From contig OZ024754.1 of assembly GCA_964016885.1 (NCBI GenBank), forward strand, positions 29,574,001-29,638,000: 64,000 bases of DNA, written 5' to 3'. Position numbers and translations under genes: made by a program. The stretch is from Eledone cirrhosa (lineage: Eukaryota). This document shows positions 1 through 64,000 of the stretch, piece after piece (the first letter of the stretch is position 1; every line of letters starts with the position of its first letter). The notes below the pieces were generated by a model. It searched no databases. It was not told where the DNA came from and saw only the letters and a program-made list of their open reading frames with translations.

Positions 1-451
1 CACACACTTTGGTATTCATTGTCGATAGACGAGACTGAATAAATTATTTGCTAATGTTGAATACGCCATTGGAATGAGAACAGTCTAAGAAGTAAATTCA
101 TGCATTCAAATCCACTGTGTAGTTAGTTACTAATTCAGTTAATTGCCATTTTTTCTACATCATCTAAAACGTCCATAAATTCTAATAATTGTAATATCCA
201 TAAATGGCCGATAAACATCTGTGTTACTTTTGTAATAGTAACGTAATTGTTGGTAATCAAATAAATATACTATTAACCATCATTGAACGGAGAATGTGCT
301 AGGGAAAATAATTCAAACTTAATAAAAAAAAAAAGTCAAGATAGAAATTTTATCCACAGATTTTGTGAAATCCATGGAAAAAATCAATAGTCTTAACTCA
401 GAATATAATTGAGGTTAAATACTCATCCTTCAATTTGGAAAAACTACAAAT

Positions 452-532
452 GCTCTTTATAGTCTTAAAAAGACTATTTCACGAAACTTTTCAGTGGGGT
501 TAGTCACGTTTGTAGTCGTTCATCAGTAGAGC
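452..532 (-). ncRNA. Type I hammerhead ribozyme in a PLE pLTR-like remnant (~340-580)
   Basis: Minus strand reads GCUCUa-CUGAUGA-ACGA..UCGU-GAAA-UAGUC(loop)GACUA-UA-aAGAGC. Core is complete, stem III has 6 bp and the cleavage triplet is AUA. Homologous to 47332-47413. Confidence 0.8.
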
Positions 533-701
533 CCAAACACGATAACCAAAATCACTGCTAAAATATGCCAGAAAGGGAATATATATATATTTATATATAT
601 ATATATTTAGCTGACTCGATATGCAAATTAGGCTGCTCAGCCGTTAATTTTCATAAGGAAAGTATATACTTTCGAACGTTCAACTATCTGGCAGATGGGT
701 A

Positions 702-746
702 AACGGTGCTGATGATAGCTAACAAGCTTGAAACTAGTACATCGTT
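702..746 (+). ncRNA. Minimal type I hammerhead ribozyme (array A, unit 1)
   Basis: AACGGUG-CUGAUGA-uAGCU(AACA)AGCUu-GAAA-CUAG-UA/CAUCGUU. Stem I has 7 bp, stem III is the palindrome ACUAGU, and cleavage is predicted after 739. Confidence 0.88.
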
Positions 747-911
747 CCTCTGTCAGTGTTGAACAAAAAGGTGACGTGGTTGCCTTAACACCGTATGGCA
801 TAAATTCAGGCTGTTCGCTTTGTTGACAAACAAACGAACAAAGCGGCCGGCGTTATAATAAACGTCGGCTAAACTGATGCGTGCATATATGTATGTGTAC
901 CTGTATGCATA

Positions 912-960
<49 letters not shown>

Positions 961-1197
961 GCGTGCTACTGTACGTCTGTATACATATATGTTTGTACGT
1001 ATACATACATACTTACATTTAAGTAAGTGCCATACTAAGAGTGAGAAATGAAATTTCGTTTTCATTTTTTTCAACTTATCGTTTTCGGTATGCCTGACCG
1101 ATTTAACTTACTCAATATACAAATTAGGCTGCTCAGCCGTTAATTTTCATAAGGAAAGTATATACTTTCGAACGTTCAACTATCTGGCAGATGGGTA

Positions 1198-1242
1198 AAC
1201 GGTGCTGATGATAGCTAACAAGCTTGAAACTAGTACATCGTT
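1198..1242 (+). ncRNA. Minimal type I hammerhead ribozyme (array A, unit 2)
   Basis: Identical to 702-746. Confidence 0.88.
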
Positions 1243-1407
1243 CCTGTGTCAGTGTTGAACAAAAAGGTGACGTGGTTGCCTTAACACCGTATGGCATAAA
1301 TTCAGGCTGTTCGCTTTGTTGACAAACAAACGAACAAAGCGGCCGGCGTTATAATAAACGTCGGCTAAACTGATGCGTGCATATATGTATGTGTACCTGT
1401 ATGCATA

Positions 1408-1479
<72 letters not shown>

Positions 1480-1713
1480 TGCTACTGTACGTCTGTATAC
1501 ATATATGTATGTACGTATACATACATACTTACATTTAAGTAAGTGCCATACTAAGAGTGAGAAATGAAATTTCGTTTTCATTTTTTTCAACTTATCGTTT
1601 TCGGTATGCCTGACCGATTTAACTCACTGAATATGCAAATTAGGCTGCTCAGCCGTTAATTTTCATAAGGAAAGTATATACTTTCGAACGTTCAACTATC
1701 TGGCAGATGGGTA

Positions 1714-1758
1714 AACGGTGCTGATGATAGCTAACAAGCTTTAAACTAGTACATCGTT
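1714..1758 (+). ncRNA. Hammerhead ribozyme copy with catalytic G12>U mutation (array A, unit 3)
   Basis: GAAA reads TAAA at 1742-1745; the rest is identical to units 1-2. Confidence 0.8.
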
Positions 1759-1923
1759 CCTGCGTCAGTGTTGAACAAAAAGGTGACGTGGTTGCCTTAA
1801 CACCGTATGGCATAAATTCAGGCTGTTCGCTTTGTTGACAAACAAACGAACAAAGCGGCCGGCGTTATAATAAACGTCGGCTAAACTGATGCGTGCATAT
1901 ATGCATGTGTACCTGTATGCATA

Positions 1924-1970
<47 letters not shown>

Positions 1971-2023
1971 GCGTGCTACTGTACGTCTGTATACATATAT
2001 GTATGTACGTATACATACATACT

Positions 2024-2072
<49 letters not shown>

Positions 2073-2076
2073 GTAT

Positions 2077-2124
<48 letters not shown>

Positions 2125-2125
2125 G

Positions 2126-2178
<53 letters not shown>

Positions 2179-2263
2179 AAAGTTATATTTAAATTGTTGG
2201 GTTAACAACGAGTAAATATTTATAACTGATATCAAAGCACTCAACAAGTATTTGGACTATATC

Positions 2264-2303
<40 letters not shown>

Positions 2304-2308
2304 ATATA

Positions 2309-2387
<79 letters not shown>

Positions 2388-2394
<7 letters not shown>

Positions 2395-2528
2395 TTAGAA
2401 ATTATAAGCTTTCACCGTATTTTAGACTAAAGAAATTTCTAGCCTGATAGTGGGGTTTATAACCCTCGGAGAAATGGAAAAAGATGAGTGTTGCCGTACG
2501 GTGAAAGCTTATAATTTCTAATTTCTAA
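2388..2528. repeat. Inverted repeat (32-bp arms) abutting (TA)n
   Basis: TTAGAAATTAGAAATTATAAGCTTTCACCGTA ... TACGGTGAAAGCTTATAATTTCTAATTTCTAA. Confidence 0.85.
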
Positions 2529-2754
2529 TTTCAAACTCGCGCACCGTTTCAAAAGCATACTTACATTTTTACGCTTATAATTTGCTTGTATATATATATA
2601 TATATTTATATATTTGTTTTGCAAGGTTTTTGATATGAAATCATATGTTGAAACAAATATTGTTAGATTTGGGGAGGGTCATATTGTTAAAATATGGAGA
2701 AAAAAGACAGAGAAAAAGAAAGAAGAGGAAAGGTTGAAGAAAAAAGATAAAAGA

Positions 2755-2980
2755 TAAAAGAAAAAGAAAAAGAAAAAGAAAAAGAAAAAGAAAAAGAAAA
2801 AGAAAAAGGAAAATAAAAATAAAATTAAAAATAAAAATAAAAATAAAAATAAAAATAAAAATAAAAATAAAAATAAAAATAAAAATAAAAATAAAAATAA
2901 AAATAAAAATAAAAATAAAAATAAAAATAAAAATAAAAATAAAAATAAAAATAAAAATAAAAATAAAAATAAAAATAAAA
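2755..2980 (+). repeat. (AAAAAG)n/(AAAAAT)n hexanucleotide microsatellite
   Basis: Read directly from the sequence. Confidence 0.95.
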
Positions 2981-3432
2981 ACAAAGAGAGAAAAACAACA
3001 AAGATAACAACAATAAATGAATAAATGCTAATAAACAAGTTACAACGAGGATGATAAAAAAAACATACAAAATATGATAAAAAAATAAATAAAAAATGTT
3101 ATGTGTGTGTGAGGAAAAGTAAACATAGTATGATTATTGAGTGTAGCTGTGGTGTTGGTGGTTAAAATATAGAGATATGATGGTATAAACATGAAAATGT
3201 TAAATATATTCATGGATGTATTAGTTACATTTATAAATAAATAAATAAATTAATTAATTAATTGTAAGTTATATTAGAATTGAAAATAATACGATAAGAT
3301 ATAATGTAAGAGATGAAATAAATTTAGGGAAAGAAATAGAAAGATAGAAAATGAAAAAGAGAAAATATAAAATATAAAAGGTTATGATGTAGGTTCGTTG
3401 ACAGTTGATGACAATAATAATAATAATGTGTT

Positions 3433-3699
3433 CATAAGTTTACTCTATAACTAACCGTAATCTTATGAACACAACGACGCTCGCCAATAAAATCTGGCAG
3501 CTCAAAGATACAAACCAGGAAGGAATACAGAATTAGCTGGGTGAAGTTGTCAACGGCAATAGCCTATATAATTGGCATGTCCCATTGTAAACTTTGCAAT
3601 ATGGAATTATTCCATATTTCAAAATACAACAAAACTGAACGATCAATTTTCTGTAGACATAAAACGGCGAGCAAATTCGATAATTTCAGACCAACTTAA
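3433..3699 (+). pseudogene. PLE endonuclease C-terminal fragment (Hydra-clade-like), frameshifted
   Basis: TTLANKIWQLKD / YRISW..CKLCNMELFHI..ERSIFCRHK..F*. This matches the T.L..IW.LK..W..C.LC..E..CRH pattern of PLE EN C-termini. Confidence 0.7.
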
Positions 3700-3779
3700 T
3701 GCGTCCCATGTATTCCATAATTCAAAATGAACCACCTGAATCTATTATAATAACCTATTATCATTATTATTATTATTAA

Positions 3780-3956
3780 GGGCGGTGAATTGGCAGTATC
3801 GGTAGAGGGGTGGACGCCATGCTTTCTAGCATACTTACGTCCCTTTACGGTCTGAGTTCAAATCCCGCCGAGGTTAACTTTGCCTTTCATCCGTACGGGG
3901 GTCGATAAAATAAAGTACCAGTAATTGCTGGCCTTGTGCCAAAAGTAGAAACAATT
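3780..3956 (+). mobile_element. tRNA-derived SINE with Nin/Deu-like central domain
   Basis: A box TGGCAGTATCGG, B box GAGTTCAAATCC, domain GCCTTTCATCC..GGGGTCGATAAAATAAAGTACCAG. Many copies in the window. Confidence 0.85.
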
Positions 3957-4797
3957 ATTATTATCATTGTTATCAACTGTCAATGAACCAACATCATAAC
4001 CTTTTATATATATATTTTCTCTCTTTCATTTTCTATCTTTCTATTTCTATCCTTAAATTTATTTCATCTCTTACATTATATCTTATCGTATTATTTTCAC
4101 TTCTAATATAACTTACAATTAATTAATTAATTTATTTATTTATTAATGTAACTAATACATGCATGAATATATTTAACATTTTCATATTTATACAATCATA
4201 TCTCTATATTTTAACCACCAACACCACAACTACACTCAATAATCATACTATGTTTATTTTCTTCGCACACAAAACATTTTTTTATTTATTATTTTGTCAT
4301 ATTTTGTATTGTTTTTTATCATCCTCGTTGTAACTTGTTTATTAGCATTTTTTTCTCTCTGTTTTTCTTTTTCTTTTATCTTTTTCTTTATCTTTCATCT
4401 TTTTTCTTCACATTTTTCTCTTCTTTCTTTTTTCTCTATATCTTTTTTCTTTTTTCTTTTTTCTTTTTTCTTTTTTCTTTTTTCTTTTTTCTTTTTTCTT
4501 TTTTCTTTTTTCTTTTTTCTTTTTTCTTTTTTCTTTTTCTCTCTTTTCTCTCTCTCTCTTTCTTTTTTCTCTCTCTCTTTCTTTATTAATGATGTTGTAA
4601 TTTGAATTTGTAAACACTGAGCATATTTTTAACAGTCCCTTCTGATGATCTGTTTAAGCTAACAACGTATTCAAAATTGAGTGGCACAGCTTCAAGTGTT
4701 CAGCAATTGTTAGACAACTTAATCATTGAAACAAATGTTAATACTGTAAATAAAACCCTTTTTAGTACTGTTGACCATGTTATTCTTCACTCTTTCA

Positions 4798-4905
<108 letters not shown>

Positions 4906-5004
4906 TATATTATATATATATATATATAATATAAGATCAAAAGATGGTTAAAAGAGTTCCATGTATTTTATTATGAACATTTCAAAAACAAATATCATCA
5001 TGGA

Positions 5005-5112
5005 ATGAAATAAAGTGTCTTGCTCAAGGACATAACGCATCGCCTGTCCAGGAATCAAACTCACAACCTAACAATTGCGAATCCAATTCTCTTACCGCTC
5101 AGCCACGCTCCT
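5005..5112 (-). mobile_element. Second tRNA-headed SINE family, 5' part
   Basis: Minus strand GGAGCGTGGCTGAGCGGTAAG..GAGTTTGATTCC..TGTCCTTGAGCAAGACACTT. A related copy lies at 16080-16200. Confidence 0.65.
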
Positions 5113-5113
5113 T

Positions 5114-5306
<193 letters not shown>

Positions 5307-5376
5307 TTATGAAGAGAGAAGAAACATTTAGATATAATTAGTAATAATATGTATCATACCTAAACTGCTCCTAGAT

Positions 5377-5466
5377 TCCTCGACTACGTAGTTTCGTGGC
5401 ATAAACAAAAACAATACATCATAAAGATATAGAGTCCTTGCGAGGTCTGCCGACTTATCAAGAGGA
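5377..5466 (-). ncRNA. Decayed type I hammerhead ribozyme between two (TA)n tracts
   Basis: UCCUC-uUGAUaA-GUcGGCA..UGCCAC-GAAA-CUACGUAG-UC/GAGGA. Stems I and III are intact; two core substitutions. Confidence 0.7.
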
Positions 5467-5557
5467 TACCTCATTTTACTAGCTTCAAGAACGCGTCTAC
5501 ACGACGTGAGAAAGAATCCCAAAAGGCGCAGGGGGAGATAGTCACGCGATATAACGG

Positions 5558-5696
<139 letters not shown>

Positions 5697-5706
5697 CATA
5701 TATATG

Positions 5707-5777
<71 letters not shown>

Positions 5778-5781
<4 letters not shown>

Positions 5782-5927
5782 TTATTAAAATAACAGATTA
5801 AAGTTTAAGCAAAGAATCGCTGCTTTCACCCTTAACGGGATCTTCTGAAACTAGTTTCAGAAGATCCCGTTAAGGGTGAAAGCAGCGATTCTTTGCTTAA
5901 ACTTTAATCTGTTATTTTAATAAATAT
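5778..5927. repeat. Perfect 150-bp palindrome (75-bp arms, no spacer) with an HHR-like remnant
   Basis: Centre is GAAACT|AGTTTC at 5852/5853. The arm contains CAGAAGA-uCCC(GUUAA)GGGu-GAAA. The same family recurs, rearranged, at 11295-11467. Confidence 0.9.
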
Positions 5928-6009
5928 TTGCTCTACGGTTCTTATATATTTGATATATATTTTCCTTATCGAGCCCTCTTTGGATTTTAGTCTTCAATTT
6001 TATTATTAT

Positions 6010-6087
<78 letters not shown>

Positions 6088-6093
6088 GTATAT

Positions 6094-7663
6094 ATAAAAG
6101 TAGCGAAACAAACGGTTATCAAACAATTTTCTAAATAAATTAAAAAATGATTAAATAATCACCTGTTCAGATGCTGTTACCGACGGTTTCATCATTCCAA
6201 AAGATTGGAAATCCAACGAATTTCCAATGGAAAGAAATGAATCTTCAGACACAAGTACATTGTACCTGTTGAAGTATCCATCCACTTCTATAATTTATTC
6301 TCCTTACGTAGAGAACAAAACGTTGAATAATGCCGCTAATTTTAGTGGCAATTCGACATGTTTATAATATCCAGCTTTTATCAGCGACCTGATTTGCGTG
6401 TGTGTCACTTTAACGGCTTGACCGCATGCGTTGGGCAGGGAGCATAATATTTACTTGCTATACCTTATAGCGTGGAAATAGGGCTGTCTGAAGATTCATT
6501 TCTTTCCATTGGAAATTCGTTGGATTTCCAATCTTTTGGAATGATGAAACCGTCGGTAACAGCATCTGAACAGGTGATTATTTAATCATTTTTTAATTTA
6601 TTTAGAAAATTGTTTGATAACCGTTTGTTTCGCTACTTTTATATTGTTCTGGTATCTCGAATTAGTGCCATTGAACCATATGTATTATAAACAACTTGAA
6701 TATTTCTACAAGTACATTGTACCTGTTGAAGTATCCATCCACTTCTATAATTTATTCTCCTTACGTAGAGAACAAAACGTTGAATAATGCCGCTAATTTT
6801 AGTGGCAATTCGACATGTTTATAATATCCAGCTTTTATCAGCGACCTGATTTGCGTGTGTGTCACTTTAACGGCTTGACCGCATGCGTTGGGCAGGGAGC
6901 ATAATATTTACTTGCTATACCTTATAGCGTGGAAATAGGGCTGTCTGAAGATTCATTTCTTTCCATTGGAAATTCGTTGGATTTCCAATCTTTTGGAATG
7001 ATGAAACCGTCGGTAACAGCATCTGAACAGGTGATTATTTAATCATTTTTTAATTTATTTAGAAAATTGTTTGATAACCGTTTGTTTCGCTACTTTTATA
7101 TTGTTCTGGTATCTCGAATTAGTGCCATTGAACCACATGTATTATAAACAACTTGAATATTTCTACAAGTACATTGTACCTGTTGAAGTATCCATCCACT
7201 TCTATAATTTATTCTCCTTACCTAGAGAACAAAACGTTGAATAATGCCGCTAATTTTAGTGGCAATTCGACATGTTTATAATATCCAGCTTTTATCAGCG
7301 ACCTGATTTGCGTGTGTGTCACTTTAACGGCTTGACCGCATGCGTTGGGCAGGGAGCATAATATTTACTTGCTATACCTTATAGCGTGGAAATAGGGCTG
7401 TCTGAAGATTCATTTCTTTCCATTGGAAATTCTTTGGATTTCCAATCTTTTGGAATGATGAAACCGTCGGTAACAGCATCTGAACAGGTGATTATTTAAT
7501 CATTTTTTAATTTATTTAGAAAATTGTTTGATAACCGTTTGTTTCGCTACTTTTATATTGTTCTGGTATCTCGAATTAGTGCCATTGAACCACATGTATT
7601 ATAAACAACTTGAATATTTCTACAAGTACATTGTACCTGTTGAAGTATCCATCCACTTCTATA
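6094..7663 (+). mobile_element. Tandem array B: 3.1 direct copies of a 457-bp HHR unit preceded by an inverted 158-bp segment
   Basis: ACAAGTACATTG recurs at 6251, 6708, 7165 and 7622. 6094-6251 is the reverse complement of the HHR region. (TA)n on both sides. Confidence 0.9.
6483..6563 (+). ncRNA. Type I hammerhead ribozyme with extended stem II (array B; also 6940-7020, 7397-7477 and inverted 6173-6251)
   Basis: GCUGU-CUGAAGA-uUCAU..UUGGAAAU(loop)AUUUCCAA..AUGAu-GAAA-CC(GUC)GG-UA/ACAGC. Confidence 0.85.
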
Positions 7664-7670
7664 ATATATG

Positions 7671-7767
<97 letters not shown>

Positions 7768-7775
7768 AAGGATAT

Positions 7776-7830
7776 ATACTCTGATATGCCCAGTTCCTAG
7801 TTGGGTTGTTAATTCACTGAGGAACTGGAG

Positions 7831-7864
<34 letters not shown>

Positions 7865-8185
7865 CTCCAGTTCCTCAGTGAATTAACAACCCAACTAGGA
7901 ACTGGGCATACCAGAGTATTGACAATATTATACACCTAAACAACATATGTACTTGTCTATACCATACTAATTCAAACTGCCTGAGGAGGTCACAGCCAAA
8001 GATGGCTGTCACTGAAATATATATAGCAGTAATAAACGAAGCTAAATTTTATCATTTGACTTTTATTTAACTTTATTTTACACTACTCCGGAGTAACCAA
8101 ACCAACCTACGCACTTCGTCGAGTGCTCCAGCCTGCATACTGAGGTGTTGGCATACAACCAACATAAACTCAAAATCTCTCTCTA
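7776..8185 (+). mobile_element. PLE pLTR-like remnant with a short inverted duplication across (TA)n
   Basis: 7776-7832 is the reverse complement of 7862-7918. A second family copy lies at 28022-28268 on the minus strand. Confidence 0.7.
7976..8030 (+). ncRNA. Type I hammerhead ribozyme
   Basis: ACUGC-CUGAGGA-GGUcACAGCCA(AAGA)UGGCUGUcACU-GAAA-UAUAUA-UA/GCAGU. Confidence 0.85.
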
Positions 8186-8206
8186 TATATATATGTGTGT
8201 GTGTGT

Positions 8207-8311
<105 letters not shown>

Positions 8312-9074
8312 ATTATTACTTTATAGTCTCTACTATTTACATTTCTTATTGCACTGGAGCCAGTTCATTCTTCTCTATATTTTCTCTGTAACATTGTTGC
8401 AATCTTCTGCCAGGTAAATAAATTTCTATTAGATTTATTAGAGATTTATAGTAGAAAGTCACGAAGAGATTCTGCATTGTTTTAGTTAATGGTATTTTTA
8501 CGTAAATATCAGATCAGATATTTTCAATGTGACAAAATCGTGTGCAATTTTGCATCTGGATTAAAAGTCAATAGGTAAAGTCTTCAGTAATCTGATAATT
8601 CGTTTTGAAAGCTCTCTATATGTTTACTAGTACTATACGTATCAAAGATATGATAGAGATTTGGCTAAGAAATAATCAAAAGTCACTAGAGTTGCTACAC
8701 TCACTCAAATCGTTTAGTGATATTGTACATATTTTTACTCATTGTACTATTTAATGAGTGTAGGCATAGTTGTGTAGCTAAGAGGTGTATCTCATAATAA
8801 CCTAGTCTCGATTTCCATAGCATAGTGTCTTGGGCCAGAGTCGTCGACCGTATCTTCGCTTCAATCTAAGTGGTATTTGATAGACCGTAAATCGTTGGAA
8901 GCCCATTCATCGACCATTCCTCTTGTTTAGCGGGAGAGTTTATCTGTCACCCAGTATAAAACATCCACACAGACTTTATGTTTCCTATGTTATTGTATAG
9001 CTTATTCCAATAAGAACGACACCATTGGATCTATACAATTAGACCCACTATAATCCAATGTTCACTTGTTAGGA

Positions 9075-9498
9075 AATGTTTCTACTTTAGGTACAAGGCC
9101 GATAATTTGAAGGGAAAGGGAAAATCGTGTAAATCGACCAGAGTGCATTACTGATGCTTTATTTATCGACCCCGTAAGATTGAAAGGCAAAGCCACCCTC
9201 GGCGGGATTTGAGAGGAAATGATTGTTTCTACTTTTGGCACAAGGCCACCAATTATCCCAGTGTATTACTGGTACTTTATTTTATCAACTCCGTAAGGAT
9301 GAAAGGCAAAATTAACCTCGGCGGGATTTGAACTCAGACCATAAAGGGCTGTAACTTTTGGTGCAAAGCATGGCGTCCGACCCTCTACCGATACTGCCAA
9401 TCCACCGCCTGTACTGCCAATCTACCACCCTAGCTGCCAATCCACCGCCCTTACTGCCAGTCCACCGCCCTTACTGCCAATCCACCGCCCTTACTGCC
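9075..9498 (-). mobile_element. Two adjacent Nin/Deu-type SINE copies; the second has a 20-bp tandemly amplified 5' end
   Basis: Reverse complement of the SINE consensus at 9075-9212 and 9222-9410. ACTGCCAATCCACCGCCCTT occurs ~5 times at 9392-9498. Confidence 0.8.
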
Positions 9499-11081
9499 GA
9501 ACCGTTACATGGGGATCAAGGGCCCTGTCGTATCTGGTGCCAGGTATCCACTGGAGAATATCTATCGTATGTATTCTCTAAATACTCTTTCATCTCGTAT
9601 GGGCAATGCAAAATATCCAGATATGAAGTTATTCTCAGACGAGAAATTTGGTCAGAGTGCTTACAACAACTCAGTTGATCTCAATGTCTAAGAGATTTAT
9701 ATAAAGATTAACAGAATTAAGTGATATAAATATAGCCAATGATAAAACTTCTATAATAGCACACAGAAGCCTTGAAAAAACATCACCAGTAGAGCAGCAA
9801 AGCTGCCAATTTGTATTGGGAAAGTTGACGAAAATTAGTGATTATAAATAAATAAACCAGACAGACATTATCATATTCATATTCATATTCATATTACCAT
9901 TGTTGTTATTATTTCACTTTATTGATTTAATAAATACTTTTTTTATTTATATCGCGAAACAATGTAATTTTCTAACCCGGGTAACCAATTAAAAAGAGTT
10001 GAATCTATTCCCGTTCAGCCTATAATCTCTTCACCTGAAGAAGAGGTAAAACAGCTAAAACGAACGGTAAAGATTAAACGTCAAGGATTTAATCGATAAG
10101 CAATTAAATAAGCAACCCTTTGGGAATTCTGTAGATTCTTTTGAAAAGTTAATGTATTGAGGAAGTGGAATTCATTTGGCAAGAAGGTTTAATGCAGAAT
10201 GTGTAATTAAAACTAAATTTGTTTTGCCATGTTCATAAAAGAAATACTTGGTCTTCGAAGGATCGCTTATGCGTTGAACTGACGGGAGGAACAACATATG
10301 ATTTCTTTACAGAAAGAAATAGAGAGTGGGCTGGAGCTTTTACACTGTGGTCCCAGAATATGGATAAAGAAGCTTATAAATTTTAAAATTTGTAACGAAT
10401 TGAGAGAATGGAAGCCAATCGTCAGACCGAACCACGAAAACTGTTTTTATTTCTATTTTCATGGCTGATAATGCCTGCGTGCTGCAACTGCTCACAGAAG
10501 AAAGCATGATTTTAATTCAGAACTCATAGCACAAAACATTCGTATAAATTTTTAACAATTTTGTCAATCCACCAATCCTGGATTGGTACTGATCGCTATT
10601 GATATGATGAAGAGCGAGATTGATCGTGGTGAGATTTGAACTCAGTGAGCCGAGAGCCAGAACAAATACTGAGACATTTAATCCGATGCCCTAAAGACCT
10701 TCGCCGCCAATTGTATCAAAAAGGTACTAAAGTCAACTTCACTCTACACTGCACCTTTACAAAAGCTATCGTTATATCTATACACTTAACATGATAAGTC
10801 TCGAAATATGCCAATCAGGATACGTAACTGAATAGATATTAACTTGCAATCATTGAATGACTGCTTGTGATGCAGAGGTGGAATTGAAAGGAAAACTATA
10901 TCAATTATTATTCTAAGCTTACACAAGCAGTACTTATTAATGCGTAAAACAGCTAGATAACAACTCATTTATTACAGTGTAATACTTTCATTATAAATGT
11001 TTAATATACATCTAGTCCAGTAACAATTTCAGTATATATATTTTGTATATATCAAATATTGATTTTGCAGGCCTAAAATAA

Positions 11082-11175
11082 CTGTTTCTACTTTTGGCAC
11101 AAGGCCAGCAATTATCCTAGTGTATTACTGGTACTTTATTTTATCGACCCCGTCAGGATGAAAGGCAAAGTTAAC
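11082..11175 (-). mobile_element. SINE 3' fragment
   Basis: Reverse complement of the SINE 3' half. Confidence 0.75.
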
Positions 11176-11253
11176 TACTCACATAGAAAATACAAAACAA
11201 AGACTGCCTTATCTGTCCATCAAAAATCAGAAGAAGAAACACAGTAACCTGTT

Positions 11254-11297
<44 letters not shown>

Positions 11298-11462
11298 ATA
11301 ATAATAAATTTCAAGACTAAAACCCAAAGAGGGCTCGATAAGGATAAATATATATCAAATATATAAGAACCGTAGAGCAAATATTTATTAAAATAACAGA
11401 AGATCCCGTTAAGGGTGAAAGCAGCGATTCTTTGCTTAAACTTTAATCTGTTATTTTAATAA

Positions 11463-11617
<155 letters not shown>

Positions 11618-11725
11618 CATACATACATACATACATACATACATGCATACATACATACATACATACATACATACATACATACATACATACATACATACAT
11701 ACATACATACATACATACATACATA

Positions 11726-12631
11726 CATGGTGGCTGCCAACTCGTTTTCGAGTACGGCCACTACTTTATATCCATGTAGGAGAACCCCTACCGATGCGCT
11801 GAACGAGTGTGACTTTTTAGTCCAGTCAGCGACTTGAAAACTCTGGTACAAACACTACACTTGTGACAATTATTGACACATAGTGCTGGGCCCATGGTAC
11901 CATGTGACGACAAGTGCAGAGAGATCTCCAGATATAAAGCAATGCCTGTGCCATGAAGCTTTTATAGTGAGCAAAGGCACTGCACAAAGCCAGTCCCACT
12001 CTCTTAACCAAGATGATAATTACCAAAAAGAAGAACAAGTCAACATCATTGGATACCATCAGGGTTGCAGGTGTTATATCAGAGTTTTCCTTCTCCTAGA
12101 ATTCTGCCTTGACAAAGGTTAAGGGGTCATACATACATACATACATACATACATACATACATACATACATACATACATACATACATACATACATACGTAC
12201 ATGCATACATACATACATGGTGGCTGCCAACTCGTTTTCGAGTACGGCCACTACTTTATATCCATGTAGGAGAACCCCTACCGAAGCGCTGAACGAGTGT
12301 GACTTTTTGTCCAGCCAGCGACTTGAAACCTCTGGTACAAACACTACACTTGTGACAATTATTGACACATAGTGCTGGGCCCATGGTACCATGTGAGGAC
12401 AAGTGCAGAGAGATCTCCAGATATAAAGCAATGCCTGTGCCGTGAAGCTTTTATAGTGAGCAAAGGCACTGCACAAAGCCAGTCCCACTCTCTTAACCAA
12501 GATGATATTTACCAAAAAGAAGAACAAGTCAACATCATTGGATACCATCAGGGTTGCAGGTGTTATATCAGAGTTTTCCTTCTCCTAGAATTCTGCCTTG
12601 ACAAAGGCTAAGGGGTCATCTCTCCCGGTGA
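11726..12631 (-). mobile_element. Tandem pair of a ~410-bp element separated and flanked by (ACAT)n; probably an RTE-related non-autonomous retroposon
   Basis: Two near-identical copies with period 489. The minus-strand 5' region has CTAGGAGAAGGAAAACTCTGA, reminiscent of RTE 5' UTRs, and the 3' end runs into a (TATG)n tail. Confidence 0.55.
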
Positions 12632-13149
12632 TACATACATACATACATACATACATACATGCATATATATATATATTATGCCTTTTGAGCCACCTTGTAT
12701 GTACATGAAAGTTCAGATATCACTTGTAGGTGGCGAATTGGTAGAATCGTTGTAACGTTTGTTTTTCATCCTTTAGTGGATGTGAGGGATGGTCGATAAA
12801 TAAAATAGCAATCCAGGGGCGGCGAATTGGCGTAATTTGACTCAGGTTGAATTATTGAGATATCTGATCTTGCTACGTGAGTTCTAAGTTCAAATCCCAC
12901 CTCCTTCTGTCAGGAATTGTAACAGGTAGACAATATCATCAACGGAAATCTCAATCGGTTCTTTTCTTGATGCTCAGTTCATTTAATTGTTTTTAATATC
13001 ACATGTTGACGCTATTATACATTAACTAAATAGGGGCGCCACAGTTTCTTGGGCATTTAAAACCTGGCGGACCCCATCTCACCAGATCTGAAGACAGCAA
13101 ATTTCTTCCAGAGAAGGATAGAGAATGAGAGAAAGCAAGTGAGAAAAAG

Positions 13150-13320
13150 ATATAGGCGCACAATCGACCCCAGTACTAGACTGGTACTTTTTTATCGACC
13201 TTGGAATAGATAAAAGGCAAAGTTGACCTCTACAAGATTTGAACTCAGAGGGCAAAGAACCGAAACGAATACCGCAAGGCATTCTATCCGATCTTCCAAC
13301 GACTGTCAATTGGCCGCCTT
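13150..13320 (-). mobile_element. Diverged Nin/Deu-type SINE
   Basis: CTGGTACTTTTTTATCGACC..AAAGGCAAAGTTGACCTC..GATTTGAACTCAGA. Confidence 0.65.
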
Positions 13321-14224
13321 ATAGCAATATGCATAACACATATAATCACCAATTATGTTAACCCCACAAGGAATGTGTTACGTTGATCAAACAACTGAAA
13401 CACTCATCATCGAAACCGATGATAGCTCATTCCATGAGCTAAGTCATATCAGTCAGTGCTATTATATGTCTTCCTTAGACACCAGCCAAACTACCACACT
13501 ATCCAGTGTATCATTTTATAAGTAGGTGAGGGTATATTTTGGGTGACATTAAGCTGGTATATCTAGCAGTTCACCCACAGATCACGAGGCCTTTTATTCC
13601 TTCGTGTCTTTTAAAATATTCGTATTGGTGATTCTGTTCACACGCCATTGAAGACGTGTGTAGTGAAAAAAAGATAGAGATCTAATATATGTGTTGTGTA
13701 TGTGTGTATGTGTATATGTGTATATGTGTATATCTGTGCCTGTGTGTATGTGTGCGTGTGCAGACATACGGGCACAAACACACACGCACGCACAATATGG
13801 TAAGTTCTTTTGCAGAAAGACTAAAATAGATAAATATTTTATAACCGTAGAGAAATTCCGAGAGTGACGGTATTACAACCATAGTTCAGAGTGTCCCAAA
13901 CATCTATAGAGACATCTTCTTACATCAAATAAATACATATATAAATATTTATGACTCCAGCTCTCTCTTTTTCAATCTACTAGCAAAAACACCAAATCAC
14001 ACAGAGAAAAACATATATGTTATACATAAAAGTTTTCGAAGGCTTATAGGTATTTCGATTTCTGTTTGTGAATATAATCATTCCGCATAAGCGTGCATTA
14101 GCTGGCATGCAGCATTACCAGATTCACATATATATATATGCATATAGACATAAACACATGCACACGCGTATTACATACACACGGGTGACACACACACACA
14201 CACACACTCACACACACACACACG

Positions 14225-14265
<41 letters not shown>

Positions 14266-14296
14266 ACACATATATGATAAAGAATAAATATAAATG

Positions 14297-14327
<31 letters not shown>

Positions 14328-15869
14328 AAATATATATGAGGGTGCATGCTTGTATGTATGTATGCATGTATATATAAATGCATACATGTATATAAATGGA
14401 TGTCTGTACAGATTTATCGGTGTTGAAGCGTGGTGCCAATATACACACGTAGTTAAGCGAATGTCAATTTCGAAATCTAATTATAAAGACCGCCATAAAA
14501 TCCACACATTTTGAGAGAAAAAGTACAACAGAGGATTATAACTGGATGAATGGGCTGTGAAAATTCGTTTGAAAGCTAAATCGTATTTCTGTGAACGTCT
14601 CACTGTAATTACCTATGTCTCATTTTAATACTGACGCCACGAATGAAAAGGAACGAAAAAGCAATATACCTTTCTTTTTTAATCTTCAGAGTCACTGATT
14701 TACTGTGTTAACGAAAATCGATTCAAACTAGTCGCATGTCAATATAGAAAATGGTGTTTGAACACGTAGAGAAAGTTAACTTGCTTCTAACCCCAACACA
14801 AAATACATCATTTACGCATCGTATTTTGAGTAGGACATGTTTCGTCAAAAAGGAAAACAATGGATCCCCTCCTGAATTATCTAAATACCACAAGGTATGT
14901 TGTCTTTCTCTGAACAATTTTTATGAATGCCAAACGAAATAAATTTACCTAAGGATAGAAAATTAAGAAAATCCTTTATACTTAAACGAAAAGAGCATCT
15001 ACTGCAGAACGAAACTTTAATTGAATAAGTTCAGTTGATTCAGGATTATATGTAAATACATTAACACCATTCAAGATTTCATGAGGTAGATAAAGGGAGA
15101 TAATCAATAATATCACGATCACTGTCAGTCATCAGGATAAAAATTAATGCTTGGAAAGGTTTTAAATGAAAGTAAAATTCATTTACTGCAGCGCAAGATG
15201 AGTAATATATATATATATATATATATACCCTCTAGAAAAAGTTGATGATATCTCCAAATAATCAGTATGAAGATTTGAAGTTCCTTCTTGTACACAACAG
15301 AAGAATTGAGTAACTGATACTGGTCTTGGTCAACACTGATTTAGTTTTATGTTACACAATCTTCTTTGTTTCACTTAATGTCAGAGAAATCTGTGTTAAC
15401 TTACATCGAGATTTTGGTATGGATAGATTTAAAAAGAAATATAACTTCAAATCGAAACAAAATGAAAACGAATATATAGATATTATAAGTGAAATGAAGG
15501 GGGCTCTCTGCTAATTCTTAAGTAATTTACATTCTGCATACAATCGTGTGTATATTGAGTTAAAATATTATGTGTGTGTACCAAATAGTTTAGGTTTTCC
15601 TAGAAATATAATAGTAGCACCAGTTGGTAAAGAAAGCTACACGTTACAGACTATACATACCCTAAATGGTATCAATAACGGGCCAGTCAAGTGGAACTCA
15701 TCTACTTGAAGAAGAATCAGTTTTTGCAATGTAATTCGTGAATTATACAGTGCTCCCACCTTTCACATCGCCCAATTTACATATATTACCTATTGGCCAG
15801 TGTCAGAGAGTCTTAGCAATCCCAACCATATATTGCAAACATAATACATAAACTCAATCATTATATTAG

Positions 15870-15960
15870 AAATCCCGCCGAGGTTAACTTTGCCTTTCAT
15901 CCTTACGGGGTCGATAAAATAAAGTACCAGTAATGCACTGTGCCTAAAGTAGAAACAATT
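15870..15960 (+). mobile_element. 5'-truncated SINE
   Basis: Matches the SINE consensus from the B box to the 3' end. Confidence 0.75.
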
Positions 15961-17768
15961 ATATTAGAAACCTGCAGTTAACATCATGTGTATATAACTA
16001 GATCGTATCAGAAAGAATTAATAGTTTTGATATTGTATTAGGAGCAGAAGTAGCACATAACGTATTCCCTTACAGTGAAGGTGCATAGGTTAATGGTTAG
16101 AACGTTGGCCTTACAATTGTAAAGTTATGAGTTCAATGTTTGGATAAGGCAGTGCGTTGTGTCCTTGGCCAAGACACTTTATTTCCCGTTACTCCAGTGG
16201 GCGACTGATGGTCTTCCACAAATAACGGAGGGGAACTTTCTAGATGCAAATCCCAAGGTCGTCCGTGACCGAAGGGGGTATTTACCCTTTATCCTATTCC
16301 CTCATATTAGAGACAAGCACATAACATCACAAATGGCCATTATACAACGAAGAACAACATTTCGTTATACCATTGCAAAAATTTCTTAGAATGTCTGCTT
16401 GAAAGACATGACATTTTGATGGAATTCTTTCTGGAATGACAGTATATACACCACCTTCAGATCAGATGAAATTCTCCTCTTATTTTTAAAGATTAGCATC
16501 AATGATTATATAAATTCCTGTATTATTTGCGAACATTAACTTATCAAGCATTTGGTTGTAAAGGTGAATTATCCTTAAAACAATTTATTCAACCTATCGT
16601 GTGTGATGCTGGCTGATTTGTGGTTATTGCCTTTTGGGCTCAGAGCAACCAGCTTTGTTACGTTTCACTGAATGAGTAAAAGCATTCCTCTTTTAATCTT
16701 TGTAACATTGTACATTTGTCAGATGGATTGACATTGTTCCACACATTTTGACCTACGGTTCAAGTTAGGAATTTTCTAACATATCACGCACATTATAACA
16801 AGCTTATATTTACCTTTTCTTTTATCAGAAGTTCTTTAAGTATCATTTGTCTTCAAGATATGTTAAAATCTGAATATATATCATTTCATCGTGTTTCAAT
16901 CTTTACACTAATCTTCTTAAGCAAACTAAGCTAACTTGTCTGGCTATATTGGCTATATAAGATTCCTTTTAAGCATGGATTCACTTATCCCGTGAAGTGG
17001 AGTTTTCTCGTAGAATAGTCTTTTATTAGAGTGGATGCTTTTAGGATGCTTTCAGTATATCAGAGGCCACTTTATCATTAAAGTATTTCAGATATACACA
17101 ATACAGCTAGATGAATTACATATATATAGATAGATGAATGAAATAAGTAATATTAATTGTACTGTTAAAATGTGTATAAAGTGCCTACAGTGGTATACGA
17201 CGGATTTTAATCCAAACTAATAGGAATTTTTGTTGCTATTTAATCCACTTGGGTACTACACTCTTTCACTTATCATACGTACAATGTTTACCATTAAGAG
17301 ATCAGTGGATTACACAGCAATGCTACCAGAATGTAATGTATCAGGTTAAATGTAAATTATAAAACGACCATATGTTCTTAGTCTCAGGTAAATTGTACCA
17401 TTTGTTTGAATTTTAAGTTTTTTTTATTATTTAGAGTGGGTCTAAATACAGAAATACATTTTACTAAGACCTATTGCTGTGTGATTTACTTCAAAATTAA
17501 AATTACTCTGGCAGGATCAGTTTATCTCCTCCCAACGAGAGGAGTGATATAATGATGTATAGTCTAAATATGTCAGCTGTAAGATCCTACTTGAAACTCT
17601 AACTGACGCAGTTTCTGATAAATAAATACATCATAACGTCTCTGAAGAAGGGAGTGATAAGAAATGGGAGAGTGGAAGATGGAGATGAAATACATAAATA
17701 ATCAAATAGATAGAAGAAAAAGTTGAAACTAAAATCTAAAATGGAATAAAAGATAAAGAAAGAACACA

Positions 17769-17876
<108 letters not shown>

Positions 17877-17983
17877 CGCATACACACACACATATATATA
17901 TAGATCTATGTATATATCTATATCTAGGGCGGGTAAAATTCCCGATATATATATATATATATATATTTATATGTATATATATA

Positions 17984-18034
<51 letters not shown>

Positions 18035-19281
18035 ATAAATTATCGAGATTCGCATTTCGGCCCACGAAATAACGAAAAACAACCTCCGAGATGTGCGGCA
18101 AGTGCTCAATGATTCAGATGAACCAGAGCTATAACAAACGTTAAAGGCCAAACACACTGAGACGATGGTTAAACAATCATTCGCATAGCCAAAAAAACGA
18201 ACAAGTAATTCGGGTATTGAAAATTTACCCTGACCCCTGGAAGGTTGGTAAAATCCAGTATATGGGTTTCTGCGGCTCCTAAATCAAGTACCGTCCGCTT
18301 ACATAAATAATGTCAGGCTTCTGGTAAGATGATTGAACAAGGAAGCCACTTTCTCAACAGGTTTTAGTTCAATGTTAATACAAGGACTGACTATTGCTGA
18401 CCCCACGTGGGGATCGGCAAGGGAGGCAACCCCTATATCAGGCGAATGAATTCAGTTGTGTATATTTTTGCAAGAATGCAAAAACATCACAAATATATAT
18501 ATGTATATCTACATATGTATGTATATAAAATAAAATTTCAGGTTATCAATAATGTAGTGATAATATATCGTTACGTTAGAGATGAACAGCGTACGTGCAG
18601 GTTTGCTCAACGAGTATAAATTATATTCCGGAGAAAATGTAGAAAGGATGAATATAAAATGAAAGTGCTTTTGTTAAAAAAGGAATTTATTAGGTATTGA
18701 CATATGTTTCTGTAACAGACCGAATACCTATGTATCGCTGCTTGCGTAATCATATAATGTTAGCAAGTATTCGATAGCAAATGTATAATCAGTTGTCACT
18801 TCTTCAGAGATTTTGGATAAATTGGATAAAATCAGAAAAATTGAAGTATTTATATTAGTAAAGGAGGAAGGAACAGAGGGGATAGTATATGACAGATGGT
18901 AAATTAATTTACTGCTAAACAAGTATATAATGGGTTTCTAATGAGAATACCATGAGTAAATCTAAATAAGAATTTTGGGAGTGCCAATTTTAATCTCTAC
19001 TTGACCAACTGGACAGTGGACAGGGCTGGTCATTTGGTGCAGTAGTATTAATTATAAAGTGTCAATTGGGGAAAAGGGGAGATTTCGATTGCTACTAAAT
19101 AACATCAATGCTAGTAGCCAGCTGGTATATGCATTAGGGAATTGAATCAAGAAATCAGAAATCTCATTTTATCTATAGCAGTTTGTATTAAAAGGTAAAT
19201 AATAGAAGAGTTGATAGAATTAAGACTAATAAAGAATGTTCATATCTATTTTGACAATCAAACGGGGATAGAGACAGGCGT

Positions 19282-19567
19282 TCAATCCTGGTAGTATTTA
19301 TAATATGAAAATGTAGATTTTAAGTGATGGTTACAGTATAACGATCGCTCTATTCTGTTATTTAATAAAATGTTTTTGGATTTCATAATACAAAATAATT
19401 CTACATTACATAATTTACAAAATTCCTGTCCATGGGAATAGGGGGGGGGGCAGCCGCTATTATATCCCATTTTAGGTGAAATTGTTGGTTATTTTCACGC
19501 AGCTGCCAAGCCTTGTCTGCGAGTGTTATTACATAACGCTGGTTTTCATGTTTTATCGAGTAACGAT

Positions 19568-19570
<3 letters not shown>
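19282..19570 (-). pseudogene. PLE endonuclease C-terminal fragment (Hydra-clade-like), truncated at (TA)n
   Basis: HRYSIKHENQRYVITLADKAWQLRENNQQFHLKWDII / YSHGQEFCKLCNVELFCI..LLNNRIERSLYCNHH. Frameshift in a G run; homologous to 3433-3699. Confidence 0.75.
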
Positions 19571-19620
<50 letters not shown>

Positions 19621-20742
19621 TGTGTGTACACATGTGTATGTACATATATATGTGTGTAGGGGGGACTAACAGCTGATGGTTGACTAACAACGGCACGTGC
19701 TTTCTCTCCTATTAACCTTTCTTTATTTTCTTTCTTTCCACTAGGTGTGTTCGTGTTTGATCAACAGAACAGCCTGCTCGTGAACTTAGAGTGACAGGGT
19801 CTCAACATTCTACACACATTCCAAGGAAAACTACAATGATGTATTATTTAGGTTAAAGTATGAATCCAGAGAATCTATGTATATCAATTTATATGTACGA
19901 TTTCAAATGTGGACGCAGAATTACTTATGTAGTCCACCCGAAGGGCTTAAAAATACTTTGTCTTCCCAATTTCACTCACAAGTATTGGACCAACTTGAGA
20001 TAACATTCCTCAAGATGACGTGCAGTTAAATCGAACACGGGAGCTGATGCTTGCGAAGCGAACTTCATAACAGATATGCTTACAGCTATCCAACATGTCA
20101 CTCTATTTAATCGAATCTGGGACGTAATGATTGCGAAGCTAACTTAACAATTCCACCAAGCTGTGTGTACATTCGGAAGCATATCATTACAATTCCTGAT
20201 AGATTGCCTAGATTCTGTATAACTCATAACGTCACCTCATCATTATACATTAATGTTATGTCATTTAGAAAATGACAATAGGAAAATCCATCAGCGACCA
20301 AGCGATAAATATCATGTTACGACGTATTGATATTATTTACTACGTTCTTGATACTTTATATCTCTTGAGAGTCTGCTATCTTCTTTTAATAATCTCTTCT
20401 TGTTTTGATTTCCTGCGTTTAATATTGTCTGTTTTGCTTTTACTTCATTATATTTTACGATAAATTTGTATTAAATGAAGGTGACGGAATGACGCAGACG
20501 TTACAACGTCCTCTAGAATGTTTTGCGGTATTTGTTCCTGTACTAAGTTCAAATCCTGCCGAGCTCAACTTTTCGTTTTTCGTTTTATCCTTCGTAGGTC
20601 GATAAAATTAGTACCAATCCCTTATTTCGGGTAGATTCAACCTTTATATCTTTTCACACTTCTTTCTCTCTCCACTCTCTCTTTCTCTCTCTCTCACTCT
20701 CGCCCTCTCTCTCTCTCTCTCTCAAAAAAAAAAAATATATAT

Positions 20743-20773
<31 letters not shown>

Positions 20774-21098
20774 CATACATACATATATATATATATGTGT
20801 GTATTAAAAACAAATAACGAAACGAAATTAAATTTCGTTTCGTTTGTAACTCACTTTTGTATGACTGATGCTTAAACAATTAAGTCAAAAATGTACATCC
20901 ACATATGTATACTGAAATACTAGTATGCATATGAATACACACACGTATACATATGTAGATGTACCGAGTTTTTCACTGGTCACTTTACCGTGAGTGTCCA
21001 ACTATTCTGTATGTAAACACACAGACAAACCGGTTTTTAGAGTCATACTGGTTTTTGAGGAAACACCTTTCCTCTATTCCCCAGAAAGCCAGACAAGG

Positions 21099-21143
21099 AA
21101 TATTGAACTAGTTTCGTTGTTGTTACAACTCATCAGCAATATT
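21099..21143 (-). ncRNA. Hammerhead ribozyme, inverted copy of array C
   Basis: Reverse complement of 21879-21923. Confidence 0.85.
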
Positions 21144-21878
21144 TACCTATCTTCCGGCCTCTCTAGAGAATCGTAAAAGCACATATCGTTATATGCTTTT
21201 TCTATGAAAATTAGTAGTGGGCAGACTAATTTGCATAGAGCGTGAGTACGTACCGGTTCAACGGAGACGATAAAAACAAATAACGAAACGAAATTAAATT
21301 TCGTTTCGTTTGTAACTCACTTTTGTATGACTGATGCTTAAACAATTAAGTCAAAAATGTACATCCACATATGTATACTGAAATACTAGTATGCATATGA
21401 ATACACACACGTATACATATGTAGATGTACCGAGTTTTTCACTGGTCACTTTACCGTGAGTGTCCAGCTATTCTGTATGTAAACACACAGACAAACCGGT
21501 TTTTAGAGTATGACTCTAAAAACCGGTTTGTCTGTGTGTTTACATACAGAATAGCTGGACACTCACGGTAAAGTGACCAGTGAAAAACTCGGTACATCTA
21601 CATATGTATACGTGTGTGTATTCATATGCATACTAGTATTTCAGTATACATATGTGGATGTACATTTTTGACTTAATTGTTTAAGCATCAGTCATACAAA
21701 AGTGAGTTACAAACGAAACGAAATTTAATTTCGTTTCGTTATTTGTTTTTATCGTCTCCGTTGAACCGGTACGTACTCACGCTCTATGCAAATTAGTCTG
21801 CCCACTACTAATTTTCATAGAAAAAGCATATAACGATATGTGCTTTTACGATTCTCTAGAGAGGCCGGAAGATAGGTA

Positions 21879-21923
21879 AATATTGCTGATGAGTTGTAAC
21901 AACAACGAAACTAGTTCAATATT
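21879..21923 (+). ncRNA. Minimal type I hammerhead ribozyme (array C; repeated at 22345, 22811, 23277, 23743 and 24209)
   Basis: AAUAUUG-CUGAUGA-GUUG(UAACAA)CAAC-GAAA-CUAG-UU/CAAUAUU. Perfect 7-bp stem I, canonical core, palindromic AACUAGUU stem III. Confidence 0.92.
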
Positions 21924-24600
21924 CCTTGTCTGGCTTTCTGGAGAATAGAGGAAAGGTGTTTCCTCAAAAACCAGTATGACTCTAAAAACCGGTTTGTCTG
22001 TGTGTTTACATACAGAATAGCTGGACACTCACGGTAAAGTGACCAGTGAAAAACTCGGTACATCTACATATGTATACGTGTGTGTATTCATATGCATACT
22101 AGTATTTCAGTATACATATGTGGATGTACATTTTTGACTTAATTGTTTAAGCATCAGTCATACAAAAGTGAGTTACAAACGAAACGAAATTTAATTTCGT
22201 TTCGTTATTTGTTTTTATCGTCTCCGTTGAACCGGTACGTACTCACGCTCTATGCAAATTAGTATGCCCACTACTAATTTTCATAGAAAAAGCATATAAC
22301 TATATGTGCTTTTACGATTCTCTAGAGAGGCCGGAAGATAGGTAAATATTGCTGATGAGTTGTAACAACAACGAAACTAGTTCAATATTCCTTGTCTGGC
22401 TTTCTGGAGAATAGAGGAAAGGTGTTTCCTCAAAAACCAGTATGACTCTAAAAACCGATTTGTCTGTGTGTTTACATACAGAATAGCTGGACACTCACGG
22501 TAAAGTGACCAGTGAAAAACTCGGTACATCTACATATGTATACGTGTGTGTATTCATATGCATACTAGTATTTCAGTATACATATGTGGATGTACATTTT
22601 TGACTTAATTGTTTAAGCATCAGTCATACAAAAGTGAGTTACAAACGAAACGAAATTTAATTTCGTTTCGTTATTTGTTTTTATCGTCTCCGTTGAACCG
22701 GTACGTACTCACGCTCTATGTAAATTAGTCTGCCCACTACTAATTTTCATAGAAAAAGCATATAACGATATGTGCTTTTACGATTCTCTAGAGAGGCCGG
22801 AAGATAGGTAAATATTGCTGATGAGTTGTAACAACAACGAAACTAGTTCAATATTCCTTGTCTGGCTTTCTGGGGAATAGAGGAAAGGTGTTTCCTCAAA
22901 AACCAGTATGACTCTAAAAACCGGTTTGTCTGTGTGTTTACATACAGAATAGCTGGACACTCACGGTAAAGTGACCAGTGAAAAACTCGGTACATCTACA
23001 TATGTATACGTGTGTGTATTCATATGCATACTAGTATTTCAGTATACATATGTGGATGTACATTTTTGACTTAATTGTTTAAGCATCAGTCATACAAAAG
23101 TGAGTTACAAACGAAACGAAATTTAATTTCGTTTCGTTATTTGTTTTTATCGTCTCCGTTGAACCGGTACGTACTCACGCTCTATGCAAATTAGTCTGCC
23201 CACTACTAATTTTCATAGAAAAAGCATATAACGATATGTGCTTTTACGATTCTCTAGAGAGGCCGGAAGATAGGTAAATATTGCTGATGAGTTGTAACAA
23301 CAACGAAACTAGTTCAATATTCCTTGTCTGGCTTTCTGGAGAATAGAGGAAAGGTGTTTCCTCAAAAACCAGTATGACTCTAAAAACCGGTTTGTCTGTG
23401 TGTTTACATACAGAATAGCTGGACACTCACGGTAAAGTGACCAGTGAAAAACTCGGTACATCTACATATGTATACGTGTGTGTATTCATATGCATACTAG
23501 TATTTCAGTATACATATGTGGATGTACATTTTTGACTTAATTGTTTAAGCATCAGTCATACAAAAGTGAGTTACAAACGAAACGAAATTTAATTTCGTTT
23601 CGTTATTTGTGTTTATCGTCTCCGTTGAACCGGTACGTACTCACGCTCTATGCAAATTAGTCTGCCCACTACTAATTTTCATAGAAAAAGCATATAACGA
23701 TATGTGCTTTTACGATTCTCTAGAGAGGCCGGAAGATAGGTAAATATTGCTGATGAGTTGTAACAACAACGAAACTAGTTCAATATTCCTTGTCTGGCTT
23801 TCTGGGGAATAGAGGAAAGGTGTTTCCTCAAAAACCAGTATGACTCTAAAAACCGGTTTGTCTGTGTGTTTACATACAGAATAGCTGGACACTCACGGTA
23901 AAGTGACCAGTGAAAAACTCGGTACATCTACATATGTATACGTGTGTGTATTCATATGCATACTAGTATTTCAGTATACATATGTGGATGTACATTTTTG
24001 ACTTAATTGTTTAAGCATCAGTCATACAAAAGTGAGTTACAAACGAAACGAAATTTAATTTCGTTTCGTTATTTGTTTTTATCGTCTCCGTTGAACCGGT
24101 ACGTACTCACGCTCTATGCAAATTAGTCTGCCCACTACTAATTTTCATAGAAAAAGCATATAACGATATGTGCTTTTACGATTCTCTAGAGAGGCCGGAA
24201 GATAGGTAAATATTGCTGATGAGTTGTAACAACAACGAAACTAGTTCAATATTCCTTGTCTGGCTTTCTGGGGAATAGAGGAAAGGTGTTTCCTCAAAAA
24301 CCAGTATGACTCTAAAAACCGGTTTGTCTGTGTGTTTACATACAGAATAGCTGGACACTCACGGTAAAGTGACCAGTGAAAAACTCGGTACATCTACATA
24401 TGTATACGTGTGTGTATTCATATGCATACTAGTATTTCAGTATACATATGTGGATGTACATTTTTGACTTAATTGTTTATGTGTGTATTCATATATATAT
24501 ATATATACATATATACATATATACATATATATATATATACATACATATATATATATGTGTGTATACATATATGTGTATATATACATATATACACACACAC

Positions 24601-24676
<76 letters not shown>

Positions 24677-25076
24677 TATATATATAAGTAATCAGCCAAC
24701 AACAACCATGTACGACTCCATTAAAAGGACCCAAGGATGTATTAAACTTTGTGAGGATTTACGAAGTGGTTCCTTTCAAATTCATTACATATTATGTTAA
24801 CATATTTAAAGAAGCATGTATAATTCGATAAATCCCTTTTTAGTTTTAATATCAACAAACCTCAATTCAGCATTATTTAATAAATTACGCGGACAACAAC
24901 TAATTATTGTTGGACATCCGTTAGGTACGACGATGGGTGTTCCTCTTGTTTGACTAACAGGTCATTCCACAGTTATGTATACCCATCACGTAAGACATTG
25001 AATGTGACACTATATGTGAGAGAAAATTCTATATATTCACAGATACACAGTTAAATTTATGATCATTATATTCAAT

Positions 25077-25263
25077 GTGGTGGATTGGCAGTATCGGTAG
25101 AGAGTCGGACTCCATGCTTTGCAGCACAGTTACGGCGCTTTACGGTCTGAGTTCAAATCCCGCCGAGGTTAACTTTGCCTTTCATCCTTACGGGGTCGAT
25201 AAAATAAAGTACCAGTAATGTACTGGGATAATTGCTGGCCTTGTGCCAAAAGTAGAAACAATT
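25077..25263 (+). mobile_element. Full-length Nin/Deu-type SINE
   Basis: A box, B box, central domain and 3' GCTGGCCTTGTGCCAAAAGTAGAAACAATT all present. Confidence 0.85.
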
Positions 25264-25466
25264 ATATTCAATATACATAAATATTCTACATGCATTTTTG
25301 TATAATTTATTTCTGCAATTTGACGTTAAGGTTAACATGCATCTTCGGAATATTCAACCAGTTGCACGTTAAACCACGTTATATCATAAGTATGAAATCA
25401 GTATATCCCCTTCATGATTATTAATCAACAGGCTACTGTTTGCACTATCTCCCAGTAATGTAGAAT

Positions 25467-25839
25467 CAGACCTGCCAACCTCTTAAAACCCAAACGTTGA
25501 ACACCATGAAAAAAAGTGTCCCGAAACGGGGAGAAATGAGGCAAAAATTGGGAGATTTTACATAATTGTTTCTTCTTTAGGCACAAGGCCAGCAATTACC
25601 AGTACATTACTGGCGCTTTATTTTATCGACCCCGTAAGGATGAAAGGCAAAGTCAACCTCGGCGGGATTTGAACTCAGATCGTGAAGGGACGTAACTATA
25701 CTAGAAAGCATGGCGTCCGACCCTCCACGGATACGGCCAAAATGAACGCTATACCCATCTTCACAAGAAAAAATATCTCTCAACCACACCAAAATGGGTG
25801 GGAGGTCGTCCCGTCGGTCGAGGAGAGTTGACAGGTCTG
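25467..25839. mobile_element. Non-autonomous DNA transposon (MITE) with a nested SINE (25563-25742, minus strand)
   Basis: TIRs CAGACCTGCCAAC / GTTGACAGGTCTG match 12 of 13. Flanks TAGAAT / TAGGAT suggest a 6-bp TSD. Confidence 0.7.
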
Positions 25840-26918
25840 TAGGATCACAATGAGAAGTGGTACCCTCTCATACTTTTACTAGTTCCCTCTGCCGTTGCAC
25901 TCATTATATTAAAGTTACGTGGCTAGAGATTTAGTCATATGTATCTCTTTATATTCGAACCTTTACACGTTTTTCAAATCAATATTCTGTGGAATTATGC
26001 ATACATATGGTTACTAAGATCAATATATTTTTCTTTCATTTTTATATTTTCCAGTTCACATCTGTTTGAGGAAAGTTACATTATAAAGCCATGTAGAATT
26101 ATTTACAACCTATACTTACTTAAAACACATTCTACATATCATTTCTCGCTTTGTGTCTACTTGGTACATAATTTACGTGAAACGGTTTGACTAGTAGAGT
26201 TTATGTTTTGCCATAAAGAAAATAACTTGAATGCACTTTCTGGTGCAAGAAAGTAGAGATACAATTCTACAAAATAGATAACATTTAACGTACGATCGTC
26301 TTATCAAGAGGGTGGTTTCGAATGACTTTATAAACTATGTTATTAATGTATATCATATTCAATCATATTCAGCAGCATTGTCGATTCTGAGGGGAGAGAG
26401 AGAATAGGATAGGAGAATGATTCCAGGACTTGACTAGTACTACTTTTTATTAACACCTGTGAAGCAAAGTTGACTAGGGGAGGGGGGCCGGGAGTCTGAA
26501 CCCAGTACATAAACAACTGAAATAAATACCGCAAGAAAATAATCTAACGTAAATCTTACAACTTCACCAAATCCTAACAAATTATAAACTGCATATTATA
26601 GATATATTAAAGTGAAATATTTGTGTACTATAAAATATAATAGAATCGACAGTTATATTAATTTCAACTAAAAGCCCCGGAAATTGACTAATGCTTTCTT
26701 CGTAAAATATATCACAAAATAAGTATATTATTGGTTTTCAATCAAACCAAAACGTTCCATTTGCACCATTTAAATACATTTGATTCCAAAGTAAATAAAA
26801 CACAAACCAGGTATTTATTAAACCTATATATATATATTCAATTTCCACCAGGTGTTTTTATATATATATATATATTCATTTTCCAGCAGGTGTTTATATA
26901 TATATATATATATATATT

Positions 26919-27525
<607 letters not shown>

Positions 27526-28073
27526 TCATACGAATGAAGGAGTTCTACTACTTTAGAAGTCGTTTCTATATATATCCATATACTATTAAAACTCTGCGAT
27601 TACTTGCTTGCTTGTCTGTAATGTAATACAGCCAAAAGGGTGCATAATGGGAAATACTATGAAAGAAAGATGACGCTGAAATGGGAATGCAAATAGAATA
27701 AAACAAGTTTCGCGTAAATCGGACCACGGGTTCCCGACATATGGAGTTTTTCCGGGTACCCTCATAAACAAAGAGAGAGAAAGAGTTAGTGGTTGTGAGA
27801 GAGTAGATGTGAAAGAGAAACATTGAGGGAGTAAGAGGAGACAGAGAAGGAGAATGGAAGAGAGCTGATGGTGTTATATATGTGTGTGTGTATATATATA
27901 TATGTGTGTGTGTGTGTATCTATGACCAGTGTATAAAAATCACAGACACCACCACCACCCACACACACTCACACACACACACACTCACACACACATACAT
28001 ACATATACATATATATATATATAAAATAAAGTAAAATAAAAAGTAAAATGTTTAAAATTTAGCTTCGTTTATT

Positions 28074-28128
28074 ACTGCTAGATATATTTCGGTGACAGCC
28101 ATCTTTGGCTGTGACCTCTTCAGGCAGT
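28074..28128 (-). ncRNA. Type I hammerhead ribozyme (same family as 7976-8030)
   Basis: ACUGC-CUGAAGA-GGUcACAGCCA(AAGA)UGGCUGUcACC-GAAA-UAUAUC-UA/GCAGU. Confidence 0.75.
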
Positions 28129-29599
28129 CCGAATTAGTGTGGTATAGACAAGTACATATGTTGTTGAGGTGTATAATTTTGTCAATACTCTGATATGCCC
28201 AGTTCCTGGTTGGGTTGTTATTTCATTGAGAAACTGGAATCAACCAACATATACTCAAAATTTCTCTCTATATATATATATATATACACACACACTTATA
28301 TATATATACATACACACACATATATATATGGCCCTTGCAGTTTCATTTCACATTATATACATGTCTGTATATTTTAATTATTTAAAATTTATTTTTAAGT
28401 GAACATGATTTTTTTTTTATATTTTGAAGTGAACGTGACCCAACAGGTCACCGGTTGTCTAGTATATAATAAAGATGCCTATACTCTACCGATGTACCTT
28501 TTTTAACTGTGTTTACTCACCCGTCACGAGGTATATTAGTTTAAAGCTCGGTAGAATGACAAGCTATGTCCATTATTGGAAGATAAAAAGAGAAAATTGA
28601 GGACGTTTGAATGATAGAAGGAAAAAGAAAACATTCAAGAGTAAAAGTGAAACGATCTAATTTTTGAACCGCTGAGCTAGTTGTAAATTTGAATGTCAGA
28701 TTCAACGTGCCTCATCGCACGTTTTCTTCTTTTTTTTTTCACTATGGAAAATAGTCTAAATGATATGTACCAACATATAACCGTGCGTTGAAGTCGACTT
28801 CAGTACCTAGATAAGTTGCGATCAAGACAATGGTATTGGAGTTTTTGCTTATGTGAAGACTTTGACAATAATAGAGAAAGGATGGCTTCTTTTACAGCTT
28901 CAATGGACTTTATATATGTAATATATATTTCAAACATAAAGAGATCCACAAAACCCTGACACTCCTGGTTAAAAAAAAACACAACTGTTAATGAGTTTGA
29001 TAACATCTGCATAAACAGACGCATACAAACATATAGACAGAGTTGTTCAGTTCCTTGGGAATAGGTCTTTTTATAGCTCTAACTTGCACTGGTTATAATT
29101 TCCTTTCAGATAATTGATGACAGACATCAAGCTAACTCAGCAAATGAAAAAAGGCGGCTGTAGTCATTACCATAAAGGCTAAGCATAATAATTTAGAGAA
29201 TGCTTCCTTCCACGAAGTTTTACGGCCATTTGTTGTCAAAGTTTGCAAACAGCTGGAAGCTGCTGACGAGGATTCTACAGCATTAGGCAAATACAAAACA
29301 ACTGCTAAGGGTCTTAATACCATTAAAACATTCACATTTGTACAAAGGATTCAGAAAACTATTAATCTCCTGGACAGATTAGAGATTTAATCAGTTTCGC
29401 CCTGAAATTTGTATTTGTAACAGATAATCCCATGGCATCTTCAGCGGGAGAAAGAATTATATGCGACAAACACCTAGGATGAAATAGGTAACTAAATAGC
29501 ACACGAGGGAATAAATTACCCCGTGTGTCAGGCAGTTCAAACTGGCGTGAGTGGATTGTAAAGCGGCTAGAAATAGTAACCCAAATTCACTCAACTTGT

Positions 29600-30590
29600 A
29601 AGCTCTACAAAACAAGGAGCCGAAATTCAAACACTCTGCCTTATATTAGAGCGACGAGAATGCTGGTGGAAAGGGAACTGATTCACAGTACGCCGGCAAG
29701 TATCGACAAAGGAGTCGAGGGTGCTGAACTGTCCAGAGATCGGCGTCCAATGTGATTGCCGGCGACTGAGACGAGTGAAGTCATCCGTCTGTGTCGATGA
29801 TGGCGTGTCGTGGAAAAAAGCTTTCAGCTTTAATCGACGGAAGAACCCTTCAATCTCGGCACGTGTGCGGAACACGTGGCAGGTAGATGTGGTTGGTATA
29901 AATCTCAAAACACGGACGAGGAGGAAGCGCTCAGCTTCAGAGAGTGGTAGGTCGTGGGGTATGATGACTACGTGAGGGAGTGAAAGAGGCGGAGGAGGAG
30001 GGGCTAAGGTGGTTGGGCAAAGCGTGTGCAGATTCAGTGGTGGGGAGAGGAAAGGGAGTTGTAGGTGACGGGATAGAGGGGTTAGGGTTGGAGGTGATAT
30101 GAGTATGGGCGGTGACGGCAGGCGGGGAGCGGAGAGAGTCGAGTTTATGTTTTTTATGGAAGTGAGGAAATTGAAAAGGAGGCGATTGAGGTAAAGGATG
30201 AATTGGATAAGGGATTGGGCGAGGAGAGGGTGGCAAGTGGAGGAGAGATGGAAGTAGGCCTTGGGGAGATCTCGGTCGAGAGAACGGGTTTGGGCGAGAG
30301 TTGATCGAATGGTCGCCCGCATGAGCTGGAAAAAGGAGCGGGTAAGGATGGGCTGAGTGGTGGGAGCAGAGTAAGAGGTGGGTGGAACTTGGGGCGGAAA
30401 CCGCGGGGAATGAGGTAGTGGTGGAGACAGCGACTTAAAATTGTGATATGACTGTTGTATCGTGTTTTGGTGAAGATGAGGTTGGAGAGATGCAGGGAGG
30501 ATTGGATGCATATAGGAGGGTGGGGGGTGGAAGCGATTAAGAATAGAAACGAGCTGGCGGAGAAAAGATTTGAGATTGGACATATTGAAG
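29600..30590 (-). pseudogene. Penelope-like (Neptune-type) polyprotein N-terminal region, frameshifted and truncated before the RT
   Basis: TRYNSHITILSRCLHHYLIPRGFRPKF and PLSEAERFLL..LRFIPT..EIEGFFRRLKLKAFFHD..SHWTP..LDSFVD..SNI are typical PLE pre-RT motifs. Confidence 0.8.
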
Positions 30591-30723
30591 GTACTAGACA
30601 AAACGCCAGCACCAACAGTTTTGCAAGAGATGTCAACATGAATGGACCTGTTATTTTTATCTAAAGACATTTTTTCCAATTTCATCCCACCTGTTCCCTC
30701 AATCTATCTTATTTCTCATTCTT

Positions 30724-30759
30724 TCTTCTGATGAAGGATTAGCGTCCGAAACGTGAAGA
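30724..30759 (+). ncRNA. Minimal PLE-type hammerhead (cleavage triplet mutated to GUG), inverted relative to the adjacent PLE ORF
   Basis: UCUU-CUGAUGA-aGGA(UUAGCG)UCC-GAAACGUg-AAGA. The sister copy at 48113-48148 has GAAACGUU. Confidence 0.7.
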
Positions 30760-30838
30760 CCCTCTTCCTGCTATATCAAGCGTTAACCTAATATATACCT
30801 TCCATATACTGTACCGATTGTATTGTTATTTCTGTTTC

Positions 30839-30893
<55 letters not shown>

Positions 30894-30894
30894 G

Positions 30895-31051
<157 letters not shown>

Positions 31052-31158
31052 TCCAGAGTTGGGCCAGATCGAAACGCGCATCGCACCTCAATAAATGTAA
31101 TGAATATCTAACACTTCGTCTTTTTTATTATTATTATTAGTATTATTAGTATATATAT

Positions 31159-31333
31159 TGGTGGATTGGCAGTATCGGTAGAGGGTCGAACGCCATGCTT
31201 TGGCGTATAGAGATACGGCCCTTGCCATTCTGAGTTCAAATCCCGCCGAGGTTAACTTTGCCTTTCATCCTTACGGGGTCGATAAAATAAAGTACCAGTA
31301 ATACACTGGATAATTGTTGGCCTTGTGCCAAAC
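31159..31333 (+). mobile_element. Nin/Deu-type SINE
   Basis: Matches the consensus, including A and B boxes. Confidence 0.85.
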
Positions 31334-31338
31334 GTTTA

Positions 31339-31415
<77 letters not shown>

Positions 31416-31504
31416 GTAGGAGGTGAGTTTTATTGTAGTACAATAAAGCAATGCAGATATCGGATAAGAAGCACTCTACAGTTTGTAGGACTGGAGTATA
31501 TATA

Positions 31505-31762
31505 ATATATAAGATCAAAAGATGGTTAAATGAGTTCCATGTATTTTATTATGCGCATTTCAAAAACAAATATCATCATGCAATAACATTGCATATGTTG
31601 ATTTAAAACTGCACTATCCACAAGTGTTTTTTAACCTTCATATCATGTCCTCCTATTTTATCTGATGAAAACACAAATGTTATTGCATGATGATATTTGT
31701 TTTTGAAATGCGCATAATAAAATACATGGAACTCATTTATCCATCTTTTGATCTTATATATA
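31505..31762. repeat. Inverted repeat (~85-bp arms) with a truncated CTGATGA motif in the spacer
   Basis: Arms at 31505-31590 and 31676-31762. A related arm sequence occurs at 4930-5003. Confidence 0.8.
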
Positions 31763-31769
31763 TATATTG

Positions 31770-31835
<66 letters not shown>

Positions 31836-32009
31836 TCTTCCTGGTCGTTATTTTTCGGCTGCATGGGTGATTTTAGGCATAATCTTTGTGTGTTGGTATT
31901 TTAACGATAGTTATAGCTCTGATTTGTCTGAATTATTGAGCCCTCTGCCACTCATGTCGGATTTGTTTATCGTAAATTCGTGAGCTGATTTTCCGATACT
32001 CGATTATTC

Positions 32010-32050
<41 letters not shown>

Positions 32051-32178
32051 TAAGATGTATGGTAGGTCGTATGTGAATCGCGATGATCACGTCTGATTTA
32101 CCAAATATGTGACGGTAGCTAGTTAAGCTCTATGCGTATACGCAGAGCAGAAATATTAGTGAAAAAGAACAAAGGAAC

Positions 32179-32272
<94 letters not shown>

Positions 32273-33887
32273 ACGTGTGTGTTGTTTGATATTGTCTAGA
32301 AACTTATCAACTTATATGTGTGTTTTCTACCGACAGAAATAGAGTCCGTTTCTTCTCCCTCTATATACTTTTCTTTTTTGCCATTTCCTATCAGAAGTTT
32401 ACATTTCTTTCTACACATACATCTTTCTATGATGTACAACACTGGATAAGTATGGGGAATAACTCACGCGTTGTGCAATGTTTTGATTTCATGCGATAGG
32501 TAATCTACTGTAAAATATATCTATGATTTAGCCAACACTGCCTCTATATACATTTAACTGAATTAAACACACAGGTCGGTTGTAAGCAGATGTATTTGAT
32601 ACAATCGACTTTTTATAAGATAATGTTGCTGTTTGTATAAGAGAATCTTCTCACCTACTGATGTGGCCTCTTGGGAAAAAGTAATGTATTCGGGTCGATG
32701 CAAACCTTTAATGTAAAATTGGAAAGATCGAAACTATTCAGAATCTCATCAGCTGGAGTGCGTATGAAATTCAAAGGACCAGCCTTGTCCTACTGAAAGT
32801 CTCATTGAATATCCAGGAGAATTATATTATCGGTAAATGTTTCTGAGAAATGCTCCACTAATTATATTACAAAATAGACTCTACGGATGGAGTGTACCTG
32901 TATTTCAAAGTGCCAGCCTTGTGAACTGTATCACACTGAATCTCTTTGAAATTACGTTAAGGGTACACGTGTGTGTGAAAACATGGTACTTAGTACCCGT
33001 CCATAAAGGATTGCGACTTACAAACTGTAGATAGTTATTGTTGTTGTTATTGTTGTTGTTATTGCTGTTGTTGTTTTTGTTGCTGTTATTCTTGTTGTTG
33101 TTGTGGTGGTGTTGTTGTTGATGATTTGATCATCTACTCGGTAGAAAGTTATAGAATATGTTTCACAGGAAAACACGAAGAGACTGGAATTAGACAGCTA
33201 GAAATTGCTGAGATATGTTTGATATTTCTTCCTCTCTGCCCAGCAGACAACATAAAATTGTATAGCCACTAATTCATCAGAGCTTTGAAATTAGAGAAAA
33301 TATAATTTGACAAGATCACCTAGGTGGAAGAATCTTATGTGCGAGAAGATAGCAACCATTTTTCTCAAAGTAAATTAACTTAAATTAGTCACCTTCGAGA
33401 GCCTCTTTCTTGCAATAATCTCACTTGTCGTTGCTTCTTAAAATATTAACTAGAAGATTTACGACAAACAAATCAAACTATTAGTCCACACGAATTATAA
33501 TGTATTATTCATATTTCCTTGTATATGGAAATGAAGCATAATGCCATAAACACACATGAAAATATATTCATATATTGGATAATGGTTACTGGTCGTTCTT
33601 GGTGGTCATTATGGCGTATAACAGGACCAAAGCAATCTGGCTAAAAAGATTGGTTTAGCAGTCCCGTTGTCCCCAGACTTCTATCCAAGTGCGTGGCGGT
33701 AATATATATATAATAATATAAAATGAAGAAATTAAAGATGGAGTTTGAATAACAACGTTGGTTTTCATTTTGAATCAATGATAAACATTAATGGCCAAAT
33801 GAATTAACTATAGAGATATAAAAGATACAGAAGCGAAAACCAACCAAACAGTGAGTGTGTTCTGTTATTATTTCAGGCAATATTATT

Positions 33888-33949
<62 letters not shown>

Positions 33950-33980
33950 AGTGTAATTTTCTACACAAAACGAAGGTTAT

Positions 33981-36726
<2,746 letters not shown>

Positions 36727-36880
36727 ATATTAAATAAATGGAAACATATGGTTTTATAAATAAAGTTTCCATTTATTTAATATCATTGTATATTATACTC
36801 CAGAAAACTTGTCGAGTGCTCTGAATCAGTTATAAAAATTTATATTTGTTGAATAACCAACAAACTGAATATCCATTAAG

Positions 36881-36960
<80 letters not shown>

Positions 36961-37026
36961 TCACACACTCGCATATAAATGTAACTATGTATATGCGCGC
37001 GCACGCGCGCGAGCGTGTGTGTGTGT

Positions 37027-37087
<61 letters not shown>

Positions 37088-37244
37088 TATCTCTATATTG
37101 ACGTAAATCTACGACTTCTCTGGCAGTTAACATCATTATTATATATCGGCATATTGTCAAAGAAAGAAATATATAAATGTGGGAAGCTGTTTGTTATTAC
37201 TTCAGCTGTTTCTATAGAAATCTTAATACAAGTGAACATTAAAT

Positions 37245-40200
37245 AACAACACCAAACACAAACCTACCACCACCAACACCACCACCACAAGACCAACACC
37301 AAACACAACCCTACCACCAACAACACCACCACCACCACCACCACCACCACAAGACCAACACCAAACACAGACCTACTATCAACACCACAACCACCACCAC
37401 CAACTACACCAACGCTAACACCAAACACAGCCCTACCACCAACAACACCACCACCACCACCACCAACACCAACGCTAACACCAAACACAGTCCTACCACC
37501 AACACCACCACCACCACCACCACCACCAACACCAACGCTAACACCAAACACAGCCCTACCACCAACACCACCACCACCACCACCACCAACACCAACGCTA
37601 ACACCAAACACAGCCCTACGACCAACACCACCACCACCACCACCAACACCAACACCAACGCTAACACCAAACACAGCCCTACCACCAACAACACCACCAC
37701 CACCACCACCAACACCAACGCTAACACCAAACACAGCCCTAACACCAACAACACCACCCCACCACCACCAACACCAACGCTAACACCAAACACAGCCCTA
37801 CCACCAACAACACCACCCCACCACCACCAACACCAACGCTAACACCAAACACAGCCCTACCACCAACAACACCACCACCACCACCACCAACACCAACGCT
37901 AACACCAAACACAGCCCTACCACCAACACCACCACCACCACCACTAACAACACCAACGCTAACACCAAACACAGCCCTACCACCAACAACACCACCACCA
38001 CCACCACCAACACCAACGCTAACACCAAACACAGCCCTACCACCAACACCACCACCACCACCACCACCACCAACACCAACGCTAATACCAAACACAGCCC
38101 TACCACCAACACCACCACCACCACCACCACCAACACCAACGCTAACACCAAACACAGCCCTACCACCACCAACAACACCACCACCACCACCACCAACACC
38201 AACGCTAACACCAAACACAGCCCTACCACCAACAACACCACCACCACCACCACCACCAACACCAACGCTAACACCAAACACAGCCCTACCACCAACAACA
38301 CCACCACCACCACCAACACCAACGCTAACACCAAACACAGCCCTACCACCAACAACACCACCACCACCACCACCAACACCAACGCTAACATCAAACACAG
38401 CCCTACCACCAACAACACCACCACCACCACCAACACCAACGCTAACACCAAACACAGCCCTACCACCAACAACACCACCACCACCACCAACACCAACGCT
38501 AACACCAAACACAGCCCTACCACCAACAACACCACCACCACCACCAACACCAATGCTAACACCAAACACAGCCCTACCACCAAAAACACCACCACCACCA
38601 CCAACACCAACGCTAACACCAAACACAGCCCTACCACCAACAACACCACCACCACCACCACCAACACCAACGCTAACACCAAACACAGCCCTACCACCAA
38701 CAACACCACCACTACCACCACCACTACCACCACCAACACCAAACACAGCCCTACCACCAACAACACCACCACCACCACCAACACCAACGCTAACACCAAA
38801 CACAGCCCTACCACCAACAACACCACCACCACCACCAACACCAACGCTAACACCAAACACAGCCCTACCACCAACAACACCACCACCACCACCACCAACA
38901 CCAACGCTAACACCAAACACAGCCCTACCACCAACAACACCACCCCACCACCGCCAACACCAACGCTAACACCAAACACAGCCCTACCACCAACAACACC
39001 ACCCCACTACCACCAACACCAACGCTAACACCAAACACAGCCCTACCACCAACAACACCACCACCACCACCACCAACACCAACGCTAACACCAAACACAG
39101 CCCTACCACCAACAACACCACGACCACCACCAACACCAACGCTAACACCAAACACAGCCCTACCACCAACAACACCACCCCACCACCACCAACACCAACG
39201 CTAACACCAAACACAGCCCTACCACCAACACCACCACCACCACCACCACCAACACCAACGCTAACACCAAACACAGCCCTACCACCAACAACACCACCAC
39301 CACCACCACCAACACCAACGCTAACACCAAACACAGCTCTACCACCAACAACACCACCACCACCACCACCAACACTAACGCTAACACCAAACACAGCCCT
39401 ACCACCAACAACACCACCACCACCACCACCAACACCAACGCTAACACCAAACACAGCCCTACCACCAACAACACCACCACCACCACCACCAACACCAACA
39501 CTAACACCAAACACAGCCCTACCACCAACAACACCACCACCACCACCACTAACACCAACGCTAACACCAAACACAGCCCTACCACCAACAACACCACCAC
39601 CACCACCAACACCAACGCTAACACCAAACACAGCCCTACCACCAACAACACCACCACCACCACCACCAACACCAACGCTAACACCAAACACAGCCCTACC
39701 ACCAACAACACCACCACCACCACCACCAACACCAACGCTAACACCAACACCAACGCTAACACCAAACACAGCCCTACCACCAACACCACCACCACCACCA
39801 ACACCAACGCTAACACCAAACACAGCCCTACCACCAACAACACCACCACCACCACCACTAACACCAACGCTAACACCAAACACAGCCCTACCACCAACAA
39901 CACCACCCCACCACCACCAACACCAACGCTAACACCAAACACAGCCCTACCACCAACAACACCACCACCACCACCACCACCACCACCAACACCAACGCTA
40001 ATACCAAACACAGCCCTACCACCAACAACACCACCAACACCAACGCTAATACCAAACACAGCCCTACCACCAACAACACCACCACCACCACCACCACCAC
40101 CAACGCTAACACCAAACACAGCCCTACCACCAACAACACCACCACCACCACCACCACCAACACCAACGCTAACACCAAACACAGCCCTACCACCAACAAC

Positions 40201-43200
40201 ACCACCACCACCAACACCAACGCTAACACCAAACACAGCCTTACCACCACCACCACTACCAACACCAACGCTAATACCAAACACAGCCCTACCACCAACA
40301 ACACCACCACCACCACCACCACCACCAACACCAACGCTAACACCAAACACAGCCCTACCACCAACAACACCACCCCACCACCACCAACACCAACGCTAAC
40401 GCCAAACACAGTCCTACCACCAACAACACCACCACCACCACCACCAACACCAACACCAACGCTAACACCAAACACAGCCCTACCACCAACAACACCACCC
40501 CACCACCACCAACACCAACGCTAACACCAAACACAGCCCTACCACCAACAACACCACCACCACCACCACCACACCAACACCAACGCTAACACCAAACACA
40601 GCCCTACCACCAACAACACCACCCCACCACCACCAACACCAACGCTAACGCCAAACACAGCCCTACCACCAACAACACCACCACCACCACCACCAACACC
40701 AACACCAACGCTAACACCAAACACAGCCCTACCACCAACAACACCACCCCACCACCACCAACACCAACGCTAACGCCAAACACAGCCCTACCACCAACAA
40801 CAACACCACCACCACCTCCAACACCAACACCAACGCTAACACCAAACACATCCCTACCACCAACAACACCACCCCACCACCACCAACACCAACGCTAACG
40901 CCAAACACAGCCCTACCACCAACAACACCACCACCACCACCACCAACACCAACACCAACGCTAACACCAAACACAGCCCTACCACCACCACCACCACCAC
41001 CACCACCAACACCAACGCTAACACCAAACACAGCCCTACTATCAACACCACCACCACCACCACCACCAACACCAACGCTAACACCAAACACAGCCCTACT
41101 ATCAACACCACCACCACCACCACCACCACCAACACCAACGCTAACACCAAACACAGCCCTACCACCAACAACACCACCCCACCACCACCAACACCAACGC
41201 TAACGCCAAACACAGCCCTACCACCAACAACACCACCACCACCACCAACACCAACGCTAACACCAAACACAGCCCTAACACCAACAACACCACCACCACC
41301 ACCACCAACACCAACGCTAACACCAAACACAGCCCTAACACCAACAACACCACCACCACCACCACCAACACCAACGCTAACACCAAACACAGCCCTAACA
41401 CCAACAACACCACCACCACCACCACCACCACCAACACCAACGCTAACACCAAACACAGCCCTACCACCAACAACACCACCACCACCACCACCAACACCAA
41501 CGCTAACACCAAACACAGCCCTACCACCAACAACACCACCACCACCACCACCACCACCAACACCAACGCTAACACCAAACACAGCCCTACCACCAACAAC
41601 ACCACCCCACCACCACCAACACCAACGCTAACACCAAACACAGCCCTACTATCAACACCACCACCACCACCACCACCACCACCAACACCAACGCTAACAC
41701 CAAACACAGCCCTACCACCAACAACACCACCCCACCACCACCAACACCAACGCTAACACCAAACACAGCCCTACCACCAACAACACCACCACCACCACCA
41801 CCACCACCACCAACGCTAATACCAAACACAGCCCTACTATCAACACCACCACCACCACCACCCACACCAACGCTAACACCAAACACAGCCCTACCACCAC
41901 CACCACCACCACCACCACCACCAACGCTAATACCAAACACAGCCCTACTATCAACACCACCACCACCACCACCACCACCACCAACGCTAACACCAAACAC
42001 AGCCCTACTATCAACACCACCACCACCACCACCACCACCACCACCACCACCACCACCACCACCAACGCTAACACCAAACACAGCCCTACTATCAACACCA
42101 CCACCACCACCACCAACACCAACGCTAACACCAAACACAGCCCTACTATCAACACCACCACCACCACCACCACCAACACCGACGCTAACACCAAACACAG
42201 CCCTACTATCAACACCACCACCACCACCCACACCAACGCTAACACCAAACACAGCCCTACTATCAACAACACCACCACCACCAACACCGACGCTAACACC
42301 AAACACAGCCCTACTATCAACACCACCACCACCACCACCACCACCAACACCAACGCTAACACCAAACACAGCCCTACTATCAACACCACCACCACCACCA
42401 CCACCAACACCAACGCTAACACCAAACACAGCCCTACTATCAACAACACCACCACCACCACCACCAACACCAACGCTAACACCAAACACAGCCCTACCAC
42501 CACCACCACCACCACCACCACCACCACCAACACCAACGCTAACACCAAACACAGCCCTACCACCAACACCACCACCACCACCACTACCAACAGTAACGCT
42601 AACACCAAACACAGCCCTACCACCACCACCACCACCACCACCACCACCACCACCAACACCAACGCTAACACCAAACACAGCCCTACTATCAACAACACCA
42701 CCACCACCACCACCAACACCAACACCAACGCTAATACCAAACACAGCCCTACCACCAACAACACCACCACCACCACCACCACCAACACCAACGCTAACAC
42801 CAAACACAGCTCTACCACCAACAACACCACCACCACCACCAACACCAACGCTAACACCAAACACAGCCCTACTATCAACACCACCACCAACGGCAACACC
42901 AAACACAGCCCTTCCACCAACAACACCACCACCACCACCACCACCAACGCTAACACCAAACATAGCCCTACCACCAACAACACCACCACCAACAACAACA
43001 ACACCAACGCTAACACCAAACACAGCACTACTATCAACACCACCACCAACACAAGTAGCACTACCAACGCTAACACCAAACACAGCCCTACCACCAACAA
43101 CACCACCACCACCACCACCACCACCAACACCAACGCTAACACTAAACACAGCCCTACCACCAACAACACCACCACCACCAACAACACCAATGCTAACACT

Positions 43201-44008
43201 AAACACAGCCCTACCACCAACAACACCACCACCACCACCACCACCACCAACACCAACGCTAACACTAAACACAGCCCTACCACCAACAACCCCACCACCA
43301 CCAACAACACCAATGCTAACACTAAACACAGCCCTACCACTAACAACACCACCACCACCAACAACACCAATGCTAACACTAAACACAGCCCTACCACCAA
43401 CAACACCACCACCACCACTAATAACACCAACGCTAACACTAAACACAGCCCTACCACCAACAACACCACCACCACCACCACCAACAACACCACCACCACC
43501 ACCACTAATAACACCAACGCTAACACTAAACACAGCCCTACCACCAACAACACCACCACCACCACCAACAACAACACCAATGCTAACACTAAACACAGCC
43601 CTACCACCAACAACACCACCACCACCAACAACACCAATGCTAACACTAAACACAGCCCTACCACCAACAACACCACCACCACCACCACTAATAACACCAA
43701 CGCTAACACTAAACGCAGCCCTACCACCAACAACACCACCACCACCACCACCAACAACACCACCACCACCACCACCAACAACACCACCACCACCACCAAC
43801 AACAACACCAACGCTAACACTAAACACACCCCTACCACCAACAACACCACCACCACCAACAACAACAACACCAACGCTAACACCAAACACAGCCCTACTA
43901 TCAACACCACCACCACCAACAACAACAACACCACCACCACCAACAACAACACCACCACCACCAACAACAACAACACCAACGCTAACACTAAACACAGCCC
44001 TACCACTA
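37245..44008. repeat. 6.7-kb C/A-rich minisatellite, ~57-66-bp unit ACACCAACGCTAACACCAAACACAGCCCT(ACC/AAC)n
   Basis: More than 100 tandem units with a variable (CCA)n tract and extreme strand asymmetry. Confidence 0.97.
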
Positions 44009-44341
44009 CATATGAATTACCGTTCCTTCCTGAGGCATAATTCCAAGTGCCCGGTGCTGAAATCGTAGGCTAAAAACAATATATATGTACACGCAAACAC
44101 ACACACTCACGCAAATATACATATACACACACGCACACACGCACACACACACACAGTCACACACATATGTCTGTGTGTGTGTTTATGTTAAGTATTTCCG
44201 TAGAAAGGGTAAAGGTAAGAAGATTGCACTACGTATAGTACAGAGCTATTTAATTACACAATAAAAACATAATTATAATGTAATTAAATGTATATATATA
44301 CTTTAACTATAACAATCAAAGAGTGCTTAATAACATTTAAT

Positions 44342-44388
44342 TACTAACGATCGTTTCATCCAAGCACATGGCCGGTTTCATCGGAGTA
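44342..44388 (-). ncRNA. Decayed hammerhead ribozyme (inverted pLTR next to a PLE RT fragment)
   Basis: UACU-CcGAUGA-stem II-GAAACGAUCGUU/AGUA, with palindromic stem III AACGAUCGUU. Confidence 0.65.
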
Positions 44389-44419
44389 TAAATCAAAAGA
44401 TAGAACACAGATAACTTTG

Positions 44420-44610
44420 TCAAAGAACATTCTGGGGATGCCGTAATTATGGACCCGTAAGTATACACCGGATAAATTTGATATCACTATGGGCTCTAGT
44501 GATTCGGCGCAGGTCACAGATTTAGTCGGCTTGTACCTCTTGAATGAAATTCATAAGGCTTTACCTTACCTGAAGGGGCATTATATCGCGACGATTCATT
44601 TAGATTATAA
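44420..44610 (+). pseudogene. PLE reverse transcriptase fragment (Hydra-clade-like)
   Basis: FDITMGSSDSAQVTDLVGLYLL..G / LYRDD across a frameshift. These are the RT motifs FD.TMGS.D.A.V..LVGL and LYRDD. Confidence 0.75.
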
Positions 44611-45747
44611 AAAATATAAAATTGAAAGAACTAAATATTTTATCATATTTAGATTATTAACTTTCATAAGCCCACCTGATCTGATCTCATATATATTTTG
44701 ATTTTTATCCATATTATTATTAGTATTTAATTAGCCATTTCCTCTATCTTGGTTTTTCCAGTAGTATACCTTCAATTTTACATAATTTATTAAATTATTA
44801 ATTGATTAATATTTTTTCTGTTAACGTTTAGGTAATTTATTATTCCTTTTATCCACTCATATTTTGATATATATATAAATAAGTTTCTTTAGACAGTTTT
44901 TTTTAAATTCCTTTTGATATAAAGTTATTGATAGAAACTTTTTGATTAATTTCTTGATAAAATTCTTTGATAAATTTCAATAATTCTAATAGTATACAGC
45001 ATTTCACTATACATAGAGAATTTATTGTTATTTTCATTAGTTTGATATTGCATTATTCTAAAATCATGATTAATAATTTTTAGATAATTTCTTTAGTTCT
45101 ATAATTCATTAGCCCTAATATGTATTACCGTTATTATTATACCTTGACTTACTAAATAAACATTTAATAATTTGTAACTCTCCTTTAAACATATTTAGGA
45201 ATTACCTCCCTTTCATCCTCTTCCTCCATCAACCATTATTTGATAAATTTTAAAATCTCTATGTTAAGATGGGATCGTATACAATTAATATATCACTTTC
45301 TCCATCCTATTCTTATATGTGGCACCTTTTGCAGATTATAGCAACTATATTAGACCTTACTTTGCTAGTCATTCCCCTCTTTAGTAATGGTTTCGATTGG
45401 TTTGATCGTCTTTTGATAAAAACGACACATGCATTTTAACGTCTATTTTGCTGACTACACCAGCGGATATTATTACATTTGAAAGATAATAGATTATCTA
45501 TATATATAGACTAAAAATGGAGCTGAACTTTTTATTATAAATATAATACAAAAAATGCCTTGAAGGTGTAAATGTTATTAAATACACTTTGATTGTTATT
45601 TATAAAGTATTCCGGCTCTGTATCATGTTTGTGATCTTACATTCAGCTACTCTCATACTTGTAATTGGATAATATTTATTATTTAATATTACCCAGATTT
45701 TTAATATATATAAGTTAAAACAATGAAATAAAAAATCAAGTCATTAG

Positions 45748-45777
<30 letters not shown>

Positions 45778-45782
<5 letters not shown>

Positions 45783-45906
45783 AGTAAGTAAGACCCCGAC
45801 GGCTGAGCTCAAGCCGTTTCGTCGGCTAATTCTGTACTGAATTCGAGTACAGAATTAGCCGTCGAAACGGCTTGAGCTCAGCCGTCAGGGTCTTACTTAC
45901 TCCTAT
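45778..45906. repeat. Fold-back palindrome built on the 3' half of a hammerhead
   Basis: ~60-bp arms. The right arm reads stem II 3' strand-GAAACGGCU(UGAGCUC)AGCCGUC/AGGG. Confidence 0.8.
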
Positions 45907-46492
45907 TACCCACTCTACTACCCTAAGTATTGAGTACTTTGGTGCGTTATGGTCCACCTGGTTCCTTACCACTTTTCCCTCGCTATATATATATATATAT
46001 ATCCAAAACTAAGATAAATTAAATGAATTTAATCTAAATCGAAATTGCGGGTGTCATGTCATAATGGCATCCGCCATATCACCTGGAAATATGCTCAAAG
46101 ATAAATCCGAGCATTTTATAATAAAGCTATTTCTGTTGAAGAGAATTTGACTGCTATTTCTAGTTGTCGAATACCTATTCACGCCACTGAAACGAAACTG
46201 CTATCATGTGTAGACGCAACACGTGGTAGCGGCCAGATGAGGATTTAAACTCGTTGTGTAAGGATGGATAGCTGGACATTATTATTCTTCCTTGTTGACA
46301 ATCCAATAATATCCACTTTCCGTGACTTACCATCTGATTAATTGGTGAAATATATTTCTTTAATGGGATATATACAAGGAAAGTTAATCATACTTAAAGG
46401 TATAAATTTAACTAGCTATGCGTGGTTACACGCGTGTAAAAATTATCTCCTGTGATTATTCATGTATAGTTATATGTTAATCAATTTCTAGT

Positions 46493-46560
<68 letters not shown>

Positions 46561-46589
46561 TGTATATATAAATTATTACAATTATATAT

Positions 46590-46916
46590 ATAAATATAAG
46601 TATGTATACGTACATACATATATGTATACAGACGTACAGTGGTATGTATATACATACATACATGCACACATATATATATATGTACGTATGGGTTTACCGA
46701 CCATTTATTATAATGTTCGGTTATTATAACGTTCAATCGATTGACAGGAAGGAATACGGTGCTGGTGACAGCTTATTAGCTAGAACCTAGTTCATCGTTC
46801 CTTTGTCAGTGTTGAACAAAAGGGCAACGACGGTTGCCGAAGACTGTACGGCTTAATTCGAGCTGTTTGTTTACAAACAAACGGAACATTATAATACATG
46901 TTCGGTAAAGCCATAC

Positions 46917-46981
<65 letters not shown>

Positions 46982-47059
46982 TGTATGTATATACATACTA
47001 CTGTACGTCTGTATACATATATGTATGTACGTATACATACTTACATTTAAGTATCAGCC

Positions 47060-47065
<6 letters not shown>
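46590..47065 (+). mobile_element. Old single copy of the array A family with an inverted partial duplicate and decayed HHR
   Basis: ACGGTG-CTGgTGA-cAGCT(TATT)AGCTa-GAAcCTAGTT-CATCGTTCCT..GTCAGTGTTGAACAAAA matches array A. 46590-46730 is inverted relative to 46885-47050. Confidence 0.75.
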
Positions 47066-47097
<32 letters not shown>

Positions 47098-47331
47098 TTC
47101 ATAAAAACTGTGATAATTATTGCTATTTTGCTGAACTCCTTTGTAGAGTTTTTTTTTTCAGAATGTATTTGACTGCTATTTCTTGTAAATAAACATTCAC
47201 TTCCATCCTGACGTCACTAGCCCCGTTTTTTCCTCATGTGCTTTTTCATAAATACACATGAAGGCGAACTAGCCAGTTTTAGAATTCCCTTTTTCGGATT
47301 ATATTACTGTGAGAGCCCTGGTTTCTGTTGA

Positions 47332-47413
47332 GCTCTGCTGATGAATGAAATTCCAACCGTGACCATCTCCACTGAAAGTTTTCATGAAATAGTCTTTTAA
47401 GACTATACAGAGC
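47332..47413 (+). ncRNA. Canonical type I hammerhead ribozyme
   Basis: GCUCUG-CUGAUGA-AUGAAA..UUUCAU-GAAA-UAGUC(UUUUAA)GACUA-UA/CAGAGC. All three stems are perfect; cleavage predicted after 47407. Confidence 0.9.
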
Positions 47414-47663
47414 ATTTGATGTTATTCCAAATTGAAGGATAAGTGTTTCAAACTTTATTTTATCATGAGTTAAAGGTCTATAGATTTTTCCCTGGATTTT
47501 ACTAAATTCTGTGGATGAATTTATATCCTGATTCTCTTTTGAGATGAGTTTGAGTTATTTTTCCTAAATCTTTCGTTAACTACTTTTCCCATCTTGACGT
47601 TATAGTCGCATATATGTTATAGAATGCCGTTAGCTTCTTGCTAAAACAATCTCTATACCTCTC

Positions 47664-47721
<58 letters not shown>

Positions 47722-48049
47722 CAGTTTAGTAGTCAGTTACAAAAAAAAAAATAAATAAAAATTATTGTCATTTTGCAAAAGAAACACAGTAGTGTTAATT
47801 ATATATTTTTTAAAGTTATAATATTATATATATATATATATATAATATATATATATTATTACAAGTATATATATATATATATACATACACCCGAACTTCC
47901 ACCAGGAAATCTTTCGTAACATTGAAATTTTTTTTGTTTCTTGTATTTAAATATTCCACGACTCTCTATCACTGTTCCTCTACTACAATCTTCTTACACA
48001 CCTTCTTCTTCTCACACGTCTATTTTTCACTCCCCTCCTAGTACCGTCA

Positions 48050-48347
48050 CTTAAGACATTTTTTCCAATTCCAGCCCGCCCATCCTATCAATCTATCTTA
48101 TTTCTTATTCTTTCTTCTAATGAAGCACTAGCGTCCGAAACGTTAAGACCCTCTTCCTGCTATATCAAGCGTTAATCTAATATATCCCTTCCATATACTG
48201 TACCGATTGTGTTGTTATTTCTGTTTACCTTTATATATATATATATATATATATATCACACACACACACACTCGCTTGTAAATGTATGTATATGCGTATG
48301 TGTGTGTCTGTCTGTCTGTGTGTGTATATGTGTGTATGTGTGTGTGT

Positions 48348-48417
<70 letters not shown>

Positions 48418-48750
48418 CTATATTGACGTATATCTACGACTTCTCTGGCAGTTAATATCATTAGTATATAACAGTGTATTGTGAAAGAAAGAAATATATA
48501 AATGTAGGAAGCTGTTTGTTATTACTTCAGGTGTTTCTATAGGAATCTTAACACAAATGAACATTAAACAACAACACCAAACGCAAACCTTCCAGCACCA
48601 ACACCACCACCAACACCAACACCAACACCAGACATAAACTTACCACCACCAACACCAACACCACCACCGACACTAACACCGACACTAACACCAACACCAC
48701 CACCAACACCAACTCCAACACAGCCCTACCAATACCAACGCTAACATCAG
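48050..48750 (+). mobile_element. PLE pLTR-like segment (homologous to 30660-30845 and 36955-37330) with a decayed HHR at 48113-48148
   Basis: Direct sequence similarity to both loci; CUaAUGA..GAAACGUU-AAGA. Confidence 0.75.
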
Positions 48751-48790
48751 ACAGAGGGTTTTACTAATTAGCAGAATATACGCCTTTAAA

Positions 48791-49183
48791 ACAGACCCCT
48801 GTGCTGATAGGAAATGAATAGTCTGGAAGCTAAGCCCGCAAAATAACTGCAAAACTAGGAATGTAGTATATTTTATAAGATGTACTGAGGGACAGTGTAG
48901 GAATGAGAATATAACATACATAGGTGAAACAGCCTGTAGCATAGGAGAAAGGATAAGTGAACACTGGCGAGAACTCCAGGATGGGAAAATCTCATCAGTA
49001 TTCCACCAACATGCCAAATTAGAACATAGGGGCACATTAAAGAACGTAGAGATATAAATTATATCCACACAGAGAAAATATGCAATGCTCAGACAAATCA
49101 CAGAGGCAACAAATATAAGCAAACTCCAACCAAAGTTAAATAGAAAACATGAGTGGAATAGCAACATCATAATTAGTAATTAA
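48791..49183 (+). pseudogene. PLE GIY-YIG endonuclease, C-terminal, with two in-frame stops
   Basis: CKTRNVVYFIRC..YIGETACSIGERISEH..HQH..EH..RQITEATNISKLQPKLNRKHEW. Stops at 48815 and 49055. Confidence 0.85.
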
Positions 49184-49562
49184 TGAGCGAATAAAGATAT
49201 ACAGACACACATAAAATCCAAACTAACAAAACAAATCAGACAGACACAGAGAGAACAAACAACCTGCTAGTGACAAGTAAATACACACATAAATTAATAA
49301 ATAAACACACATACACACACCCGGATGTAACTACGCAAACTAACCATACAACACACATCACCCAAAAACAAGATGGTGTCGGACAGAACAAAGGAGAGAC
49401 ACAAAATAAAAACCTAGTCACTGAGGAGGTCGCAGAATGTGTGACGAAAAAGTTTTTACAATACTTAAACAACCTTCCGGTTATCGAACCAACCAGCCGA
49501 CCGGAAATTTATTATAAATTGAAGTGAAAACCAACAAGTGTGTGTGTGTTTTTATCGGGAGC

Positions 49563-49760
49563 ATCTATCTATCTAGGGCGGGTAAAATTCCCGAGAGCCA
49601 TGGATGAGTTCTCTCCAGCGGTCTCTGTTCCTCATTATCGCTGCCCTGTCCTGCGTCTCCAACAGACCAGAGCATCAATATACGTTAACCTTGGTCTTCC
49701 TCTTCCAGTGTGTCCATGTAGGGGCTCCCACAGGAACACTGAGTGCAATGTCAACTCTGG
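49563..49760 (-). mobile_element. RTE-clade LINE 3' end fragment
   Basis: Minus-strand translation VFLWEPLHGHTGRGRPRLTYIDAL..MRNRDRWRELI followed by a (TAGA)n tail. The same terminal motif occurs at ~17918-17945. Confidence 0.7.
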
Positions 49761-50046
49761 ATGTCAACTTATCTCCCTTTGTCTGCTGAAAATTTAAGTA
49801 AGCGACAATGTCGCTACTTTGAAACAATAGCGTAAGGTCTTCAAAATGCTTTTAATTAAGCATACAGTGTATTGCAAAATACACTGTATATACATTCATA
49901 TATATATATCGCTATTTCAGAGCACCAATTCTAATTTTCAATTTCTGCTGGGCCGGCGACCGCTCTGTAAAATCAGTTCCTAATTGTTACTGGAATTCTA
50001 TAAGAATCCAACACACATATAATTTTCGGCAGACGGGGAGAGTAGT

Positions 50047-50091
50047 GAGTTTTGATGAGTACCAAACAGTACGAAACAGTGCTGTCAACTT
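50047..50091 (+). ncRNA. Type I hammerhead ribozyme (C3>U variant) within a 321-bp partial tandem (49762-50175)
   Basis: GAGUU-uUGAUGA-GUAC(CAAACA)GUAC-GAAA-CAG(UG)CUG-UC/AACUU. Confidence 0.75.
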
Positions 50092-50285
50092 ATCTACCCC
50101 TGTCTGCTGAAAATTTAAGTAAGCGACAATGTCGCTACTTTAAAACAATAGCCTATGGTCTTCAAAATGCTTTTTATACATTCATATATATATATATATA
50201 TGTATGTATATATATATGTTCGTATATACATACATATATATACATACACATATATATATATATATACATACACCCCCACGCACAC

Positions 50286-50384
<99 letters not shown>

Positions 50385-51679
50385 CATACATACGTATATC
50401 TGGAAGACATCTTTGGGAGTCGGCTAACAATAAATCAATTAAATAAGATTAAAATAATAGTATGTATTGTTGATTCTTATTTGGTGTTGAGTGGCCTTAG
50501 GCCAAACATGAGATAAATAAATAGCTTTCACGGTGTTTTTAAAGCTATTGCTGCAGCAGTTGCAAATAAAACAGCCTCACCGAGGAATGGAATGACTGCA
50601 ATTTATAGCAAGTTTTTTACTTTTCTTTTTCTTTTCTTGCTTTTGTTGTTGGAAAATACAAAATATTTGCTCCGAGGTTAAAATAAACCACCCATGCAGT
50701 ATGTTCACACATATACAGGAATATACATACAAACACACACATACACACAAACACACACGTACACACACACGCGTACATACAGACACATATACAAATACAT
50801 TCATAGAAAGACACAGCCCTCCACACATGACCATAGACAGGATTAAGCATATATCGTAACACATACGCACAGATACACATACAAACACACACACACACAC
50901 ACACACATATACAAACAGGCATAGACACAGACACAAACACACTACCCCCACCCACACACACCCTTAAACATACACACAACTAAGCATATACCGTCACACA
51001 TACACACAAATACACATACAAACACACACACATACATACAGTCAAATATGCAAACACACTCATGCAAACACACAACCATCACACAAACACACACATACAC
51101 ACTCAGGCACGCAACCACACATCGATACATACACCATACCTGCACACACACAAATACACACACACATACACACACACTCATACTCATATGCACAAATAAG
51201 CACACATACACAAAACCAAACACGCCCACAGAAGTATCCATGCAGATATGCAAACACACACAAACACACGCGTACACACAGGAAAACTCACACACACTCT
51301 CACACACACCCAGATGTACACAGAAACACACACCCGGATGTACACAGACACACACACATACACAACTAATATTTTCTATTTTCTATTTTAAAGTCACAAC
51401 AACTGCTACCTGTGGTTCAGTTGTTGTTGAACCTTCTTCGGTTCTGAGTTCCGGAGATCCGTGTTCCAGAATTTTGATCCAATGAACAGATTGCGTGTGA
51501 AATAAACCTGCAACTGAGCATTTCGAAGACACGTGTATGCATTGATCACGTTGTTATGGGAGAAATCGACATGACAGTGTGAGCATTATAGGAAAAACTT
51601 ATTTTCAACAGCTGAGTGGACTGGAACATCATGAAATAGTATCTTTAGTGGTTAGGACAATGTAGTAAACACATACGCA

Positions 51680-51744
<65 letters not shown>

Positions 51745-51750
<6 letters not shown>

Positions 51751-52020
51751 AAAAAAAGATGAAATCGAAAATGCAACTGGAGTCTTATTTTTAAAAAAAA
51801 ATATATTTATTTGGTTCCTTTACGGGTTTCGCAGTTCTTGAGATGGAGGGTCTGTGGTTTTTCTCACATGTGATGTGAGAAAAACCACAGACCCTCCATC
51901 TCAACTCTACTTTTAAAAAGCAGAAGAACTGCGAAACCGGTAAAGGAACCAAATAAATATATATATATATTTTTAAATAACACTCCAGTTGCATTTTAGA
52001 TTTCATCTCTTTTTCTTTAT
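51745..52020. repeat. Nested inverted repeats with a decayed HHR
   Basis: Outer arms ~90 bp; inner perfect 32-bp arms at 51838-51904; GCAG(AAGAA)CUGC-GAAACCGGUA. Confidence 0.8.
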
Positions 52021-52076
52021 ACTTTCACTCTTGTAGGACACCTCGGTTATTTTTCATTTTGCAAAAAAAACCTCAC

Positions 52077-52177
<101 letters not shown>

Positions 52178-52241
52178 GAATTTCAACCGTTGAGGTTGTC
52201 TTTTTCCGGGTATGTCAATATTTATTTATAAAACAAATCTG

Positions 52242-52307
52242 TATTTTATCTGATGAAAGCGCACCATAATTTACCTTGGTCGCCCTTGAAATATATATAA
52301 TAAAATA
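52242..52307 (+). ncRNA. Type I hammerhead ribozyme (stem II partly decayed)
   Basis: UAUUUUAU-CUGAUGA-AAG..ACCA..UGGU..CUU-GAAA-UAUAUA-UA/AUAAAAUA. Confidence 0.75.
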
Positions 52308-52339
52308 AATATGGTTGTATAAATATAGTTTCCATTTAT

Positions 52340-52521
52340 GGATTGGCAGTATCGGTAGAGGGTCGGACGCCATGCTTTCCAGCATAGTTACGTCCCTTTA
52401 CGATCTGAGTTCAAATCCCGCCGAGGTTGACTTTGCCTTTCATCCTTACGGGGTCGATAAAATAAAGTACCAGTAATGCACTGGGTAATTGCTGGCCTTG
52501 TGCCAAAAGTAGAAACAATTA
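52340..52521 (+). mobile_element. Nin/Deu-type SINE inserted into a pLTR-like repeat
   Basis: Matches the consensus. An empty-site homolog is present at 36745-36870. Confidence 0.85.
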
Positions 52522-52786
52522 ATATATTATGTATTTACTCCACTAACTTGTTGAGTGCTTTATATCAGTTATAAAAATGTTTAAGCTTGTTGAATCCCAA
52601 CAAATTAAATATAACCTCTGCATATATATATATATATATATGCAGAGGTTATATTTATATATAAGCAAAGAGATATTTAATTTGTTGGTAATTCAACAAA
52701 TATATTTATAACAGAAGACAGTATATACACATCTAAGATGTACCTAGGTATTTGGAGTTTGTTTCATAAACAATTAACACCATTAA

Positions 52787-52829
<43 letters not shown>

Positions 52830-53040
52830 GGCGATCTACGTAGTAAATTGATTTATCGTGAGCTCCGCAAAGGTTTGTTATTTTCAGTTGTTTAAAATTG
52901 CCATTTATGGAAAATTTTTATTAACTGTATATAAGTGCACATCCATTGTTTTCTGAAAAGGGCACTCAAAAAGATTGCGGCCTTGACCCCAAAATTTAAA
53001 CTTTTATAATTATCATACAAAAATTTTTCTTTGAAAAATC

Positions 53041-54960
53041 ATGGCCGACTCAGACTCACTCCTTCCTCACAAACTAACACCTCACACCGACACCACCATT
53101 GTAAATATTACTACGTTTGCCAACACTAAAAATATAAGCAGTAGCAATATTTTAAATTTGTCTCAGGCAGACATTCATTTCCCGCCATTACCAATGACTG
53201 CAGGTGTTAAAGCCGCCACCCCCACATCCACCACCACCACCCCCATTTACACAGCGACAACAGAATCAAAAGAAAAAAATAAATTAACTCGTGATATCGA
53301 AATAAATTCAACCAAAATGAACTTTTCCACACCGAACACCACTGACGCCACCATCACCACAACTGAAACTAAAATTAACAATATCAAAAATAACGATAAC
53401 AACAACAGAAACAATGAAATTAAGAAAACCACCCTGAGTTTTGCCAGAGTAGCAAAACAGTGCGAAGCATTTCAGGTAACTCAGGAGGAATTAGAAGAAG
53501 CCAAAAAAAATGGTAAAGAAAGATGGGTACAGGGTCAGCCTCACCCCCCCCCCCCCCACACACCTAATAAAATGGACCATCGGACGATACACATAAAATC
53601 GCGCCGAGTGGAACGGGCATCTGAGTCCCAAATCCAAAAAGTTTTGGGACATGTGTGGGCAAAAAAACCCCACATCAGACGTGGGCAGAAATATGGAACC
53701 GTGGACGTGTTCTTTGAAACACCAGAGGAGGCTAGAGAACACTCCATGGCCCCATTAAGAAGTGACGACTTCACACTCGTCCTAAGCTATTGTGGCCAGA
53801 GACTCGTGAAGATCAGGGTGACCCACGTTCCACCGGCCATCGAAATTCCCTGGCTAATAGCTGCCGTCCTCGCTGGCACCGAAGCCAACACCAAGATAAT
53901 CGAAAGAGCGAAAGAAAAGCAGGAGGACTGGTCCGGATCTGGGATGGAGCTCCTGATCCAAGCGGACGAAAAAAGCATTGAGGAGATCCCAGAGGTAATA
54001 GACCTCACTGACGGCAGCCATCTCACTGTATTCATCGAGGGCTGACGGCCTAGGTGTGTCGTTTGTTGTGAAGGAACCCACCTAAGGGCTTTCTGCCCTC
54101 AGGATAAAAGGTTAAGACCACTTCTCTTACCCACCCCAGTGACTCAACCATCAACACCACCAACAGCAGAGATGGCAGCAACAACTGTACCAGCAACAAC
54201 AGAAGCAACTGTAACAGCAACAACTGCAGCAACAGTACCAAAACCAACACCACCACCACCCAACGCGCCAGAACTAGCACCAGTGCCTACACCATCCACC
54301 ACGCCACAACCAAAACCAACGCCTGTGGAGGATTTTCCACTCCCCGGCCTATCACAACTGGAGACAGATTGTGACGACGAGGAATCAGGAAAAAAGAAAA
54401 AAAGAAACCAAAAAAGAAAATATTCTCTTCCCTCCCCCTCCAAAAACAAAATACAGAGGGAAACAAATAAACTATCAAACAAAAAAGTTAGGACAGATAT
54501 GCCACCATTCACACCAGCATCACCAACCCCATCACCACAAACACCAACACCATCACCATCATTAACCCCAACACCACCATCACCAACACCACAAAAGTCA
54601 CCAAAAAGCGAAACAGAAACAAACCCACAACAAACGCAAACAAAACAAAACAACCAAAACGATACACAGTACACAGCATTAAATTTGAACAACAACCAAT
54701 TATTACACTACATCCAACACAACACCAGCATCACAGAAAAAGACTACACAACAACCCAAAAGTTAACACCACCTCCACACATACAAATCACTCGCATCAC
54801 ACAGAAAACGTACACAACACTAAAACAAAAATTCCCCAAAGACATCGGAGATTTCCGACAAGCACTCTCCAGGAGGATTTATAAGGACATCCTTCCTGAG
54901 GAGGCCACAAGCAGTGAAAAGAATGGAGAAACCATCATTCCTCTACGAGAAGTAAGGTAA
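53041..54960 (+). pseudogene. Tx1 ORF1 (RRM-like region plus CCHC zinc knuckle), one in-frame stop at 54043
   Basis: SFARVA motif and EG*RPRCVVCCEGTHLRAFCP. The same frame continues to 54960. Confidence 0.85.
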
Positions 54961-54994
54961 GTGGTCTTTCCCAACTTTTCCACTCCATTTCAAC

Positions 54995-57505
54995 ATGACC
55001 TCACTCAGAATAGGCAGCATAAATGCGCGTGGCTTGGGGTCGTCATGGAAGCAGGGCCACCTGCTCAACTAGCTCAGGTCAATAAACATAGATGTGGTGG
55101 CCATCAGCGAGACCAGAATCTCCGAAGCACGAGCCTTCGCACCGATCTTCGGCGGTTACGATGTGTACGCATCTCCCAGCCGTCCGGGATCGGGGGGAGA
55201 AGTTGCTGTGCTTTTTCGGAGAGGTTTGGATCTCGCCATACGGGCCATCTTCCTGGACCCAGAAGGTAAATGGGTGGTGCTGGACGTGACCAGCGGAGAC
55301 GGGCAAGCTTTCAGGATAGTGGCCGTCTATGCCCCGACAGGAGCAGGGCGGCCTGATTTCTTCCGGCGTCTGGAGACCTTTCTTGGAACGTCCCGCTCTT
55401 TAGTGTTAGTGGGCGACTGGAACGGGATCTTTGATGCACGCTGGGACTGTGTGGGGTTAGCGGATAGGGAAGGAGGGTGCAAGAGCCTCACCAACCTGCT
55501 CAGGCGTTTTGAACTGTCTGACAGGTACCGATTGGATTTCCCGAATGTGCCAATGTGGACTTGGACAAATCGCGTAGGGTCATCCAGATCATATCTAGAT
55601 AGAGTATTTTGTAGGGAAATAGATAGGTCTAGCATAGGCTGTCCACAATTCTAGATAGACAGCTACACGGACCACAAGTTCGTGATCTGTGTGATTGAAT
55701 TAGATAGGCTTCATAGACACGGACCCGGCTACTGGAAGCTAAACGCGTCCTTACCAGCGCGCAAGGCCTACAGAGACCGGATTAGCGAACTAGTTAAGCG
55801 GGCGTTGACGGGGGCCATCGTCAACAACAAGTGGTGGTTTGCTCTGAAAAGAGCGATTAGAATAGTGTCCATTAAATTTAGTAAGGCTTTAGCAATAGAG
55901 AAAAATAGAGCAGAGGGAGAATGAGTTAGAAAATTAGACGAGGCGCTTAGCAAAGGCATCGCGACCGACGTACTTGCGGCGAAATTGGGCCTTGACCAAT
56001 TCTTCAATGCAAAGCACGAAGGCTGCGTTGTCAGAGCTAGGGTGCGGGCTCTCAGACACGAGGGGACGAAAGTCGTTCAATGGGCCCGAGTGGCGGAGGC
56101 GCGTCGTGGCAACAAATCCATGATCCGGTCTTTGGTGACCACGACGGGCGCATGCTACTCGATCCCGGGCAAATGTGTGAAGCTTTTCAGCCACACTTCG
56201 CCCAGCTGTTCGGGGGCAGCGGCGGGCCGAATCGAGGGATGGACTTTAGTGTCTACCTCGACGGACTGCCGCGGCTCTCGGCCAGTGAGATGGAGTGTTG
56301 CGAAAAGCCGATAACAGCCGGTGAAGTACGGGAGGCAAGGACTGGCTGCACAAGGGGTAAATCGCTTGGTTTGGATGGTCTGCCCTATGAACATTACGTA
56401 CAGATGCCAGACTTGTTCGGAGGCCTCTTGGCGGACGTCTACTGCAACTGGCAACAGAACGGGAGCATTCCCAGCTCTGTGAGCCGAAGAGCTGAGGCGC
56501 TGCTGAGAAAGGATCCGAACAAGGGTGATAACATATATCATTTCAGGCCCATAACTCTGCTAAACACAGAGTTCAAGATTTTGGCCAAGGTGCTAGCAAA
56601 GAGGTTGGCGCTTGTCGTTGGTGGTCTGGTGGGAGAGGCGCAGACATGCGCCATTCCCGACAGATACATCCACGACAATCTCCACCTCATGCGATACAAC
56701 GTAGAGATGGTTTGCTAGGGAACCTGGCACGGGTGGGTCCTTGATCAATCTAGATCAGTCGAAAGCTTTCGATAGGGTCGACCATCGTTACCTAGAGGCA
56801 GTCCTGAAAGCGGCTGGCTTTGGGCCCGTCTTCAGAGGTTGGATCACTGCCATGCACAGTGACATCTGCTCTGTGGTGAGAGTGAACGGTCATCTTTCGG
56901 AACCGTTCAACATTATGCGCTCGGTCCGCCAAGGATGTCCCCTCTCGTCCCTCTTGTACGTATTGACTCTCGAGCCATTACTGCAGAAACTGGAGACGTT
57001 GATGGGCGTCCCGCGCGAACTAGGATGCGGAAGATCCGTGTCAGCATATGCGGACGATGTCACCGTAGTAGTGTCGAACGCCAAACACATCGAGGCGATC
57101 GGCACTACACTAAGAGAATACGAAGCGGTGACAGGAGCAATGATCAACCAGGAAAAGTCAGTGGGCCTGCAAATCGGCACCTGGGGAGGCAGGTCCATGC
57201 CGTCCAACAGCGTCGTCGGGCGCTGGACGGAAGGACCGGTTAAATTGCTAGGGGTCTGGTTCGGTCCGGATCTCCAGACGGACAAAAACTGGGACGAGGT
57301 GACGAGCAGGGTGGCTTCTCTCACACAGAAATGGGCGGAGAGGAAGCTATCCATGAAAGGTCGAGCGGAGGAGGCTAACGCGTACATCGTGTCCGTCATC
57401 TACTACCGCCTGACCGTCGTATCTTGTCCTAAGCCCCGCCTGACTGCACTGGAGCGTTTGCTCTTTCGATTTTTGTGGAAGGGACGCGCTCCGATAGTCA
57501 GGCGT
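54995..57505 (+). pseudogene. Tx1 ORF2 (APE endonuclease plus RT), disrupted
   Basis: SINARGL, ISETR, VYAP, GDWN, YLDR, TDHK, FRPITLLNTEFKILAK, DQSKAFDRVDH, VRQGCPLS and YADD, with stops and frameshifts. Confidence 0.93.
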
Positions 57506-57570
57506 CCTGTATTGTCCTGTACTGTCCTTAATGTCTACTTTGTGTAAATCCTTGTGTTTAATAAAGAAAG

Positions 57571-57607
<37 letters not shown>

Positions 57608-57812
57608 GGTCGAAGCGGACGTATTTTGCTCGCTCACAGTAAGTCGCTTTATATGCCTGTTTAAATTATTTGTTGTTAAATATTTCTTGTTGTGTAAGGG
57701 ATATAACCCCTTAGACTTTGCCCCGTGAAGGGGAAAGTATAATATTTGGGCCTTTTGGCCCAAATATTTGAACTTTTTTTACATGTTAAAAAATTTACGA
57801 AGAAAAAAAGAC

Positions 57813-59788
57813 ATGGCTGAGCCACGGCCCCCAGCGATATGTCGGCTGTCGTGCGACAACGACGTAGAAGTTGAGAGGAGCGCTACAGCGAAATTAACAC
57901 ACATTGATAACACAAACACCACCACAAACAAGGTAAACAAAGACACCAATGATACCAATAAGAACTCTAATTTGAAAAAAAATGACAGTAACAGCGACAA
58001 CGAAAATACAGATAACAAAAAAACAAAACAAATACGACAACAATATCAACACCACTAACATGAAAACAAATAGCGATAACACCAACAGCAACAATACCAA
58101 CTGCACCGAGAACAACGGTGGCAGCAAAGACAACAATGATAACAGCGACAGTGCTAACAACAACACCAACAAGAACAACGTCAACAACACCCCCAACGAA
58201 AACAAGACCACTTTCGCTGCGGCAGCAGCAAAAAAGAGGCTATGCTTCAACATGTACCTCTCAAACAAAGATGAAAAGTTGGCGCAGGCATGGAAGCTCA
58301 TCAAGCAAGAGCAAACTTGGGCCAACTTAACTGTCCCGGTAGAAGCTATTGAGGCAGTGGAGCGCAAAACGGTGCATTATAGATGCATCTCAGCACAAAC
58401 CAAAAGGGCAGCGTTAATCCCACAAGAAGATATCGAAGTCGCGCTGAGGTGCATCAGAGAAGACACCCAGTACATAGAGAGGGGCAGACAGTACGGCACC
58501 ATTTCGGTGTTGTTCAAGTCAGAAACCCTCGCGATGAAACACGCCATGACTCCTTGAAACACCAGCAAGGTCATAATGTACCCCTCCCACATGGGAAAAA
58601 GAACGGCCCGTCTCCGCATTCCCAGAATCCCACCAGGACTTGACATGTGGTGGCTTCTGGGATGTGTGATTGTGGAGGGGACGGATACAGTCCCTATAGA
58701 AGTGACCAGAACCGCCAGAGAGGACTGGTCCGGGGTTGACCTGGAGATCCTTCTCCATATCAGGCCCGAGAATGTGAAGACAATCCCAGACCATATCCGA
58801 CTTCAGAATGGGACTGTCATTCACATTATGACCGAAGGCAAAAGACCGCAGTGTTTTGTTTGTGGGGAAAAAACCCATTTGCGAGCCTTCTGCCCTCAAC
58901 TGCTGAAAGAGGCAAGGGGTCGAAAGGCTCCACTGCTGCCAACGCCGGGCGAGGACCACAACCAACACCTGCACCGTCAAAACCAATAAATACAACAACA
59001 CCAATAGAAAAAACACCACCAACATTGACCACCCAGGGGGGAAACGAGGAAAGCTATCAAATTCCCCCTCCCCCCAAAAATACACACACCAATAAAACCT
59101 TAAACATACATTCAAACACACTTACATACACAGACTCCTCATCTACCAGTAGTGAAGATGAGGGAAATCCCAAATCCCCCAAAATACAAAAAAGGAAACA
59201 CAAAAAGAAAAAAAAACTCAACAAAGCACAAAAGCACCCTCAATAAAAAACGCAGACACCACCCACGCAAACATCTCTCCAATAACACCAACATCAACAC
59301 CACCATCACCATCACCAGAATCCCCCAAACGAAAACAACCGAAACAGACGCAAGAACAAATATACACACAAACATCTGAAACCACAGACATCGCACTCAC
59401 AACAAACACAGATACAACCGAAACAACACCACCAAAACCATCACCACCACAGCCACCCAAACAAATAAAATCACACCAACAAAACATACAAAACTCCGTG
59501 CTCGTCAGGAGGGCCAACAAGGAACTGATGGCCCCCGTAACACGAAGTGAAAATATACAAACAGAGGGGGAAATGTTTAAATCGAGCACATTTCGCGTGC
59601 CGTAAGATTTGGTTCTGGTGCGAATGTCGCTTGACATATTCAAAGAAATACGAGATAGCTTTCCTCGGGACGAGGGAACCCCGAACGTAAAACCCACTTC
59701 AAGACTTTTAAAGGGGTTCCCAAAAGAAACCCCACTAACTATGGAGGTCGAACAATCCGACCTTCACAAGAGCCCGGAAGGTAAGTAA
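57813..59788 (+). pseudogene. Tx1 ORF1, frameshifted
   Basis: TFAAAAA, RGRQYGTISVLF and EGKRPQCFVCGEKTHLRAFCP; homologous to copy 1 ORF1. Confidence 0.85.
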
Positions 59789-59819
59789 ACCTTTCTCTCT
59801 CTCTGTTTAACCTGCCAAC

Positions 59820-62800
59820 ATGGACGTATTAAGAGTAGGATGTTTAAATGTTCGAAGCCTGGGATGGTCCTGGAAGCAGGGTCACCTGCTCAACGACCTC
59901 GGGTCTATAGAAATGGATGTAATTGCAGTCAGCGAGACCAGGATTTCCGACACGCACGCCCTAGCCCCCATTTTCGACGACTATCAGATCTTTGCATCTG
60001 TTAGCCAGCCGGGAATGGGAGGCGGGTGGCATTGCTGTTTAGGAAAGGCCTGGATCTCGAGGTAAGGTCGATCTTCCGGGACCCGGACGGGAAGTTGGTG
60101 GTCCTGGACGTGAACAATAATGAAGGTGGTGCCTTTAGACTGGTGGCCGTCTATGCTCCTACTGGGGAAGGACGGCCGAACTTCTTTAGACGCCTGGAAG
60201 CCTTTCTGGGTACGTCTCGCCCTTTACTGTTAGCGGGGGACTGGAACGGCATCTTAGACGCACGCTGGGACTGTGTGGGAGTATCCGATAGGAGCGGGGG
60301 TGCAAAAGCCTCAAGAACCTGATCAGCCAGTTCCAACTGTCTGACAGGTACCGACTAGATTTCCCTAATGCGCCAGTGTGGACCTGGGCAAACCGCATAG
60401 GGTCATCTAGATCGTATATAGACAGGATATTCATTAGGAAAATAGACAGAAATAGTGTAAGCTGTCCACGTTTTGAAACGGTCGCCTATTCAGATCACAA
60501 GTTTGTGATCTGTATGGTCGACCTAGATAAGACGCGTAGGTTAGGACCTGGTTACTGGAAGCTAAACATGTCATTTCCGACACGTAAGGCTTACAGGGAC
60601 CAGGTCAAAAATTTAGTTAAGAAAAAGTTGACAGGGGGAGTTGTCAACAATAGATGGTGGGGGGCTCTCAAAAGAGAGATTAGAGTAATGTCGATAGAGT
60701 TTAGCAAAGAAGTAGCATTAGAGAAAAATAGAAAGGAGGGAGAGTTGGTAGATAAGTTAGACGAGGCTATTGGTAGTGGCATTGCAACTGATGTGCTAGC
60801 GGCGAGAATGGCATTAGACCATTTCGTCAATGCGAATCACGAAGGTTGCATTGTCAGAGCTAAAGCGCGTGCTCTGAGAAACGAGGGAACCAAAGCTGTC
60901 CGATGGGCCCGCGTGGCAGAGGCGCAGCATGGTAATAAAACCACGATTCGGTCTTTGACGGACCGAGACGGGCTCGAGCTGAGCGATTCCAAGAGGATGT
61001 GTGAGGCCTTTCGCCAACATTTTGCTCGGTTGCTCGGGGCAAGTGGCGGGTCAGAGATGGTGGCGGACTTCAGTCCCTACCTCGATGGCTTGCCGCAACT
61101 CTCGACAGCTGATGCTGGGCGCTGCGAAAGGCCAATTACTTCAGCCGAGATTCAGGATGCCCTTGTAGGCTGCATGAGGCGCTAGTCGCCCTACGAGCTT
61201 TACGTAAATATGCCAGACTTATTCTCCAATCTCCTCGAAGCGCTCTACTGCAACTGGCAGCAAAACGGGAGTATTCCCAGTTCTGTGAGCCGCGCTGATA
61301 AGGAAAGACGAGAACAAGAGGGACACATTAGACAATTTCAGGCCCATAACTCTGCTCAACACAGAGTTTAAGATTTTGGGCAGGGTATTAGCGAAGAGGT
61401 TGGCGCTTGTCGTCGGGGATTTGTTTGGGGAGGCGCAAACTTGGGCAATCCCAACCAGGTCCATACACGACAACCTCCACCTAATGCGATACATCATAGA
61501 GGGGGTAGGGTGTAAACCTGGCTTCGGTGGGGCTCTGATCAATTTAGATCAATCGAAAGCATTCGATAGGGTCGACCATCGGTACCTGGAGGCTGTCCTC
61601 AAGGCGGCTGGCTTCGGCCCCGTCTTCAGAAGCTGGATCGCTGCAATGCACAGCGGCACCTGCTCGATGGTCAAAATTAATGGCCACCTCTCGGAACCGT
61701 TTCAGGTCTCCCGATCGGTCCGTCAAGGGTGCCCTCTCTCCTCCCTTCTGTACGTATTGACTCTCGAGCCTTTACTGCGGAAGCTGGAGCTGTTGCAGGG
61801 CATCCCGCTCGAACCAGGACGCGGAAAGGTTGTGTCGGCTTATGCGGACGACATCACCGTGATGGTGTCCGACACCTCAGAAATCGAGGTGGTCGGCAAC
61901 TTATTGGAGGAATATGAAAGGTTGACGGGAGCAAAACTTAACCCGGAAAAGTCAGTGGGCTTGCAACTCGGCACCTGGAGAGGCAAGTCCATGCCGTCCA
62001 ACAGCGTCGTTAGGCGCTGGACGGACGGACCGGTAAAGTTGCTAGGGGTTTGGTTCGGGCCAGACCTCTAGGTGGATAAGAATTGGGACGAGGTGACGGG
62101 CAGGGTAGTCAGTCTCATCCAGAAATGGGCTGGGATGAAGCTATCACTGAAAGGTCGGGCGGAGGTGGCGAACGCGTACATCGCGTCCGTCATCTACTAC
62201 CGTCTGACTGTCGTTCCTTGCTCCCGTTCGCGCCTCGCCATCTTGGATCGGCTCCTCTTCAAATTCTTGTGGAGGGGTCAGGTTCCGCTGGTGAGGCGGT
62301 CCATCTGCTGCCAGCACCCTCTACGTGGAGGGCTGGGCATGCCGTGGCTAATGATGCGCAGGCACGCACTGAGGCTGCGGCATCTCCAGATATTCTGCCT
62401 AAACGGTGAACAGGTGTGGTCGCCGTTTGTCAGACGGGCCTTTCCGCAGCTCGTTTCTTTGACTGAGTTGCAGTCCTGGAAGAGACTGAGACTGTGTGAC
62501 TGGCATCTGGAATGTTGCCAGGCACTCACTGCCCTCTACCAGGCGGGAAATGCGGTCAGTGGAACTTCCACTCTCGAGTTCTATAGAGGATTAGTAGTGG
62601 GCAAGTGCGACGACGCACTCGGAGAGGCTCTGGGAGTCAACGAAGTCGAACTAACCAGTCTGTACCGGAGCACTTTCGAGCCGGGGACGATGGATAATTT
62701 CCAAAAATCCCTCGTTTGGCAGTGCTACCGGGGGGCACTACCGGTTCGAGATAAACTCTACAGGCACGGAAGTGCTGTCAGACGGAGCTGCCCGAGATGC

Positions 62801-63205
62801 GCGCAGAGCGACGAAACCGTTCTGCACGCACTCGTCCAGTGTCCGTGCATTACTGACTTGTGGAGTTATGTTGAACAGCCGTTGTCGCGTGTAGAACGGA
62901 TCTGGCTATCGGCCGAGTCCATAGTGAAGATCGACCCGCCGCCTTCTTTTGGCCAGGAAGGGCAGGCAATTTTCCTCTGTCTGGTGGCAGTAGCGAAAGA
63001 GGTTGTATGGTGGACGAGGTTGAAAGGACTGAAGACAGACACTTTTCTCTTCGGCCAATCCCTCATCAACTTTTTCAAGTTTTACTTGGAAAGGAAGGTG
63101 GGGGTGGAGAGAGAAGTGCTGCCCCCCAGTACATTTGCTGAAAGGTGGGTGAATGTGGCGAGAATGGACCGTGTGAGTGGGTCTACTCTGGTCATGCGGC
63201 TGTAG
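59820..63205 (+). pseudogene. Tx1 ORF2 (APE, RT and C-terminal zinc finger), disrupted
   Basis: CLNVRSL, SETR, GDWN, SDHK, KAFDRVDH, RQGCPLS, YADD, GGLG and CPRC..ETVLHALVQC. Confidence 0.93.
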
Positions 63206-63474
63206 GTAGGTAAATTTGAAGAGGAGAGGGGTGCCCTTCCAGGGTTCTCTCGAAGCGTCGGGTCGTTCAGGACTGGTGGGGAATGTTTTCTTGTAATTTT
63301 CTTGTTACTTTATTGTTACTTTGTTATTGTTACTTTGTTTATTTATATTGTTTACTCGATTTTTCTGTAAAACCCCACTGTCCCAGTCTTTTGTATTGTC
63401 CCCTATATGTCGGCCCTTGTGGCCAATAAATGAAATCATTATTATTATTAGTAGTAGTAGTAGTAGTTGTAGTT

Positions 63475-63506
<32 letters not shown>

Positions 63507-63529
63507 GGTGGTGGTGGTAGTATTAACAT

Positions 63530-63564
<35 letters not shown>

Positions 63565-64000
63565 AGGCGTGTAACATGTACGTAAGATAAAATGATTTTA
63601 GAATTTAAATTACATGCTGATGAAATACATGAACAAGAGTGAGGTAGAAATTGTAGAACAAACAAACAAAAAAACTAATAGATAAATAAATTTAAAATAA
63701 AGAGAAAAAAAACGAAATATAAAAAAACACAACAAGGCATCACTGTGGAAATACGTGCAAGTTACCAGACGTTAATATAAATAAGATATATCAAAATATC
63801 AGTATGTGTTCAATTACAGGATATAACCATCAACTATTTATATGAATCTTGTGAACACATTATATGCATGTATTTATTTATCTTCGTTTTCTTCCCACTA
63901 TATTCCTATGTTTTATCCTTATGTTTCCCTTCTCAATGTTCTCCACTTTGGAATTTAAACCCATCTTTACTGCGCGTTTTCTTTCTCAACCTCACCCTCA

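What the first reader, a model, noticed from the sequence alone, without database searches (positions are those of the whole stretch)
20805..24478. Array C: very young 466-bp retrozyme-like concatemer with seven intact hammerheads
Seen: 6.4 almost identical direct units, each with a perfect HHR, no credible ORF, plus an inverted 1.5-unit head, inserted in TA/CA microsatellite. Predicted self-cleavage after 21916+466n would release 466-nt monomers. Inference: the array is a product of rolling-circle reverse transcription of a 466-nt circular RNA by a PLE RT. The unit is at or above the upper size I recall for animal non-LTR retrozymes.
Basis: partly seen in the sequence, partly recalled or inferred. 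Interest (0 to 1): 0.85.

Follow-up and report, generated by a model that had tools for sequence, protein, structure and literature searches.

The report
Twin-armed hammerhead retrozyme riding Penelope machinery
This 3.7-kb repeat is one of at least 2,000 scattered insertions of a 466-base non-coding unit carrying a predicted self-cutting RNA; most are two back-to-back arms ending at two fixed points, which likely records a Penelope-type jumping-gene enzyme copying one small RNA circle from both DNA strands at once.

Summary
Observation confirmed: 6.38 direct and 1.51 inverted 466-bp units, seven identical type I hammerheads (GUU triplet, palindromic helix III), no ORF over 60 codons. It is one insertion of a dispersed family (9,246 exact copies of a 26-mer; 2,082 end-to-(TA)n junctions). 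The 'inverted head' is a second arm. In 99 two-arm insertions the inner junction falls anywhere, but the outer 3' ends are fixed and paired: one at unit position ~302, the other at 222-235 (87 such pairs, 0 with two 302 ends, 1 with two ~230 ends). A 12-bp target duplication flanks this copy. This is the Penelope-like (PLE) inverted-copy-plus-'tail' signature with a 69-74-nt tail. Both arms share array-specific variants, arms reach 30 units and none stops at the ribozyme cut, favouring rolling-circle copying of one monomer. An intact Hydra-type PLE has the same layout (80-nt tail) and is joined to hammerhead repeats in four loci; a Neptune-type PLE is a rival partner. Cleavage, circles and expression are untested. 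Verdict: a non-LTR retrozyme (known kind, ordinary size) with unusually direct genomic evidence for how PLE proteins move it.

The parts
20794..20805 (+). left copy of 12-bp target-site duplication TATGTGTGTATT (last base shared with the element end)
20805..21509 (-). arm A: 1.51 units, 5' end at unit position 63, outer 3' end at position 301-302 (carries the tail)
20805..20872 (-). terminal tail (unit positions 234-301) with a 13-bp hairpin; present at the outer end of arm A only
21099..21143 (-). type I hammerhead of arm A (core starts 21136; predicted cut between 21106 and 21105)
21507..21509 (.). head-to-head junction of the two arms, 3-bp overlap
21507..24479 (+). arm B: 6.38 units, 5' end at unit position 57, outer 3' end at position 233 (no tail)
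21879..21923 (+). type I hammerhead 1 of arm B (predicted cut after 21916)
22345..22389 (+). hammerhead 2 (predicted cut after 22382)
22811..22855 (+). hammerhead 3 (predicted cut after 22848)
23277..23321 (+). hammerhead 4 (predicted cut after 23314)
23743..23787 (+). hammerhead 5 (predicted cut after 23780)
24209..24253 (+). hammerhead 6 (predicted cut after 24246)
21917..22382 (+). one cut-to-cut monomer, 466 nt, about 35% GC (unit numbering in this report starts at the predicted cut)
24478..24489 (+). right copy of the 12-bp target-site duplication (first two bases shared with the element end)

Best explanation
This is one insertion of a dispersed, non-coding, hammerhead-bearing repeat family (a non-LTR retrozyme), made of two head-to-head arms whose outer ends lie at two fixed sites 69-74 nt apart inside a 12-bp target duplication, and likely written into (TA)n DNA by a Penelope-like RT-endonuclease that primes from both nicked strands and rolls round one self-cut, circularised 466-nt RNA. 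Steps: (1, inferred) read-through transcription of an array; (2, predicted) hammerhead cleavage, probably as dimers because helix III is a 2-bp palindrome, giving 466-nt monomers; (3, inferred by analogy with Cervera 2020) ligation to a circle; (4, inferred from the duplication) a PLE protein nicks both strands about 12 nt apart; (5, shown as end positions, inferred as mechanism) one DNA end primes at site A (~302) and the other at site B (228-233); (6, inferred) each cDNA runs round the circle for 0.1 to 30 turns; (7, shown as structure) the two products are joined head to head, often over 1-3 shared bases. The likeliest protein donor is a young intact Hydra-type PLE (about 60%); a Neptune-type family is the rival (about 25%).
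For: Dispersal: 204 matches from 40 of 327 candidates scored; 9,246 exact 26-mer copies, control 0; 2,082 A-end/(TA)n junctions, control 0. End pairing: 87 A+B, 0 A+A, 1 B+B, 7 with another end, 4 unresolved among 99 two-arm junctions; among the 45 of these not selected on an A end, 38 A+B, 1 B+B, 3 other, 3 unresolved (my count from the list). Run X1 contigs show loose ends followed by TA at the same positions 228, 233 and 302. Target duplication: 10 of 31 informative insertions show a shared non-TA-containing repeat, mostly 11-13 bp, versus mean 3.6 and maximum 9 in 1,000 shuffles. Template not a run-off linear monomer: 56 of 76 A arms and 40 of 50 B arms are longer than the distance to the cut and 0 of 198 inner ends lie at positions 1-3. 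Monomer bottleneck: 34 variants fixed in one insertion and absent from the other 135, 20 of them in both arms (18, 16 and 13 copies in L104, L053, L296); only 5 pairs among 98 arrays with internal variation share two internal variants. RNA-level selection: compensatory pairs 444/455 (hammerhead helix II, about 50 arrays) and 36/45 (12 arrays). PLE precedent: inverted 5'-truncated copy and tail (PMC8557442), two internal RT start sites, nicking of both strands, predicted dimer (PMC11167929). Partner: 3,542-bp tandem PLE with a 717-aa ORF, TERT as top fold match, Hydra motifs, 44 of 48 resolved two-arm junctions A+B with an 80-nt tail; joined without intervening TA to this family (L066), to its sister family (L051, L057) and to a third hammerhead repeat (L038).
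Against: No RNA was observed: cleavage, circle and expression are untested. GUU is, from recall, a weaker triplet than GUC, and 8 of 9 Xenopus retrozyme dimers did not cleave in vitro; in the anole PLE uncleaved RNA was the dominant substrate and hammerhead mutants still inserted. In this very array position 26 is A in 3 and G in 4 copies, which one unchanged circle cannot give; it lies in a hotspot (positions 24-27) whose cause is unknown. The 30-unit arm L101-102 shows a variant pattern repeated four units apart, i.e. some DNA-level duplication or a multimeric template. 'Private' variants are private only among 136 of more than 2,000 insertions. The unit has no significant sequence similarity to the Hydra-type PLE (best E 0.33). 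L066 can also be explained by a deletion joining two neighbours; L256 joins the family to a Neptune-type PLE in the same way, and many other Hydra-like families exist. Among segregating sites 19 break predicted pairs against 17 kept and 4 compensated.
Confidence: 0.7

Rival explanations
1. Same PLE two-site priming, but the template is an uncleaved linear multimer transcribed from a homogeneous young array (or linear monomers linked by template jumps); the hammerhead plays no part in copying.
For: Uncleaved RNA was the dominant substrate for the anole PLE in vitro; very homogeneous donor arrays of 12-18 units exist; the A/G mosaic at position 26 here and the four-unit pattern in L101-102 fit a multimeric template; the Hydra-type PLE makes perfect 3.5-kb multimers although no canonical hammerhead was found in it.
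Against: New variants fixed across all units of both arms need a monomer bottleneck; arrays rarely share internal variants; the hammerhead core is kept with a compensatory change across subfamilies about 10% apart; cut-site junctions are clean in the commonest hammerhead sequences, with no sign of added bases from jumps.
Confidence: 0.2
2. A monomer or short pLTR-like piece is inserted by a PLE and then grows into an array by unequal crossover or slippage at the DNA level, as discussed in 10.64898/2026.07.22.740005.
For: The preprint cites this model for satellite birth; four-unit repeated pattern in the longest array.
Against: Arms start at arbitrary phases yet repeat the full 466-bp period; both arms are multimeric and share variants; arrays of up to 18 units have no internal difference while their haplotypes differ between loci.
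Confidence: 0.07
3. Local tandem duplication or satellite with a chance hammerhead-like motif.
For: Rfam found no match at gathering threshold.
Against: More than 2,000 dispersed insertions with fixed ends and target duplications; complete core, three helices and covariation.
Confidence: 0.01

Closest known systems
Metazoan non-LTR retrozymes (Cervera and de la Pena 2020, PMC7229834; Li, Clavereau and Pollet 2026, 10.64898/2026.07.22.740005)
   Same: Tandem non-coding units of a few hundred bp, GC below 50%, a type I hammerhead per unit, strong self-pairing, target duplication longer than 4 bp, PLE mobilisation proposed.
   Different: Neither main text describes inverted arms, fixed paired ends or a tail for retrozymes (keyword counts). 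Here the PLE link comes from insertion anatomy and joins, not from pLTR homology; cleavage and circles are untested here.
Penelope-like elements with inverted 5'-truncated copy and 30-40-bp tail (Craig et al. 2021, PMC8557442; Frangieh et al. 2024, PMC11167929)
   Same: Inverted copy, tail at one end only, two internal start sites, AT-rich or (TA)n targets, type I hammerhead with palindromic helix III.
   Different: No ORF; tail 69-74 nt; A and B ends almost strictly paired on opposite arms, whereas Frangieh et al. saw no start-site difference between strands in vitro; arms are multimers of a short unit.
Hydra-clade PLEs (Craig et al. 2021; its supplement lists Hydra-1_Obim, 2,507 bp, (TA)n)
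   Same: The candidate partner has RWR, DKT, CxCX5C, CxxC and CxH motifs, no CCHH motif, a C-terminal nuclease region and (TA)n targets.
   Different: Unit 3,542 bp rather than under 3 kb; no canonical hammerhead found by pattern search; identity with the published family not tested.
Non-autonomous Chlamys elements such as MRC1 (PMC8557442)
   Same: Non-autonomous PLE passengers forming multicopy head-to-tail insertions.
   Different: They resemble their autonomous partner at the 3' end; this unit does not resemble the Hydra-type candidate, and it carries a hammerhead.

Membership tests
non-LTR retrozyme | type I hammerhead in every tandem unit | tested here: met
   7 of 7 cores with helices I-III; helix II covaries; Rfam gathering search blank
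non-LTR retrozyme | unit of a few hundred bp, GC below 50%, no protein | tested here: met
   466 bp, 165 of 466 G+C, longest frame 60 codons
non-LTR retrozyme | multiple dispersed tandem copies | tested here: met
non-LTR retrozyme | target duplication longer than 4 bp when present | tested here: met
   12 bp here; 10 of 31 informative loci versus 3.6 in shuffles
non-LTR retrozyme | highly self-paired monomer | tested here: met
   z -11.1
non-LTR retrozyme | no LTR, primer-binding site or polypurine tract | not tested
   no LTR-type layout is seen, but no PBS or PPT search was run
non-LTR retrozyme | self-cleavage of the transcript | not testable with these tools
   needs an in vitro assay
non-LTR retrozyme | monomeric linear and circular RNA in vivo | not testable with these tools
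   no RNA holder listed; only contigs of runs of unknown kind were available
PLE-mobilised (non-autonomous) element | inverted 5'-truncated copy adjacent to the 5' end | tested here: met
   99 junctions; in 79 A-anchored loci 50 have a mapped B arm and about 10 more a very short one
PLE-mobilised (non-autonomous) element | tail at one end, from two internal RT start sites | tested here: met
   ends at ~302 and 228-233; 69-74 nt rather than the published 30-40
PLE-mobilised (non-autonomous) element | sequence homology to the pLTR of an autonomous PLE | tested here: inconclusive
   none to the Hydra-type candidate nor in 19 further loci of the Neptune-type rival, which cover only part of it; most PLE families of the genome were not compared
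Hydra clade (candidate partner) | RWK-like, DKT, CxCX5C, CxxC and CxH motifs, no CCHH, (TA)n target | tested here: met
   read from the ORF against the description; RWR in place of RWK
Hydra clade (candidate partner) | PLE-type RT fold | tested here: met
   model pLDDT 92.1, top matches TERT; profile match to a Neptune-type ORF, probability 93.8; Pfam gave no family for it
Hydra clade (candidate partner) | canonical hammerhead; length under 3 kb | tested here: not met
   no core found by two pattern scans; unit 3,542 bp. It is therefore called Hydra-type, not filed as a member
Hydra clade (candidate partner) | phylogenetic placement with reference Hydra RTs | not tested
   no reference sequences were used

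The most novel reading that the evidence does not exclude
Penelope-like proteins integrate by twin-primed rolling-circle reverse transcription: a dimer holds one circular RNA, nicks both strands 12 nt apart and starts one cDNA at each of two fixed sites, which by itself generates the long-unexplained tandem, inverted and tailed structure of PLE insertions. One Hydra-type PLE does this for several sequence-unrelated hammerhead circles and, judging by its perfect 3,542-bp multimers, for a circle of its own RNA.
Probability: 0.4. Interest if true: 0.78.

Novelty: new variant of a known kind. Interest (0 to 1): 0.58.

Why it matters
That animal retrozymes move by PLE proteins through RNA circles has been a hypothesis resting on shared ribozymes, co-occurrence and pLTR homology, and the origin of the tandem/inverted/tail structure of PLE insertions is described as unresolved. 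This family gives countable genomic signatures (paired fixed ends, 12-bp duplication, one haplotype across both arms, joins to an intact young PLE) and a small, defined pair for a direct test: a 466-nt RNA and a 717-aa protein. The element class itself is known and the unit size is ordinary.

Tried and rejected
Rfam gathering search: 0 matches. Expression: no RNA holder listed; contigs of four runs of unknown kind were laid on 21520-22900: X1 gave 1,080 records, X4 3, X5 11, X6 1; X4 covers more than one unit with one haplotype at depth about 190, but its kind is unknown, so nothing is concluded about RNA; the unique flanks were not covered by any read test, so presence/absence across individuals stays open. 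A-to-I editing signature: A>G 9 versus T>C 4 among private fixed variants (P 0.17) and 44 versus 48 among single-copy variants, not supported. Excess of inner ends just after the ribozyme cut: seen (9 of 128 at 1-15) but partly a query-boundary artefact; after correction 11 of 198 against 6.4 expected, P 0.057, and 0 at 1-3; the peak at 249-279 is caused by the hairpin. The Neptune-type PLE whose fragment lies at window 35385-35969 is young and intact, but its two ends in the window appear about 42 nt apart and no join to the unit was seen. L107 first looked like a clean join to a PLE nuclease but is a mosaic with another LINE-like piece; L293 has only a 6-7-nt match to the Hydra-type B end; neither is counted. 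The first duplication script mis-called B ends and was replaced; the '18 A+A' class counted internal unit borders and was replaced. PDB sequence search with the Hydra-type ORF: 0. The genome-wide count of intact hammerheads was not obtained. Earlier-findings look-ups by place, by the longer word list and by sequence returned nothing.

Full report
Observation. The window holds a direct array at 21507-24479 (period 466, 6.4 copies, 99% matches) and an inverted 705-bp segment at 21509->20805. Seven identical hammerhead cores lie at 21886+466n (six, plus strand) and 21136 (minus strand). Rfam gave 0 matches at gathering threshold. Frames inside the array are at most 60 codons. The monomer folds at -164.7 kcal/mol, z -11.1. 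Across the family helix II shows a compensatory U-A to A-U change in about 50 arrays, a second compensated pair occurs at 36/45 in 12 arrays, and older subfamilies have GUC; of the other segregating changes at paired sites 17 keep the pair and 19 break it.

A dispersed family. The window lies in a 3.0-Gb genome (G000). The unit gave 204 matches from the 40 best of 327 candidates; a 26-mer from it occurs 9,246 times (control 0) and the junction of one end with (TA)n 2,082 times (control 0). I read 36 loci chosen by similarity, 15 chosen by position on the largest contig and 80 chosen by having that end (one duplicate dropped). The repeat landscape looks octopus-like to me from recall; I did not test this.

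Anatomy. Most insertions are two arms joined head to head with both 3' ends pointing outward into (TA)n. Numbering the unit from the predicted cut, the inner 5' ends are spread over the unit, but the outer ends are fixed: site A at ~302 and site B at 228 or 233. Of 99 two-arm junctions 87 are A+B, 0 A+A, 1 B+B, 7 have another end and 4 run off the fetched stretch. Fifty-four of these come from the set selected on an A end, which cannot show B+B; among the other 45 the count is 38 A+B, 1 B+B, 3 other, 3 unresolved (my count from the list). Some insertions have only one arm or a second arm of under 25 nt. Contigs of run X1 (kind unknown, possibly related to the assembly source) end in TA at the same positions. 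This copy is flanked by a 12-bp duplication, TATGTGTGTATT at 20794-20805 and 24478-24489; 10 of 31 insertions with informative flanks show such a repeat, against mean 3.6 and maximum 9 in 1,000 shuffles. So the two arms come from one event at a staggered double nick (inference).

What this matches. Craig et al. (PMC8557442; keyword passages, section 11 and supplement rows seen) describe PLE insertions with an inverted 5'-truncated copy and a 30-40-bp tail at one end. Frangieh et al. (PMC11167929; main text and methods read; supplements not read) show that an anole PLE protein nicks and extends both strands, starts at two internal RNA sites whose interval is the tail, is predicted to be a dimer, shows no start-site difference between strands in vitro, and does not need hammerhead cleavage. 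The present family has this signature with a 69-74-nt tail and, additionally, near-strict pairing of the two sites on opposite arms, which suggests two coordinated active sites on one RNA (inference).

Template. Priming sites are internal, and 56 of 76 A arms and 40 of 50 B arms are longer than the distance back to the cut; arms reach 30.7 units; 0 of 198 inner ends fall at positions 1-3. A run-off linear monomer is therefore not the usual template. For circle versus uncleaved multimer: 34 variants are fixed in one insertion and absent from the other 135 examined, 20 of them in both arms, in up to 18 copies; 8 of 33 arrays with over 2 kb aligned have no internal variation; only 5 pairs among 98 internally variable arrays share two variants. 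This points to a monomer bottleneck. Against: the sample is 136 of more than 2,000 insertions; this array is A/G mosaic at position 26, inside a hotspot at 24-27 (position 25 discordant in 19 of 102 arrays) of unknown cause; and the longest arm repeats a variant pattern four units apart. An editing signature was not supported.

Partner. Locus L066 led to an element whose terminal 25-mer occurs 23,393 times. It is the end of a 3,542-bp PLE found as near-identical head-to-tail multimers with an intact 717-aa ORF; 13 of 30 sampled end copies equal the sample majority. Its motifs fit the Hydra description, its model (pLDDT 92.1) matches TERT first, 2,031 relatives score E<=1e-20 among 8,000 candidates, Pfam names nothing for it, and no canonical hammerhead was found. 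It has the same layout: 44 of 48 resolved two-arm junctions are A+B with an 80-nt tail. Joins without intervening TA: L066 (its A arm, 33 nt of the 466 unit, then a 466 arm ending at B), L051 and L057 (its arm head to head with the sister family seen at window 605-2031, 65% similar to the unit), L038 (with a third hammerhead repeat). Against exclusivity: L256 joins a 466 A arm through 39 nt of unit to a Neptune-type PLE arm ending in TA, a family that is also recent and has long open frames; L066 and L256 could each be a deletion between neighbours; many other Hydra-like families are present; and the unit has no significant similarity to the Hydra-type element. PLE machinery is very likely; the family is not settled.

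Comparison with the literature. Cervera and de la Pena (PMC7229834; parts 2-4 of 6 read; supplement not read, its model figure may bear on this) define animal non-LTR retrozymes, show circles, and name PLEs as strong candidates for mobilisation. Li et al. (10.64898/2026.07.22.740005; parts 1-3 of 5 read; supplements closed) link them to PLE pLTRs by homology, give sizes of 51-972 bp and found cleavage in 1 of 9 dimers. PMC6765202 (keyword passages) notes the palindromic helix III of PLE hammerheads. Neither retrozyme main text uses 'tail' or describes inverted arms, and five full-text searches returned no title or abstract on paired ends or twin-primed rolling-circle copying; the library lacks most subscription papers, including the older Penelope literature, so prior description is not excluded.

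Verdict. A real, young member of a large non-LTR retrozyme family; known kind, ordinary size; valuable because its anatomy gives countable evidence for PLE-driven, two-strand, probably rolling-circle integration and supplies a small testable RNA-protein pair. Ribozyme activity, circles and expression remain untested. Interest 0.58.

Noticed in passing
window 605-2031 (and a decayed copy at 46793-47065): Sister hammerhead repeat, unit about 496-516 bp with an internal TA hairpin, GUA triplet, 65% similar to the 466 unit over positions 143-382; joined to the Hydra-type PLE in L051 and L057.
   Followed up: partly
window 6092-7669: 457-bp array with the same two-arm layout in (TA)n; its two outer ends lie about 110 nt apart; it has a CUGAAGA...GAAA core with a long helix II and an offset helix I, so an atypical hammerhead at best.
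   Followed up: partly
window 11638-12673: 489-bp, 2.1-copy repeat bounded by (CATA)n; no hammerhead core found in it by the scan.
   Followed up: no
window 33939-36626: Two-arm insertion of a young Neptune-type PLE (nuclease frame 35385-35969, minus strand); full copies elsewhere have a 777-codon RT-nuclease frame and an overlapping upstream 427-codon frame (L097-L100).
   Followed up: partly
window 45778-45986: Short two-arm copy of the Hydra-type PLE end (65-nt B arm, 141-nt A arm); such copies are very abundant and usually stop near unit position 3400.
   Followed up: partly
L197-L199 (G000:C1 about 91,489,200-91,492,700): Inside a Hydra-type PLE insertion a 55-bp piece of the ORF is repeated about 65 times next to the arm junction, suggesting repeated RT slippage or copying of a tiny circle.
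   Followed up: no
unit positions 24-27 (window 21940-21943 and +466n): Within-array substitution hotspot of mixed types (G25 discordant in 19 of 102 arrays, P about 1e-15), absent from the arrays with no variation; cause unknown, assembly error not excluded.
   Followed up: partly
window 29627-30760: N-terminal part of another PLE-like frame on the minus strand beside a minimal hammerhead core at 30728.
   Followed up: no
window 37247-43988: 6.7-kb array of about 60-bp C/A-rich units with long open frames (Pro/Thr or Thr/Asn repeats); satellite or mucin-like exon, not examined.
   Followed up: no
window 53035-63205: Two partial copies of a LINE with upstream ORF, endonuclease and RT frames.
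   Followed up: no
L319 junction: A 68-nt GC-rich foreign segment lies between the two arms of an otherwise A+B insertion; source not found among fetched loci.
   Followed up: partly
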